A DNA stretch of 56,166 bases, from contig CAYNNX010000004.1 of NCBI GenBank assembly GCA_964398515.1, forward strand, positions 1 to 56,166, read 5' to 3'. The stretch comes from an uncultured Streptantibioticus sp. (GTDB lineage: Bacteria; Actinomycetota; Actinomycetes; Streptomycetales; Streptomycetaceae). Within the stretch, counting starts at the first letter, position 1; each line of letters begins with the position of its first letter. The notes under the pieces are model-generated. The model was not told the origin of the DNA and ran no database searches. It was given only the letters and a program-made list of their open reading frames with translations. The position numbers were made by a program, and so were the translations under genes. Shown piece after piece: positions 1 to 56,166 of the stretch.

Positions 1-928
1 CGGGAGCAGCGCCCTGCGCGGCGGATCCGGCACCGGGTTCGGGTATCGGCGCCGGTGCCGGGACGGCCGGGGCAGCCGGTGCGGCGGAGCGGCGGGTGTG
101 CTCGGCGGCCCGGCGCTCCGCCAGCGCGGTGACGGCACCCCGCAGGGGGAGCCCACCGCCGGGCCCCTCGGCGGGGGCGGGTACGGCCCGCGCGGACGGC
201 GGACCCGGCACCGTGTCCTCGACCGGTACCGCGGACGCCGGCCCGTGGACAGGTGCGCCGCGCAACTCGGCCTGGTGGGCGCGGAAGACCACCTCGCGGC
301 CCGTCAGGCCCGCCGCGCTCACGGCAGCGTCGTGCAGCACGGCCGCCGGGGGGCGTTCCCCGGCGGCGCGCAGCAGTTCGGCGACCGCCTTGCTGTAGGC
401 GCACGGCGCGACGGCACGCTTGGGCGGGGGCGGGGCGAGCACGCCGTACAGCGGCAGGCCCTCGGCCAACCCTCCCGGTTCCGCCGCGAGTTGGGCCCAG
501 GCGGTCTCGTCGGCGATCAGGTCGCACAGGACGGTCGTGGTGCCGGGCGGGCGCTGCCGGAGGGCGGCGGCCAGCCAGTGCCAGGGGAAGCCGGTGTAGC
601 GGACGGTGGCCGGCGTCGACCGGGCCAGGACCAGGTGCGGCAGACGCTGTCTGCGGTCCACGGTGACCTGGCCGCACACGTGGACGAGCAGCGGCCCGGG
701 GGTCGCGGCGGCGGTCCGCAGGTGTGTGGAGACGGTGTTGGCGTCGACGGGGTCCACGAGTTGCACGACGTTTCCGCCCGCCGGGCTGCCGGTCAGCACA
801 CGGGGCGCGACGGTCGCGAGCAGCGGCAGCGCCGTCCCGGTGTCCATCACACGGTGCCTGCCCGGCGGCGCGGAGGCCAGCAGCAACGCGCAGCCGTGTC
901 CGCTGTCTTCAGCCCCGTTGGTCGCCAT
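1..928 (-). CDS. hypothetical protein, 3' end outside the window (about 309 N-terminal codons visible)
   Basis: Absent from the ORF track because there is no stop inside the window. The reverse frame from ATG 928 (MATNGAEDSGHGCALLLASAPP...) stays open to position 1 with strong GC3 bias. The distal visible part is a Pro/Ala-rich linker. Start choice is uncertain. Confidence 0.5.
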   Translation of the reverse strand, partial: MATNGAEDSGHGCALLLASAPPGRHRVMDTGTALPLLATVAPRVLTGSPAGGNVVQLVDPVDANTVSTHLRTAAATPGPLLVHVCGQVTVDRRQRLPHLVLARSTPATVRYTGFPWHWLAAALRQRPPGTTTVLCDLIADETAWAQLAAEPGGLAEGLPLYGVLAPPPPKRAVAPCAYSKAVAELLRAAGERPPAAVLHDAAVSAAGLTGREVVFRAHQAELRGAPVHGPASAVPVEDTVPGPPSARAVPAPAEGPGGGLPLRGAVTALAERRAAEHTRRSAAPAAPAVPAPAPIPEPGAGSAAQGAAP

Positions 929-1245
929 GTCAGCACAGTAGCGGCCGTGTCGGGTATCGCCACCGCGGGCCGCTGGATCCCCCTGACGACGGCGTGATTC
1001 ACGCGACCTCGGTTGCGTGTCTTGTCACATGGCCGTTCGGCGTCGCACTGTGTCACCTGGGTGATGGTGCGCCCCTGTGACGAGCCTCACTCTCCGAGCA
1101 CACCGGCCACGGCCGCCACCGGGCCGGTCGGCAGCGGAAAGACACCGCCAATGTGACCGGATTGTCCCATCATGTATTGGTGTCACCTTTTCGTGCGATT
1201 GGTATCGTCCACAAGAAACTCCAAGGAACCTGAAAGGCGTCGTAG

Positions 1246-3033
1246 ATGAGCAACGCTGTCAAGGCCCCGTCGCGTGCCGATGGCGGCACCGGTACGGGGG
1301 CCGCCGGGCAGCAGCAGCCGAGGCGGTCGCGCGGGAGCACCGCGCTCTCCCGGCGCAGCGCGGCCGTACCGATCTGGTATCTGCGGCTGGTGGGCGTACT
1401 CAATCTGCTGACCGCCGTGTCGTTCACGCTGCGCGAGCAGGTGCACCATCACAACACCGGGGAGCTGTTCACCCCGTTCATGCTCTTCGCGGGCTTCAGC
1501 TCGGCGGCCGCGGCGCTGTTCATGGCGATGATGCTGGGGCGCCGCAAGCGGATGGCGTGGATCGTCTTCATGCTGCTGTGCGGCGGCTACGCCACGCTGT
1601 CGGTGTGGGGGCTGACGTACCACGTCTACCGGCAGCACCCGTTCAACTGGGTGTCCACGTCGATCACGCTGGTGGTGCTGGCCTTCACCCTGATCGGCCG
1701 CCGCGAGTACTACGCGAAGGGCGACCCGTCCAACCCGCAGCTGGCGCTCGCGGTGCTGGGCGCCGGCGCGCTGATCTCCGTGGTCGTCGGCACCACGCTG
1801 GTGACCGCCGCCGGCCCCGACCAGGCCAGCGTCGGCGACCGGGTGTGGTACGTGGCCCTGCAGATGGCGACCCTCAACCGCGACCCGGACTTCTCCACCC
1901 TGCACGTGGCCACCTGGCTGGGGGTGGGCATCAACCTGACCGGCCTGGCGCTCTTCCTGACGGTGCTCTACGCCCTGTTCCGTTCGCCGCGCGGCCGCGA
2001 GCTGCTCGACCGCCACGACGAGGACCGGCTGCGGGCGCTGCTCGACAAGCACGGCGCCCGGGACTCGCTCGGCTACTTCGCACTGCGGCGCGACAAGTCG
2101 GTGATCTTCTCCCCCACCGGAAAGGCCGCGATCACCTACCGCGTGCTGGGCGGCGTGTCGCTCGCCTCGGGCGATCCGATCGGCGACGTGGAGGCCTGGC
2201 CGGGCGCGATCGACGCATGGCTGTCCGAGGCCCGCGAGCACGCGTGGATCCCGGCGGTGATGGGCGCCAGCGAGGAGGCCGGAAACGTCTACGCCCGGCA
2301 CGGCCTGGACGCCCTGGAGCTGGGTGACGAGGCGATCGTGGAGACCGGCGAGTTCACCCTCGAGGGCCGGGCGATGCGCGGCGTGCGCCAGGCGTACAAC
2401 CGGGTCAAGCGGGCCGGGTACACCACGCGGATCCGGCGGCACGAGGACATCCCGGCCGAGGAGATGGCCGAACTGGTCGAGGCCGCGGACCAGTGGCGCG
2501 ACGGCCAGACCGAGCGCGGCTTCTCGATGGCGCTGGGGCGGCTCGGCGACCCGGCCGACGGCCGGTGCGTGATGGTGGAGTGCCTGGACGCGGAGGGCGA
2601 GCGGCGGGCGCTGCTCAGCTTCGTGCCGTGGGGGCCCAAGGGGCTCTCGCTCGACCTGATGCGCCGGGACCGCAGTTCGGACAACGGACTGGTGGAGTTC
2701 ATGATCCTGGACCTGATCCAGGGCGCGGACCAGGTCGGCGTGGAGCGGCTCTCGCTCAACTTCGCGATGTTCCGGTCGGTGTTCGAGGAGGGCGCCCGGC
2801 TGGGCGCGGGCCCGGTGCTGCGGCTGTGGCGGTCGGCGCTGCTGTTCTTCTCCCGCTGGTGGCAGCTGGAGTCGCTGTACCGGGCGAACTCCAAGTACCG
2901 CCCGATCTGGGAGCCCCGCTTCCTGCTGTTCGAGAAGAGCCCGCAGTTGCTCCGGATCGGCCTGGCCAGCGCTCGCGCGGAGGGGTTCATCACCACGCCC
3001 GCACCGCTGGCCCGGTTGCGCCGCGAGGGCTGA
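1246..3033 (+). CDS. membrane protein with a C-terminal aminoacyl-phosphatidylglycerol synthase (MprF/LysX-type, DUF2156-like) domain
   Basis: 595-aa track ORF. ATG is preceded by GAAAGG about 9 nt upstream. About 6 N-terminal TM helices are followed by a soluble domain with LSFVPWGPKGLSLDLMRRD and YRANSKYRPIWEPRFLLF, motifs I associate with PG lysyltransferase domains. Confidence 0.75.
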   Translation: MSNAVKAPSRADGGTGTGAAGQQQPRRSRGSTALSRRSAAVPIWYLRLVGVLNLLTAVSFTLREQVHHHNTGELFTPFMLFAGFSSAAAALFMAMMLGRRKRMAWIVFMLLCGGYATLSVWGLTYHVYRQHPFNWVSTSITLVVLAFTLIGRREYYAKGDPSNPQLALAVLGAGALISVVVGTTLVTAAGPDQASVGDRVWYVALQMATLNRDPDFSTLHVATWLGVGINLTGLALFLTVLYALFRSPRGRELLDRHDEDRLRALLDKHGARDSLGYFALRRDKSVIFSPTGKAAITYRVLGGVSLASGDPIGDVEAWPGAIDAWLSEAREHAWIPAVMGASEEAGNVYARHGLDALELGDEAIVETGEFTLEGRAMRGVRQAYNRVKRAGYTTRIRRHEDIPAEEMAELVEAADQWRDGQTERGFSMALGRLGDPADGRCVMVECLDAEGERRALLSFVPWGPKGLSLDLMRRDRSSDNGLVEFMILDLIQGADQVGVERLSLNFAMFRSVFEEGARLGAGPVLRLWRSALLFFSRWWQLESLYRANSKYRPIWEPRFLLFEKSPQLLRIGLASARAEGFITTPAPLARLRREG

Positions 3034-3097
3034 CGCCCGCACGGCGCCGCCCGGGCCCGTGAGGGGCTCAGCCGGGAGCCGGGGCCGGTCTGAGGGC

Positions 3098-3520
3098 TCA
3101 GCCGGTCGCCAGCGAGACCTCGGTGGCCTTGACGAGGGCCGTGACCGGGGTGTCCGCGGCGAGCCCGAGTTCGGTGACGGCGTCCTTGGTGACGGCGGCG
3201 GTGAGTTCACCGCCGCCGTCGATGGCGATCTTGGCGGTGGCCATGACCACGCCGGGGTCGACGCTGCGCACCCGCCCCGGAAGCCGGTTCCGGATGCTCA
3301 GGCGCTCGACCGGGCCGGTGGCCAGCGCGACCTCGGTGGACTTGACCAGGACGGTCACCGAGTCGCCCACGGCGAGCCCCAGGTCGCGTACGGCCTCCGC
3401 GGTGATCGCGGCGGTCACCTCTTGCCCGCCGGCCAGCCGTACGGCGACGACCGCCATCGCCTCGCCGTGCACCACGGAGGCGACGACGCCGGGGAGCCGG
3501 TTGCGGATGCTGAGGCGCAT
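3098..3520 (-). CDS. tandem TOBE/Mop-type molybdate-binding domain protein (140 aa)
   Basis: Start moved to ATG 3520 inside track ORF 3098..3958. There are two repeats, each starting RLSIRNRLPG (MRLSIRNRLPGVV... and ERLSIRNRLPGRV...). The upstream part of the track ORF is Arg/Pro-rich and looks non-coding. Confidence 0.8.
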   Translation of the reverse strand: MRLSIRNRLPGVVASVVHGEAMAVVAVRLAGGQEVTAAITAEAVRDLGLAVGDSVTVLVKSTEVALATGPVERLSIRNRLPGRVRSVDPGVVMATAKIAIDGGGELTAAVTKDAVTELGLAADTPVTALVKATEVSLATG

Positions 3521-3876
3521 GCGGACCGCCTTCGAAGGTCGGGGCTCGGTGGGCACCGGCGCTCGGCTCGGCGCCGCGTTCACCGCGTGATCATATGCCC
3601 GATTTCGCCGCATTTCACGCATGCCGACCGGACGGCTCACACCACACACATCGTCATGTTCCGGTCGAGCTCGGGCGACTGGAGCACACCGCCGCACACG
3701 CACACACGGCACACCAGACCGCCGCGACGCAGGTGGGCACGGGCCGGGGTGGTCAGCAATGCGCCACCGAACGGTCGCCGAGCGTGACCGGAAGCGATCG
3801 TTCGATGTGCGTTCGACGCCCGGGTGCACCAGACTACCGTCCGTTATCCGCAACCAGACACAAGGGAGTGTTCGAA

Positions 3877-4314
3877 ATGCGGTACCGCATAGGGACGTTG
3901 GCGGCTGTCGCGGCTTTGACCGCGGGCGTCGTGGCAGGCACCGGAGCCGCCGCGGCACACGCCCAGCCGGCCCGGCCGACCGGGCTGTACGCCCCTTCGG
4001 AACTCGTGCTGACCGTCGCCAAGGGCATGACGCCGGCCACTGCCACCGTGCAGCGCGCGGTGACGCTGCGCTGCGCCCCGACCCCCGGCGGCGACCACCC
4101 GGCGCCCGCCGAGGCCTGCGCCGAACTCGGCGCCGCGAACGGTGACTTCACCGCGCTGACCAACCCCGACCCGGGCCGGATGTGCATGCAGATCTGGAGC
4201 CCGGTCGTGCTCACCGCCGAGGGCGTCTGGAACGGCCAGCGCGTCTCGTACAACCACACGTACCCGAACTCCTGTATCGCCCAGAACGCGAGCCGGTACG
4301 TCTTCGAGTTCTGA
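3877..4314 (+). CDS. sti: secreted Streptomyces subtilisin inhibitor (SSI) family protease inhibitor
   Basis: ATG 3877 with AAGGGAG SD 9 nt upstream. Signal peptide MRYRIGTLAAVAALTAGVVAGTGAAAAHA. Mature part has the SSI-like pattern (LVLTV...LRCAP..GG.HP...AC.EL......F..L......MC..IWSPV.....GVWNG..V.....Y.N.C) with 4 Cys. Confidence 0.85.
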   Translation: MRYRIGTLAAVAALTAGVVAGTGAAAAHAQPARPTGLYAPSELVLTVAKGMTPATATVQRAVTLRCAPTPGGDHPAPAEACAELGAANGDFTALTNPDPGRMCMQIWSPVVLTAEGVWNGQRVSYNHTYPNSCIAQNASRYVFEF

Positions 4315-4354
4315 CGCTTCGCGCTCCGACGCCTCGCGCTCCGACGCGCAGCCC

Positions 4355-4388
4355 GCGGCCGGGCCCCGTCCACCGGGTGCCCGGCCGC
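4355..4388 (+). terminator. GC-rich hairpin downstream of the SSI gene (candidate intrinsic terminator, no U-tract)
   Basis: GCGGCCGGGC (4355-4364) pairs perfectly with GCCCGGCCGC (4379-4388), starting 41 nt after the stop. It is preceded by a perfect 14-nt direct repeat TCGCGCTCCGACGC at 4319-4332 and 4334-4347. Confidence 0.4.
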
Positions 4389-4487
4389 GCGGCCGTGGGG
4401 CCGTTCAGTAGGGTTCTGCTCCGGCCTGAGGCTCCGTGCAGCTCCCGCCGGCCCCCTTCCGTTCCGCCGATCGACGAGGTGTACGAC

Positions 4488-5723
4488 GTGTCCAGCGAGT
4501 CCAGCCGCAAGGCAGCCGGGTCCCTGACCGTCGTCGGCGTGGGGGCCGACGGCTGGTACGGGCTGCCGGCGCCCGCACAGGACGCGCTGCGCGCGGCGGA
4601 GGTGCTGATCGGCGGCCCCCGCCAACTGGACCTGCTGCCCGCCGAATGCGCCGGCGAGCGGATCGCCTGGCCGTCGCCGCTGCGCCCGGCCGTCCCCGGA
4701 CTGCTGGCGGCGTACGCGTCGCGCCGGGTCTCCGTCCTGGCCAGCGGCGATCCGATGTTCTTCGGGATCGGGCGGGCGCTGGCCGAGGTGGCCGGTCCCG
4801 AGCGGCTGCGGGTGCTGCCGCACCCGTCGTCGGTGAGCCACGCCTGCGCACGGCTGGGCTGGCCGCTGGACGAGACGGAGGTGGTGAGCCTGGTCGGGCG
4901 CCCGGCGGCCGCCCTGGCCGCCGCGCTGCACGCCGGGCGGCGGCTGCTGGTGCTCAGCGCGGGAGCGGACACGCCGGGCGAGGTCGCGGCGCTGCTGCGC
5001 GACCGGGGCTTCGGCCCGACCCGGATGCGCGTGCTCGAACAGCTCGGCGGCCCGCGCGAACGGCGCCTGGAGGGCACCGCCGACGCGTGGCCGCACGCAC
5101 CGGGCGACCCGCTCAACGTCATCGCCCTGGAGTGCGAACCGGCCCCCGGCACCATGCGCCTGCCCCTGGTGCCGGGGCTGCCGGACGAGGCGTACGAGCA
5201 CGACGGGCAGCTGACGAAGCGTCACGTCCGGGCGGCCACGCTGGCGGCCCTCGCGCCCGCGCCCGGCGAACTGCTGTGGGACGTCGGCGCGGGCTCCGGC
5301 AGCATCGCCGTCGAGTGGATGCGCGCCCACCGCACCTGCCGCGCCATCGCGGTCGAACGCGACCCGGTCCGCGCCGACCGCATCACCCGCAACGCGACCG
5401 TGCTGGGCGTCCCTGCGCTGCGCGTCGTCACCGGCCGCGCACCGCAGGCCCTGAACGGACTCCCCACGCCCGACGCGGTCTTCATCGGCGGCGGCGCGAC
5501 GCAGGAGGGGCTGCTGGAACTGTGCTGGCAGGCCCTCCCCGCACACGGCCGCCTCGTCGCCAACGCGGTGACCGTCGAGTCCGAGGCACTGCTGGCCACC
5601 TGGTACGCCCGGCACGGCGGCGAGTTGACCCGCATCGCCGTCGCCCAGGCCGCCCCCGTCGGCGAGTTCACGGGCTGGCGCCAGGCGATGCCGGTGACGC
5701 AGTGGACGGTCGTCAAGGGGTAA
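4488..5723 (+). CDS. cobL: precorrin-6Y C5,15-methyltransferase (decarboxylating), CbiE/CbiT fusion
   Basis: CbiE-like half (VLASGDPMFFGIG) plus a SAM-methyltransferase half (LWDVGAGSGSIAVEW). Start placed at GTG 4488 (GAGG 8 nt upstream); GTG 4479 is equally possible. The upstream part of the 513-aa track ORF is discarded. Confidence 0.85.
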   Translation: MSSESSRKAAGSLTVVGVGADGWYGLPAPAQDALRAAEVLIGGPRQLDLLPAECAGERIAWPSPLRPAVPGLLAAYASRRVSVLASGDPMFFGIGRALAEVAGPERLRVLPHPSSVSHACARLGWPLDETEVVSLVGRPAAALAAALHAGRRLLVLSAGADTPGEVAALLRDRGFGPTRMRVLEQLGGPRERRLEGTADAWPHAPGDPLNVIALECEPAPGTMRLPLVPGLPDEAYEHDGQLTKRHVRAATLAALAPAPGELLWDVGAGSGSIAVEWMRAHRTCRAIAVERDPVRADRITRNATVLGVPALRVVTGRAPQALNGLPTPDAVFIGGGATQEGLLELCWQALPAHGRLVANAVTVESEALLATWYARHGGELTRIAVAQAAPVGEFTGWRQAMPVTQWTVVKG

Positions 5724-6299
5724 CCGCGCTCGCGCCCGAGCCCCCGGCGGCCTTGGCACCGACGCTGCACGCCTGTGCGCAGGCGCGTCGGGCCGGGGGC
5801 GCCGCCCGCGGATGTGACGCCGGGGTGGTCGTGCTGCCGACGCTGCGGCCGAACGGGCGCCACCGCCGACGTGACGCCGGAAGCCGGCACACGGGCGTCG
5901 GCGGCAGGCGGCACGCCCCTCGTTGCGGCACAAGGGGCCGCACCGGCCCCCGGATCCGGACCGCCCATGGGCCGCACGCGGGACCGCGAGCAGGGCCGCC
6001 GGGGCCCGGGACCCGCCCAGCCGCGTGAGGACGGCGGCCGCAGCCTCGGCGCCGGCCACCAGATCCCGCCCGGGGGGATTCCGCTCCAGCCCCCGGCGCC
6101 CTTCGCACCGACGCGGCAGCCTGAGCCCGCGGCCGCGCCCTCCCGGCGCACAACAGCCGCACACACCCCCAGGACCCGCATCCCGCACCGCGACCCGAGG
6201 GCCCCCCGGAGGCGACCCAGCGCCGGGCCCGACGCCCCTTCGCATCGGCGCCGCACCGCGCGAACCCGGCACCCCGTACCGGCCGTCCGGGCTCGCCCG

Positions 6300-7427
6300 T
6301 CAGCCGTGGGCCGGGCCGCGTACGGTCGAGCGGCCGACCACCGTGCCTGCGCGGTCCGTGCAGAGGACGTCCACCGCGATCGGCGCGCCGCGCAGGACGC
6401 TCAGGGCGGTCTCACGGGCCGCCTCGGCGACCAGGTCGCCCAGGGGGACGCCTTGGGCGGCGCACAGATGTACCGTCTCCAGGCCGGTGTTGGCCGCGGC
6501 CACGGCGGCGGCCAGGGTTTCGTCGGCACCGCCGCGGCGGGCGAGGCCGGCCAGGAAGCCGGTGTCCACCTGGGATCGAGAGGAGTGCAGGTCGAGATGG
6601 CCCGCAGCGAGCTTGGACAGCTTCGCGAAGCCGCCCGCGACGGTGAGCCGGGGCACCGGGTGGCGGCGCAGGTACTTGAGGACCGCGCCGGCGAAGTCGC
6701 CCATGTCCAGCAGGGCGTCCTCGGGCAGGCCGTAGAGCCCGAGGACCGCCTGCTCGGAGGCGGTTCCCGTGCAGCCCGCCACATGGGTGCGGCCGGCCGC
6801 GCGGGCCACGTCGACGCCGCTGCGGATGCTCTCGATCCACGCCGAGCACGAGTACGGCACGACGATGCCCGTGGTGCCGAGGATGGACAGCCCGCCCAGA
6901 ATGCCCAGCCGCGGGTTCCAGGTGTGCCGGGCGAGCTCCTCGCCGTCGTCCACCGCGATCTCCACCTCGGCGTCCACCGGACCCCCGCAGGCCTCGGCGG
7001 CGCGCGCCAGGTGCTCGCGGATCATCCGGCGCGGGACGGGGTTGATCGCGGGCTCGCCCACCGGCAGCGGCAGCCCGGCCCGGGTGACCGTGCCCACGCC
7101 GGGACCGGCCCGGAAGACGACGCCGCTGCCCGCCGGCAGGAGCCGTACGGTCGCGCGGACCAGCGCGCCGTGCGTGACGTCCGGGTCGTCCCCGGCGTCC
7201 TTGACGATCCCGGCCATCGCGTACCGCCCGGGCGCGAGCTCCTCCGCCGCCAGCGCGAACGCGGGTTCCTGCCCCTTGGGCAGGGTGATCGTCACCGGGT
7301 CGGGGAACTCGCCGGTCAGCAGGGCGGTGTACGCGGCGGTGGCCGCCGCCGTCGCGCAGGCGCCGGTCGTCCAGCCGGGCCGCAGGCCGGTGCGCTTCAG
7401 CTGCGCCGCGCGCCCGCCCTCAGCCAC
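6300..7427 (-). CDS. cbiD: cobalt-precorrin-5B (C1)-methyltransferase
   Basis: 375-aa track ORF with GTG start. Motifs GWTTGACATAAATAAY and ILGGLSILGTTGIVVPYSCSAW are characteristic of CbiD. Confidence 0.9.
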   Translation of the reverse strand: MAEGGRAAQLKRTGLRPGWTTGACATAAATAAYTALLTGEFPDPVTITLPKGQEPAFALAAEELAPGRYAMAGIVKDAGDDPDVTHGALVRATVRLLPAGSGVVFRAGPGVGTVTRAGLPLPVGEPAINPVPRRMIREHLARAAEACGGPVDAEVEIAVDDGEELARHTWNPRLGILGGLSILGTTGIVVPYSCSAWIESIRSGVDVARAAGRTHVAGCTGTASEQAVLGLYGLPEDALLDMGDFAGAVLKYLRRHPVPRLTVAGGFAKLSKLAAGHLDLHSSRSQVDTGFLAGLARRGGADETLAAAVAAANTGLETVHLCAAQGVPLGDLVAEAARETALSVLRGAPIAVDVLCTDRAGTVVGRSTVRGPAHG

Positions 7428-7438
7428 GGCAGGCCCTC

Positions 7439-8194
7439 GTGACCGGGCGGCGGCACGTGCTGGTCCTCGGCGGCACGGCGGAGGCGCGGCGGCTGGCCGG
7501 GCTGCTCGCGGACAACCCGGCGCTGCGGGTGACCAGTTCGCTGGCGGGGCGGGTGGCGGCGCCGCGGCTCCCGGCCGGCGAGGTGCGCATCGGCGGGTTC
7601 GGCGGCGCGGACGGTCTGGCGCGCTGGATGCGCGAGCAGCGGGTCGAGGCCGTCATCGACGCCACCCATCCCTTCGCCGAAACGATCAGTCGCAACGCGG
7701 CCGTCGCGGCCGCCGCCGTCCATGTTCCCCTGCTGGGCCTGCGCCGCCCCGGGTGGGTGCCGCAACCCGGGGACCGGTGGCAGCGGGCGGCCTCGGCGGC
7801 CGAGGCCGCGCGGATGCTGCCGGCCCTGGGCCGCCGGGTGTTCCTGACCACGGGACGCCTGGAGCTGGCCGCGTTCGCCGGCCTGGACCGGCTGTGGTTC
7901 CTGGTGCGTTCCGTCGATCCGCCCGCGGCGCCGCTGCCCGCCCGCTGCGAGGTGCTCCTCGCCCGGGGGCCGTTCACCGTCGAGGGCGAGGCCGGGTTGC
8001 TGCGGCGCCACCGGATCGACGTGCTGGTCACCAAGGACAGCGGCGGAGCGGCCACCGCCGCCAAGCTGACGGCGGCGCGCCGGGCCGGCCTGCCGGTCGT
8101 GGTGATCGACCGGCCCGCCGCGCCGGAGGGCGCCGAGACCGCGGCGAGCGTCGAGGAGGCCGCGGCCTGGCTGCGCACCGCGACGAATACCTGA
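7439..8194 (+). CDS. cobK: precorrin-6A / cobalt-precorrin-6A reductase
   Basis: 251-aa track ORF with GTG start. Motifs VLVLGGTAEAR and VIDATHPFAETIS. The start lies only 11 bp from the divergent cbiD start. Confidence 0.85.
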   Translation: MTGRRHVLVLGGTAEARRLAGLLADNPALRVTSSLAGRVAAPRLPAGEVRIGGFGGADGLARWMREQRVEAVIDATHPFAETISRNAAVAAAAVHVPLLGLRRPGWVPQPGDRWQRAASAAEAARMLPALGRRVFLTTGRLELAAFAGLDRLWFLVRSVDPPAAPLPARCEVLLARGPFTVEGEAGLLRRHRIDVLVTKDSGGAATAAKLTAARRAGLPVVVIDRPAAPEGAETAASVEEAAAWLRTATNT

Positions 8195-8201
8195 CGGATC
8201 G

Positions 8202-8828
8202 TCATTCCTCGTCGCTCGCCAGGGCGTTGACGGCGGCGGCGGCCATCGCGCTGCCGCCGCGCCGCCCGCGTACCACCAGGTACTCCAGCCGCGAGGGGTG
8301 GTCGGCGAGGGCCTGCTTGGACTCGGCGGCGCCGACGAAGCCGACCGGGACGCCGATGACGGCCGCCGGGCGGGGGGCGCCGGCCTCGATCAGCTCCAGC
8401 AGGCGGAACAGGGCGGTCGGCGCGTTGCCCACGGCGACCACGGCCCCCTCCAGCCGGTCGCGCCACAGCTCCACAGCGGCGGCGCTGCGCGTGGTGCCCA
8501 GGCGGGCGGCGAGTGCGGGCACGGCCGGGTCGCCCAGAGTGCAGATCACCTCGTTGCCCGCGGGCAGCCGCCTGCGGGTGATGCCGCTGGCGACCATCGC
8601 GACGTCGCAGAGCACCGGCGCCCCGGCGCGCAGCGCGGTCCGGGCGGCGGCCGCCACGGACGGGCTGTAGAGCAGGTCGTCGACGAGGTCGGTCATGCCG
8701 CAGGCGTGGATCATCCGCACCGCGACCCGGCCGACGTCGGCCGGCAGCCGGGCGAGATCGGCCTCGGCCCGGATGGTGGCAAAGGACTGCCGGTAGATCT
8801 CGGCACCGTCCTTCTCGTACTCGAACAT
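8202..8828 (-). CDS. cobH: precorrin-8X methylmutase
   Basis: Start moved to ATG 8828 ([16 protein letters not shown]...) inside track ORF 8202..9035. Motifs [19 protein letters not shown] and [13 protein letters not shown]. Confidence 0.9.
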
Positions 8829-9037
8829 CCCGGGAGCATAGCGGGGCCGGAACACCCCGGGCACCGAGGTGTCCGAGGAAACCGCAGGTCGCAGGGGGCG
8901 TAACCGCGCGGGGCCGGAGACGTTACCGCAGCCGATAACCGTTGCCAGTGCAGTCTTTGGATCTTTTGCCGATTCGCGGTTCACTTCAGTGGGATCCGGC
9001 GGCACAGGCCGCACCGATGGCGAGGGGACGGACACGG

Positions 9038-10093
9038 ATGAGTGGCCACACGCAGCACAGCCACGACCAGACCCGCGACCACGGCGGGCACCGCCACCAC
9101 GACGCCCACGGCCACGGTCACGGCGGCGGGCACTCGCACGGCGTGGCGGCGGACGCCGACCGGCGCTGGCTGACCATCACCCTGTCGCTGATCATCGCCT
9201 TCATGGCGGTGGAGGTCGCCGTCGGCTTCCTGGCCCACTCCCTGGCGCTGATCTCGGACGCGGCGCACATGCTCACCGACGCCGCCTCGATCGTGCTGGC
9301 GCTCGTGGCGATGCGGCTGGCCGCGCGCCCTGCCCGGGGCGGCTTCACGTACGGCCTGAAGCGCGCGGAGATCCTCTCGGCCCAGGCCAACGGGATCACG
9401 CTGCTGCTGCTGTCGCTGTGGCTCGGCTACGAGGCGGCCCGCAGGCTCGTCGCGCCGCCCGTCGTCACGGGCTCGCTGGTGCTGGGCACCGCGCTGGTGG
9501 GGATCGTGGTGAATCTGGCCGCCGCCTGGTGCATCTCGCGGGCCAACCGCACCTCGCTCAACGTCGAGGGCGCCTTCCAGCACATCCTGACCGATCTGTA
9601 CGGCTTCATCGCCACCGCGGCCGCCGGGCTCACCGTGCTGCTCACCGGGTTCGCCCGGGCGGACGCGATCGCCTCGCTGGTCGTGGTCGCGCTGATGCTC
9701 AAGGCCGGCACCGGGCTGGTGCGCGAGTCCGGGCGGATCTTCCTGGAGGCCGCGCCCGCCGGGATCGACCCCGACGCCCTCGGCGACCGGCTGGCGACCC
9801 AGCCCGGGGTGGTGGAGGTGCACGACCTGCACGTGTGGCAGATCACCTCGGGCCAGCCCGCGCTCTCCGCCCACATCCTGGTGGAGCCGGGCCAGGACTG
9901 CCACGCGGTGCGCCGCGGCATGGAGGACCTGCTGCGCGCCGACTACGCCATCACCCACGCCACCCTCCAGGTCGACCACGCGCCCGAGCGGCTGCTCGCC
10001 CTCGCCCCGCCCGGCGACCGGACGCGGCAGGATCCGGGCCACTGCTCGGACGCCCACGGCCCGGTGCACCACGAGGGCCCGCACGAGCACTGA
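9038..10093 (+). CDS. cation diffusion facilitator (CDF) family Zn/Co/Cd-type efflux transporter with His-rich termini
   Basis: ATG 9038 with GAGGGGA SD about 10 nt upstream. [15 protein letters not shown] and HILTDLYG metal-site motifs and 6 TM helices. The N-terminal segment [32 protein letters not shown] has 13 His in 32 aa, and the C-terminus is also His-rich. Confidence 0.85.
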
Positions 10094-10229
10094 GCGGTGT
10101 GAACTCCCCCTCGGCGACGCGTGGTTGCCGTCGCTGCGGTGAGGTGTGTGCCAGGATCTGAGGCTCCGACTGCCTGCGCCGCCTGACCGCTCGACGGGCG
10201 GTCGGCGGCCCCCGACCGGAAGGCCGCCC

Positions 10230-13200
10230 ATGGACCTCGACCCTGCGCCCGACCACCACCCCGGATTCTCCCGTCGCCGTTTCCTGACGGCCACCGCGGT
10301 GACCGCCACCGCCGGAGCCGCCGGCGGCTTACTCGCGCCGCCCGCCCCGGCCGCCGCCGCGGACCGGGCGACGGCGGTGTTCACCTCCGCCACCAACGGC
10401 TGCGCCACGCTCGACCCGGCCGGCGACCGGATCGTCGCCGAGATGCAGAACGTGCTGTGGTCGATCCCCCGCAAGGGCGGCACCGCGGTCCCACTCACCG
10501 CCCCCGGCCTGGAGCCGACCCGGCCCGTCTTCTCCCCGGACGGCAAGCGGCTCGCGGTGTGCGCCTACCGCGGCGGCGGATTCCACATCTGGACGCTGCG
10601 GCCCGACGGCTCCGGGCTGCGGCAGCTCACCGACGGGCCGTGGGACGACCGGGGGCCCGCGTGGTCCCCGGACGGCACGCGCATCGCGTTCGCCTCCGAA
10701 CGCGGCGGCGACCCGGTGGCCGGCAGCCCGTACCGGGTGTGGGTGGTGGAGGTGGCGACCGGGCGGCTCACCCGGCTCACCGGGCTGCCCGGCCAGGACG
10801 GTCCGTTCCAGGACGGGCCCTGGGAGGACTTCGACCCCACCTGGTCGCCGGACGGGCGGCGGGTGCTCTTCGTGCGCGGCCGCCCCGGTACCGAGCCGGG
10901 CCCGGCGGGGGCGGTGCTGGACTCCCGTACCATCGCCTCCGTGGTCGCCGACGGTACGGGCGCGGTCTCGGTCGTGCACACCGAGTCGGCAGCGGCGCAG
11001 GTCATGGTGCCGGCGCTCTCCCCGCGGGGGCGGCTGGCCCATCTGCGGACCACCCCCTCCCCGGCGGCCTCCTGCACGCTGGTCGTGGACGGCGAGGCCG
11101 TGGCGGTCGAGGGCGACGTGGCGCCGGTCCCGCCGCGCTGGGTCTCGGACGAGGAACTGCTGCTCACGGTCGACGGCCGGTTCCGCATCGTGCGCCCGGG
11201 CCGGGAGGGCGGCGAGGAGATCCCGTTCACCGCGTCGCTGGCCGTCGCCCGCCCGGCCTACCGGGTGAAGTCCTACGACCTGGCGCCCGGCGGGGTCCGC
11301 CCGGTCCGCGGGATCCACCTGCCCGCGCTCTCCCCCGACGGCACGCGCATCGCCTTCGCCGCCCTCAACTCGCTGTGGCTGTACGACGTCTCCGGCCGGG
11401 GCGCCCCGCGCCGCATCGCGCACGCGGACCCGACCCGGTACGTCCTCGGCCCGGTGTGGTCGCGCGACGGGGGCTCGCTGCTGTACGCCGACGACCGCGA
11501 CGGGCTGTACGCGGTACGCCGCCACGAGCCGGCCTCCGGCACCGAGACCGTGCTGGCCTCGGGCGGCCGGGTGCATCCCGCGCTCTCGCCGGACGGCACC
11601 CGGCTGGCCTGCCTGGACCTGGCCGGGCGGCTCGTCGTGCGCGAACTCGCCTCCGGCGCCGAGCGGGTGCTGGCCGCTCCGCTGGGCGGCGGCGGCCTTC
11701 CGGGGCGGCCGAGTTGGTCGCCGGACGGCCGCTACCTGGCGTTCTGCGACCGCAACCGGCTCAACCAGCGGTTCCGGGAGGGGTACAACCTCATCCGCGT
11801 CGTCGACACGGCGGACGGCGCCTCCCGGCTGTACGCGCCCGGCCCGAACGCCTCGCTCTCCGACCGGTACGACTCCGGTCCCGTGTGGTCGCCGGACGGG
11901 CGGTGGATGGCCCTGATCTGCGAGTCGGCACTGTGGCTGCTGCCGGTGCGGCCCGACGGCTCGCCGGACGGCGCCGCGCGGCAGCTCACCGACGAGGCCG
12001 CCGACCACCCCTCGTGGTCCGGGGACTCGCGCACCCTGCTGTACCTGTCGGCGGGCCGGCTGCGGCTGATCGGCGTGGCCGGCGGCCCGGCCCGCACCGT
12101 GCGCATCCCCCTCGACCACCGGCGCCCCGAGCCGGCCGACACCGTCGTGCACGCGGGCCGGCTGTGGGACGGCACCGGCGAGGGCGTGCGGGAGGACGTC
12201 GACGTCGTGGTGCGCGGCGGACGGATCGCCGCGGTCGAACCGCACCGGGCGGGCCGGCCCGCCGCCCGCCGCGTCGACGCCTCGGCGCGGACCGTCCTGC
12301 CGGGGCTCTTCGACGCCCACACGCACCCGTGGCAGAGCACCTACGGCGGACGGCAGGGCGCGCTCTACCTCGCCTACGGCGTCACCACCGCGATCTCCCT
12401 GGGCGGCTTCGCCTACGAACAGGCGCGCATCCGCGAGGCGGTGGCCGCGGGCGAGCTGGCCGGGCCGCGGCTGCTGACCACCGGCGAACTCCTCGACGGC
12501 TCCCGGGTGGCCTACAGCATGGGCCGCGCCCACCGCACCCCGGCCGGGCTCCGCCGGTCGCTGGCCCGCGGCGCGGCGCTGGACTGGGATTTCGTCAAGA
12601 CGTACGTGCGGGCGCCGGGCTGGGTGATGGAGGAGGCCGCGCGGTTCGCGCACGAGCGGCTGGGGGTGCGCGCGGGCAGCCACCTGTGCACCCCGGGAAC
12701 GCAGACGGGGCAGGACCTGACCACCCACCTGCAGGCCACCCAGCGCCTGGAGTTCGGCCATGCCACGACCGCGTCGGGCCACGCCTACGAGGACGTGACC
12801 GCGCTCTACACGCGGACCGGCTTCGAGATGATCGCGACGCCCTTCCCCGCGCTGCCGCTGGTGGGGGCCAACCCGGCGGTCGCCTCCGATCCGCGGGTGA
12901 CCACCTTGATGCCGCCGTGGGACACCGCGGTCGTGCGCCAGTACGCGGCGAGTGCGCCGACCCCGGCGCAACTGGACACGCTCGACAGGGAGACCGCGGT
13001 CTACCGGCGCCTGCTGTCCGCGGGCGGACTGGTCGCGCTGGGCACCGACTCGCCGCTGGTCCCCGTCGGCCTGCATCTGCATCTGGCGCTGCGCGCGCTG
13101 CACCGGGCGGGACTGTCCCCCGCCGAGGCGCTGCGCACGGCGACCGTGCTGCCCGCCCGGCTGTTCGGCCTCGACGGCGACCTGGGCACGGTGGTCCCCG

Positions 13201-13427
13201 GCAGGCTGGCCGACCTGACGATCGTGGACGGCGACCCCTTCACGGACTTCGCCTCCCTGGTCCGCACGGTCTCGGTGCTGCGCGGCGGGTTCCCGTACGA
13301 CCAGGCCGACCTGGTGGCCGCGTTCGCCGGTCCGCGGGCGCGGGCGGCGACGGAAGGCGGCGACGAGCGGTGGCTTGAGGTGGGGCGCCAGTTGCGGCGG
13401 GACAGCTGCTGCGACGCGCACGCCTGA
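10230..13427 (+). CDS. Tat-secreted PD40/TolB-like beta-propeller protein fused to a C-terminal amidohydrolase domain
   Basis: Start at ATG 10230 (GGAAGG upstream). Twin-arginine motif SRRRFLTATAV. Repeated (W/F/L)SPDG(T/K/R) propeller motifs occur at least 7 times. C-terminal LPGLFDAHTHPW is a metal-binding HxH motif of amidohydrolases. Contains an in-frame TTA codon (L34). Confidence 0.8.
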   Translation: MDLDPAPDHHPGFSRRRFLTATAVTATAGAAGGLLAPPAPAAAADRATAVFTSATNGCATLDPAGDRIVAEMQNVLWSIPRKGGTAVPLTAPGLEPTRPVFSPDGKRLAVCAYRGGGFHIWTLRPDGSGLRQLTDGPWDDRGPAWSPDGTRIAFASERGGDPVAGSPYRVWVVEVATGRLTRLTGLPGQDGPFQDGPWEDFDPTWSPDGRRVLFVRGRPGTEPGPAGAVLDSRTIASVVADGTGAVSVVHTESAAAQVMVPALSPRGRLAHLRTTPSPAASCTLVVDGEAVAVEGDVAPVPPRWVSDEELLLTVDGRFRIVRPGREGGEEIPFTASLAVARPAYRVKSYDLAPGGVRPVRGIHLPALSPDGTRIAFAALNSLWLYDVSGRGAPRRIAHADPTRYVLGPVWSRDGGSLLYADDRDGLYAVRRHEPASGTETVLASGGRVHPALSPDGTRLACLDLAGRLVVRELASGAERVLAAPLGGGGLPGRPSWSPDGRYLAFCDRNRLNQRFREGYNLIRVVDTADGASRLYAPGPNASLSDRYDSGPVWSPDGRWMALICESALWLLPVRPDGSPDGAARQLTDEAADHPSWSGDSRTLLYLSAGRLRLIGVAGGPARTVRIPLDHRRPEPADTVVHAGRLWDGTGEGVREDVDVVVRGGRIAAVEPHRAGRPAARRVDASARTVLPGLFDAHTHPWQSTYGGRQGALYLAYGVTTAISLGGFAYEQARIREAVAAGELAGPRLLTTGELLDGSRVAYSMGRAHRTPAGLRRSLARGAALDWDFVKTYVRAPGWVMEEAARFAHERLGVRAGSHLCTPGTQTGQDLTTHLQATQRLEFGHATTASGHAYEDVTALYTRTGFEMIATPFPALPLVGANPAVASDPRVTTLMPPWDTAVVRQYAASAPTPAQLDTLDRETAVYRRLLSAGGLVALGTDSPLVPVGLHLHLALRALHRAGLSPAEALRTATVLPARLFGLDGDLGTVVPGRLADLTIVDGDPFTDFASLVRTVSVLRGGFPYDQADLVAAFAGPRARAATEGGDERWLEVGRQLRRDSCCDAHA

Positions 13428-13458
13428 CGGCCCCGGGCCGCCGCGCAGGGTCCGGGCC

Positions 13459-15051
13459 CTACGCGGCGGCCTCGGCGGCGGCCCGGTGTGCCACGCCCGA
13501 GCGGACCGCCCAGGCGAAGACGGCCAGGGCGACGGCTGCGACCGCGAGCGAGTCGAACGGCGCCGGGAGGTTCCCCGAGCCCTTGAACGTGCCCGCCCAC
13601 GACAGGGCGGTCAGCGCCAGCAGGTAGACCACCAGCCAGGCGCCGGTGCGCAGTTCGGCGCCGAGTGCGGTGCCCGCGCGGTTGGTGCGCCACATCGCGG
13701 CGTAGACCAGGAGCCCGGCGAGGACGAGCGGCAGCGCGATGCGCAGGTCGTGCCAGCCGGACCAGTACACGAACTCGCTGGAGACCACGAAGCTCAGCGG
13801 CGCGATCCAGCGCAGTCCGGGGACCCAGCCCGCCTCCTGCTCGCCGGGGGCGGCGCGGAAGACGGCGGCGGCGACCGCGGAGGACGCGTAGATCAGCAGG
13901 TACATGTCGCCCATGACGCTGACGATGTTCTGCCAGCCGCCGAACGGCAGCAGGAAGACGGCGATCACCGCGAGGTTGAGAACCAGCGCCCGGTGCGGGA
14001 TGCCGTGACGCGGGTCCACCTGCATGAAGTACCGCGGCAGCGTGCCGTTCTTGGCCAGCGCGTAGGTGTGCCGGGCGTCCAGCGCCACGCCGACGTAGGC
14101 CGATCCGCCGGGCGAGAGGACCGCGTCCGCGTACAGCATGCTGGAGAGCCAGTGCAGGTTGAGCAGGAGTGCCAGCTGGCCGAAGGGGGAGTCGAAGTTC
14201 ACGCCGTTCCAGCCGTGGCCGAGCAGGTGGTCGGGGACGGCGAGCAGGAACGCCAGTTGCAGGCCCAGGTACATCACCAGGGCCAGCCCGATCCCGGCGA
14301 GGACCGAGCCCGGGATGGTGCGCCGGGGGTTGCGCGCCTCGCCGGAGAAGTCGAGCGGGGCCTGGAAGCCGTTGACCGAGTAGACGATGCCGCCGCCGGC
14401 GAGCGCGCTCAGGCACGCCACGTAGCCGTAGGGCGCGAAGCCGCCGTGGTCGGTCAGGTGCCCGGGGTGCCATCCGGAGGCGAGGAGCGCGATCACGGTG
14501 ACCAGGGGCACGAGGATCTTCAGGACCGAGACCGCGTTGTTGAGGCGGGCGAACAGCCGCACCTCGAACCAGTTGAGCGCGGTGAGCACCACGCTGAGCC
14601 CGGCGGCGAGGCCCAGACCGGACAGGGTGAGGTGGTGGCTCTCGGTGATGCCGGGCAGGTAGTGGGCGGCGTACTGCATGATGGCGCTGATCTCCGCGGC
14701 CGTACCGCCCACCGACAGCAGCGTCGACCAGCCGATGAGGGTGCCGACGAGCCGGCCGCTGGCGTAAAGGGGCCAGCGGACCGTGCCGCCTCCCTCGGGG
14801 CGTGACGCGCCGAGCTCCACCATCACCAGGGCGACGAGAGCGCACAGCACGCCCGCTCCCACCCACGACAGCAGGGAGGCGGGCCCCGCGGTCTGCGCCG
14901 CGTACATGGCGGCGAACAGCCAGCCGGAGCCGACGATGTTGGAGAAGCCGATCGCCGTCAGACCCCAGAAACCGAGCTCCCGCCGCAGCCGCCGCTCCTG
15001 GGTGAGCACCAGGGGGGCTCCGGCCTCTTCGGGCATCTGACGTTCTGTCAC
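13459..15051 (-). CDS. APC (amino acid/polyamine/organocation) family permease, long 14-TM type
   Basis: 530-aa track ORF. GTG start with GAGGAG SD. Motifs GSGWLFAAMY and FSGEARNPRRTIP; polytopic throughout. Paralogue of the gene at 27526..29178. Confidence 0.85.
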   Translation of the reverse strand: MTERQMPEEAGAPLVLTQERRLRRELGFWGLTAIGFSNIVGSGWLFAAMYAAQTAGPASLLSWVGAGVLCALVALVMVELGASRPEGGGTVRWPLYASGRLVGTLIGWSTLLSVGGTAAEISAIMQYAAHYLPGITESHHLTLSGLGLAAGLSVVLTALNWFEVRLFARLNNAVSVLKILVPLVTVIALLASGWHPGHLTDHGGFAPYGYVACLSALAGGGIVYSVNGFQAPLDFSGEARNPRRTIPGSVLAGIGLALVMYLGLQLAFLLAVPDHLLGHGWNGVNFDSPFGQLALLLNLHWLSSMLYADAVLSPGGSAYVGVALDARHTYALAKNGTLPRYFMQVDPRHGIPHRALVLNLAVIAVFLLPFGGWQNIVSVMGDMYLLIYASSAVAAAVFRAAPGEQEAGWVPGLRWIAPLSFVVSSEFVYWSGWHDLRIALPLVLAGLLVYAAMWRTNRAGTALGAELRTGAWLVVYLLALTALSWAGTFKGSGNLPAPFDSLAVAAVALAVFAWAVRSGVAHRAAAEAAA

Positions 15052-15269
15052 GAACCGGTCTCCTCGCTAGCGCGCGTGCGTGGGACCAGCATTGTGCCTT
15101 GCGGGCGCGATCAGGGGGAGATTCGGGAGCCACAGTTCAAGGCGCGGTAACAATCCACGCCTTGAGCTGCGACTACCCCCGATACCCGGCGGCTACGGTC
15201 CCGCACGGAAACAGGACCGGCCGGAGCCGCCGTTGCTCTGAATCCTCCGGCACCCGCCGACGCATTGTC

Positions 15270-15279
15270 AAGTATACTT
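15270..15279. promoter_or_regulatory. AT-rich perfect 10-bp palindrome AAGTATACTT (candidate operator, overlaps a TATACT -10-like hexamer)
   Basis: This is the only strongly AT-rich patch (cattgtcaagtatactttcac) in the 361-bp divergent spacer between the APC permease (start 15051) and the HTH gene (start 15413). It lies 134 nt upstream of the HTH ATG. Confidence 0.25.
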
Positions 15280-15412
15280 TCACCTGCTACACCTACGGTG
15301 GCCCTTGCGCTCTTGCCGCGCCGCGGGGGCGCTGCCACAGTGAGTGCCATGATCAGGGGGGCTTGCCCGACGCCCGCCCGTCACCGCCCCGCCGGAGGAG
15401 ACCGACCGCCGC

Positions 15413-16213
15413 ATGTCCGTGGGCAGCAACGCCGAAGAACACGCGCTGCGCGTGGCCCGGCGGCTGCGCGTGCTCTTCTCCGAGCTCCACCCGGCCGGAC
15501 GCGGCCCCTGGACCCGGGCCGAGGTCGCCGACTCCTGCCGCCTGCCCGTATCGGCCGTCGACGACCTGTGCGCGGGCCGGCCGCCCGTCGCGGACGCCCA
15601 CCTGCTGGCGGTCGCCCGGCACTTCCGGGTCGACCCGGTCTGTCTGACGGCGGACGACGGCGATCCGCGGATCAGCGCCTGGCAGCGCACGGCCCGCCGG
15701 CTCAACCTGCTGTTCAGCGACATCTACCCGGCCGGACGCGGCCCCTGGACGCACGAGGAGGTCGCCGAGGCGGGCGGCGTGCCCGTCGAGGACGTCCGCC
15801 GGATGTGCGTGGGCGCCCCGCTGGCGGACGCCGGATTCGCCGCCCGGCTCGACCAGTTGTGCCTGCGCGTCTCCCCGGCCACCGGAAAGCCCTACTCCAA
15901 CCGGGAGGTGGGCGCCGCGGTCGGCAAGTCGGGCCAGTACATCGGCAACCTGCGCGGCGGTGTCAACGAACCCGGCCTGCCCGTGGCCATCGCGCTCGCC
16001 CGCTTCTTCGGCATCTCCGTCGAGTACTTCGTCCAGGGCCCGGTCACGCTGGTGGCCCGGCACTTCCGGGTGCCCGAGGTCTATCTGACGGAGGAGGACG
16101 ACACCCCTGCCGTGCGGGAGATCGAGGACTCCCTGCGCACGCTGATCGCCCTGCGCGACGAACGGGTGCAGCGGGTCGTGGGCCGGGTGCTCGACCGGCG
16201 CTGGCCCAACTAG
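15413..16213 (+). CDS. multi-HTH (XRE-type) DNA-binding protein with internally repeated units
   Basis: 266-aa track ORF; GGAGGAG SD 12 nt upstream. One canonical XRE unit (KPYSNREVGAAVGKSGQYIGNLRGGVNEPGLPVAIALARFFGISVEYF) plus two degenerate units starting ARRL(R/N)(V/L)LFS....PAGRGPWT..EVA. Confidence 0.8.
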   Translation: MSVGSNAEEHALRVARRLRVLFSELHPAGRGPWTRAEVADSCRLPVSAVDDLCAGRPPVADAHLLAVARHFRVDPVCLTADDGDPRISAWQRTARRLNLLFSDIYPAGRGPWTHEEVAEAGGVPVEDVRRMCVGAPLADAGFAARLDQLCLRVSPATGKPYSNREVGAAVGKSGQYIGNLRGGVNEPGLPVAIALARFFGISVEYFVQGPVTLVARHFRVPEVYLTEEDDTPAVREIEDSLRTLIALRDERVQRVVGRVLDRRWPN

Positions 16214-16352
16214 CCCGCGGCGACGGCCCGGAGGCGCCCGCGGCGACGGTGGCCGCGAGGTGCATGGATGCCCGTTGTCGGTGGTCCGCACTACGATCTC
16301 TGTCGCGCTGCCACGCACGACCGGACTGTGCGACATGCTTGAGGAGGGACTC

Positions 16353-16877
16353 ATGGGCATCGCCGGTGACCGACGTCGAGCCCGTAAGTACATCCACGAC
16401 AGGCTCTCCCTCCCCCAGGGCCGCCCCTTGGCACTCGAGGACCTGGTCGACGCGGTCGGTGCCGCCCGGGGCAAGCCCATCGAGGTCGTCCACCGCAGAC
16501 TGGCGCCGCGCGTCACCGGGTTCTGCGCGGTGCGGCCGGACCGGGACGTGGTCGTGGTCGACGCGACGGCCCCCAGGTTCCTGCAGATCGTCATCGCCTG
16601 CCACGAGCTCTTCCACCTGCTGCACGACGACGAACCGCCCGACGACTGCCCGATCGACGAGGAGACCGCCCGCGCCCTGATGCCCGGGCTCGCGCCCGAC
16701 ATGGTGAAGATGGTCCTGCTCGGGCGCTGCCTGGAGGGCGAGGAGTCGCCGGACGCGGTCGAACGCCTCGCGGAGATCGGCGGCACGGAGCTGATGCAGA
16801 TGCTCGACCTCACCCCGGGGGCCGCGGCGACGGGCGCGTACACCTCGGCTTTGGAGATGCGGAGGCCCGGTGTCTGA
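16353..16877 (+). CDS. HExxH zinc-metallopeptidase-like protein (ImmA/IrrE, M78-like size and motif)
   Basis: Start placed at ATG 16353 because of the strong SD GAGGAGGGA 3-4 nt upstream (ATG 16335 is the alternative). HELFH at codons 84-88 (16602-16616). About 174 aa. Its stop overlaps the next gene's start. Confidence 0.7.
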   Translation: MGIAGDRRRARKYIHDRLSLPQGRPLALEDLVDAVGAARGKPIEVVHRRLAPRVTGFCAVRPDRDVVVVDATAPRFLQIVIACHELFHLLHDDEPPDDCPIDEETARALMPGLAPDMVKMVLLGRCLEGEESPDAVERLAEIGGTELMQMLDLTPGAAATGAYTSALEMRRPGV

Positions 16878-18084
16878 GAGCGCGGCAAACGTCATCTACC
16901 TGGTGGTGGTCGCCATCGGCGCCTGCAGCGCGGCCGTCAAGGTCTCCGCGCTGCGCCGCGGCTTCTCGGTCTCGGTGCTGGTGATGATCTCCTGCCACGT
17001 CGTGGGAGCGCTGGCCTTCCTGACCGCCTCGCCGGTGGTCTACCGCCTCATCGACCATCTGTCCGGGCGGTTGGGGCTCGCGACGCTGGTGGTCTACTCG
17101 TTCATCGTCCTGTTCGGCGCCCACGCCCACCTGCTGGCCGTCCTCTGGGCCGCCGAGGTCAGGGGCGGCCCCGCCCCGCGGTGGCGGATCACCTGCCATG
17201 CCGTCAGTTACGCGGTGATCCTCGCGGCCATGGCGGCGGTCTTCTGGCGGGCCCGTCTGACGGGCCCCGAGCGTCCGCTGAAGTTCAACGTCACGCACGC
17301 GGACGACCCGGACGTGATCATCTTCCTCGTCGTCTTCATGGCGGGCCTGTCGTACTCGATGCTCTCCACCGCCTGGGAGTGCCGCCAGGGCGCCCGCACC
17401 GAGCACGAGCGGCTGCGCCGGGGGCTGCGCAACATCAGCGTGGCCTCGCTGTTCATCTTCGGGTACGTCGTCTTCGCCGGGCCCTCGCTCGCGGCGGCGG
17501 CCGCCGGGGACCACGCCTTGGACTTCCTGACCGATCTGGGCGCCGCCTCGGGCACGGTGGGGGCGTTCGTCCTCAACTGGGGCTTCTCCGGACCCGTGGT
17601 GCAGGTGTGGTGGCGGGACCGGCGGGACTACCTGCGGCTGCGCGTGCTGTGGGAGACCGCGGTCGGCGGCGCCGACCGCACCGTGGCGCTCCCTCCCCCC
17701 AGCCGCATGGTCGAGCGGTGGTCGCTGCTGAGCGCCGGGGCGTGGCTGCTGCTGCGGCGGCTGGCCGACATCTGCGACGCGGAGCGGGCGTTGTCACCGT
17801 GGATGGACCCGGAGCTGGCCCGCCGGGCCGAGGAGGCGGGCAGGCGGCGCGGGTTGGCGCCGGCGGACGTCAGGGCGGTCACCTGCGCGGTGATCCTGCT
17901 GGACGCGGTGGACCGCAGGAGGCGCGGCGAGGCGCCGGGCTTCGGTCCCACGCCCCGCCCGGACGACGTGGCGCCCGAGAGCGAGCGGGCCCATCTGGTG
18001 CGGGTGGCCCGCGCCCTCGGCGATCCCCTGGTGCGCTCGCTGCTGGAGCCCCGGCGTCCCGGCGCCGCCCTGGGCAGCTCCTAG
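16870..18084 (+). CDS. polytopic membrane protein (about 7 TM) with an Arg-rich cytoplasmic C-terminal domain; function unknown
   Basis: 404-aa track ORF. GTG 16870 overlaps the upstream stop by 8 nt (GTGTCTGA), with GGAGG 4 nt upstream. From memory it resembles actinobacterial proteins annotated 'MAB_1171c family putative transporter'; this is unverified. Confidence 0.75.
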   Translation: MSESAANVIYLVVVAIGACSAAVKVSALRRGFSVSVLVMISCHVVGALAFLTASPVVYRLIDHLSGRLGLATLVVYSFIVLFGAHAHLLAVLWAAEVRGGPAPRWRITCHAVSYAVILAAMAAVFWRARLTGPERPLKFNVTHADDPDVIIFLVVFMAGLSYSMLSTAWECRQGARTEHERLRRGLRNISVASLFIFGYVVFAGPSLAAAAAGDHALDFLTDLGAASGTVGAFVLNWGFSGPVVQVWWRDRRDYLRLRVLWETAVGGADRTVALPPPSRMVERWSLLSAGAWLLLRRLADICDAERALSPWMDPELARRAEEAGRRRGLAPADVRAVTCAVILLDAVDRRRRGEAPGFGPTPRPDDVAPESERAHLVRVARALGDPLVRSLLEPRRPGAALGSS

Positions 18085-19412
18085 CGCCCGGGCCCGTAGA
18101 GCGTTCGCGCCACCAGGGCCAGCGTGCCCGGGCGGGCCAGCGTGCGGGGGTGGGCCCGCATGTGGACCACGTCCAGGAAGCGGCGGTGGGCCTCCGTGTC
18201 CTCGACGGTCGCCCGGGCCAGCAGGGCGGTGTACCACCGGGCGGCGCGGTAGCCGGCCGGGTAGGGGCCGGGCACGTGCGGCAGGGCCAGGTCGCCCAGG
18301 GTGGAGAAAGCCCAGGCGGCGCCGACCACCACGCGTACCCGCCGGAAGTAGTCCCACGCCGGTTCGGCGGGCGAGGCGCCCGAGCGCAGCCACGCCGACA
18401 GGCAGGAGGCGTGCAGGGCGGCCGAGGACATCCCCTGGCCGTAGACCGGGTTGAAGGCGGCGACCGCGTCGCCCGCCGCGACCAGTCCGCCGGGGAAGCG
18501 CCGCAGGGCGGTGAAGTCCCGCCGGCGGCTGTCCGGTACCCGGTGCACGGCCACGTCGCCGAGCATCTCGCACTCCGCGGCGATCTCCCGGAACGGCGGT
18601 GCGATGGACCGGCGAAGCCTGGCGACGAACTCCTCGGGATCCTTCGTCGGGCGCCGGTCCGCGTAGGCGGCGATCATCGCCATCCAGCGGCCGCCCTCGA
18701 CCTCGGCGACCGCGTTGCCGTCCAGCTCCGGCCACCCGGGCGCCTGCGGGCCGAACGCCGAGGCCGCCAGCCCGACCCCGGGGAGCTCCGCGCCGCGGCG
18801 GAAGAAGGCCGTCGCGTACCCCAGGTCGATGGGCATGCGCTGCAATTGCGGGCCCTGCCAGCCGGCCCGCTCCAGCCACGCCCCCAGCCGGCTCGACCGG
18901 CCGGTCGCGTCCACCACCAGGTCGGCCGCAAGGCGCTCCCGGTCCGTGGTGCCGAGCGGCTGGTAGCGCACCCCGTCCACCCGCCGGCCCAGGAACGTCA
19001 GGCCGTCCGCGCGGCCGCGTGACACCGTCACGTTCTCCAGCGCCAGCACCCGGCGGCGGACCCGGGACTCCAGGAACGGGCGGGTGGCGCTGATGAACTC
19101 GCCGTCGGGGACGCGCGCCTTGAGCATCCCGTCGATGTAGCTGTGGAAGCCCGTGCCGCCGCTGTGGACCGCACCGTCGGCCACGAACTCGGCGCCGATC
19201 CCGGGGAACCAGCGCTCCAGCTGGATGCGGCCCATGTCCAGCAGCACGTGCAACTGCTGCGCCTGCGGCGCGCCGGGACGGGGGTCGAGGCCGTCGTGCC
19301 CATCGTGCGGGTCGTCCGGCTCCACGATCACCACGTTCTCCGCGTGGTCGCTCAGCACCCGAGCCGCCATCAGCCCGGCGATGCTTCCCCCCAGTACGAC
19401 CGCTGTACGCAC
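18081..19412 (-). CDS. FAD-dependent oxidoreductase / monooxygenase-like protein
   Basis: 443-aa track ORF with GTG start. N-terminal Rossmann motif VVLGGSIAGLMAA, plus DATGRSS and GDAVAAFNPVYGQG motifs typical of flavin monooxygenase/reductase folds. Confidence 0.8.
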   Translation of the reverse strand: MRTAVVLGGSIAGLMAARVLSDHAENVVIVEPDDPHDGHDGLDPRPGAPQAQQLHVLLDMGRIQLERWFPGIGAEFVADGAVHSGGTGFHSYIDGMLKARVPDGEFISATRPFLESRVRRRVLALENVTVSRGRADGLTFLGRRVDGVRYQPLGTTDRERLAADLVVDATGRSSRLGAWLERAGWQGPQLQRMPIDLGYATAFFRRGAELPGVGLAASAFGPQAPGWPELDGNAVAEVEGGRWMAMIAAYADRRPTKDPEEFVARLRRSIAPPFREIAAECEMLGDVAVHRVPDSRRRDFTALRRFPGGLVAAGDAVAAFNPVYGQGMSSAALHASCLSAWLRSGASPAEPAWDYFRRVRVVVGAAWAFSTLGDLALPHVPGPYPAGYRAARWYTALLARATVEDTEAHRRFLDVVHMRAHPRTLARPGTLALVARTLYGPGR

Positions 19413-19464
19413 AGCCGACCCCCCAACTGTCGATCGTGACCGGCCCCCACCCTACGATTCCCGC

Positions 19465-20373
19465 ATGAGCGCATGGAACCAGGCACTCGACGCCGCGGGC
19501 GTCCACGGCACCGGATCGCGCCACGACTACACGGCGCAGCGCGCACTGGTGGCACGGTTCCGGCGCACCTCCTACCTCGCCGCCCGGCTGCTGCTGCCGC
19601 GGGCGGTGCTACCCCACGTGATCGCGATGACGGCGTTCATGCACCACGGCGACAACCTGCTGGACAGCGGCCCGCAGCAGGGGCGGGCGGCCGCCTGGGC
19701 GCGGTGGGAGAAGCAGGTGCGCGAGGGGCTCGCCACCGGGCGGAGCGAGGATCCGCTGATCCGCGCCGTGCTGCACACGGCGGCCGCCGTTCCGAGGCTG
19801 CCCGGTTACATCGAGGCGTATCTGGCCACCGCCACGGCCGAGTTGGAGTTCACCGGCTTCGCCACCGAAGCAGATTACGCCCGCTATGTCGACGCCTATT
19901 CGCTGCCCGCGTTCATGCTGGTCGCGGGCGTCATCGCGCCCGAGGACGATCCGGCCGAGTACCGGGCGGCCTGCCGTACGTTCATCGACGCGAGCCAGCG
20001 GCTGGACTTCGTCAACGACCTCTCCGAGGACCTGCGGGAGGGGCGGTTCGCCCTTCCGGCCCGGACGCTGGAGCGGTTCTCGGTCACCCGGGAGGATCTG
20101 GCGCAGGCCCGGGACCTTCCGCAGGTGCGTGCGCTGCTGAGCCATCTGCTCGGCGAGGCCCGCGCGGTGCTGGAGTCGGCGCGGGCCCTGGTCGACGTGA
20201 CACCGCCGGCCCACCGTCCGCTGGTGCGGGCCCTGATCGACGTCGAGCGGCTCACCGCGGACGCCGCCGAGGCCAAGGGCGCGGGGCTGCTGCGCTCGTC
20301 GGCGAGCCCACCGGCCTTCGGCGCGCTGCGGGTGCTGGCGCGCGAGTACCTGCGGGCCCGCCGGTCGCGCTGA
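19465..20373 (+). CDS. squalene/phytoene synthase family (head-to-head prenyl diphosphate synthase-like) protein
   Basis: Start at ATG 19465 inside track ORF 19153..20373 (302 aa). Both Asp-rich motifs are present: FMHHGDNLLD and DFVNDLSEDLREGRFALP. Confidence 0.8.
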   Translation: MSAWNQALDAAGVHGTGSRHDYTAQRALVARFRRTSYLAARLLLPRAVLPHVIAMTAFMHHGDNLLDSGPQQGRAAAWARWEKQVREGLATGRSEDPLIRAVLHTAAAVPRLPGYIEAYLATATAELEFTGFATEADYARYVDAYSLPAFMLVAGVIAPEDDPAEYRAACRTFIDASQRLDFVNDLSEDLREGRFALPARTLERFSVTREDLAQARDLPQVRALLSHLLGEARAVLESARALVDVTPPAHRPLVRALIDVERLTADAAEAKGAGLLRSSASPPAFGALRVLAREYLRARRSR

Positions 20374-20374
20374 G

Positions 20375-22339
20375 TCAGCGATGGCCGCCCCGGGGTGCCT
20401 CCCGGGGCAGGTCGAGCGCCGGGTTTCGGTCGAAGAAGCCGGTCGGCTTGAGCGTGAAGCCGCACACGTCCACGGGCATCACCGGCCACTCCTCCAGCCG
20501 CGGCAGGTGCGTCGGGCCGAAGGTGTGCCAGACGGTGAGCTCGGTGTCGGTGAGGGGTTCGCCGCCGCTCGTCCAGGCGGGCAGCCCCGCGCCGCCGGGG
20601 TGCTGGTTGGGGTGGTCCCCGGCCGGGTAGCGGCGGTCGGTTCGGTGCCGGGTGACCCACACGTGCTTCGTGCCGTAGGCGATGCGCCGGGCCGCCGCCG
20701 AGCCGGGCTGTGCGAGCAGGACCGGCCCGGGCTGCGTGAGGAGGGTGTAGGCGACAGGCTCCCCCATGCGGTTGCGCACCGCCGGGTTGGTGATGCGCCA
20801 GCGCCGCCCGACGGCGGGGTCGGCCAGCCGCCCGCCGTCGGCGCTGTCGGCGATCGGCGTCGCCCGGACGGTGAAGGCGTTGCCGGCCGGGTTGCCGGGA
20901 CCGGGCGGCACGGGCACCACGTCGACCTCCTCAACCGTGTTCGCCAGGCCGTCCACGGCGGCGTCCAGCCGTACGCAGAACAGGTGCTGGTGGTAGGGCG
21001 CGAGCAGCCCGGGGGCCACCTGCGTGCCGTACGGCGAGCCGGCGGCGGGGTCGACGGCGGAGGTCTGCACGATGCCGGTGGACTTGGCCTCGAAGGAGAT
21101 CGTGCCGTCCTGGTGGAAGTACCAGTAGAAGCCGTAGTCGTAGTTGCCGACGGTGGCGATGAAGGAGACGACCAGGCGGCGGGCGCGGCGGGATTCGACG
21201 GCCATGTCGTTGAAGATGTCGGTGTGCTTCCACAGCAGGCCGGCGTCCTCCTCGTGGATGCACACGGCGTTCGGCAGCGTCTGCGGGTTGCCGTGGTCGT
21301 CGGTGAGGACGGCGTCGAGGTAGCGGATCTCGCCGAGGCAGTCGCAGCCCAGCCTGAGCGAGTTGGCGTTGCGGCCGAGCAGGTACTCCCCCGCGTCCAG
21401 GAAGGCCACCCAGTTGCGGGTCGGCTCGGCCTCCGCGTAGGCCACCGCCATCTCGGCGAGCGAGGCCCGGTGCAGCACGGAGCGGTCGCGGTCGCCGTCG
21501 CGGTAGGTGATGCGGTGCAGTACCAGTCCCTCGCGGGCGTTGAAGTCGATGCGCAAGCGCCAGTTCTGCCAGCTGAGCCGGTGGCCGTCGAGCCGGAACG
21601 AGGGGCCTTCGGGCTGGCTGATCTCCAGCGGGCGCACGTCGGTGCGGGCAGCCGGGGCGAACTGCGGCTCGTAGCGCCCGCATTCGGCGGGTACGGGTAC
21701 GGCTCCGGTGTCGACCACGCGCAGCACCCGGCGCTCGATCACGTCGACGTCGGCGACGAGGCCGCCCACCGGGTGGGCCCACGGGCTGTCGGTGGCGTCG
21801 CAGCGCAGCCAGGTCAGCGAGCGCATCATGCGGCGGCCGGGGACGTCGTCGACGCGCAGGGCTCCCGCGCCCAGGGGTGCGCAGACGGCGAGTCCGGTGT
21901 CGGTGATGCCTCGGTCGGCCATGGCCTTGCGCCAGCGCGGGTCGGCCTTGACCACCCGGTCGACGATCTCGTACTCCTCGAAGGTCACCGGGGGCTGCCC
22001 GTCGCAGGCCGGGTCGAGTTCCCGGTAGGACAGCAGCAGTCCGGCGGTGACGTCGACGAGGGCTTCGGCGGTGGCGCCCGTGGCGGAGTCGAGCAGGGTG
22101 ACCCGCACGCGGCGCACCACGGGGTCGCCGTCCCGGTGGGCGGCGGCGGTGTGCCGGTCGGGCTCGTCGAGCAGCACGAGCGGCAGGCGCGTGGCAGCGG
22201 CGATCCTGCCCGCCGCGTCGAGGATCCGGCGGGCGGCGGTCAACTCCTCGGCGGACAGCGGGTCGAGGGGGTGCGGCGCGGCGCTCCCCGCGCGGTGGGC
22301 GCAGCAGGTGGTGGTCATGGTGGACTCTTCCTGGGCCAT
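20375..22339 (-). CDS. copper-containing primary amine oxidase (topaquinone enzyme)
   Basis: 654-aa track ORF. TPQ precursor motif NYDY (ATVGNYDYGFYWYF) and Cu-ligand HQH (APYHQHLF). The SD GGAGG lies inside the 3' end of the upstream permease gene. Confidence 0.9.
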   Translation of the reverse strand: MAQEESTMTTTCCAHRAGSAAPHPLDPLSAEELTAARRILDAAGRIAAATRLPLVLLDEPDRHTAAAHRDGDPVVRRVRVTLLDSATGATAEALVDVTAGLLLSYRELDPACDGQPPVTFEEYEIVDRVVKADPRWRKAMADRGITDTGLAVCAPLGAGALRVDDVPGRRMMRSLTWLRCDATDSPWAHPVGGLVADVDVIERRVLRVVDTGAVPVPAECGRYEPQFAPAARTDVRPLEISQPEGPSFRLDGHRLSWQNWRLRIDFNAREGLVLHRITYRDGDRDRSVLHRASLAEMAVAYAEAEPTRNWVAFLDAGEYLLGRNANSLRLGCDCLGEIRYLDAVLTDDHGNPQTLPNAVCIHEEDAGLLWKHTDIFNDMAVESRRARRLVVSFIATVGNYDYGFYWYFHQDGTISFEAKSTGIVQTSAVDPAAGSPYGTQVAPGLLAPYHQHLFCVRLDAAVDGLANTVEEVDVVPVPPGPGNPAGNAFTVRATPIADSADGGRLADPAVGRRWRITNPAVRNRMGEPVAYTLLTQPGPVLLAQPGSAAARRIAYGTKHVWVTRHRTDRRYPAGDHPNQHPGGAGLPAWTSGGEPLTDTELTVWHTFGPTHLPRLEEWPVMPVDVCGFTLKPTGFFDRNPALDLPREAPRGGHR

Positions 22340-22345
22340 CGGGGG

Positions 22346-23872
22346 TTACGCCTCCGTCCCGGTTCCGGCGGCCTGGTCCAGCCGGAACGCCTCGTTGCCG
22401 AGGCCGATGCGCGCGTGCGTCGTCGGGCGCAGCGACTTGAGCAGCAGGCCGTGGCCGAGGCCCACGAGCACGGCGGCGCCGACGACCCCCGGCAGGATCC
22501 AGCTCAGCGCGGATCCCGGGTCAGCGCCCAGCAGGACGCCGAAGTCCTTCACGGTGTAGACGACGATCCCCGTCAGCACGATCCCGGCGACCGCCGAGGC
22601 GGCGATGCGCCACACCTGGGCGCGGGCCGCTCCGCGCCGGGCGAAGAAGGCGATGACCGAGAAGGAGGCGGCCGCCATCAGCACGATGACGCCCAGCGCC
22701 CCCACGTTGCCCATCCAGGTGAACAGGTGCAGCACGGGTGCGGTGGGATCCCCGGCCGGGCCGTGGTCGGTGACCGCGAAGGCGGCGACGACCATCACGG
22801 ACACCGCGGTCTGCAGCAGCGAGCCGTACGCCGGTGCGCCGCTGGCCCGGTTGGTGCGGCCGAAGGCGGCCGGCAACAGCCCCTCGCGGCCCATGGCGAA
22901 GGCGTAGCGGGCGACGACGTTGTGGAAGCTGAGCATCGCGGCGAACATGCCGGTGACGAAGAAGACCTCCAACACGTCCGTGAAGCCGGTGCCGAGGCGT
23001 TCCCCGCTGAGCGAGAACAGCAGCCCCGAGCCCTGTTTCCGGGCGACTTCGACGATGTGTGCGGGGCCGGTGGCGACGGACAGCGCCCAGGAGCTCAGCG
23101 AGAAGAACAGGGCGACGAAGCCGACGGTGAGGAACATCGCCCGGGCGACGACGACCTGCGGGCGGCTGGCCTCCTCGGCGTAGACCGGTGCCTGCTCGAA
23201 GCCGACGAACGCGGCGATGGCGAAGCACAGCGCGGTGCCCAGTCCCGCGCCGGACAAGGTCGCCGGGTCGAACGCGTGCAGCGAGAGCCCCTCGCGGCCC
23301 GGGGAGGCGATCCATCCCGCGTCGAAGACGGCGACCAGGGCGACTTCGACGAGGAGCAGTACGCCGAGCACCCGTGCGTTGAGGTCGATCTTGAGCCAGC
23401 CGAGGACGCCGGTGACCGCCACGCCCGCGAAGGCGGGGATCCACCAGGCGAGGTCGGCACCGGTGTGCTCGCCGACCAGGCTCGCGATCTCGAAGCCGAA
23501 CATGCCGTAGATCCCCACCTGCATGGCGCTGTAGGCGACGAGCGCGACCACCGAGGCCCCGGCGCCGGCGGTGCCGCCCAGGCCGCGGGCGATGTACGCG
23601 TAGAAGGCGCCGGCGTTGTGGACGTGGCGGCTCATCTCGGCGTAGCCGACGCTGAACAGGATCAGTACGGCGCCCAGGATCACGAAGAGCAGCGGCTGCC
23701 CGACGATCCCCATGACGCCGTAGGTGGTGGGCATGACGCCGGCGACCACCATCAGCGGTGCGCTGGCGGCGAGCACCGACAGCAGCAGGCCCGGCAGCCC
23801 GATCCGGTCGGCGCGCAGCCGCCGCTCCTGTCCCAGGTAGGTGCTGATCTCGCTGGTACTGCCCGTCAGCAT
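22346..23872 (-). CDS. APC family amine/amino-acid permease
   Basis: 508-aa track ORF with 12 TM-type hydrophobicity. Its TAA stop lies 6 nt before the amine oxidase ATG. Confidence 0.85.
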   Translation of the reverse strand: MLTGSTSEISTYLGQERRLRADRIGLPGLLLSVLAASAPLMVVAGVMPTTYGVMGIVGQPLLFVILGAVLILFSVGYAEMSRHVHNAGAFYAYIARGLGGTAGAGASVVALVAYSAMQVGIYGMFGFEIASLVGEHTGADLAWWIPAFAGVAVTGVLGWLKIDLNARVLGVLLLVEVALVAVFDAGWIASPGREGLSLHAFDPATLSGAGLGTALCFAIAAFVGFEQAPVYAEEASRPQVVVARAMFLTVGFVALFFSLSSWALSVATGPAHIVEVARKQGSGLLFSLSGERLGTGFTDVLEVFFVTGMFAAMLSFHNVVARYAFAMGREGLLPAAFGRTNRASGAPAYGSLLQTAVSVMVVAAFAVTDHGPAGDPTAPVLHLFTWMGNVGALGVIVLMAAASFSVIAFFARRGAARAQVWRIAASAVAGIVLTGIVVYTVKDFGVLLGADPGSALSWILPGVVGAAVLVGLGHGLLLKSLRPTTHARIGLGNEAFRLDQAAGTGTEA

Positions 23873-23897
23873 GCGGGAGTTCCTTTCTCCATGGGGT

Positions 23898-24845
23898 CTA
23901 GGAGGAGCTGAGCGCGGTGGTGCGGGCGGCCTGGAAGGCCCGGACCGGGTCCCGGCCGGGATAGCACCAGGGGGCGTGTGTGGCGTAGGGGCCGATGCGG
24001 GTGATCAGGGCGGCCGCCTCGGCCATGCGGCCCTCGTGGAACTTGGCGTGGGCGAGGTAGTTGAGGTCCACCTTGTGCCGGGGGTGGTGGTCCTCGCCGC
24101 CCCATTCGAGCCACCAGTCGAAGGCGGCCTTCATCACCTGGCGGGCCCGGCGGCCGGTCCAGTGGGCGGAGGCGGCGGGATCGGCGGGTTCGGCGCCGGA
24201 CAGGGCGAGCACCCGGTAGCGCTCGGCGTGGGCCACCACCGGCAGCACCGCCAACGGCGAGTCGGCGGGCGCCTGTTCGGCGGCCCAGTCGGCGAAGTCG
24301 TACACCTCGTGCAGCGGGTCGCCGACCGTCGCCCGGCGCTCGGCCAGGCTGGCGGCCATCAGGTGGTGGGCGTGGTGGTGTTCGCGGTGCCGGGCGCGGA
24401 CCTGGTCGAAGGCGCGGGCGCAGTCGTCGTCGGTGCCGGTGCGCCGGGCGAGGACGAGCAGGGCGAGCCAGGGCGAGGGGTCGGCGGGGGCCATCGCCGC
24501 GGCGGCGAGGCAGGCGTCGCGGGCGGCGTACGGGGGCTCCAGGCCGCGGACGGCGCGTAAGACGACGGCGCAGGCGAGCAGGGCGGCGGCGTCGGCGCTG
24601 TCGGGCTCGACCAGTTGCCACTCACGTGCCCAGGCGGCGCTGGCGTTGCCTTCGGCGAGCACGACGAGCCGGTGGCCGCGCCGGTCCCAGTCGTCGCCGG
24701 TCTCGGCGAGCAGGGTGCGGGCCCCGGTCCACCTGCCGCGGGCCAGCGCGTCGCGCACGGCGGCCAGGGCGGAGTCGTCGAGGGCGGGGTCGAGCCACAC
24801 ACCGTCCGCGCGGCGGCTGCGTTTCCACCGGGGCGGAGGCGTCAT
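23898..24845 (-). CDS. hypothetical protein (possibly DUF4034-like; assignment from memory only)
   Basis: Start moved to ATG 24845 (MTPPPRWKRS...) inside track ORF 23898..25010. Good GC3, His-rich patch HREHHHAHH, and an in-frame TTA codon (L96). It lies 25 nt upstream of the permease gene. Confidence 0.65.
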   Translation of the reverse strand: MTPPPRWKRSRRADGVWLDPALDDSALAAVRDALARGRWTGARTLLAETGDDWDRRGHRLVVLAEGNASAAWAREWQLVEPDSADAAALLACAVVLRAVRGLEPPYAARDACLAAAAMAPADPSPWLALLVLARRTGTDDDCARAFDQVRARHREHHHAHHLMAASLAERRATVGDPLHEVYDFADWAAEQAPADSPLAVLPVVAHAERYRVLALSGAEPADPAASAHWTGRRARQVMKAAFDWWLEWGGEDHHPRHKVDLNYLAHAKFHEGRMAEAAALITRIGPYATHAPWCYPGRDPVRAFQAARTTALSSS

Positions 24846-25023
24846 CGGCCTGCAGCTTCCACGGCGTGCGTCCCCTCCGGACGCTTGGTCAGGGCGTCCG
24901 CTCACCACACGTGACAGGGGTGCCGGAATGCCCGGGTGGCGTGTCGCGTGTTGCGGCAATCGACGTGAGTGGTCACGCACAGCAAACCGGTCGTGACCGC
25001 CGCGCGTCAAGGGCGGAGGGCTT

Positions 25024-27450
25024 TCAGGCGGCCGAGTGCAGCGGGACCGCGGCGTCCGGGAGCGCCTGCTCGGTCCAGATGGTCTTGCCGTCGGGGTTGT
25101 AGCGGGTGCCCCAGCGCTGGGTCATCTGGGCGACGAGGAAGAGTCCGCGGCCGCCCTCGTCCTCGTTTGTGGCGTAGCGCAGGTGCGGGGAGGTGTGGCC
25201 GCTGTCGGAGACCTCGCAGATGAGCGTGCGGTCGCGGATGAGCCGCAGGTGCACGGGTCCGCCGGCGTAGCGGATGGCGTTGGTGACCAGCTCGCTGACG
25301 ATGAGTTCGGTGGTGAACGCCAGTTCCTCCAGGCCCCAGTTGGTGAGCCGGTCGTTGCTGAAGGCGCGCGCGTCCTGGACCGCCGCGGGGTCGGGGGGCA
25401 GTTCCTGCACGGCGATGTGGTCGGCGCCGAGCATGCGGGTGCGGGCCAGCAGCAGGGCGGCGTCGTCCGGCGGGGGGCCGGCGAGCAGGTCGGCCAGCGC
25501 GTGGTCGCACAGCTCCTCCAGGGGGGCGTGGCGCCGTTTCAGGACGCGGGAGAGCCGGTCGAGGCCGACGTCCACGTCGCGTTCGTGGGTCTGGAGGAGC
25601 CCGTCGGTGAACAGGGCGAGCAGGCTGTCTTCGGGGAGCACCAGGTCCGCGCTCTCGAAGGGCAGCCCGCCGAGGCCCAGCGGCGGCCCCGGGGGCAGGT
25701 CGGGGAAGAAGACACCGCGTCCCGGATGGACGACCGCGGGCGCGGGGTGCCCGGCCCGGGCCATGCTGCACCATCCGGAGACCGGGTCGTAGACCACGTA
25801 GAGGCAGGTCACGCCGAGGGCTTCGGGGTCCTCGTCGTCCTCGCCGGCCCTGAAGTGGGCGGTCTGCTCGACCTGGTCGTCCAGCCGGGCGAGGAGTTCC
25901 TCGGGGGCGAGGTCGAGCTGGGCGAGGGCGCGCACGGTGGTGCGCAGCCGTCCCATGGTGGCGGCGGCCTGCAGCCCGTGGCCGACGACGTCGCCGACGA
26001 CCAGCCCGACGCGGGTGCCGGACAGCGGGATCACGTCGAACCAGTCGCCGCCCACGCCGACCCGGCTGTCGGCGGGCAGGTAGCGGTGGGCCACCTCGAC
26101 GGCGGTCTGCGGCGGCACGTGCCGGGGCAGCAGGCTGCGTTGCAGGGTGAGCGCGGCGGCGTGTTCGCGCGCGTAGCGGCGGGCGTTGTCCACGCAGACG
26201 GCGGTGCGGGCGGCCAGCTCCTCGGCGAGCGCGAGTTCGCCGGGGTCGAAGGGGGCGCGGCCGGGGCTGCGGACGAGCGTGACCAGCCCCATGGTGGTGC
26301 CACGGGCGCGCAGCGGGACGAACAGCCGTGCCCCGGCTTCGCGCCGCTCGCCCCCGGCGCCCTCGACGACCGGCCGTCCCGAGGCCAGGGCGCGGGCCTG
26401 CGCGGAGGCGGGCGGGTGGTCGATCAGGGCCCGGCCGTGGAACGGGGAGGCGTCCCCGACCCGGCCCTCGACGCAGACCAGGCGCCGGCCGCCCAGTCCG
26501 GCGGCGTCGGGCTCCTTTCCCTCCAGGACCGGTTCGAGCACGTCGACCAGGACGTCGTCGGCGAACTGCGGCACGCAGACCTCGGCGAGCTGGTGCGCGG
26601 TGGCGGCCACGTCCAGGGAGCCGCCGATCCGCGAGCCGGCGCGCACGAGCAGCGCCAGCCGCTGCTGCGCGTGGTAGCGGTCGGTGATGTCGACCGCCTC
26701 CTCGCAGACGCCCAGCGGGTCGCCGCGTGCGTCGAGCAGCCGGTAGTACGAGCACGACCACACGTGCTCGTGCCCGCGGTCGGGATCGGCGGGGATCCGG
26801 CCCCGGTAGTGGACGTCGACGACGGGTTCGCCGGTCTCCAGCACCTGCCGCATGAGCTCCTCCAGGCTCGACGGGTGGCCCGGGGAGAGCACCCGGCCGT
26901 CGGGGTAGAGGTCGTCGGCGGGCCGGCCGGAGAACTGCGACAGGGGAGCGCCCAGCTCCTTGCCGACGGCGGTGTTGGCCCACACCAGGTGCAGATCGGT
27001 GTCGTAGATGGCCAGCTGTACGGGCGACTGGGTGACCAGGCCGCGCAGCATCGCCTGGACGCCCTCCCACTGGCGTACCTCGTCCAGCCTGGCGGCCATC
27101 AGGATCACGGCCGGTCCGTCACCCGCGTGGCCGAGCGGGCAGGCGCCCATCACGACGCGGACGGCGTGGCCGTCGCGGTGACGCAGGTCGAGGACGGTGC
27201 TGGGGATGTCGTCGTCGCCGGACAGGTTGCGCGGCCAGGGTTCCGGGCCGGCGGCGGCCTGCGCAGGGTCGGCCAGCAGCGCGGCCGCCTCCCGGCCGAT
27301 GATCTCCTCCGGCCGGTAGCCGAGCACGTCGGTGGCGACGGGGCTCCAGCCTGCGACACGGCCGGCGGCGTCCACGACCGCGGTGACCGCTCTTCGTACG
27401 TCGAGGGGGCCCCGGAAGCTTCCGCTGTCACCCGTGTCCCATGCGTTCAT
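25024..27450 (-). CDS. PAS-PAS-GAF-PP2C(SpoIIE) phosphatase with a C-terminal RsbW-like HATPase domain
   Basis: Start at ATG 27450 (MNAWDTGD...). PP2C motifs GGDWFDV, VVGDVVGHG and FTDGLL. C-terminal SELVTNAIRYAGGP...GGRGLFLV matches the anti-sigma-kinase type. Confidence 0.85.
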   Translation of the reverse strand: MNAWDTGDSGSFRGPLDVRRAVTAVVDAAGRVAGWSPVATDVLGYRPEEIIGREAAALLADPAQAAAGPEPWPRNLSGDDDIPSTVLDLRHRDGHAVRVVMGACPLGHAGDGPAVILMAARLDEVRQWEGVQAMLRGLVTQSPVQLAIYDTDLHLVWANTAVGKELGAPLSQFSGRPADDLYPDGRVLSPGHPSSLEELMRQVLETGEPVVDVHYRGRIPADPDRGHEHVWSCSYYRLLDARGDPLGVCEEAVDITDRYHAQQRLALLVRAGSRIGGSLDVAATAHQLAEVCVPQFADDVLVDVLEPVLEGKEPDAAGLGGRRLVCVEGRVGDASPFHGRALIDHPPASAQARALASGRPVVEGAGGERREAGARLFVPLRARGTTMGLVTLVRSPGRAPFDPGELALAEELAARTAVCVDNARRYAREHAAALTLQRSLLPRHVPPQTAVEVAHRYLPADSRVGVGGDWFDVIPLSGTRVGLVVGDVVGHGLQAAATMGRLRTTVRALAQLDLAPEELLARLDDQVEQTAHFRAGEDDEDPEALGVTCLYVVYDPVSGWCSMARAGHPAPAVVHPGRGVFFPDLPPGPPLGLGGLPFESADLVLPEDSLLALFTDGLLQTHERDVDVGLDRLSRVLKRRHAPLEELCDHALADLLAGPPPDDAALLLARTRMLGADHIAVQELPPDPAAVQDARAFSNDRLTNWGLEELAFTTELIVSELVTNAIRYAGGPVHLRLIRDRTLICEVSDSGHTSPHLRYATNEDEGGRGLFLVAQMTQRWGTRYNPDGKTIWTEQALPDAAVPLHSAA

Positions 27451-27525
27451 CGCACCAGCCCGCCGCGTTTCGTCCTCCCAGCATCGTCCCGCCGTGCGGC
27501 CAGGCACAACCGCCGCCGGTCCGGC

Positions 27526-29178
27526 TCAGCCGCCGGGGACGACCTCCACGGAGCCGATGTACTCCTGGGTCTCGGCGTCGGCCAGCCGGACGGCGTGCGC
27601 CCAGAAGTAGATCGCCAGGCTGAAGGCGGCCACGATCGCGATGTCCCACCACAGCGGGATGCGGTCCGTCGCCCCGCAGGCCGCCCTGGTGGCCGGGCCG
27701 GTGCTGCAGAAGCCGCCCTGCCAGGAGATCACGCCCATGCCCAGGAGGTAGACCGGCAGCCACTGGGCGGACTTCCAGTCCATGTGCGGGACCTTGGGGT
27801 TGAGCCGCAGCGCCGCCGACAGGCCCAGCAGCAGGTAGCCGAGGACGATGGCCACGCCGAGCCGCCACAGCGTGTCCCAGCCCGACCAGTAGATGATCAG
27901 GTTGGAGACGATGAAGGCCACCGGCGCCCAGAACATGCCGCCCGGCAGCCGGTAGGGGCGCGGCCGGTCCGGGTCCTGCTTGCGCAGGCAGCCGAAGGCC
28001 AGCGGTGCCCCCGCGTACATCAGCACGCTCGCCGAGGTGACGAAGCCGACGAGCTTCTGCCAGGTGGGGAAGGGCAGGAAGACCACGAGCCCGATGGCGA
28101 AGGCGAACAGCAGGCTGAACCACGGCACGCCGCGCTTGGTGGTGCGCTCGAAGATCTCGGGCACGTAGCCGTTGCGGGACAGGCCGTAGGAGACGCGGGA
28201 GGTGGTCGTGGTGTAGATCAGGCCGGTGCCGGAGGGGGAGACCACCGCGTCGATGTAGAGCAGTGTGGCGAGCCAGCCGAGCCCCACGGCGGTGGCGAGT
28301 CCGGCGAACGGGCCCGTCTTGCCGGCGAAGGTGAGGTTGGCCCAGCCGTGGGCGAAGGCGCTGTGCGGCAGGGCGGCGATGAAGACCACCTGGAGGGCGA
28401 CGTAGATCAGGACGCCGATGAGGATGGAGCCGATGACGGCGCGGGGGATGTCCCGGGCCGGGTTGCGGGCCTCGCCGGCGAGCTGGTCGGCCTGCTCGAA
28501 GCCGAGGAGGGCGAAGATGATGCCGCCGGTACTGACGGCGGAGAGCACGCCCTTGGCGCCGAACGGGGAGAACCCCTGGTAGCCGAAGTTCCCGCTGTGC
28601 CAGGTGGTCGCCGCCAGCACGATGATCGTGAAGACCGGGATCGCCACCTTCCACCAGGTGGCCGCGCTGTTGGTGTGCGCCAGCCACTTGATGCCGAAGA
28701 AGTTGACGGTGACGAAGAAGGCCATGAAGGCCACGGCCAGTCCGTAGCCGGCCGGGGTGAGGTGGTTCTTGCCGGTCTGCACCCACGGCACGTGGACGCT
28801 GAGGTAGTTGAGAGACGCCATCACCTCGATGGGGGCGACGGTGACGGCCTGCAGCCAGGAGAACCAGCCGAACGACGCACCGGCGACGCTGCCGAAGGCG
28901 TAGTGCGGGAAGCGCGCGGTACCGCCGGCGACGGGGTACATGGCGCCGAGCTCGGCGTGCACGAAGGCCAGGACGATGATGGCCAGGGCGCCGATTCCCC
29001 AGGAGAGGAGAGCCGCGGTGCCGGCGGCCTGCGCCGCGAACAGCCCGCCGAACAGCCACCCCGAGCCGATGATCGAGCCCTCCGAGGTCCAGATCAGCCC
29101 GATAAGCCCGATCTCACGCCTGAGTCCGGGGTTCTGCGGCGCTGCGGGGGCCGGTGCCGACTGCGTCTCCATGTGCAT
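27526..29178 (-). CDS. APC family permease, long 14-TM type (paralogue of 13459..15051)
   Basis: 550-aa track ORF. Motifs GSGWLFGGLF and LAGEARNPARDIP; polytopic. Confidence 0.85.
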   Translation of the reverse strand: MHMETQSAPAPAAPQNPGLRREIGLIGLIWTSEGSIIGSGWLFGGLFAAQAAGTAALLSWGIGALAIIVLAFVHAELGAMYPVAGGTARFPHYAFGSVAGASFGWFSWLQAVTVAPIEVMASLNYLSVHVPWVQTGKNHLTPAGYGLAVAFMAFFVTVNFFGIKWLAHTNSAATWWKVAIPVFTIIVLAATTWHSGNFGYQGFSPFGAKGVLSAVSTGGIIFALLGFEQADQLAGEARNPARDIPRAVIGSILIGVLIYVALQVVFIAALPHSAFAHGWANLTFAGKTGPFAGLATAVGLGWLATLLYIDAVVSPSGTGLIYTTTTSRVSYGLSRNGYVPEIFERTTKRGVPWFSLLFAFAIGLVVFLPFPTWQKLVGFVTSASVLMYAGAPLAFGCLRKQDPDRPRPYRLPGGMFWAPVAFIVSNLIIYWSGWDTLWRLGVAIVLGYLLLGLSAALRLNPKVPHMDWKSAQWLPVYLLGMGVISWQGGFCSTGPATRAACGATDRIPLWWDIAIVAAFSLAIYFWAHAVRLADAETQEYIGSVEVVPGG

Positions 29179-29235
29179 GCACCCCTTGTTCCGGTATGGG
29201 GGATGTTCGGGGCGTTTCTCCGGACACAGTCCGCT

Positions 29236-29260
29236 TTGTCAGATTTTAAGTTCATGACAA
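29236..29260. promoter_or_regulatory. AT-rich dyad TTGTCA-N13-TGACAA (candidate operator/promoter element)
   Basis: Perfect 6-bp inverted arms around an AT-rich spacer (gattttaagttca). It sits in the 200-bp divergent spacer between the APC permease (start 29178) and the GH3 lipoprotein gene (start 29379). Confidence 0.25.
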
Positions 29261-29378
29261 GGAAAGCGAAAGTCGCCTGGCCGATCTCCGCATGCGGTGT
29301 GCGCCGGCCTGTGGTCGGCTGAAACGGGTCCCGGGTCGCCCGCCCGGTGCCGACCGACGCACGAGGAGCTGATCCGCC

Positions 29379-30671
29379 GTGTCCGCATCGCAGTCTCCCG
29401 CCGCCGGCCGACTCGGGTCGGCAGCCGCGCTGCTGAGCGCAGCACTCGTCGTCGCCGGCTGCGGCGGCGGGCAGCCGCAGAAGGCGCCCTCGTTGAGCTC
29501 CGGCTCGGTTGCGCGGCCGTCGAGGCCCGTGCCGACCGCCGGACCCACCACGGCCCCGCCCAGGCAGCCAGGGGCGACCAGCCACGCCCCGCTGCCGCCG
29601 CCCCCCGACCGGCCCGCGCGGTCGTGCGTGGAGCGGGCGCTGGCGGGGATGTCCCCCGCCCAGCGCGTCGGGCAGCTGTTCATGGGGTCGGTGAGCACCG
29701 CCGGGGCCGGTGCGGCGAGCGTGGAGGCCTTGCGCCGCGCCCACGTGGGCTCGGTCATGCTGACGGGGCACACCAGCGCGGGCGCGGCGCACATCCGCGG
29801 GGTCGTCGACGCCCTGCGCTCGCTGACGCTGTCGGTTCCCGGGGCGACCGTGCGGCCGCTGGTCGCCACCGACCAGGAGGGCGGCACCGTGCAGGTGCTG
29901 AACGGGCCCGGCTTCTCACCGATCCCGAGCGCCGTCGTCCAGGGCCGGCGGCCCCCCGCACAGCTGGAGCGTCAGGCGGCGCAGTGGGGACGGCAGTTGC
30001 GCGCCGCGGGCCTCACCGTCAACCTCGCACCCGTGGCCGACGTGGTGCCGGCCGCGCTCAGGTCCGTCAACGCGCCGATCGGCCGGCTGTCGCGCGAGTA
30101 CGGCAGCGACCCCGCCACGGTCGCGCAGGCGAGCACGGCCTTCCTGCGCGGCATGCGGCAGGCGGGCGTCCTCGCCACGTTCAAGCACTTTCCCGGCCTC
30201 GGCCGGGTCACCGGCAACACCGACTTCGCGGCGAACGTCACCGACACGGTCACCACGCGCAACGACCCGTACCTGGCGGGGTTCCGCGCAGGCGTGCAGG
30301 CCGGGACGCCGTTCGTCATGGTCTCGTCGGCCGTCTACAGCCGGATCGACCCGAACCGGCAGGCCGCCTTCTCCCCCGTGGTCATCCGCGGGATGCTCCG
30401 CGGCGATCTGGGGTTCCGGGGGGTCGTCATCTCCGACGACCTCGGGCACGCCGCCGCCGTCCTGGCCGTCCCGGCCGGGCAGCGGGCCGTGCGGTTCCTG
30501 ACCGCCGGGGGCGACATGGTGCTCACCGACGACCCGCGGACCGTGGCCCCCATGACCGCGGCCGTCCTCGGGCGACTGCCGACCGACGCCGCGCTGCGCA
30601 GGGACGTCGACGACAGCGTCCGCCGGGTGCTCACAGCCAAGCAGAGCGCCGGGATGCTCACCTGCCGCTGA
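29379..30671 (+). CDS. glycoside hydrolase family 3 (NagZ-like beta-N-acetylhexosaminidase) lipoprotein
   Basis: 430-aa track ORF with GTG start. Lipobox LVVAGC. GH3 N-terminal domain motifs VATDQEGGTVQ and KHFPGLGRVTGNTD. Confidence 0.8.
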   Translation: MSASQSPAAGRLGSAAALLSAALVVAGCGGGQPQKAPSLSSGSVARPSRPVPTAGPTTAPPRQPGATSHAPLPPPPDRPARSCVERALAGMSPAQRVGQLFMGSVSTAGAGAASVEALRRAHVGSVMLTGHTSAGAAHIRGVVDALRSLTLSVPGATVRPLVATDQEGGTVQVLNGPGFSPIPSAVVQGRRPPAQLERQAAQWGRQLRAAGLTVNLAPVADVVPAALRSVNAPIGRLSREYGSDPATVAQASTAFLRGMRQAGVLATFKHFPGLGRVTGNTDFAANVTDTVTTRNDPYLAGFRAGVQAGTPFVMVSSAVYSRIDPNRQAAFSPVVIRGMLRGDLGFRGVVISDDLGHAAAVLAVPAGQRAVRFLTAGGDMVLTDDPRTVAPMTAAVLGRLPTDAALRRDVDDSVRRVLTAKQSAGMLTCR

Positions 30672-30737
30672 GCGTGCGCCGCGGCCCGCCCGCTTGAGCC
30701 GGTCGCGGGCCGGGCACGATCCCGCCGGAGGTGTCAT

Positions 30738-30995
30738 ATGGACGGGCACGATCTCGACCGGACCGCCGACGCCGCGATCGCCTGCGCGCTGCGCGACGAC
30801 GCCGAGGGCCTCGGGGCGCTCATCCTGCCCCTGGACGCCGGGGAGTTGCGCCGTCTCGTCGCCCGCCTGGCGGCACGGGCCGCCGACGGCCTGAGCGGCT
30901 GGGCCGGGAACGCCGGGGGCACCCGGGAGGACACACTCGCCCTGTGGCAGGCCGCGATGCTGCGCGCCGAACGCGAGCGCGGCGCCGGGGAGTGA
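30738..30995 (+). CDS. small hypothetical protein (85 aa)
   Basis: ATG with GGAGG SD 6 nt upstream; high GC3; no recognisable motif. Confidence 0.5.
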   Translation: MDGHDLDRTADAAIACALRDDAEGLGALILPLDAGELRRLVARLAARAADGLSGWAGNAGGTREDTLALWQAAMLRAERERGAGE

Positions 30996-31045
30996 CCCGC
31001 CCGGCGGGCGCCGACCGATCTGTCCCGCGGCCGGGTCGGCGGGGC

Positions 31046-32239
31046 TCAGGCGTGGCCGTCGTCGGCGTCGAGCCAGGCGGTGATCTCGGCGGTGTGCTCG
31101 CCGAGCCTCGGGGGGCGGCTGCGGTAGCGCGGCGGGGTGCGGGAGAGCCCGATGGGGTTGGCGACCAGGTCCATCGGCGCGCCGCCCTCGCCTGCGACGG
31201 TGACCCGCGGCCGCAGCCCCAGCCGTTCGGCGAGGTCGAAGGCGCCGGCGAGGTCGTTGACCGGGCCGCACGGCACCCCCAGCGGGGTGAGGAGGTCGAA
31301 CCACTCGGCCGCGGTGCGGCGGCGCAGGCGCCGGGCGAGTTCGGCGGCGAGTTCCTCGCGGTTCGCGACGCGTCGGGCGTTGCTCGCGAAGCGGGCGTCG
31401 GCGGCCAGTTCCGGGGCGTCCAGCCCGTGGCAGAGCGCCGCGAACTGCCGGTCGTTGCCGACCGCTATCACGATCCGCCGGTCGGCCGCGGCGAACAGTT
31501 CGTAGGGGGCGATGGAGGGATGGCGGTTGCCGAGGATTCCGGGGACGACTCCGGCGAGGGTGTATGCGGCGGACTGGTTGACCATGCTGGACAGCAGGGT
31601 GGACAGCAGGTCGACCTCGACGTGCTGGCCCTCGCCGGTCGCGTCGCGGTCGCGCAGCGCGGCCAGGATCCCGACCGCGGCGTGCAGCCCGGTGAGGACG
31701 TCGACGAGGGCGACTCCGGCCTTCACCGGCTCGCCGGGGCCCGGCCCGGTCACGCTCATCAGCCCGCCGACCGCCTGGAGCAGCAGGTCGTAGCCGGGCA
31801 GCGCGGCGCCCTCGCCGGAGCCGAAGCCGGTCACCGAGCAGTAGACCAGACCCGGGTTGAGCCTGCGCGCCTCCTCGTAGGAGAGGCCGTACTGGGCCAT
31901 CGTGCCCGGGCGGAAGTTCTCCACCAGCACGTCGGCGCGGCGGACGAGCTCGGTCACCTGCCGCAGGCTCACCGGCTCGCGCAGATCGGCACCGAGTGAG
32001 CGCTTGTTGCGGTTGACCGACAGGAAGTACGTGGCCTCGTCGTGCGCGTACGGCGGCCCCCAGGCCCGCGTGTCGTCGCCCCGCAGCGGATGTTCGACCT
32101 TGACCACGTCCGCCCCGAGGTCGGCAAGGAGCATCGTGGCGTAGGGGGCCGCGAGCACTCGGCCGAAGTCGGCGACGAGGATGCCCTCAAGAGGGCCGCC
32201 GGGCGTGCCGTGCGGGGTGGGGGTGGGGGTCGCGGTCAC
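31046..32239 (-). CDS. CaiB/BaiF family (class III) CoA-transferase
   Basis: Start moved to GTG 32239 (AGGAGG SD upstream) inside track ORF 31046..32371. The N-terminal motif GILVADFGRVLAAPYATMLLADLGADVVKVE is typical of the family. Confidence 0.85.
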   Translation of the reverse strand: MTATPTPTPHGTPGGPLEGILVADFGRVLAAPYATMLLADLGADVVKVEHPLRGDDTRAWGPPYAHDEATYFLSVNRNKRSLGADLREPVSLRQVTELVRRADVLVENFRPGTMAQYGLSYEEARRLNPGLVYCSVTGFGSGEGAALPGYDLLLQAVGGLMSVTGPGPGEPVKAGVALVDVLTGLHAAVGILAALRDRDATGEGQHVEVDLLSTLLSSMVNQSAAYTLAGVVPGILGNRHPSIAPYELFAAADRRIVIAVGNDRQFAALCHGLDAPELAADARFASNARRVANREELAAELARRLRRRTAAEWFDLLTPLGVPCGPVNDLAGAFDLAERLGLRPRVTVAGEGGAPMDLVANPIGLSRTPPRYRSRPPRLGEHTAEITAWLDADDGHA

Positions 32240-32421
32240 CGGCTGCCTCCTGCTCGATCCGCGCGGCCGCTGCCGCGCGGCGCCCATTGTGGCCGCGGCG
32301 AGGGGTGCGCGCAGGTGACACGATGTCCTGCCGCCGCCCCCGGGGGCACTCCGTTTTGGCCAGTCACGCAACCGCCCGCGAGGGTCGGACGGTTGCGGTC
32401 AAGCCGGGGGGATCGCCCGGT

Positions 32422-33018
32422 TCACCCGGTTTCCTCCCGGACGCCGAGGAGCGCGCGGGCGGTGCCGAGGACGAGGTCGGCGTAGCGGTCGGGCGTCATG
32501 CCGCCGCCCGCCGCGACCGCCATGTCGCACCCGTCCACCAGGGCCGTCAGGGCGCCGACCGCGGTGGCCGCCGGGACCGCGGGGGTGAACTCCCCGCAGC
32601 GCACGCCCGCTTCGACGATGTCGGCGACCAGGGAGTGCCATTCGTCGTGGACGCGCCGGACGCCCTCACGCAACCGCGGGTGCCGGGAGGCGCCGGCGCA
32701 GAACTCGGTCCAGGTGGCGCACCGGCGCAGCAGGTCGGGGTCGCCGGAGAGCTCCCTCACCAGCAGTTCGAATCGGCGCCAGGGGCCGCTTTCGCCGGCG
32801 GACGCGCTGCGCCGGCGGCCGACGAGGTCGGTCAGGGCCCACTCGAAGGCCTCCCGCAGGAGCAGCTCCCGGGTCTCGAAGTGGTGCTGGATCGAGCCGA
32901 TGGACACCCCGGCCGCGTTCGCCACGTCACGCAGGCGCACCCCGTCCAGACCGCGCTGCGCCGACATCCGTGCCGCCGCCCGCAGGATATGCTGCCGCCG
33001 CGCGTCCTCGACCGTCAC
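32422..33018 (-). CDS. TetR family transcriptional regulator
   Basis: 198-aa track ORF. HTH motif VRLRDVANAAGVSIGSIQHHFETRE. Confidence 0.9.
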   Translation of the reverse strand: MTVEDARRQHILRAAARMSAQRGLDGVRLRDVANAAGVSIGSIQHHFETRELLLREAFEWALTDLVGRRRSASAGESGPWRRFELLVRELSGDPDLLRRCATWTEFCAGASRHPRLREGVRRVHDEWHSLVADIVEAGVRCGEFTPAVPAATAVGALTALVDGCDMAVAAGGGMTPDRYADLVLGTARALLGVREETG

Positions 33019-33062
33019 CCGCCGCTCCCCCTCGCGTCACGTCGGCCACAACGCTGGTTAAT

Positions 33063-33076
33063 AATAACGCGTTATT
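33063..33076. promoter_or_regulatory. perfect 14-bp palindrome AATAACGCGTTATT (candidate TetR operator)
   Basis: Sits within an AT-rich patch (ggttaataataacgcgttattgtgacc) 45 nt upstream of the tetR start and 78 nt upstream of the divergent GT-C gene. It overlaps a TATTAT -10-like hexamer on the minus strand. Confidence 0.5.
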
Positions 33077-33136
33077 GTGACCGGTGACACACTCGAAAGC
33101 GCGGTGAGGGGCCAAGTGCCTACAGGAGGCAGGGCG

Positions 33137-33157
33137 ATGGGGGCGGCCGCCCTATGA
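33137..33157 (+). other. 6-codon leader ORF (MGAAAL) whose stop overlaps the ATG of the downstream gene
   Basis: Perfect AGGAGG (33124-33129) lies 7 nt before ATG 33137. The TGA at 33155-33157 overlaps ATG 33154 (ATGA). The downstream gene has no SD of its own. Confidence 0.35.
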
Positions 33158-34575
33158 GTGTCCCGGACAGCCGGTCTCGGATGCCACAGGGGATCGCCGC
33201 CGCGACGGCGCTGCCGGGAGCCGGGCGAGTGGCCGTCGCTCCCGATCCGCGCGTCACCGCCATCCAACGCCTGTACGCCCACGCGTACGAGCGGGTGCTG
33301 TGCCGGCCCCGGGTCGCCGTCGGCCTGTCGGTGGCCGCCGTCGTCCTGCTGGTGCTGACCGGTGCGAGCGCCCCCAACAACCACACCCTCCCGGCGCCGC
33401 TTCCGCTGCGGCTGCTGCCTCCGATGCCCGGGCTCGCCTCCACCCTGGCCACCCTCACCGCCATCACGCTGGCCTGCCTGGGGCTGTGCGGGCTGCTGGG
33501 GGCGAACAGCCGCGGCTGGCGCCCCGACAGGCGCAGGCTCTACGCCGCGGGCGCCGCGGCCGTGCTCCTCGTCGCCGACCTGACCCCGGTCGGCTCCTCC
33601 GACACGGCCAGCTACGCCGCCTACGGCCGGATCGCCGCGCTCGGCGGCGACCCCTACCTGACCACCCCGGCCCAACTGGGCGGCTCCTACGCCCACATGG
33701 TCAGCGACACCTGGCTGACCACCCCCTCGGTCTACGGTCCGGCCGCCACCTGGCTCCAGGAGGCAGCGGCCCAACTGGGCGGTCAACGGCCCTGGTTGAC
33801 GATCTGGCTGCTGATGCTCGCCAACGCCGCGGTGTTCCTGGCCACCGGGCACCTGCTGATCCGAACCTGCGGCGACCCCGTGCGGGCCGCGCTGCTGTGG
33901 ACCGCCAACCCGCTGCTGATCGTGGTGCTGGTCGCGGGCGGCCACCTGGACACCTTCGTCGCCGCGCTCGGGGTCTGCGCCGTCCACCTCGCCCGCCGGA
34001 CGGCCCGGCCGCGGGACGAGCTGCTCACCGGCCTCCTCGTCGGCCTCGCCTGCGACGTCAAGATCAGTGCGCTGCTGCTGGCACCGGCCGTGCTGTGGCC
34101 GTCGCTGCGCCGCCGCGCCTTCGGGAGCGCCGCCCGGCAGGCGGCCGGCTGCGCCGCCGTCCTGGTCGCGGGTTACGGCTGGTACGGGACGCACGCCCTG
34201 GCGCCGCTCTCGGCGGCCTCGCACCTGGTGTCCGTGCCGTCGGTGTGGGCCGCGTTCCAGGCCGTCACCCACGGCGTCCTCGGCCCTGACGCGACCAGGA
34301 CCGCGGTGGCCCTCGGCTGGCCGGTGCTGATGGTCCTGCTCGCCCGGGCCCTGCACCGCCGCATCGCCGGGCACGCCGCGCCGGCCGCCGCGTGGGCGTT
34401 CGCGTTCACCTTCGCGTGGATCCTCGCGGCGCCCTGGTCGATGCCCTGGTACACCGCGATCGTGTGGGCGATGGCGGCCTGCCTGCCACGCGGTCCGCTC
34501 CTGCGCCCGCTGATCCTGACGACCGCGGTCCTCGCCCTGGGCCACAACAGCGGCGGCCACGGCTGGCGTTGGTGA
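33154..34575 (+). CDS. GT-C fold integral membrane glycosyl(mannosyl)transferase-like protein (GT87/MptB/DUF2029-like)
   Basis: 473-aa track ORF with more than 10 TM helices. The first extracytoplasmic loop carries SSDTASYAAYGRIAALGGDPY, a D..Y......G..Y pattern that I associate with polyprenyl-phosphate-sugar-dependent GT-C enzymes. Confidence 0.7.
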   Translation: MSVPDSRSRMPQGIAAATALPGAGRVAVAPDPRVTAIQRLYAHAYERVLCRPRVAVGLSVAAVVLLVLTGASAPNNHTLPAPLPLRLLPPMPGLASTLATLTAITLACLGLCGLLGANSRGWRPDRRRLYAAGAAAVLLVADLTPVGSSDTASYAAYGRIAALGGDPYLTTPAQLGGSYAHMVSDTWLTTPSVYGPAATWLQEAAAQLGGQRPWLTIWLLMLANAAVFLATGHLLIRTCGDPVRAALLWTANPLLIVVLVAGGHLDTFVAALGVCAVHLARRTARPRDELLTGLLVGLACDVKISALLLAPAVLWPSLRRRAFGSAARQAAGCAAVLVAGYGWYGTHALAPLSAASHLVSVPSVWAAFQAVTHGVLGPDATRTAVALGWPVLMVLLARALHRRIAGHAAPAAAWAFAFTFAWILAAPWSMPWYTAIVWAMAACLPRGPLLRPLILTTAVLALGHNSGGHGWRW

Positions 34576-34746
34576 CGGGACCGCGCGCGAGGCCGGGATC
34601 CGGGGAACCGGAGGGCGCGGCAGGCCCGTTGCGGAGCAGGGCAGGCCGGGCGGAACCGGCGGCGGAGAACCGGCCGGGCACAATGTGCGGACGAATCAGG
34701 GCCGACAACGGTCGCCCGACGCTCTGCCGGAAGTGAGGCCCCGCCC

Positions 34747-35352
34747 ATGCCGTCCCACCGGACCACCGTGCGTGCCACAGCCGCCGCCCTCGCGGCCGCG
34801 GGCGCCCTGCTCACGTCCGCCTGCGGAAGCCGTACCGCCGCGGCCCCCTCCCCCACGCTCTCCGTCTCCGCCCCCGCCTCCAGCCCCACTGCCGGTGCCC
34901 GGCCGTCCGCCCTGGACTCCGCGGCCGCGGGCGAGGTCCAGCAGCGGCTCGACCAGGCGGCCGGCGCCGTCGAACGGCTCGGCGCGTCCTACCCGGGCTC
35001 CTACACGGGCCTTGCGGTGGACGTCCCCGGCGACCGGCTCGTGGTCTACCGCACCGCGGACCCGGCCTTCGACGCCGCGCTCGCCCGGCTCCACACCGGC
35101 GTACGGACCGACCTGCGCAACGCTCCGCGGTCGCACCGGCAGTTGGAGGCCACGAGAAGCAGGGTGGAGCGGATGATGGGCGGCACCACCGGCTACCGGA
35201 TCCTGTCGGTCGGCGCCGGCAGCGAGGCGAGCTTCAGCCGCGGCGTGGTCGAGGTGGGCGTGACCGGCGATCTGGCCCGCGCCAAGCGCGAGTTGGGGGC
35301 GGCGTTCGGCGACGGCGTCTCGGTGAGCGCCGAGGAGCCGGCGGTGGGGTGA
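34747..35352 (+). CDS. secreted protein / probable lipoprotein, function unknown
   Basis: 201-aa track ORF. Signal peptide ends LLTSAC (imperfect lipobox), followed by a Ser/Pro/Ala linker. Confidence 0.65.
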   Translation: MPSHRTTVRATAAALAAAGALLTSACGSRTAAAPSPTLSVSAPASSPTAGARPSALDSAAAGEVQQRLDQAAGAVERLGASYPGSYTGLAVDVPGDRLVVYRTADPAFDAALARLHTGVRTDLRNAPRSHRQLEATRSRVERMMGGTTGYRILSVGAGSEASFSRGVVEVGVTGDLARAKRELGAAFGDGVSVSAEEPAVG

Positions 35353-35393
35353 GGTCACCCGCACCCGCGGAAACGTCGTACCGCGGGGGGGCG

Positions 35394-35816
35394 TCAGCGT
35401 GCGGGGAGCTCGCTGCGGTAGACCCAGGCGCCGCTCTCGCGCACGAAGTGGCTGCGCTCCTCCAGCACGCCGTCGCGGCCGCCCTCGGTGTAGTGGGCCC
35501 GGAAGGTGACGGTGCCCTCGGCATGGAACGGGCTGCCGTCGGTGGCGGCGAGGACCTCCAGCCGGCGCCACCGCAGGGCCGGGTCGAGGTCCAGGCGTGC
35601 CGGCCTGGTCTGGGTGTGCCAGGTCCGCAGCAGGTAGGCGCGATCGCGGACGGCGAACGCGCTGTACCGCGATCGCATCAGGGCCTCCGCGGTGGCGGCC
35701 TGTCCCTGGCCGCGGTGGAGGCGCCCGCAGCAGTGGCCGTAGGAGGCGGGCAGCCCGCAGGGGCAGGGCCCCGCGGAGTCGGCGGCCTGCGGGGGACGGG
35801 GGCGGGATCGCGGCAT
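35394..35816 (-). CDS. ychJ: YchJ family (UPF0225) protein with a SEC-C metal-binding motif
   Basis: 140-aa track ORF. CPCGLPASYGHCCG SEC-C motif and an NTF2-like remainder (MRSRYSAFAV). Confidence 0.85.
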   Translation of the reverse strand: MPRSRPRPPQAADSAGPCPCGLPASYGHCCGRLHRGQGQAATAEALMRSRYSAFAVRDRAYLLRTWHTQTRPARLDLDPALRWRRLEVLAATDGSPFHAEGTVTFRAHYTEGGRDGVLEERSHFVRESGAWVYRSELPAR

Positions 35817-35841
35817 GCGTCCATGATGCCGTGCGGAGCCG

Positions 35842-36588
35842 TCAGGCGGTGATGCCGTGGTCGCGCAGCGGCCCGACGGCCAGGCCCCGGCTGCGGCAGT
35901 GGTCGATCAGGGTCGGCAGCGCCTGCACGGTGACGCGCCAGGAGCCCGGGGCCGAGACGCGGTCGGTGTCGTGGAGGAGGACCGTCACGCCGCCGCACAG
36001 CCCGGCGTCCACGGTTCGCGTGATGGTTTCGGGGGTGGCCCCGGGCTCCCAGTCGCGCCCCCACGCCGACCACAGCACCGGCCGCAGCCCGAGCCGCCGG
36101 GCCGCCGCCCAGCGGCCGCCGGTGAGGATGCCGTACGGCGGCCGGTACCACCGCGGCCGGGTGCCGCAGACGCCGGTGACCGCTTCGACGGCACACCGCA
36201 GATCACGCAGCTCGCGCACGGGGGCCGGCCGCCACGGCCGCCGGTGGTCCCAGCCGTGGACGCCGACCTCGTGTCCCCGCGCGAGGAGCTCCCGCCCGAG
36301 CCCGGGATCGTCGAGCAGGGCGCGGCCCAGCACGAAGAAGGTCGCCCGCACCCCGAGCCGGTCCAGGGTGTCCAGGACGAGCGGGGTGCTGGTGCGGTCG
36401 GGGCCGTCGTCGAAGGTGAGGGCGACGTGGTCCGGGCGCCCGCGGCCGTCCAGCACCGGAAAAAGCGCCCGCCGCACCGGCGGCAGCCAGGTCGCCGCGG
36501 GCCCGATGTGCAGCGCCCCCGCGACCAGCGCGCACGCGCACGGCGCACCCCACACGAAGGGCCCGGGCAGCGGGCGGTCGGCGCGCAC
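35842..36588 (-). CDS. polysaccharide deacetylase (NodB/CE4) family protein with an N-terminal TM segment
   Basis: Only the last 248 codons of the 1027-aa track ORF look coding. GTG 36588 was chosen as start, which is uncertain. NodB motifs ALTFDDGP and HGWDH. Confidence 0.8.
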   Translation of the reverse strand: MRADRPLPGPFVWGAPCACALVAGALHIGPAATWLPPVRRALFPVLDGRGRPDHVALTFDDGPDRTSTPLVLDTLDRLGVRATFFVLGRALLDDPGLGRELLARGHEVGVHGWDHRRPWRPAPVRELRDLRCAVEAVTGVCGTRPRWYRPPYGILTGGRWAAARRLGLRPVLWSAWGRDWEPGATPETITRTVDAGLCGGVTVLLHDTDRVSAPGSWRVTVQALPTLIDHCRSRGLAVGPLRDHGITA

Positions 36589-36648
36589 GTTGCCCAGTGT
36601 CCCCGGTCCCGGGCCACCGCGCGCCCTGGCCACCGGCACGCCCGGAGC

Positions 36649-36677
36649 GGACCGGCCGAAGCTCTTCCGGCCGGTCC
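36649..36677. promoter_or_regulatory. perfect 10-bp inverted repeat in the divergent spacer (candidate operator or RNA hairpin)
   Basis: GGACCGGCCG (36649-36658), a 9-nt loop, then CGGCCGGTCC (36668-36677). It lies between the deacetylase start (36588) and the GT28 start (36778). Confidence 0.25.
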
Positions 36678-36777
36678 GGTTCGATACGTCCGACCGGGGT
36701 ACTGGTGGCCCGCCGGTGCGCGCGCCGCCGTCAGGGGCGGGCGCGAGGGGGGCGGATGCCGGGAAGGCGGTGAACGC

Positions 36778-37929
36778 GTGGGACAGCGGTTCGTGATACT
36801 CAGCGCGAGGATGGGCGCCGGACACGACGCGGTGGCGGCGGAGCTGGCACACCGGCTGGCCGCCCGCGGGCACCGCCCGGAGACCGTGGACGTCCTCGGG
36901 CTGCTCCCGGCCCGTCTGGGAGCGGCGCTGCGCGGTTTCTACGCCGCGACGGTCCGGCACGCGCCCGCCGTCTACGAGGCGATCTACCGGGCTTACTTCG
37001 CCCCGCGGCCGGGCGTGTCCCCGCACGGCGCCATGGACACCTCGCCCGTCGTCGGTCCGGCGGCCCGGGCGCTGCGGCGGCGCCTGGCGGACGACCCGCC
37101 GGACGCGGTGGTCTCCACGTTCCACCTGGCCGCGCAGATCGGCGGCCGGCTGCGGGCCGAGGGCGCGCTGCGGGCCGCGAGCGTCGTGGTGGTCACCGAC
37201 TTCGCCGTCCACCGGCAGTGGGTGCACCCCGCCAACGACCTGTATCTGTGCCCGACCCCGCAGACCGCCGAGGACGCCCGCCGCCTGGGCGCACGCCGTG
37301 CCGTGCCGGTGGGACCGGTGGTGCCCGGGGCGTTCCGCGACGGGACAGCCGCCGCGCGGGCCGACCGCTTCGCCCGTCTCTTCGCCGAGCGGGCGCCGGG
37401 CCGCGCCCCGGTCCTGCTCTCGACCGGGGCGTGGGGCGTGGGCTCGGGGCTGGAGCGGACCGCGGCGCTGCTCGGCCGCGACGGGTACCTGCCGGTGGCG
37501 ATGTGCGGCCGCGGCGCGGCGCTGCGCAGGCGCCTGGAGCGGGTGCCCGGGGCCGTGGCGCTGGGCTGGGTGGACGACGTGCCGGCGCTGCTGTCGGCGG
37601 TCCGGGTCCTGGTGGAGAACGCCGCGGGGCAGACGGCGGCGCAGGCACTGGCGGCCGGCCTGCCGGTGGTCAGCTACCGCCCGATCGCGGGACACGGCGT
37701 GGACGGGGCCCGCCGGATGGCCGACGCCGGGCTGTCGAGCCATGCGGGCACCCCCGACGAGCTGCTGCGGACCCTGGCCGAGCTGGCGCCCGAGGGACCG
37801 GTGCGGCGCGCCCGGATCGCCGCCGGGCGGGCACTGTTCACGGGCGACGCCGCCGACGCCGTCGTGGCCGCCGCCCGTGCCGTCCCCGGCCGGAACCCGG
37901 CAGCGGGCATCACCGGCGACCCCCGGTGA
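36778..37929 (+). CDS. MGDG-synthase-like (GT28 family) glycolipid glycosyltransferase
   Basis: Start at GTG 36778 (GGAAGG 10 nt upstream) inside track ORF 35857..37929. The N-terminal ILSARMGAGHD motif is typical of the MGDG synthase/UgtP N-domain. The C-terminal half looks like a GT-B fold. Confidence 0.8.
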   Translation: MGQRFVILSARMGAGHDAVAAELAHRLAARGHRPETVDVLGLLPARLGAALRGFYAATVRHAPAVYEAIYRAYFAPRPGVSPHGAMDTSPVVGPAARALRRRLADDPPDAVVSTFHLAAQIGGRLRAEGALRAASVVVVTDFAVHRQWVHPANDLYLCPTPQTAEDARRLGARRAVPVGPVVPGAFRDGTAAARADRFARLFAERAPGRAPVLLSTGAWGVGSGLERTAALLGRDGYLPVAMCGRGAALRRRLERVPGAVALGWVDDVPALLSAVRVLVENAAGQTAAQALAAGLPVVSYRPIAGHGVDGARRMADAGLSSHAGTPDELLRTLAELAPEGPVRRARIAAGRALFTGDAADAVVAAARAVPGRNPAAGITGDPR

Positions 37930-37982
37930 CCGGCGGCGCCCCGATCCGGTGACGGGCCGCTGGCTGCGCCCCCCGCACCACG

Positions 37983-38822
37983 TCAGGCGAGCCGTGCCGC
38001 CAGGCGGCGGAAGACACCGGGCGCCACGCCGTGCAGGCGGGCCGGGACGCGCAGCCAGCGGGGGACGAAGACCTCCTCCCGGTGGCGCAGCAGAACGCGG
38101 TACACGCTCTCGGCCACCCTTTCCGGGGGCACCGGGCGCGGCGTGTCGCGGGTGTAGAGGGCGCCGCGGCGGGCGAAGAACGGGGTGTCCACCGCGCCGG
38201 GGACGACCACGGACACGTGCACTCCCGCGCCCCGGACCTCGTAGCGCAGGCTGTCGGCGAAGGCGTGCAGGGCGGCCTTGGTCGCCGAGTAGACCGCCTC
38301 CTCGCCCACCCCGACCGTCCCGGCGATGGAGCCGACCAGGACGACGTGGCCCGAGCCGCGGCGCACCATGCCGGGGAGGACGGCCCGCACGAGGTGGACC
38401 GGCGCCGCCAGGTTGACCGCCAGCAGCCGGTCGACGGCCTCCACCGGCATCTCGCAGAAGCGGCCCGCCCAGCCGACCCCGGCGCTGGCGACCAGTACGT
38501 CCACCCGGTCGGCCGCGTCCATCGCCCGCCGCGCCAGTTCCCGGCTCCCCTGCGGCGTGGACAGGTCCCCGGGCAGCGGCAGGCCGCCGGTCCGTGCGGC
38601 GACCGCGTCCAGGCGTTGGGTGTCGCGGCCGTTCAGCAGCAGTTCCCACCGGCCGGACGCCGCCAGCCGGGCGGCGACGGCCGCGCCGATCCCCGAGGAC
38701 GCGCCGGTCACCATCGCGACCGGGTGCGTACCCCGCCCCCGGCGGGCGGCGGCGGACGCCCGCGCGCCCGCGGGGTCCGCCATCGCTGTGTTCGCCGCGT
38801 TCCACGGCGCGCGGTCCCGCAT
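37983..38822 (-). CDS. short-chain dehydrogenase/reductase (SDR)
   Basis: Start at ATG 38822 (GAGGAGAGG SD). Motifs VTGASSGIG and YSATKAAL (YxxxK). Confidence 0.85.
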   Translation of the reverse strand: MRDRAPWNAANTAMADPAGARASAAARRGRGTHPVAMVTGASSGIGAAVAARLAASGRWELLLNGRDTQRLDAVAARTGGLPLPGDLSTPQGSRELARRAMDAADRVDVLVASAGVGWAGRFCEMPVEAVDRLLAVNLAAPVHLVRAVLPGMVRRGSGHVVLVGSIAGTVGVGEEAVYSATKAALHAFADSLRYEVRGAGVHVSVVVPGAVDTPFFARRGALYTRDTPRPVPPERVAESVYRVLLRHREEVFVPRWLRVPARLHGVAPGVFRRLAARLA

Positions 38823-38948
38823 GGCCTCTCCTCGTCGCCACGTTGCCGGACGTCTCAGCTGCTTTGCAGATACTCCCAAATTGGTACGGTACGTGACGAA
38901 TGCCCCACCCGTCGGTCGGGTTCACCCGGGAAACAGGGAAATGCTTCG

Positions 38949-39884
38949 GTGCTGACGTATCTCCTGGCCGTCCTGGCCGCCTGCGCCAACGCGGCGGCGT
39001 CGGTACTCCAGCGCAAGGCCAATCGGGAGCTGACCGGGGATTTCGGGGCGAGTCCGCGGCTGGTCCTGACCCTGCTGCGACGGCCGGTGTGGTGCGCCGG
39101 GGTGCTCGCCGTCATCGCGGGCTTCCTGCTTCAGGCCACGGCGCTGTCCCGTGGCAGCCTGTCGGTCGTGGAGCCGATCCTCGTCTTCGAGCTGCCGCTG
39201 ACCCTGCTGGTCGCCTCGCGCGTTTTCCGCACCCGGCTGCACACCCGGGAGTGGTGCTCGGCCCTGGCCATGACCACCGGTCTCGCACTCATGCTGTACG
39301 CCCTCGCCCCCTCGTCCGGGGACCCGCTGCAGGTGCCCTGGTACGACTGGCTGATGGGCGTCGCCGCCAATCTGCTGCTGGTGGCCTCGGTGATCGTGTG
39401 GGGGCGCGGGCGCGGCTCCACACGGCGCGGCGGACGGCGGGCGGCGGCCTTCGGGTTCGCCGCGGGCGCGCAGTTCGGCCTGACGGCGGCGCTGATGAAG
39501 GGCGCGATGAGCCGATCGGTCTACGGCGTGGGCGCGGTCGTCACCTCCTGGCAGCTTTACGCCATGGTGGTGGCGGGCGTCGCCGGGATGGTCCTGCTCC
39601 AGGCGGCGCTGCACGCGGGCCGGCTGCTCGCCGCGCAGCCGGGGCTGACGCTGTCGGACCCGCTGGTCTCGGTGCTGTGGGGGGTGCTCGTCCTCAACGA
39701 GGAGGTCCGCGGCGGCGGCTATCTGCTGCTCGCGGTGGCCGGCGGGGTCGCGGTCGTGGCGGGGGTGCTGGTCCTCGCCCGCTCGCCCCTGCTCGACGAG
39801 GCCGCCGCCGAGCCTGCCGCACCGGGCGGGCCGGGCCGGACGGCGGGGGACTCCGGCCCCGGCGTCCGCCGCACCCGCCCGTGA
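38949..39884 (+). CDS. DMT (EamA-like) superfamily membrane protein
   Basis: Start at GTG 38949 inside track ORF 38031..39884. 311 aa with about 9-10 TM helices and a charged Pro/Gly-rich tail. Confidence 0.65.
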   Translation: MLTYLLAVLAACANAAASVLQRKANRELTGDFGASPRLVLTLLRRPVWCAGVLAVIAGFLLQATALSRGSLSVVEPILVFELPLTLLVASRVFRTRLHTREWCSALAMTTGLALMLYALAPSSGDPLQVPWYDWLMGVAANLLLVASVIVWGRGRGSTRRGGRRAAAFGFAAGAQFGLTAALMKGAMSRSVYGVGAVVTSWQLYAMVVAGVAGMVLLQAALHAGRLLAAQPGLTLSDPLVSVLWGVLVLNEEVRGGGYLLLAVAGGVAVVAGVLVLARSPLLDEAAAEPAAPGGPGRTAGDSGPGVRRTRP

Positions 39885-39897
39885 GGCGCGGGCTGCG

Positions 39898-40395
39898 TTA
39901 CGTCGCGGCCGTCCTCGGGCGGGGCAGGGCGGAGCGCGGCCTGCCCGCCGCCGAGCGCCGCCGCTTGGCCCTGGCACACGCCGCGACGAGGGCCTCCTCG
40001 ATGAGCTTGACCTGGTCGAGCATGGCGCTGGCCCACATCTGCTCCCGCACGTAGACACCCGAGGTGTCCAGGGCCTCGGCGGGCCGGGGCTTGTCCGCGA
40101 AGAGCGATGCGTGCAGCGTGCGCAACCGGGCCTGGACGGCGGCGAGTTCGGCCTCCAGCTGCATGCGGATCATGGAGGCGAGCTCGACGGGGTGCTTGTG
40201 GAGCACCTCCTCGTAGCGCCATCGGGCTGGCGCCAGGTCGAAGAGCCAGGCCTTGGCCGACTGTTCGAAACCGGGCGAGTCCGGCGGGCTGACGGCGCCC
40301 GGCCACCGGGCGGGCCCGGCGGGTGGGAAGGGTGTGTCCGCGTGGTCGGCGGGGCGTCGGCCCGCCGGGTCCGAGGGGGGTGTCGATGGTGCCAC
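39898..40395 (-). CDS. hypothetical protein (165 aa)
   Basis: Start at GTG 40395 (AAGGACGG upstream) inside track ORF 39898..40449. Pro-rich N-terminus followed by a helical region. TAA stop. Confidence 0.55.
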   Translation of the reverse strand: MAPSTPPSDPAGRRPADHADTPFPPAGPARWPGAVSPPDSPGFEQSAKAWLFDLAPARWRYEEVLHKHPVELASMIRMQLEAELAAVQARLRTLHASLFADKPRPAEALDTSGVYVREQMWASAMLDQVKLIEEALVAACARAKRRRSAAGRPRSALPRPRTAAT

Positions 40396-40586
40396 GTGTG
40401 TCCGTCCTTGCCTGTTACCCCGTCTGTCGGTTGGGAGTGGAGGGGGCACGTCCCGCGGCTGACGCTGCGCCTCGCGCCGCGGACATGCTCGTCGGATGCC
40501 TCGGCCGTGGTGGTCGTGCTGCCCGGACCTGCGGCGCTGCTGTCACCGACTGGGTCGGCGGGTGGCCCGGACCATGAGTGGGCAAA

Positions 40587-40614
40587 ACAGTACCTATTCG
40601 CTTGTTTGCGTCAA
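40587..40614 (-). promoter_or_regulatory. sigma70-like promoter candidate TTGACG-16 nt-TACTGT
   Basis: Read on the minus strand, in the comparatively AT-rich 227-bp spacer between the sigma-fusion stop (40623) and the start of the downstream hypothetical gene (40395). Confidence 0.3.
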
Positions 40615-40622
40615 GACTTCCT

Positions 40623-42149
40623 TCACGGAGAGCTGGTCAGGGCCGGTACGGCCGACGGTGACGTGGTGGCGGTCGGCGTCGGCACGCCCGGGGCCGTAGG
40701 GGTTGCGGTGGCGGGCGCCGGCGGCGCCGGGACGCCCGTCGCGGTCGGTGAGTCGGCCGGGGTCGGCGAGCCGGTCGCGGTCGTCGAGTCCGTCGGGGTC
40801 GGGGTCGCCGTCGGGCCCGTGGCCGTGGCGGCGGTGGTCGGGGCCGGGCTCTGCGGGCTCTGCACGGGCGTCGCGGTGTGCGTCGGGGACGCGGGCGCCG
40901 CCGAGGTCGCGGAGGGCCGCGGGGCCGGGGCGGTCGTCGCAGCCGGGTGCGTGGGCGTGGAGGCGGCATGCGTGGGCGCGGGGGTCCAGGTGGACCGAGC
41001 GGCCACCGCCTGCGTCACGGGAGGCGTCGCAGGCCGCGTCGCAGGCAGGCCGTACACCGGCGTCACGGGCACGGGGCCAGACGTCGCGAGCTGTGCCGCC
41101 GGACCGGTCGGCGCGGCGGAGGCGCCCGGGGCGGGACGGGTGGCCGCGGACGCCTGCGACGGCCCTGGCGACGGCGTGGCCGACGCCTTGGCCGGGGATG
41201 CCGAAGGCGACGCGGACGCGGCCGACGGCGAGGGGACCCGGAGCCCCGCCGCGGGGGCCGAGACCGCCGACGCCTTCGGCCCGCCGCCGGTGACCGCCAG
41301 TCCCAGCGCGACCCCCGCGCACGCCACGCATGCCATGCCCGTCGCGCCCACGGCCATCGGTGTCCGCCGCCCGTGCAGCACGCGGCGGAAGCCGCCCGCC
41401 ACCTTGGTGTACATCGGCGCGGCCGAGGCGCGGCCCGCGCCGACGTACGGGATCAGCCAGTCCGCCGTACCGCTGAGGAGCAGCGAGAGCAGAGCGGGGC
41501 CGACGAGTTCGGGGAGGCGGTCCGCGGCCTGTTCGAGCAGGGCGACGCGGGCGCGGCAGTCGTCGCACGCGGCTGCGTGGCGCAGGCTCGCGCGCACGTC
41601 GCCGGGGGCGTCGGATACCCGCAGCCCTGCGGGTATCCGGTCCCAGTGCGCCGCGCACGCGGGGTCCCAGGGGGTGCCGGGGTGGGCCTGGAGGAAGCCT
41701 TGGCGCAGGCCCTCGCGGGCCCGGTTCGCCAGCGCGGCGGCGGAGGCCCGGCCGATCCCCAGGCGCCGCCCGGTCGCGGTCGCCGACAGCCCCTCCAGCT
41801 CGCCGAGCCACAGGGCCGTCACCCAGCGCCGCGGCATCGCGCCGAGGGCGCGCACGGCGACGTCGGTGCGGGGCCACTGCTGGGCCGTCTCCGGGGCGGT
41901 GCGTCCGGGGTCGGTGTCCGCGGCGGCGTCGCGGACCGCCTCGGTCAGCGCGGCGGGGACGTCCCGCACCGGCTCACCGGCCGCGAGACGCCGCCAGACG
42001 CGGAAGTGCGCCTGGGCCACCACGTCCACCGCGCGTGCCGGGTTGCCGGTGAGCGAGCGCGCGTAGGCGACGAGGCGCGGATGCTGTTCATGGTGGATCC
42101 GGGCGTAGACGGACGGATCCGGCACTGCATAGTCCTCGGTCATGCTCAT
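40623..42149 (-). CDS. ECF-type sigma factor fused to a ZAS-type anti-sigma domain, one TM helix and a Pro/Thr/Ala/Ser-rich extracytoplasmic tail
   Basis: Start at ATG 42149 (508 aa). Sigma region 2 (HPRLVAYARSLTGNPARAVDVVAQAHFRVW) and region 4 (ALWLGELEGLSATATGRRLGIGRASAAALANRAREGL). Zinc motif C165-x25-H191-x3-C195-x2-C198. TM helix at about 265-286. About 220 aa of PT-rich low complexity follow. Confidence 0.8.
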   Translation of the reverse strand: MSMTEDYAVPDPSVYARIHHEQHPRLVAYARSLTGNPARAVDVVAQAHFRVWRRLAAGEPVRDVPAALTEAVRDAAADTDPGRTAPETAQQWPRTDVAVRALGAMPRRWVTALWLGELEGLSATATGRRLGIGRASAAALANRAREGLRQGFLQAHPGTPWDPACAAHWDRIPAGLRVSDAPGDVRASLRHAAACDDCRARVALLEQAADRLPELVGPALLSLLLSGTADWLIPYVGAGRASAAPMYTKVAGGFRRVLHGRRTPMAVGATGMACVACAGVALGLAVTGGGPKASAVSAPAAGLRVPSPSAASASPSASPAKASATPSPGPSQASAATRPAPGASAAPTGPAAQLATSGPVPVTPVYGLPATRPATPPVTQAVAARSTWTPAPTHAASTPTHPAATTAPAPRPSATSAAPASPTHTATPVQSPQSPAPTTAATATGPTATPTPTDSTTATGSPTPADSPTATGVPAPPAPATATPTAPGVPTPTATTSPSAVPALTSSP

Positions 42150-42295
42150 TACATCCCTGTCAGCACACCCCTGCGGCATTCATTCGATTTGCAAGGTTAA
42201 GCGGCGATTGGGCCCGAGACGACCGATGGTGACTCACGTCACTGCACCCCGGCGACGGCGCCTTCACCCCGAGCGGGCACCCCGCCGCACCGCCC

Positions 42296-42352
42296 TTGAC
42301 AGGCCGAACCGTCGCTGGCTTAACTCCTCATATCGCGAACCGAATGGTCGGT
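42296..42352 (+). promoter_or_regulatory. candidate paaK promoter (TTGACA-18 nt-TTAACT) followed by the dyad ACCG-N6-CGGT
   Basis: TTGACA at 42296-42301 and TTAACT at 42320-42325. ACCGAATGGTCGGT at 42339-42352 lies 32 nt before the paaK ATG. A related ACCGATGGT occurs at 42222-42230. As I remember it, this resembles the ACCG..CGGT core reported for PaaR operators. Confidence 0.3.
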
Positions 42353-42383
42353 CGGTACACGCCTCCGCGGGTGAGGAGACACC

Positions 42384-43730
42384 ATGAGCAGCGACCCGAC
42401 AGCACCGGCCGCGTCGCCCGCACGGCTCGGCGAGCCGCTCCCGCCCGCACTGCTGGACCCCGGCGAGCGGATGAGCCGCGAGGAGCTGCGGTCCCACCAA
42501 CTGGCCCGGCTGCAGGCCACGTTGCGGCACGCGTACGACAACGTGGCCGCCTGCCGGCGGAAGTTCGACACCGCCGGGGTGCGCCCCGAGGACTGCCGCA
42601 CCCTGGCGGATCTGGCCCGTTTCCCGTTCACCACCAAAGCCGACCTGCGGGAGGGCTACCCGTACGGGACGTTCGCCGTGCCGATGGAGCGGGTGCGCCG
42701 GATCCACGCCTCCAGCGGGACGACCGGGCGGCCGACCGTGGTGGGCTACACCGACGGCGACCTGTCGGCGTGGGCCGAGGTCGTGGCCCGCTCGATCCGC
42801 GCCGCAGGCGGCCGCCCCGGCCACAAGGTGCACATCTCCTACGGCTACGGGCTGTTCACCGGCGGCCTGGGTGCGCACTACGGCGCCGAGCGGGCGGGGT
42901 GCACGGTGATCCCGGCCTCCGGCGGCATGACGTCCCGTCAGGTACAGCTGATCCAGGACCTGCGGCCCGAGATCATCATGGTCACCCCTTCCTACATGCT
43001 CACCCTGCTCGACGAGTTCGAGCGGCAGGGCGTCGACCCGCGCGGCACGTCGCTGCGCGTGGGCATCTTCGGAGCGGAGCCGTGGACCGAGGAGATGCGC
43101 CGGGAGATCGAGGAGCGCATGGACATCCACGCGGTCGACATCTACGGCCTGTCCGAGGTGATCGGTCCCGGTGTGGCGCAGGAGTGCGTGGAGACCAAGG
43201 ACGGTCTGCACGTGTGGGAGGACCACTTCTACCCCGAGGTCGTCGACCCGGTCACCGACGAGGTGCTGCCGGAGGGCGCCGAGGGCGAACTCGTCTTCAC
43301 CTCCCTGACCAAGGAGGCCATGCCGGTCGTGCGCTACCGCACCCGCGACCTGAGCCGCCTGCTGCCCGGCACCGCACGCCCGGCCTTCCGCCGGATCCAG
43401 AAGATCACCGGCCGCTGCGACGACATGATCGTGCTGCGCGGGGTCAACGTCTTCCCCACCCAGATCGAGGAGATCGTCCTGCGCACCCCGGGCGTCGCCC
43501 CCCACTTCCAGCTGCACCTGACGCGCCGCGGCCGCATGGACCGGATGACCGTACGCGTCGAGGCACGTGCCGACGCCGACCCCGGCAGGCGGAGCAGCGC
43601 GGCGGCGGCGATCGCCCAGGGCGTCAAGGACGGCGTCGGGGTGACCGTCGAGGTCGAGGTGGTCGCCCCCGAGACCCTGGAGCGCTCGGTCGGCAAGATC
43701 CGCCGAGTCGTCGACGAGCGCGACCGCTGA
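42384..43730 (+). CDS. paaK: phenylacetate--CoA ligase family adenylate-forming enzyme
   Basis: 448-aa track ORF; GAGGAG SD. Motifs ASSGTTGRPTVVGYT, DIYGLSE and RTRD typical of PaaK. Confidence 0.9.
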   Translation: MSSDPTAPAASPARLGEPLPPALLDPGERMSREELRSHQLARLQATLRHAYDNVAACRRKFDTAGVRPEDCRTLADLARFPFTTKADLREGYPYGTFAVPMERVRRIHASSGTTGRPTVVGYTDGDLSAWAEVVARSIRAAGGRPGHKVHISYGYGLFTGGLGAHYGAERAGCTVIPASGGMTSRQVQLIQDLRPEIIMVTPSYMLTLLDEFERQGVDPRGTSLRVGIFGAEPWTEEMRREIEERMDIHAVDIYGLSEVIGPGVAQECVETKDGLHVWEDHFYPEVVDPVTDEVLPEGAEGELVFTSLTKEAMPVVRYRTRDLSRLLPGTARPAFRRIQKITGRCDDMIVLRGVNVFPTQIEEIVLRTPGVAPHFQLHLTRRGRMDRMTVRVEARADADPGRRSSAAAAIAQGVKDGVGVTVEVEVVAPETLERSVGKIRRVVDERDR

Positions 43731-44002
43731 CCCGGCCGCCGCCCGCCCCGCCCTTCCGGCGGTTCTTCCGGCACGATCCCGTCCTCCCGGCGGGCCCGGG
43801 CCGGGTTCTACCGGCTGTGCTCCGGCGGCGGCATACGCCGCCGGTCCGACTGGCCCACGCTCAAAGGCCGCTATGACGGTGTGAGCGTGTTCGCCCCACC
43901 CTGATCCGCCTGGGGACGTGCGCCGCGGTCCTCACCGCGGGAGCCTGGCTGACGCTCCTGCTCGTAGGCCACGTGCACGTCCCCCCGGCTGCGCGGCGCC
44001 GA

Positions 44003-46072
44003 CTAGTGCCCGGGGCCGGCCGGGCAGAGCCTGCGTGCCTGGTGGTCCCCGGCGAGTTCGGCGTCGACACAGCCACCGGGCAGCGAACCATACGGTTTCG
44101 TACCGAAGTTCGCGGTGACCCGCAGGACGCCGTCGCCGAAGGTGGTCTGCTGGACCCCGCCGTCGGCGGTGAGCCTGCGGAAGCCGGTCATCGGCTGCGT
44201 ACCGGCGGCCTGGTGCAGCGGCGCGAAGTACCGCTGGAGGGCGGCGAGCCGCCGGCCGTCCCGGTCGAGCGCCGGGCCGTCCAGCACGAGGTTCAACGGC
44301 GTGTCGTAGAGCACGGCGAGCAGCGCCCGGGTCCGCTCCAGGGCCGGCAGCTTGGTGTACGACAGCTCCCACCGGTCGAGGCTGACCAGCGAGTCGTGCA
44401 ACGCGGTCTGGTACAGCGGGATCCGGTAGGCCGGGTCGAACATCGCCTTGGCCAGGTCGGGCGGCAGCGTGACCGGCTTGAAGTAGACGCCGGGTGCGCC
44501 CGCGGGCGCGTAACCGCCCCAGGCGGCCTTGTCCTTCTCCAGCGGCCACAGCCCGTCGGCGACGGGGGTCTGCGAGCCGTGGCTGAAGTCGACGACCGGC
44601 GCCGCCCAGCTGCCCGCGCTCTCCGAGCCGAGGACCAGCCTGTCCGGGCCGGACAGGGTGCGCATCCGGGCGAGCCGGTTGGCCTCGTCCTGCCGCTGGT
44701 TCATCGGGTGCGAGGGGCTGAAGTCGTCGTACAGCTCGCCTGCCGCGTCGACGTCGAGGAAGTAGCTGTCGGCGCCGTTCGCGGTCATCTGCCGGGTGCG
44801 CCGGGCCAGCTGGTGCGTTGCGGGCTCGCTCGCCCGGAACGCCTGGGAGCTGAGGTAGCAGCCCCGGCCGTGGAAGCCGGAACGCACCGAGCCGTCGGCG
44901 TCGCGCACGCAGAAGTCCGGGTAGACCGGGGACGGCCAGGAGGAGGTCGGCGCGTCGGAGGTCGCCGGGTCCTGGCCGTTGGCGAACGAGTCGTAGGGCC
45001 CGACGAGATAGCCCGCATGCTTGGCGGCGGCCACCGCGCCGGCGTCCATCGGGTGGCCGTCGGCGTCGTACCCGAGCCACAGCCGCGTGAAGCCGAGCGC
45101 CTTCAGCTGCCGGACGCCCTGGGCCGTGCGGGCCGTGCCCCAGGTGTAGGCGTGGAAGGCGCCGAGGAGCCCCGCGACCGCCGGGTTGGCGGCGATCTTC
45201 CGCCTGAGGGTGACCAGTTGCCCGTGGTCGGCCAGCCAGCGCCGGTAGTCCTGCGCGGGGGCGACGGGTGAGGGGTCGGTGAGGGCGAACGTGACCGTGT
45301 AGTCCCGGGTGTCCGCGCGCCGGGAGAAGGTGTGGACCGGGGTGCCCCGCAACCGCCCGCCGACGGAGGCGAAGCCCAGCCGCGTGCCGACCGGTTGCGG
45401 CACGAGGTAGCTGACGCCGTGGCCGCCCACGGTGTAGCCCCACAACGGCATCGTCAGATCGGCGACGAGGTCGTAGGCGTGGCCCGCCACCGCGTTGGCG
45501 TTCGCGTCGGCGTTCCACCATGGGTCGGCGACGGGTATGCCCAGGCCCTCGCCGCGCGGGATCTGCACCGTGGAGGCCGCGGGGTCGGTGCCGGTGACGG
45601 GCCAGGAGAGAGTGGAGCCGTCCCGGTCGCCGTGGACCGTGATCCGCAGCCGGCCCGACTCGGCGCTCGCGCTGACGGTCAGCCCCTGGCCCGGATAGGA
45701 CCAGCGGGCCGTGCCGCCCTCGGCCGTGACCGGGCCCGGTCGGCCCAGCGGCCTGGCCGAGGGCGCCGACAGGGTGAGCCGGCTGCCGTCGGCGGCGACC
45801 GCGCTGACGGCCAGGGTGTCGGCCCGCACCTCGGCCGTTCCGCCGGTGACGGGGACGTCGACCGTGGCGCCGTGCACCCGGACCGCGGGCGGTGCGGGTG
45901 AGCCGGACGCGGAGGACCAGACCACCCCGGACAGGGTGACCGCTCCCGCACCGGCCAGCGCCACCGCGGCGACCCGGCGGCGGGAGCGGACCGCCCGGTG
46001 GGACGTCGTCGAATTCACGGACTTCGGGGGCTTCGGGGAACCGGAAGAGTTCATGGAATTCGTGGACTTCAT
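44003..46072 (-). CDS. Tat/Sec-secreted glycoside-hydrolase-like (TIM-barrel type) protein, family unresolved
   Basis: 689-aa track ORF. RSRRRVAAVALAGAGA signal. An N-terminal beta-rich domain is followed by a barrel-like region (FLDVDAAGE, GSESAGSW). The first 20 codons are unusually AT-rich and hold two GAATTC-containing 14-mers (46011-46024 and 46056-46069). Confidence 0.7.
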   Translation of the reverse strand: MKSTNSMNSSGSPKPPKSVNSTTSHRAVRSRRRVAAVALAGAGAVTLSGVVWSSASGSPAPPAVRVHGATVDVPVTGGTAEVRADTLAVSAVAADGSRLTLSAPSARPLGRPGPVTAEGGTARWSYPGQGLTVSASAESGRLRITVHGDRDGSTLSWPVTGTDPAASTVQIPRGEGLGIPVADPWWNADANANAVAGHAYDLVADLTMPLWGYTVGGHGVSYLVPQPVGTRLGFASVGGRLRGTPVHTFSRRADTRDYTVTFALTDPSPVAPAQDYRRWLADHGQLVTLRRKIAANPAVAGLLGAFHAYTWGTARTAQGVRQLKALGFTRLWLGYDADGHPMDAGAVAAAKHAGYLVGPYDSFANGQDPATSDAPTSSWPSPVYPDFCVRDADGSVRSGFHGRGCYLSSQAFRASEPATHQLARRTRQMTANGADSYFLDVDAAGELYDDFSPSHPMNQRQDEANRLARMRTLSGPDRLVLGSESAGSWAAPVVDFSHGSQTPVADGLWPLEKDKAAWGGYAPAGAPGVYFKPVTLPPDLAKAMFDPAYRIPLYQTALHDSLVSLDRWELSYTKLPALERTRALLAVLYDTPLNLVLDGPALDRDGRRLAALQRYFAPLHQAAGTQPMTGFRRLTADGGVQQTTFGDGVLRVTANFGTKPYGSLPGGCVDAELAGDHQARRLCPAGPGH

Positions 46073-46094
46073 GCCCAGCGAGCGTGCCGGGCGG

Positions 46095-46115
46095 TTCTAA
46101 GAGCGCTCCTTAGAA
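46095..46115. promoter_or_regulatory. 21-bp near-perfect AT-rich palindrome TTCTAAGAGCGCTCCTTAGAA spanning the HK stop codon
   Basis: Arms TTCTAAG/CTTAGAA are perfect, around an AGCGCT core plus one extra C. It lies 23-43 nt upstream of the start of the secreted hydrolase-like gene (46072). Confidence 0.3.
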
Positions 46116-47719
46116 TCCGTGGAACCGATCCCGGGTACGGCCTCGACGGGCAGGCGCAGGCGGAAACGGGCGCCGCCGCCGGGCGCCGCCTCCGCGGTGA
46201 GGTCGGCGCCGTGGGCGCGGGCGATCTGCCGGGCCATGGCGAGCCCCAGCCCCGAGCCGGGCAGGGCGCGGGCGGCCGGAGCCCGGTAGAAGCGGTCGAA
46301 GACGTGCGGCAGGTCCTCGGGCGCGATGCCCGGGCCGTGGTCGCGCACCGACACCTCGACGGCACCGGCCGCGCACGCCACCGCGACCTCCACCGTCCCG
46401 TCCGGCGGGCTGAACTTGGCCGCGTTGTCGAGCAGGTTGCCCAGCAGCCGCGCCAGGCGGGCCGGGACACCCCGTACGGTCGCCGACGCTGCGGCGTCGG
46501 GGATGCGCAGGTCGAAGGCGACGCCCGGCCAGTGGTCGCGGGCCGATCGCACGCAGCGCTCGGTGAGCTCGGCCGGGTCCACCTGTTCCACCAGCGGCTG
46601 CGGCTCCTCGTCGCGGGCCAACTCCACGAGGTCCGACACGAGTTGGGTGACCTCGCGCAACTGCCTCTGCAGGGCGCCGCCCGCCCGGTCCCGCTGGGCG
46701 GGGGTGAGCAGTTCGGTGCGCGCCAGCAGTTCGGCGTTGGTGCGCAGGGCCGTCAGCGGGGTCCGCAGCTCATGGGAGGCGTCGGCCACCAGGCGCCGCT
46801 GGGCCGCGACGGACTCCTCCAGCTCGCCCAGCATGGTGTTGAAGCTGGCCGCCAGCCGGGTCACCTCGTCCTGCCGTTGGGAGCGGCGAGCCGACGAGCC
46901 CGCGGAGTGGGGGGTGCCGCGAAGCAAGCCTCCCGCGAAGCGGGCGAGGAGGTGAGCGCGACGATGGAGGGGCGGCGGTACCGGCGGCAGCTCGATGCGG
47001 TGCCGGGCGTCCCGGGTGGCGGCGATCCGCTCCGCGGCCGCGGTCAGCCGGGCGACCGGCGAGAGCCCGGTGCGCGCCGCCGCGTAACCGAGGACGCCGG
47101 CCAGCACCACCCCGGCCGCGCCCACCATCGCCATCAGCTCTCCCGCCTGCCGCGTCGCGTCCCGCACGCCGTCGGAGCGCACCGCCACCTGCAGGGCCCG
47201 GCCGTGGCCCGCCCAGGTCGTGAGCATCCGCGCCGGATGGCCGGCGACGGTGATGTCCCCGTAAGCACCCCGGTGCTCACCGGCGGCGATGCTGCGGGTG
47301 GTGGCCGTCACCGGCAGCAGGTACGGCGTCGGCGGGTCGGCGGCCGGTGTCCCGGGCACCACCTGCGCGCAGGCGGGCGCCGCCAGCCAGTCGCACTCCC
47401 CCTGGATCACCTCCGGCGCCATCCGCGGCTGCGCCCGCCGCAACTGGTTGGCCTGCCGCATGAGCTGGAGGTCGAGCTGACGCGTCAGCTCGTACCTCAC
47501 CACCACGAACGCCGCCGCACACGCGCCGAGCAGCACCACGGCGACCGTCGCCGAGGTGATCCACGCCAGGCGCGTCCGCAGCGGCCTGCGCACGCGCCAG
47601 CCGCGGGAGGGGGCCAGGGCGCCTCGGACGTCGGCGCCGCGGCGCGGTTCGCCGTCACCGGGCGGGCCCGACGCGCGGACCTGGGCACTCGGGGCGTCGC
47701 CCGCGGCTCGCCGGATCAC
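46097..47719 (-). CDS. sensor histidine kinase (MprB/CutS-like) with an extended HAMP connector
   Basis: Start at GTG 47719, overlapping the RR stop (GTGA). GTG 47593 (VRRPLRTRLAW...) is the alternative start. H-box SHELRTPL, N-box LLDNAAKF, G-box GSGLGLAMA. Two TM helices flank an approximately 130-aa extracytoplasmic loop. Confidence 0.85.
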   Translation of the reverse strand: MIRRAAGDAPSAQVRASGPPGDGEPRRGADVRGALAPSRGWRVRRPLRTRLAWITSATVAVVLLGACAAAFVVVRYELTRQLDLQLMRQANQLRRAQPRMAPEVIQGECDWLAAPACAQVVPGTPAADPPTPYLLPVTATTRSIAAGEHRGAYGDITVAGHPARMLTTWAGHGRALQVAVRSDGVRDATRQAGELMAMVGAAGVVLAGVLGYAAARTGLSPVARLTAAAERIAATRDARHRIELPPVPPPLHRRAHLLARFAGGLLRGTPHSAGSSARRSQRQDEVTRLAASFNTMLGELEESVAAQRRLVADASHELRTPLTALRTNAELLARTELLTPAQRDRAGGALQRQLREVTQLVSDLVELARDEEPQPLVEQVDPAELTERCVRSARDHWPGVAFDLRIPDAAASATVRGVPARLARLLGNLLDNAAKFSPPDGTVEVAVACAAGAVEVSVRDHGPGIAPEDLPHVFDRFYRAPAARALPGSGLGLAMARQIARAHGADLTAEAAPGGGARFRLRLPVEAVPGIGSTDSKERS

Positions 47720-48438
47720 CGGGCGGCGTCCAGCCGGTAGCCGACCCCGTGCACGGTGTGCACCAGTCGGGGCTCGCCGCCGGCCTCCAGCTTGCGGCGC
47801 AGGTAGCCGACGTATACGGCGAGTGAGTTGGAGTCGGGGCCGAAGTCGCCGCCCCAGACGCGTTCCACCATCAGTTGCCGGGGCAGCACGCGGCCGGGGT
47901 GGCGCAGCAGCAGTTCCAGGAGCGCGAACTCGGTGCGGGTGAACTCCAGCGGCCGCCCGCCGCGCTCGCCGGTGCGGGTGACGGGGTCGACCCACAGGTC
48001 GCCGAAGGCCAGCCGGCTCTCCGCCCCGGCGGGCTGAGCGGGTGCGGAGCGCCGCAGCAGGGCCCGCACCCGGGCCGCCAGTTCGTCGAGCGCGAACGGT
48101 TTGACCAGGTAGTCGTCGGCTCCGGCGTCGAGCCCGTCGACCCGTTCCCGCACCGAGTCCAGCGCCGTGAGCACGAGCACCGGGGTCCGGTCGCCGAGCC
48201 CGCGCAGCCGCCGGCAGACCGCGAGGCCGTCCAGGACGGGCATGAGCACGTCCAGGACGACGGCGTCCGGCTGCCAGGCGGCCACCTCCGCGAGTGCCGC
48301 GTGCCCGTCGGCGGCGCCGCGCACGGCGTATCCGGCGACCGCGAGGCCGTCCTCCACCGCGGCGCGCACGTCCGGTTCGTCGTCCACCACGAGGACCCGC
48401 GGGGCGCCCCCCGTCGTGGCGTGATCGTTCTCGTGCAT
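47716..48438 (-). CDS. OmpR/PhoB-family response regulator
   Basis: 240-aa track ORF. Receiver motifs VLVVDDE...VVLDVLMP...KPF and a winged-helix C-terminus ending GVGYRL. Confidence 0.9.
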   Translation of the reverse strand: MHENDHATTGGAPRVLVVDDEPDVRAAVEDGLAVAGYAVRGAADGHAALAEVAAWQPDAVVLDVLMPVLDGLAVCRRLRGLGDRTPVLVLTALDSVRERVDGLDAGADDYLVKPFALDELAARVRALLRRSAPAQPAGAESRLAFGDLWVDPVTRTGERGGRPLEFTRTEFALLELLLRHPGRVLPRQLMVERVWGGDFGPDSNSLAVYVGYLRRKLEAGGEPRLVHTVHGVGYRLDAAR

Positions 48439-48510
48439 CCCCCAACGGTCTCAGACGCCGGTGCGCGGGCGGCGTCCAGGGCCGGAGGGGTCCTCCGGCT
48501 CCGGATCGGA

Positions 48511-48750
48511 TCAGGCCTCGCCGGGGTGCCAGGGCGGCCACTCCCAGGGCCGGTCGTCCCAGTGGACCTGCCGCGGGTCGTTCAGGTCGATGCCGGGGAA
48601 GGCCTGTCGCACCCGCGGCTCGAACTCCTCCCGTTCCATCGGTGCCCAGCCGCCGCCCTTGATCCGGACCCGCCGGTACCGGCTGTCGCTGTCGTAGGGG
48701 GCCACCACGACGAGGTACTCCTGCTCGCCCTGGTTCGCGGTGTTCGTCAT
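48511..48750 (-). CDS. small hypothetical protein (79 aa), Trp/Pro-rich C-terminus
   Basis: Start at ATG 48750 (GGAG SD) inside track ORF 48511..48825. Good GC3. It lies 72 nt upstream of the response regulator gene. Confidence 0.55.
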   Translation of the reverse strand: MTNTANQGEQEYLVVVAPYDSDSRYRRVRIKGGGWAPMEREEFEPRVRQAFPGIDLNDPRQVHWDDRPWEWPPWHPGEA

Positions 48751-48836
48751 ATCTCCAGGGTGCGACGGCCGCCGGGACGGCGCATCGTGGAAGTGAGGTC
48801 CGGCCGCGCGGGCCCGGATGATCATGGAGGTTCCTG

Positions 48837-49265
48837 ATGAGTACGCTCGAAGAGCAGATCGACGTCGACGCCCCCGCCGCGGTGACGTGGGAGTACCTCC
48901 ACAAGGTGGAGAACTATCCGCAGTTCATCGACGGAGTCCGCCAGGCCCGGCCGGAGGGCCACAACCGGGCTCATCTGGACTTCGAGGAGGGCGGCCGGGT
49001 ACGCGAGTGCGACGCCCGGATCACCGATCGCGGTCAGGGCAAGGTCATGACCTGGCAGACCGAGGAGGCCGACCTCAAGGGCGCCTTCACGGTGCGTGCC
49101 ATCGACGACCGGCACACGCAGGTGCAGGTGCGGGTGGAGTACGACCCGGCGCGCACCCGGGACACCTTCGGCGGCCCCAAGGGGTTCGCTCAGTCCGACA
49201 GGATCCAGCAACTGGTACGGCACGACCTGGAGCGGTTCAAGGACCTGGTGGAGAGCAAGCGCTGA
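48837..49265 (+). CDS. SRPBCC (START/polyketide cyclase-dehydrase-like) superfamily protein
   Basis: 142-aa track ORF; GGAGG SD 6 nt upstream. The N-terminal pattern IDVDAPAAVTWEYLHKVENYPQF is typical of SRPBCC proteins. Confidence 0.8.
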   Translation: MSTLEEQIDVDAPAAVTWEYLHKVENYPQFIDGVRQARPEGHNRAHLDFEEGGRVRECDARITDRGQGKVMTWQTEEADLKGAFTVRAIDDRHTQVQVRVEYDPARTRDTFGGPKGFAQSDRIQQLVRHDLERFKDLVESKR

Positions 49266-49321
49266 CCGCGGCCCGGACCGCCACCGGGCCCCGGCGGCCG
49301 TCGGCCGAAGGCACCCGTCCG

Positions 49322-49738
49322 TCAGCCGAAGCGGACGTCGCCGGTGATCGTGCCGCTCTGGATGACCGGGCCGCGGATGTCGCCGCCGCTGATGGTGTTG
49401 TGCACGGCGGGCGCGGGCCCCTGGGCGGAGGCCGCCTCGGCGATCAGAGCCCTGAGCGCGTCGGCCGCCGCCGGATCCTCCTGAAGCAGCCGCCGCAGCC
49501 GCAGCCGCCACATGGCCTCGATGTCGGCGGCCGCCGACTCGTCCCCGTCGCCCCGGGCGGCGGCAAGCTCACGCCGGGACTCCTCCAGCTCCCCCTCGAC
49601 GAGCTCGGCCTGCTCCGGCCTCCCTCGCCCGAACAGGGCGCCGCACCGGGACTTCACCGCGGCCCACGCGTCACCGGCCATCAGCCCCACCAGCGTTGTG
49701 GCACCGGAGACCGCCAACGACGCCAACTCGGCTTCCAC
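49322..49738 (-). CDS. hypothetical helical protein with a Gly-rich C-terminal tail (138 aa)
   Basis: GTG start with AAGGGGGG SD; good GC3. The N-terminal hydrophobic helix is followed by an acidic coiled segment and the tail NTISGGDIRGPVIQSGTITGDVRFG. Confidence 0.65.
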   Translation of the reverse strand: MEAELASLAVSGATTLVGLMAGDAWAAVKSRCGALFGRGRPEQAELVEGELEESRRELAAARGDGDESAAADIEAMWRLRLRRLLQEDPAAADALRALIAEAASAQGPAPAVHNTISGGDIRGPVIQSGTITGDVRFG

Positions 49739-49817
49739 ACGCCCCCCTTGTGCTCACCGGGCACCCGACGGTCCCAACGATAGAGGCGCCCCGTGCGGCA
49801 GGAACACCGCTTCCCCG

Positions 49818-50861
49818 TCACTCGTCCGTGATCACCACCTTGCCGAAGTGGCCCCTGCTCTCGAAGTGGCGGTAGGCGGCGACAGCGTCCGAGAAGGGGA
49901 AGGTGCTGTCGATGACGGGGCGGATCCGGTGCTGCTCGATCGCGCGGTTCATCTGCTCGAACATCTCGCGACTGCCCACGAACAACCCCTGGAGATCGAC
50001 GCCTTTGCGGAGGACCGGCGAGGGGTCGATCCCGCCACCTCCGGCCAGCACTCCGATCAGGCTGATCCGCCCGCCCGTGCGCACGGCAGTCAGAGACTGC
50101 GGCAACGTTCCCGCCCCGCCCACCTCGACGACGTGGTCGACCCCGCCCGCGGTCGACTCCTGGACCGCGTCGCCCCATCCGGGCGTCCGGGAGTAGTCGA
50201 TCCCGTCCGCGGCTCCGAGTGAGCGCAGTCGCTCCAGTTTGGCGTCGCTGCTGGAAACGGCGGTCACCCGGGCGCCACCCAGGACGGCGAACTGCAGCGC
50301 GAACAGTGAGACGCCGCCGCTGCCCATGGTCAGGACGGTCTGGCCGGGAGCGAGTCCGCCGCGCACCACCACCGCGTGCCACGCGGTCACCGCCGCGCAT
50401 GGCAGCGTCGCGGCCTCGGCGAAGTCCAGGTGGGAGGGGGCGGCGACCACGGCTTCCTGGTCGAGGAGCACGTACTGCGAGAGAACTCCGTCCACCGTGG
50501 CGCCCAGCGCAGTCCGGGCCTTCTCCGCGCTGGGCGGACCGCAGAGCCAGCCGGGCATGAAGATGCCGATGACCCGGTCCCCCGGCTGCCACCGGGTGAC
50601 CTCGGTTCCGGTCTCGACCACTTCGCCCGCGCCGTCGGACAGCGGGATCACTCCGGGTTTCAGCGCGCGCCCGTAGGCGTTCGCGGCGATCATCAGATCC
50701 CGGTAGTTCAACGACCACGCCCGCATCCGGACGAGAACCTCGCGCGGTCCGGGAGCGGGCACGTCGCGTTCGTCCATCCGCAGGGCGTCCACTCCGGAGA
50801 AGTGCGGCAGGTGGTAGTACCGCGTCGTCACCGTCTCCACCGTGGTCCTCGTCGTGTTCAT
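49818..50861 (-). CDS. NAD(P)-dependent medium-chain dehydrogenase/reductase (quinone oxidoreductase/ADH-like)
   Basis: 347-aa track ORF. Motifs SLNYRDL, PLSDGAGEV and VLTMGSGGVSLFALQFA. Confidence 0.9.
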   Translation of the reverse strand: MNTTRTTVETVTTRYYHLPHFSGVDALRMDERDVPAPGPREVLVRMRAWSLNYRDLMIAANAYGRALKPGVIPLSDGAGEVVETGTEVTRWQPGDRVIGIFMPGWLCGPPSAEKARTALGATVDGVLSQYVLLDQEAVVAAPSHLDFAEAATLPCAAVTAWHAVVVRGGLAPGQTVLTMGSGGVSLFALQFAVLGGARVTAVSSSDAKLERLRSLGAADGIDYSRTPGWGDAVQESTAGGVDHVVEVGGAGTLPQSLTAVRTGGRISLIGVLAGGGGIDPSPVLRKGVDLQGLFVGSREMFEQMNRAIEQHRIRPVIDSTFPFSDAVAAYRHFESRGHFGKVVITDE

Positions 50862-51778
50862 CGTGCTTCCACTCCTCCGGGGCCCTCCGGGATCCGAACG
50901 GCCTGGCCGGTGACGCGGACGCGGGGATCGCCGGGGGTCACGTCCACGAGGATGTCGCTGGGGCGGCCCATGTCCTGCCCTTGGCGGATACGGACCCGGG
51001 TCGGCTGGTCCACCAGGCCCAGGGATCGCAAGTAGCCGCCGAAGGCGGCGGCCGCGGCGCCGGTGGCCGGGTCCTCCACGACACCGCCGACCGGGAACGG
51101 GTCACGGGCGTGGAAGCCGAAGCGGTGGGCGTCCTCACGCCACACCAGGTGGACGGTGGTCCACCCGTGGAGCCGCATGACCGCCTCCAGCGCGCTGAAG
51201 TCGTAGTCGAGGGCGGCGAGCCGCCGGCGTGTGCGGGCGGCGATGACGAGGTGGTCGTTGCCGGCGAAGGCGACGTGCGGGGGAAGGGCCGGGTCGAGCT
51301 CCTCCCGACTCCAGCGCAGGGCTTTCAGCGCCGGCTCGATCTCGGCGTCCTCCGCCGGGCGGGAGCGAGCGGGGACGCTGGTGAGGGTGGCTCGGGGCGG
51401 CCCGTCGCCGGTTTCCGTCGCCACGCGGACGACCCCCGCCCGGGTGTCGAAGACGAGTTCGCCGGGGCCGGCGCTCTCGGCGAGAGCGACGGCCGTGGCC
51501 ACGGTGGCGTGCCCGCAGAAGGCGACTTCGGCGCGGGGGCTGAAGTAGCGCAGCCGATAGCGGCGCGCCGCCTCGTCCCGCTCGGTGACGAACGCGGTCT
51601 CGGAGTACCCGATCCGGGCGGCGATGGACAGCATCTCGTCGTCCCCCAGCGCTCCGGCGTCGAGGACGACACCGGCGGGGTTGCCGCCCGAAGGGTCGGT
51701 GGTGAAGGCGGAGTAGCGCAGGACGTCGACGGCGTCCGCGCTCGTTTGCGGGGTGGCTTCTGCGATCGGGTCGGTCAT
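50858..51778 (-). CDS. PhzF family isomerase-like protein
   Basis: Start at ATG 51778. Motifs FTTDPSGGNPAGVV, ETAF and AFCGHATVA. Its stop overlaps the downstream dehydrogenase ATG by 4 nt. Confidence 0.85.
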   Translation of the reverse strand: MTDPIAEATPQTSADAVDVLRYSAFTTDPSGGNPAGVVLDAGALGDDEMLSIAARIGYSETAFVTERDEAARRYRLRYFSPRAEVAFCGHATVATAVALAESAGPGELVFDTRAGVVRVATETGDGPPRATLTSVPARSRPAEDAEIEPALKALRWSREELDPALPPHVAFAGNDHLVIAARTRRRLAALDYDFSALEAVMRLHGWTTVHLVWREDAHRFGFHARDPFPVGGVVEDPATGAAAAAFGGYLRSLGLVDQPTRVRIRQGQDMGRPSDILVDVTPGDPRVRVTGQAVRIPEGPGGVEAR

Positions 51779-51799
51779 GGGTGCAACGTTCGCACCCAT

Positions 51800-51819
51800 G
51801 CGATATCGCGTCCAACGAT
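51800..51819. promoter_or_regulatory. candidate LysR box: palindrome GCGATATCGC overlapping the dyad ATCG-N7-CGAT (contains T-N11-A)
   Basis: Located in the 89-bp divergent spacer between the PhzF start (51778) and the LysR start (51868). Confidence 0.3.
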
Positions 51820-51867
51820 TGTTTTCGGTTGGGCCGATCGGATACTGCGATAGGCGGGTACGATCAG

Positions 51868-52761
51868 GTGGTGGACACCCGACTCCTGCGCACGTTCACC
51901 ACCCTGGCGAAGACCGGGAGCTTCACCGCCGCGGCCGCCGAACTCCACCTCGCCCAGTCGACCGTCACCGTCCAGGTCCGCTCGCTGGAACGGGATCTGG
52001 GAACGCGGCTGTTCGACCGGGTGCCCACGGGCGCGCTGCTCACCAGCGCCGGGCGGCGGTTGCTCGAAGAAGCCGAGGCGGTGCTGGACGCCGAGGCCCG
52101 GCTGCGGGCTGCGGCGGCGGCCGGGAACGGCGACGGCACGGTGGAGGGACAGGTCACCGTAGGGGCGGGGGAGTCGCTGTGCGCGTCGCGACTGCCCGGA
52201 GTGATCGCCTCACTGCGGCGCACCCATCCCGGAATCGACGTCCACCTGCGCCCGGTGGGCAGCGCCGCGGCCGTGGCGGGGCTGCGCGCGGGACGGCTCG
52301 ACATAGCGCTGCTCCTGGAGCCCGAGGTGAACTTCGCCGACCTGGTGGCCCGGCTCATAGCGCGCGAACCGCTCGTGTATGTGGCATCCCCCGACCACCC
52401 GCTCGCCGGGCGCAAGGCCGGGTGGGAGGAACTGGCCGGGGAGAGCTTCTTCGTGCACGAGGAGGGGTGCTCGTACAGCGATCACCTCGTGCGCACCCTG
52501 CTGGCGCTGCCCGGATCGCAGCCCCGGCTCACGCGGTTCGGCAGCATCGAGGCCGCCCGCTCGTGCGTGGCCGCGGGGCTGGGGCTCACGCTGCTGCCCC
52601 GGGCGACGGTCGAGCGGCAGTTGCGCGACGGGACCCTGGCGGTGGTCGACGGCCCGGCGATCCCACCGGTACCGGTGCAGCTGACCCGGCACCGCCGGCG
52701 CTGGGTCGCCCCGGCCGCCCGGGTCGCCTCCGACGAGCTCACGCGGCTCATCCCCGCCTGA
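51868..52761 (+). CDS. LysR family transcriptional regulator
   Basis: Start at GTG 51868 (or 51871) inside track ORF 51781..52761. HTH motif FTAAAAELHLAQSTVTVQVRSLE. Confidence 0.9.
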   Translation: MVDTRLLRTFTTLAKTGSFTAAAAELHLAQSTVTVQVRSLERDLGTRLFDRVPTGALLTSAGRRLLEEAEAVLDAEARLRAAAAAGNGDGTVEGQVTVGAGESLCASRLPGVIASLRRTHPGIDVHLRPVGSAAAVAGLRAGRLDIALLLEPEVNFADLVARLIAREPLVYVASPDHPLAGRKAGWEELAGESFFVHEEGCSYSDHLVRTLLALPGSQPRLTRFGSIEAARSCVAAGLGLTLLPRATVERQLRDGTLAVVDGPAIPPVPVQLTRHRRRWVAPAARVASDELTRLIPA

Positions 52762-52796
52762 CGCGCAGCCCCACTCTCCCCCTGGCGAGCCCGCCA

Positions 52797-52989
52797 CCTC
52801 GCGCTCGATCCAGCGGCAGATCACGTCGGCCACATAGGCGCGTTCCGCGCGGCTCAGTTCCCGTCCCTCGGGGATCCGGTGCCAGCGCTGGAGGCAGGTA
52901 CGGCAGCAGGTGGCGGTCGCGTGCTGGGCCGGCCCACAGGCTCGTATTGCGGCTCCCACACACCGCTTGAACCCCTTACACGGATCCAA
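52797..52989 (-). pseudogene. probable remnant of a DUF4186-type gene (only the C-terminal conserved core is present)
   Basis: The frame reads ...AQHATATCCRTCLQRWHRIPEGRELSRAERAYVADVICRWIERE. From memory this matches the conserved end of DUF4186 proteins. The expected N-terminal 60-80 codons are absent. There is no stop until the frame has run antisense through the whole LysR gene (to 52210). Confidence 0.4.
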
Positions 52990-53020
52990 CCTACGGTGTC
53001 GTAACCTACCGTGCCGTAGG
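52988..53020. repeat. tandem 15-bp direct repeat (AACCTACGGTGTCGT / AACCTACCGTGCCGT) with embedded inverted arms CCTACGG...CCGTAGG
   Basis: 13 of 15 positions are identical between the units (52988-53002 and 53003-53017). The repeat ends 35 nt upstream of the desaturase GTG (53055). Candidate operator. Confidence 0.35.
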
Positions 53021-53054
53021 TGCCGCTGTTGCCATCCCCCCGCCTGGAGCCGTT

Positions 53055-54017
53055 GTGACCACTGCCGCCGCCCGTCCCCGTACTTCGCAGACGTGGAGTG
53101 ACGTCCAGCTGCTGCACGCCCTGGAGGAAGTGGTCGAGACCGAGCTCGACCGCCACCTCAGGGTCGCCAAGGAGTGGATGCCCCACGAGTACGTGCCCTG
53201 GAGCGACGGCCGGAACTTCGACGGTGAGCTCGGCGGCGAGGCCTGGTCCCCCGAGCAGTCCAAGGTTTCCGACATAGGCCGCATCTCGCTGGTGGTCAAT
53301 CTGCTGACCGAGGACAACCTGCCCAGTTACCACCACGAGATCGCCACCCTCTTCGGTCGGGACGGCGCCTGGGGAACGTGGGTCCACCGGTGGACCGCCG
53401 AGGAGGGTCGGCACGCCATCGTGATGCGCGACTACCTGCTCACTTCACGGGCCGTCGACCCTGTCGAGCTCGAACGTCTGCGCATGAAGCACATGTCGGC
53501 GGGCTTCGAGTCGGACAACAGCCACAGCATGCTTCACTCGGTGGCCTACGTGGCCTTCCAGGAGCTGGCCACCCGCATCTCGCACCGCAACACCGGGCTC
53601 CACGCCGGCGACCCGGTGTGCGACCGGATGCTGGCCCGGATCGCCACCGACGAGAACCTGCACATGGTCTTCTACCGCAACCTGCTGGCGGCTGCCCTGC
53701 AGCTCGCACCCGACCAGGCGATGCGGGCCGTCGCGGACGTGGTCACCGGCTTCAGGATGCCTGGTCACGGGATGCCCGGCTTCGAGCGGGCAGCGGCCCG
53801 GATCGCCATCGGCGGGGTATACAACCTGCGCATCCACCACGACGACGTGCTGCTACCGGTGCTGCGCCATCTGAAGGTGCTGGAGATCTCCGGGCTCGGC
53901 GCTCAGGGGCTGCAAGCGCAGGACGAGATCGGCCTGTTCATGGGCGGCCTCGACGACCAGGCCAAGCGCTTCGACGAGCGGCGGGCCGCTCTGCTGGCCC
54001 GCCGCCGTAACGGCTGA
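53055..54017 (+). CDS. soluble diiron acyl-ACP desaturase (DesA-type)
   Basis: 320-aa track ORF with GTG start. Diiron ligand motifs WTAEEGRHA (EExRH) and IATDENLHMVFY (DExxH). Confidence 0.9.
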   Translation: MTTAAARPRTSQTWSDVQLLHALEEVVETELDRHLRVAKEWMPHEYVPWSDGRNFDGELGGEAWSPEQSKVSDIGRISLVVNLLTEDNLPSYHHEIATLFGRDGAWGTWVHRWTAEEGRHAIVMRDYLLTSRAVDPVELERLRMKHMSAGFESDNSHSMLHSVAYVAFQELATRISHRNTGLHAGDPVCDRMLARIATDENLHMVFYRNLLAAALQLAPDQAMRAVADVVTGFRMPGHGMPGFERAAARIAIGGVYNLRIHHDDVLLPVLRHLKVLEISGLGAQGLQAQDEIGLFMGGLDDQAKRFDERRAALLARRRNG

Positions 54018-54045
54018 GCCGCTCGGCGGGTGCGCGAGCGCCAAC

Positions 54046-54077
54046 GGGTTCCCACGGCCTTGAGGCTGTGGGAACCC
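54046..54077. terminator. strong hairpin (10-bp perfect stem) 28 nt after the desaturase stop
   Basis: GGGTTCCCAC (54046-54055), a 12-nt loop, then GTGGGAACCC (54068-54077). It is followed by GAAAAC rather than a U-tract. Confidence 0.45.
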
Positions 54078-54305
54078 GAAAACGCGACGCCGCACGCACA
54101 CAGCACGAACAGAATCCGCCACACACGCCGACGGCCGTACGGCAGCAGACGTCCGGCGTTGAATGCGCGGCCTGTGCTCGCGGACCGGCGGCACCGGCTC
54201 GGCCCACCGCCGCAAGTCGTCCGTCACCAGCCGCAGTCGGGCCTTCCCCCGTGACGTGTCCGACGGGCCGCCGCAGCCATGGCGGGGGCCCCGCGAAGCT
54301 CTCTG

Positions 54306-55910
54306 TCAGCTGGTTCGGGCAGCCTCATGGCTGCCGCCTCCCTGATCACCGCGCTCCGGGCGACGGCGCCGGCCGCGGCGACGTTCGCCCGACCGCCCGT
54401 CGCCGGTGCCGCTTCCGGTGCCGGCACCGGTGCTGCCGACGGTCGTGTTCCGCTGGCCGCTGCGCTGTGCCTGCCGCCCCTTGGGCTGCGGCCCCGCTTT
54501 CGCCCTGGCCGCCTTCGCCTTGGCCGCCCTCGCCGTCTGCTTCGGCTGGGCGGCGGGCTGCGGCACCTCCAGCGCCACGGGCACACCAGAAGGCTCCCGC
54601 GCACCCGTGAGCCGAGCCAACTCCTCGTCGGTGGACCTGATCCTGGCCGTGCACGCGCTGATCCCCGCGTCGGCCATCAGTCGCGACATCTCCCTCTTCT
54701 GCTCGGGCAGCACCAGCGTCACCACACTGCCGGACTCCCCCGCCCTGGCGGTGCGCCCGCCACGGTGCAGATAGTCCTTGTGATCGGTCGGCGGATCGAT
54801 GTTCACGACCAGGTCGAGATCGTCGACGTGAATGCCGCGGGCCGCCACGTTGGTCGCCACGAGCGCGGTGACCTGGCCGTTCTTGAACTGGTCGAGGGTG
54901 CGATTGCGTTGCGGCTGCGACCGGCCGCCGTGCAGCGCGGCCGCTCGTACGCCGTTGGCCAGCAGCCGCTTGGCGAAACGGTCCGCTGCACGCTTGGTGT
55001 CCACGAAAAGGATCACCCTGCCGTCGCGGGCCGCGATGCGCGTGGCCACGGCCTTCTTCTCGGTCTCGTCCGCGACATGCAGCACATGGTGGTCCATGGT
55101 GGTCACCGCGCCCGCGGACGGGTCGACGGAGTGGACCACGGGATCGGTCAGGAACATCTGGACGAGCCGGTCGATGTTCTTGTCCAGCGTCGCCGAGAAG
55201 AGCATCCGCTGCCCGTCCGGCTCGACCTGCTTGAGCAGCGCCGTGACCTGCGGCATGAAGCCCATGTCGGCCATCTGGTCGGCCTCGTCGAGGACCGTGA
55301 TCGACACCCGTTCGAGGGCGCAGTCGCCACGCTCTATGAGGTCTTTCAACCGCCCGGGCGTGGCCACCAGTACCTCGGCACCTCGCCGCAGCGTGGCTGC
55401 CTGCTTGGCGATGGAGAGCCCGCCGACGACCGTGGCCAAACGCAGGTTCACAGCCGTCGCGTAGGGCGTGAGGGCGTCGGTGACCTGTTGCGCGAGCTCA
55501 CGCGTGGGCACCAGCACCAGCGCGAGCGGCGCCTTCGGCTCGGCGCGACGGCCCGCGGTGCGCGCGAGCAGTGCGAGGCCGAAGGCGAGTGTCTTGCCCG
55601 AGCCGGTCCGGCCCCGGCCGAGGATGTCACGTCCCGCGAGGGAGTTGGGCAGTGTCGCGCCCTGGATCGGGAAGGGCTCGGTCATCCCCTGGTCAGCGAG
55701 GGTCTTCGCCAGGGCGGCAGGCAGCTCCAACGCGTCGAACGTCTCGACGGCGGGCAACGCGGGGGTGACGGATTCCGGCAGCCTGAATTCCTGTGGGGGC
55801 GCGGCCTTGCGTGCGGGGACCTTGCCGGTGCCCTGGGCGGAGCCCCGGGCGCGGGCCCTGCCACGAGAATTCGCCGGCCGCCTGCCGGCGGGGCGTTCGG
55901 ATCGAGTCAT
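54306..55910 (-). CDS. DEAD-box ATP-dependent RNA helicase with an Arg/Gly-rich C-terminal tail
   Basis: Start at ATG 55910 (AGGAAGG SD). Motifs GRTGSGKTLAF, PTRELA, VLDEADQM, SAT and HRGGRTARAG. Confidence 0.9.
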   Translation of the reverse strand: MTRSERPAGRRPANSRGRARARGSAQGTGKVPARKAAPPQEFRLPESVTPALPAVETFDALELPAALAKTLADQGMTEPFPIQGATLPNSLAGRDILGRGRTGSGKTLAFGLALLARTAGRRAEPKAPLALVLVPTRELAQQVTDALTPYATAVNLRLATVVGGLSIAKQAATLRRGAEVLVATPGRLKDLIERGDCALERVSITVLDEADQMADMGFMPQVTALLKQVEPDGQRMLFSATLDKNIDRLVQMFLTDPVVHSVDPSAGAVTTMDHHVLHVADETEKKAVATRIAARDGRVILFVDTKRAADRFAKRLLANGVRAAALHGGRSQPQRNRTLDQFKNGQVTALVATNVAARGIHVDDLDLVVNIDPPTDHKDYLHRGGRTARAGESGSVVTLVLPEQKREMSRLMADAGISACTARIRSTDEELARLTGAREPSGVPVALEVPQPAAQPKQTARAAKAKAARAKAGPQPKGRQAQRSGQRNTTVGSTGAGTGSGTGDGRSGERRRGRRRRPERGDQGGGSHEAARTS

Positions 55911-55946
55911 GGGCAAATACCTTCCTGGGCCTCACGGACAGCACAA

Positions 55947-55981
55947 GCCGGGACCCGCGCCGCGAAGGCGCGGGTCCCGGC
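55947..55981 (-). terminator. 15-bp perfect-stem hairpin between the cold-shock gene and the helicase gene
   Basis: GCCGGGACCCGCGCC, loop GCGAA, then GGCGCGGGTCCCGGC. It starts 22 nt after the csp stop. On the minus strand it is followed by TTGTGC. Confidence 0.6.
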
Positions 55982-56002
55982 TGCCGGGTGCGAGCCCCCG
56001 AA

Positions 56003-56166
56003 TCAGGCGGGGACGATGTTCTCCGCCTGCGGGCCCTTCTGGCCCTGGGTGATGTCGAAGGAGACCTTCTGGCCCTCGTGGAGCTCGCGGAAGCCCGAGG
56101 TGGCGATGTTGGAGTAGTGGGCGAAGACGTCGGCGCCGCCGCCGTCCTGCTCGATGAAGCCGAAGC
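56003..56166 (-). CDS. CspA-family cold-shock protein, 5' end outside the window
   Basis: The reverse frame reads ..[53 protein letters not shown] followed by a stop. The RNP1 (FGFI) and RNP2 (VFAHYS) motifs are present. Confidence 0.9.

Follow-up and report, generated by a model that had tools for sequence, protein, structure and literature searches.

A conserved HTH protein, protease and membrane protein cassette of Streptomyces-type bacteria, probably a membrane-controlled genetic switch

Do three adjacent genes of an uncultured Streptantibioticus sp., coding for an XRE-type helix-turn-helix (HTH) protein (A), a small HExxH peptidase (B) and a polytopic membrane protein (C), form a genetic switch that is controlled from the membrane? 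The window analyzed is the whole stretch of 56,166 nucleotides of contig CAYNNX010000004.1. A previous sequence-only reading had proposed that a three-gene signal-to-proteolysis module lies here, outside any mobile element. The three co-directional genes are present as it described, and their GC3 in the annotated frames (0.89-0.94) supports A, B and C as real genes. The features of the locus are as follows.

15128-15182, + strand: upstream block, a 17-bp hairpin (15128-15174) and then GACTACCCCCG; only tentatively part of the module
15265-15282, no strand assigned: 18-mer TTGTCAAGTATACTTTCA, enclosing the palindrome AAGTATACTT; candidate operator
15310-15341, + strand: putative gene A promoter, conserved CTCTTGCCG, 17 nt, CACAGT (TTGCCG-N17-CACAGT)
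15413-16213, + strand: gene A, 266 aa, ATG start; XRE family, three EspR-like HTH units, C-terminal segment also EspR-like
16290-16299, + strand: A-B spacer element, conserved ACTACGATCT with a -10-like TACGAT at 16292-16297
16353-16877, + strand: gene B, 174 aa; minimal ImmA/IrrE-type (M78) zinc metallopeptidase with HELFH
16861-16877, + strand: B/C junction, GGAGG (16861-16865) and start/stop overlap GTGTCTGA
16870-18084, + strand: gene C, 404 aa, GTG start; MAB_1171c/DUF6545-family membrane protein
18081-19412, - strand: gene D, 443 aa; flavin monooxygenase, MonCI/Lsd18-type olefin epoxidase; linked cargo
19453-19458, + strand: hexamer TACGAT, 6 nt upstream of the gene E start codon (ATG), read from the sequence
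19465-20373, + strand: gene E, 302 aa; squalene/phytoene-synthase family; linked cargo

The trio and its linked cargo genes

The GC content of the window is flat (0.68-0.81), and no integrase, transposase or phage Pfam matches were found in 20 scanned GC3-supported ORFs between ~0.1 and 34.6 kb, five of which had no Pfam match of any kind. The location outside mobile elements stands for the window, as judged from the scanned ORFs, but not for the family, members of which are carried by 13 plasmids of Streptomyces, large and linear in most cases.

A synteny census was seeded from C and covered 27 C genes of Streptomycetaceae chromosomes and plasmids (23-74% identity); these loci are often mutual orthologues and represent perhaps 6-8 independent lineages. 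Gene B is located immediately upstream of C in 27/27, and an A-like EspR-type HTH gene is present within the flanks of 26. At the 27th locus, an EspR-type HTH gene lies 11 kb off, with an IS5 insertion in between. Synteny of the trio beyond close relatives, on which the initial proposal depended, holds in this census down to 23-38% identity of C. A DUF6545 gene is missing beside one of three distant B homologues, and beside another it is convergent and not coupled.

The trio is always found next to small-molecule enzymes, and this cargo is nearly always an oxygenase: here a flavin epoxidase accompanied by a prenyltransferase, elsewhere a P450. Gene D is convergent with C, the two stop codons sharing CTAG, and matches MonCI and LasC/Lsd18 among PDB sequences at E 1e-38. 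It adjoins 19/27 C genes, and B-C is present on the same record as nine of its ten closest plasmid homologues (at least 47% identity). Gene E, which adjoins 18/27 C genes, matches Pfam SQS_PSY at 4e-29; among solved structures, its closest relatives are LvqB4 (3.6e-17) and CqsB4 (7e-13), both squalene-synthase-like prenyltransferases, followed by HpnC. Against the NCBIfam models of HpnD and HpnC, E scores far below the cut-offs. The TACGAT hexamer 6 nt before the E start, which is also seen in locus L002 and is not kept in all orthologues, suggests that the E transcript may be leaderless. At other loci, P450s or an amidase stand in for D/E, and locus L024 carries a D-E pair without A, B or C. 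A-B-C persists while the cargo changes and is thereby identified as the core unit. The proposed three-gene module is real, but the linked D/E cargo had been missed, and conservation extends beyond the three genes.

The three proteins and their cis-elements

Gene A, preceded by the Shine-Dalgarno sequence GGAGGAG (15394-15400), matches Pfam HTH_3 (39.3 bits, cut-off 23; 6.5e-10) and HTH_31 (38.5 bits, cut-off 27; 1.4e-9), each over two stretches. It contains three mutually alignable internal repeats with the unit "RL..LF....PAGRGPW...EV". The earlier description of a multi-unit XRE protein is borne out by these three units and can be refined, the protein being specifically EspR-like: EspR chains are its closest solved relatives in the PDB (E 1.5e-5). 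The A orthologues share 65-72% identity.

The palindrome AAGTATACTT that had been pointed out upstream of A is located at 15270-15279 as described and is the sole match in the 56-kb window, even with one mismatch allowed; 0.03 matches are expected by chance from shuffles. Exactly one copy of the enclosing 18-mer, a candidate operator, is present upstream of gene A in 7/7 orthologous loci including the window. Four of the other six copies are identical, and two carry a single-base change that disrupts the palindrome. The 18-mer was absent from every non-orthologous locus examined, and neither the B promoter nor those of D/E gave a copy of it. Its minus strand reads TTGACA, a -35-like hexamer. 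The elements of the putative gene A promoter are conserved when the upstream regions of the orthologues are aligned, and a consensus scan retrieved no canonical sigma-70 site. CTTGCCG within this promoter agrees with the EspR site consensus TTTGC[TC][GA] at 6/7 positions, and EspR is autoregulated through sites upstream of its own start (PMC3315491). The conserved 18-mer and EspR autoregulation were counted in favor of the proposed switch. Further upstream, the 15128-15182 block is nearly invariant in 7/7 orthologous loci despite a differing flanking gene; it matched no Rfam family, and none of the 17 hairpin pairs (15128-15174) showed covariation across these seven loci. In the A-B spacer, ACTACGATCT is kept in 7/7 orthologous loci while the rest of the spacer has diverged, and its TACGAT may be part of a separate B-C promoter.

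The HELFH motif of B (codons 84-88, 16602-16616) and its own Shine-Dalgarno sequence GAGGAGGG (16341-16348) were both verified in the sequence. Residues H84, E85, H88, R125, E137 and E141 are invariant among 30 diverse homologues (24-78% identity), and HExxH is present in 147/149 representatives of the family; E137, listed together with E141, is proposed as the third zinc ligand. B itself scores 18.2 bits against Pfam M78, under the gathering cut-off of 22, whereas 17/30 family members match M78 and 10/30 weakly match the CapP model of PADLOC; a weak PADLOC match to PDC-M69B (5.7e-4) was also obtained. The AF2 model of B (pLDDT 81) matched IrrE/PprI with a Foldseek probability of 1.00 (E 2-4e-3) and phage IrrE-like proteins at E 7.6e-4, and the BlaR1 zinc-protease domain was among the weak fold matches (E 0.13). 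A profile search of PDB sequences reached IrrE at E 0.33 only. Judged by residues and predicted fold, B is a catalytically intact M78-type gluzincin, and both the metallopeptidase fold and the HExxH motif are kept far beyond orthologues. Of the predicted families, HTH_3/HTH_31 and MAB_1171c/DUF6545 were thus recovered, as was an M78-like family, with B itself under the M78 cut-off.

The TGA stop of B (16875-16877) overlaps the GTG start of C at 16870, the 8 nt being GTGTCTGA, as had been read. This junction, usually with an upstream GGAGG or variant, is found in 10 of the 12 relatives listed and is kept even in pairs of merely 30-40% identity. The overlap and GGAGG indicate translational coupling, which would fix the B:C ratio; start/stop overlaps are frequent in high-GC operons and no proof of a complex. 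In two assemblies, a natural fusion joins B to the DUF6545 tail and lacks the TM part; together with the conserved cytoplasmic domain, this fusion suggests that C acts with B and not merely after it.

C matches NCBIfam NF042915 (108 bits, cut-off 100) and Pfam DUF6545 (1.5e-18), and no Pfam family was assigned to its TM part. Hydropathy and the AF2 model (pLDDT 80.5) place seven TM helices within residues ~3-238, with a predicted N-out, C-in topology and a 159-aa cytoplasmic tail that is helical in the model and contains 28 Arg and no Lys, in agreement with the seven helices and Arg-rich tail first reported. The residues conserved family-wide are mostly aromatic (W93, F125, F139, Y199, Y58, Y114), along with H87 and an acidic residue at 218, and the ~160-aa cytoplasmic domain is conserved as well. 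The Foldseek top 50 are mostly 7-TM receptors (TM-score by target 0.45-0.57), with weak E-values of 0.02-0.3, and any 7-helix bundle is prone to match GPCRs, which are abundant in the PDB. There is no transporter among these 50, leaving the "putative transporter" label without structural support, and in the model C looks like a receptor-like 7-TM bundle rather than a transporter or enzyme. A transposon mutant of M. abscessus MAB_1171c had lower cefoxitin and clarithromycin MICs and formed less biofilm (PMC8707978); this phenotype, the sole experimental datum for the family of C, would fit an inducible response to lipophilic drugs.

A possible switch and its alternatives

A-B-C is a conserved, unstudied cassette of Streptomyces-type bacteria and probably a membrane-controlled genetic switch. 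More specifically, and at somewhat less than even chances, it may be a split sensor/protease/repressor system analogous to BlaR1/BlaI or ImmA/ImmR that acts on the adjacent oxygenase genes. B, a small cytoplasmic zinc protease made in fixed ratio with C, would be held or gated at the membrane by the DUF6545 domain of C. B would be activated or released when the 7-TM bundle perceives a cue, either membrane-soluble or derived from the envelope, and would then cleave A; loss of A would alter transcription of the cassette and the neighboring cargo; A probably binds the B-C and cargo promoters too. M78 proteases with known activity cleave XRE repressors, as in ImmA/ImmR, IrrE/DdrO and CapP/CapH (PMC2701414, PMC6868357, PMC12828697). 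No literature on a membrane partner for XRE/M78 pairs was found, in line with the earlier statement that known pairs lack a dedicated one.

The locus could instead be a biosynthetic cassette, which we regard as unlikely. E would prenylate an acceptor or condense prenyl diphosphates, D would epoxidize the olefin and the 7-TM part of C would be a membrane-embedded terpene cyclase or would export the product, with A/B as no more than a local transcriptional switch in which B senses a cytoplasmic cue as CapP and IrrE do. Sets of prenyltransferase, epoxidase and membrane cyclase operate in the xiamycin, drimentine and pyripyropene pathways, and the similarity of D to MonCI/Lsd18 epoxidases and of E to LvqB4 and CqsB4 fits such a scheme. 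So does the size of the TM part of C (~245 aa, seven helices): the 7-TM cyclases DmtA1, XiaE and Pyr4 have 227-250 aa, and Streptomyces pathways pair prenyltransferases with such cyclases (PMC6173783). The mainly aromatic conserved residues of C, with H87 and the acidic 218, are also in keeping with it. In many loci B>C>D>E are co-directional with short gaps, an arrangement that places C between the protease and two biosynthetic enzymes and was counted against the switch, since an enzymatic or export role of C would suit it too. However, the catalytic TM2 Glu of Pyr4/DmtA1-type cyclases (E60/E63) has no conserved counterpart in C, no acidic residue being conserved in its TM2, and these cyclases lack the 160-aa cytoplasmic domain always present in C, for whose TM part no Pfam family was found. 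In addition, A-B-C is kept where a P450 or amidase replaces D/E, and the D-E pair of L024 exists without the trio.

That A and B are an ordinary XRE/M78 derepression pair, with C as the effector (immunity, stress protection or membrane remodeling) produced after A cleavage, an alternative already raised in the earlier reading, seems doubtful. In ImmR/ImmA, CapH/CapP and DdrO/IrrE the protease itself senses the cue and needs no membrane partner, C follows B within a single transcription unit, and the M. abscessus phenotype could reflect loss of an effector (PMC8707978). Yet C is never swapped for another effector in the census, whereas true cargo genes vary, and its conserved cytoplasmic domain and the B-tail fusion suggest joint action with B. 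A three-component toxin-antitoxin or anti-phage abortive system, with A as antitoxin/repressor, B as the COG2856 "toxin" or trigger protease and C as a membrane-damaging effector, is very improbable. Xre-COG2856 pairs were proposed as toxin-antitoxin-like modules, sometimes three-component (PMC2701414), some B homologues are named "toxin" by PGAP and UniRef, and the PDC-M69B and CapP matches point the same way, as do the patchy distribution, the plasmid copies and the occasional OLD-type ATPase, RES-domain or polymorphic-toxin neighbors of some relatives. Against this, no RelE/PIN-type toxin, CBASS or other defense operon was found among the Pfam-scanned ORFs near the trio, C had no phage, PADLOC or PHROG match, and across genera the chromosomal locus keeps a stable synteny beside metabolic enzymes; a receptor-like 7-TM bundle whose tail is large and structured also does not resemble known small pore-forming effectors.

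Comparison with known systems

Like ImmR/ImmA of ICEBs1, DdrO/IrrE of Deinococcus and CapH/CapP of CBASS, the trio combines an XRE HTH gene, preceded by a conserved site, with a small HExxH protease of ImmA/IrrE-type fold and motifs. It differs in having an obligatory coupled 7-TM/DUF6545 partner (27/27) and an EspR-like HTH protein with 2-3 HTH units per chain, and in lying outside any ICE, prophage, CBASS or DNA-damage context. The extra C-terminal sensor domains of IrrE are missing from B, whose sequence similarity to M78 is marginal (18.2 bits, under the cut-off of 22). EspR (Rv3849), the nucleoid-associated virulence regulator of M. tuberculosis and best solved relative of A (E 1.5e-5), shares with it the signature "RLN.LF..(I/V)(Y/H)P..RGP(W/Y/H)(T/S)..EV" and an alignable C-terminal helix; EspR, of 132 aa, has one HTH and a dimerization domain, A is a 266-aa chain with three HTH units, and no protease or DUF6545 partner is reported in the EspR literature examined.

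The Xre-COG2856 modules of Makarova et al. 2009 (PMC2701414) resemble the cassette in their two-gene XRE and zincin core, patchy distribution, plasmid copies and "toxin" annotations. There, RelE or PIN serves as the third component and fusions of HTH and protease are frequent, while here the third component is a 7-TM protein and the locus lies among oxygenase and prenyltransferase genes. As in the DmtC1/DmtA1, xiamycin XiaE/XiaH and fungal Pyr4 sets, a 7-TM protein (its TM part ~245 aa in C) is adjacent to a flavin epoxidase and a squalene-synthase-like enzyme; in contrast, no TM2 glutamate is conserved in C, which has a DUF6545 tail and always accompanies a protease and an HTH protein, and the trio can dispense with D and E.

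The likeness of the proposed switch to BlaR1/BlaI and MecR1/MecI is one of analogy, not membership. In these two systems, repressor cleavage by a membrane sensor-metalloprotease induces an enzyme that confers resistance. BlaR1 carries sensor and protease (M56) on one polypeptide with an extracellular penicillin-binding domain, whereas in the cassette these would be separate proteins of unrelated families, and BlaI is a winged-helix repressor whereas A is an XRE HTH protein. The logic would nevertheless be the same: a polytopic sensor, a cytoplasmic gluzincin, a repressor and an adjacent enzyme gene.

Genes A, B and C and their neighbours

The genes considered here are:

15413-16213, +, gene A, 266 aa, XRE/EspR-like HTH
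16353-16877, +, gene B, 174 aa, M78-like peptidase, HELFH at 16602-16616 (codons 84-88)
16870-18084, +, gene C, 404 aa, GTG start, MAB_1171c/DUF6545 membrane protein
18081-19412, -, gene D, MonCI/Lsd18-type flavin epoxidase
19465-20373, +, gene E, squalene/phytoene-synthase family

The sequence-only reading had described A, B and C as three co-directional genes, with an HExxH motif at codons 84-88 of B, an SD belonging to B itself and a start of C overlapping the stop of B. All of this was borne out. In DNA of ca. 74% GC, the annotated frames of A, B and C each have a GC3 of 0.89-0.94; the HELFH codons are where they had been placed; GAGGAGGG lies 5-12 nt upstream of the B ATG; and the C GTG overlaps the B TGA in GTGTCTGA (16870-16877), with GGAGG (16861-16865) ahead of it. 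The GTGTCTGA junction is kept even in B-C pairs with only 30-40% identity. Since CGG AGG ... GGT GTC TGA also supplies C with its SD and start codon, the C-terminal 'RR.GV' conserved in the B family probably reflects, at least partly, a nucleotide constraint. The three-gene core thus stands as read, whereas D and E, which had been omitted from it, recur beside most relatives.

Gene orders were compared in a census seeded from C, whose sources were 13 genome loci, plasmid loci and some metagenome contigs; the 13 were all that a genome-collection scan with the C alignment gave, the derived peptide patterns being narrow. Six-frame ORFs were scored against A, B and C profiles and D and E sequences, the A and C profiles having been built partly from loci they were scored on. 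The census comprises 27 intact C genes including that of the window (23-74% identity to the window C), and every identified host belongs to Streptomycetaceae. Since many of the loci are orthologous to each other, perhaps 6-8 independent lineages are represented. A B-family gene is directly upstream of C, on the same strand, in 27/27 cases. The synteny of the trio extends, as anticipated, past close relatives and down to C proteins of 23-38% identity. An EspR-like multi-HTH gene is found inside the fetched flanks of 26 C genes; in the remaining locus, on a S. chartreusis plasmid, it is 11 kb off, past an insertion with an IS5 transposase.

Gene orders at the compared loci (> and <, direction of transcription)
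Type I: A>B>C> <D E>; window, L001-L006 (E undetected in L004), L016 (without E)
Type II: B>C>D>E> <A; L007-L013, L018, L019, L021-L023 (L008 and L011 without D)
Type III: A>B>C>P450; L027-L029
Type IV: A>B>C>amidase; second copy in L022
Mixed type: P450s or PhlD close by; L015, L017, L020

As can be seen, what adjoins C varies: D does so in 19 and E in 18 of the 27 cases, and a P450 directly follows C in four further loci. On plasmids, B-C shares a record with nine of the ten D homologues that are closest (at least 47% identity), and the tenth is part of a D-E pair without A, B or C. Since B and an EspR-like gene accompany C throughout while the adjoining genes vary, A-B-C is the invariant core, and its variable neighbour is nearly always an oxygenase. 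A reverse check was made with three distant B homologues (ca. 30% identity). The first is followed by an overlapping gene for a polytopic membrane protein to which the C profile gave no match, the second has a convergent DUF6545 gene, and no DUF6545 gene was called near the third. In L014, the polytopic product encoded after B gave no match to this profile and was therefore not counted as a C gene.

D is similar to MonCI and Lsd18/LasC (E-value 1e-38), both of them polyether olefin epoxidases. E belongs to the Pfam squalene/phytoene-synthase family (4e-29), and among solved proteins it is closest to LvqB4 and CqsB4, aromatic prenyltransferases of squalene-synthase-like type, then to HpnC; an HpnC/HpnD identity was rejected (66-73 bits against equivalog cut-offs of 250-279). 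By analogy, an epoxidase with a squalene-synthase-like enzyme normally implies prenylation and then epoxidation of an acceptor. Transcribed towards each other, C and D have TAG stops that overlap in the palindrome CTAG (18081-18084), so that no terminator would fit between the two genes. Orthologues do not keep this overlap and have C-D gaps of ca. 20 nt.

Several loci have further features. Plasmid pFRL6 of Streptomyces (L022) carries two cassettes back to back (1285-3640 and 4406-9513), one a compact operon in the order A>B>C>amidase, whose C is only 23% identical to that of the window, and the other a B>C>D>E <A cluster. At L015/L025 (NZ_CP108821.1, about 250-263 kb), ca. 8 kb of DNA with two MFS transporter genes and methyltransferase, IS5 transposase, RacP and DUF6192 genes separate the B-C pair from the D-E-A genes, an arrangement suggesting that an ancestral five-gene cluster received an insertion; a truncated second ImmA/IrrE gene and a PhlD type III PKS gene are just upstream. 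NUDIX hydrolase genes stand near the cassette in three loci and OLD-family/AAA ATPase genes in two, the one in L007 encoding an OLD-like TOPRIM plus AAA protein and the one in L017 an 'AAA family ATPase' (genes of one or both kinds at L007 2799-5117, L016 2632-3087 and L017 8848-11068). In L018, L019, L021 and L023, genes for an IclR regulator and a zinc-binding dehydrogenase lie divergently upstream of B.

In the window, the module has around it a copper amine oxidase and three paralogous amino-acid permeases of the APC family (13459-15051, 20375-23872, 27526-29178), which suggest an amine-uptake and catabolism neighbourhood; in orthologous loci one of the three permeases is found on the opposite side of the cassette. 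Genes for a large PAS-GAF-SpoIIE(PP2C)-HATPase_c_2 protein, a phosphatase/kinase of the partner-switching type (25024-27507, minus strand), and for an MprF-like lysyl-phosphatidylglycerol synthase (1246-3033) are also present; nothing observed links either to the module. The cobalamin-biosynthesis genes (tetrapyrrole methylase, CbiD; 4182-8466) and the CDF cation-efflux gene (8942-10093) upstream of the module are ordinary chromosomal context.

Family assignment of the three core proteins

The family matches that had been predicted for A and C were obtained above curated cut-offs. A scored 39.3 bits with HTH_3 (cut-off 23) and 38.5 bits with HTH_31 (cut-off 27) and is built of three repeats of one HTH unit. 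Its closest solved relatives are M. tuberculosis EspR chains (whole-sequence E-value 1.5e-5), three short stretches aligning with EspR residues 7-33, 39-78 and 63-106, and the two proteins have in common an 'RLN.LF...P.GRGP...EV' signature and a C-terminal helix. EspR has one HTH and a C-terminal dimerisation domain, whereas A has three HTH units. The match of A to PADLOC capH is weak (E-value 0.047 only). Judged by its sequence, A is an XRE/EspR-like regulator.

B had been expected to match Pfam Peptidase_M78 (PF06114). The score fell under the gathering cut-off (18.2 against 22 bits; E-value 0.0023), which marks B as a divergent branch whose place in the family is given by motifs and fold. 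Pfam M78 is matched by 17 of 30 B-family members at E<=0.01 (best 1.8e-6), and the relative in L014 scores 23.2 bits. The family is small: when 1.84 billion cluster representatives were searched exhaustively with a profile, 162 clusters reached E<=1e-3 and 22 reached E<=1e-10, and among the matches listed 147 of 149 have HExxH at the equivalent position. Word-indexed homologue searches with B, C and a diverse B alignment gave close relatives almost exclusively, so that the wider range of homologues stems from the profile search, whose matches come without genomic context. Across 30 members (24-78% identity) the sole invariant residues are H84, E85, H88, R125, E137 and E141. H84-E85-L-F-H88 is within a predicted helix (75-91), as are E137 and E141 (133-149), the downstream glutamate being the proposed third zinc ligand; the set conforms to the gluzincin pattern of ImmA/IrrE. 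The AF2 model of B (pLDDT 81, pTM 0.74) has IrrE/PprI as its best three PDB fold matches (probability 1.00, E-values 1.8-4.2e-3, TM 0.40-0.42), and IrrE N-terminal-like phage proteins are the best in the viral library (E-value 7.6e-4). Against PDB sequences, B alone had no match and the family profile found IrrE only at an E-value of 0.33. The PADLOC CapP model was matched by 10 of 30 B relatives; the window B gave no capP match in PADLOC and matched PDC-M69B only (5.7e-4). HExxH conservation and a metallopeptidase fold, the two points on which the peptidase assignment had been staked beforehand, both held. By motifs and modelled fold, B is thus a divergent, minimal M78-type metallopeptidase.

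The description of C as a 7-TM protein with an Arg-rich tail agreed with hydropathy and an AlphaFold2 model (pLDDT 80.5), which put seven TM helices in residues 3-238, followed by a helical tail of 159 residues with 28 Arg and 0 Lys. By the positive-inside rule, the N-terminus is outside and the tail cytoplasmic. NCBIfam NF042915 ('MAB_1171c family putative transporter') covers residues 12-383 at 108 bits (cut-off 100) and Pfam DUF6545 (PF20182) residues 247-383 at 68 bits (cut-off 24.4), scores that make C a genuine member of the MAB_1171c/DUF6545 family. The best 50 Foldseek matches of the model are mostly 7-TM receptors (E-values 0.02-0.3, TM-score by target 0.45-0.57), weak matches in a PDB rich in GPCRs. 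None of the 50 is a transporter, and the family profile gave chance matches only, with no sequence relative, among PDB sequences. The model thus shows the database label 'putative transporter' to be without structural support, transport itself being compatible with the absence of a known transporter fold. Family-wide conserved residues are mostly aromatics (W93, F125, F139 and Y199), with H87 in TM3, an acidic residue at 218 and P136 in a 'PL.FN' extracytoplasmic loop. A phage association of C was rejected: tblastn against 50,697 phage records gave no match, and neither did PHROG.

In the orthologous locus L026 (5001-6050, protein P0035), B is fused to the DUF6545 tail with the whole 7-TM region deleted, and an identical 349-aa product is called in two assemblies. 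The fusion could be decay, or a soluble variant hinting at an interaction between B and the tail.

RefSeq names the pair 'ImmA/IrrE family metallo-endopeptidase', 'toxin' or 'hypothetical' beside 'MAB_1171c family putative transporter'. A literature search on DUF6545, MAB_1171c and ImmA/IrrE in Streptomyces gave one phenotype paper and none on the B-C pairing. In that paper, the sole experiment on the C family cited here and one without a transport assay, a MAB_1171c transposon mutant of M. abscessus had MICs of 4 vs 16 µg/mL for cefoxitin and 0.5 vs 2 µg/mL for clarithromycin, and ca. 50% lower biofilm (PMC8707978). This phenotype would fit an inducible response to lipophilic compounds.

Candidate regulatory elements

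The following elements were located around A and B:

15128-15182, 17-bp hairpin (15128-15174) then GACTACCCCCG, upstream of A
15265-15282, 18-mer TTGTCAAGTATACTTTCA, enclosing the palindrome
15270-15279, palindrome AAGTATACTT
15310-15341, CTCTTGCCG-N17-CACAGT, conserved, downstream of the 18-mer
16290-16299, ACTACGATCT, conserved in the A-B spacer, with TACGAT at 16292-16297

The palindrome noticed in the sequence-only reading was confirmed as the only copy in the window, where shuffled sequences yield 0.03 chance matches. One copy of the 18-mer that encloses it is found upstream of A in 7 of 7 orthologous loci; none was found in the rest of the window, in the B, D and E promoters or in any non-orthologous locus. 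In two loci a G-to-C change disrupts the palindrome and the 18-mer site is retained. CTCTTGCCG-N17-CACAGT could be the promoter of A, and its CTCTTGCCG element matches the EspR consensus TTTGC[TC][GA] at 6/7 positions. Conservation of ACTACGATCT implies that B-C may have a putative promoter of their own. TACGAT also occurs 6 nt ahead of the gene E ATG (19453-19467 region), which suggests a leaderless mRNA for E.

Rfam and consensus scans of 14900-16400 detected no RNA family, canonical σ70 promoter or intrinsic terminator. At the divergent B>C>D>E <A loci, no conserved 9-mer is common to the regions upstream of B and of A. The hairpin and GACTACCCCCG block is nearly invariant in 7 of 7 orthologous loci, though the neighbouring gene differs. 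It has no Rfam family and no covariation or compensatory changes, so that an RNA structure is unsupported past sequence conservation.

Possible roles of the cassette

The characterised M78 proteases ImmA, IrrE and CapP inactivate an XRE-family repressor by cleaving it (PMC2701414). The catalytic set of B is intact and an EspR-like HTH partner is always present; C is also always present, translationally coupled and 7-TM with a large conserved cytoplasmic domain; and a natural B-DUF6545 fusion exists without the TM part. For these reasons we favour, at somewhat short of an even chance, a split sensor/protease/repressor switch, analogous to BlaR1/BlaI, that would control the adjacent oxygenase genes. 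C would be a membrane sensor acting with B and not merely after it, B would be the protease cleaving the regulator A, and the oxygenase genes would be the output; we infer the cleavage and its substrate, a contact between B and C, the cue and the regulon.

The same genes could be read as biosynthetic, with C as a membrane terpene cyclase serving the prenyltransferase and the epoxidase. The set recalls the DmtC1/DmtA1, xiamycin and Pyr4 systems with their 7-TM membrane terpene cyclase (PMC6173783), and the 7-TM part of C (ca. 245 aa) is near the cyclase size of 227-250 aa and has the conserved acidic residue at 218. The Pyr4/XiaE/DmtA1 cyclases have seven TM helices, with the catalytic Glu (E60 in DmtA1) in TM2 and an Asp (D214 in DmtA1) close to TM7 (PMC6173783). 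When the conserved columns of C were read against these published residues, however, an 18-sequence alignment had no conserved acidic residue in TM2, the site of the essential Glu. The 160-aa DUF6545 tail, extra to cyclases, is moreover always present on C, and A and B stay with C where D and E are absent. We consider the cyclase reading unlikely, and find it improbable too that C is an effector under A/B control and not a sensor. The 'toxin' annotations, plasmid copies and weak PADLOC matches would suit a toxin-antitoxin or defence module, but no RelE or PIN domain and no defence genes were found among the neighbours and C has no phage link; in contrast, three-component Xre-COG2856 modules include a RelE/PIN-type toxin, and CapH/CapP lie beside CBASS or other defence operons. 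Such a module is very unlikely here.

The split switch has a bolder extension, which we hold to be decidedly improbable: C would be a 7-TM receptor for a lipophilic prenylated/epoxidised molecule made by D/E (elsewhere by the P450), DUF6545 would relay its binding to B, and B would destroy A. If true, this would be a hormone-like autoregulator circuit of a new kind for Streptomyces, with signal synthases, membrane receptor, protease transducer and transcription factor in one five-gene cluster. The receptor-DUF6545-protease design might act on mycobacterial EspR-family regulators too.

Across the Streptomycetaceae covered by the census, the A-B-C signalling design is strongly conserved and plausibly important, though its mechanism is an inferred one. 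The cassette adjoins oxygenase/prenyltransferase genes and, on large Streptomyces plasmids, type III PKS and P450 genes, and so could be a handle to switch on silent small-molecule pathways. EspR is a virulence regulator of M. tuberculosis. Since A is in the EspR family and C in that of MAB_1171c, whose disruption makes M. abscessus more sensitive to cefoxitin and clarithromycin, a defined mechanism could matter for mycobacterial regulation and intrinsic drug resistance.

Known XRE/M78 repressor-protease pairs act in the cytoplasm, as switches for prophages, ICEs, CBASS and the radiation response of Deinococcus. In BlaR1/MecR1 (M56) the protease domain is inside the sensor polypeptide, whereas B and C are separate genes; those sensors have an extracellular penicillin-binding domain, whereas no transpeptidase-like domain was found here, and B matches the BlaR1 fold only weakly (E-value 0.13, probability 0.23). 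The likeness is one of functional analogy only. On that analogy an XRE/M78 system with an obligatory receptor-like membrane partner would be a two-protein counterpart of BlaR1/BlaI, and would let membrane or extracellular cues into XRE/M78 signalling.
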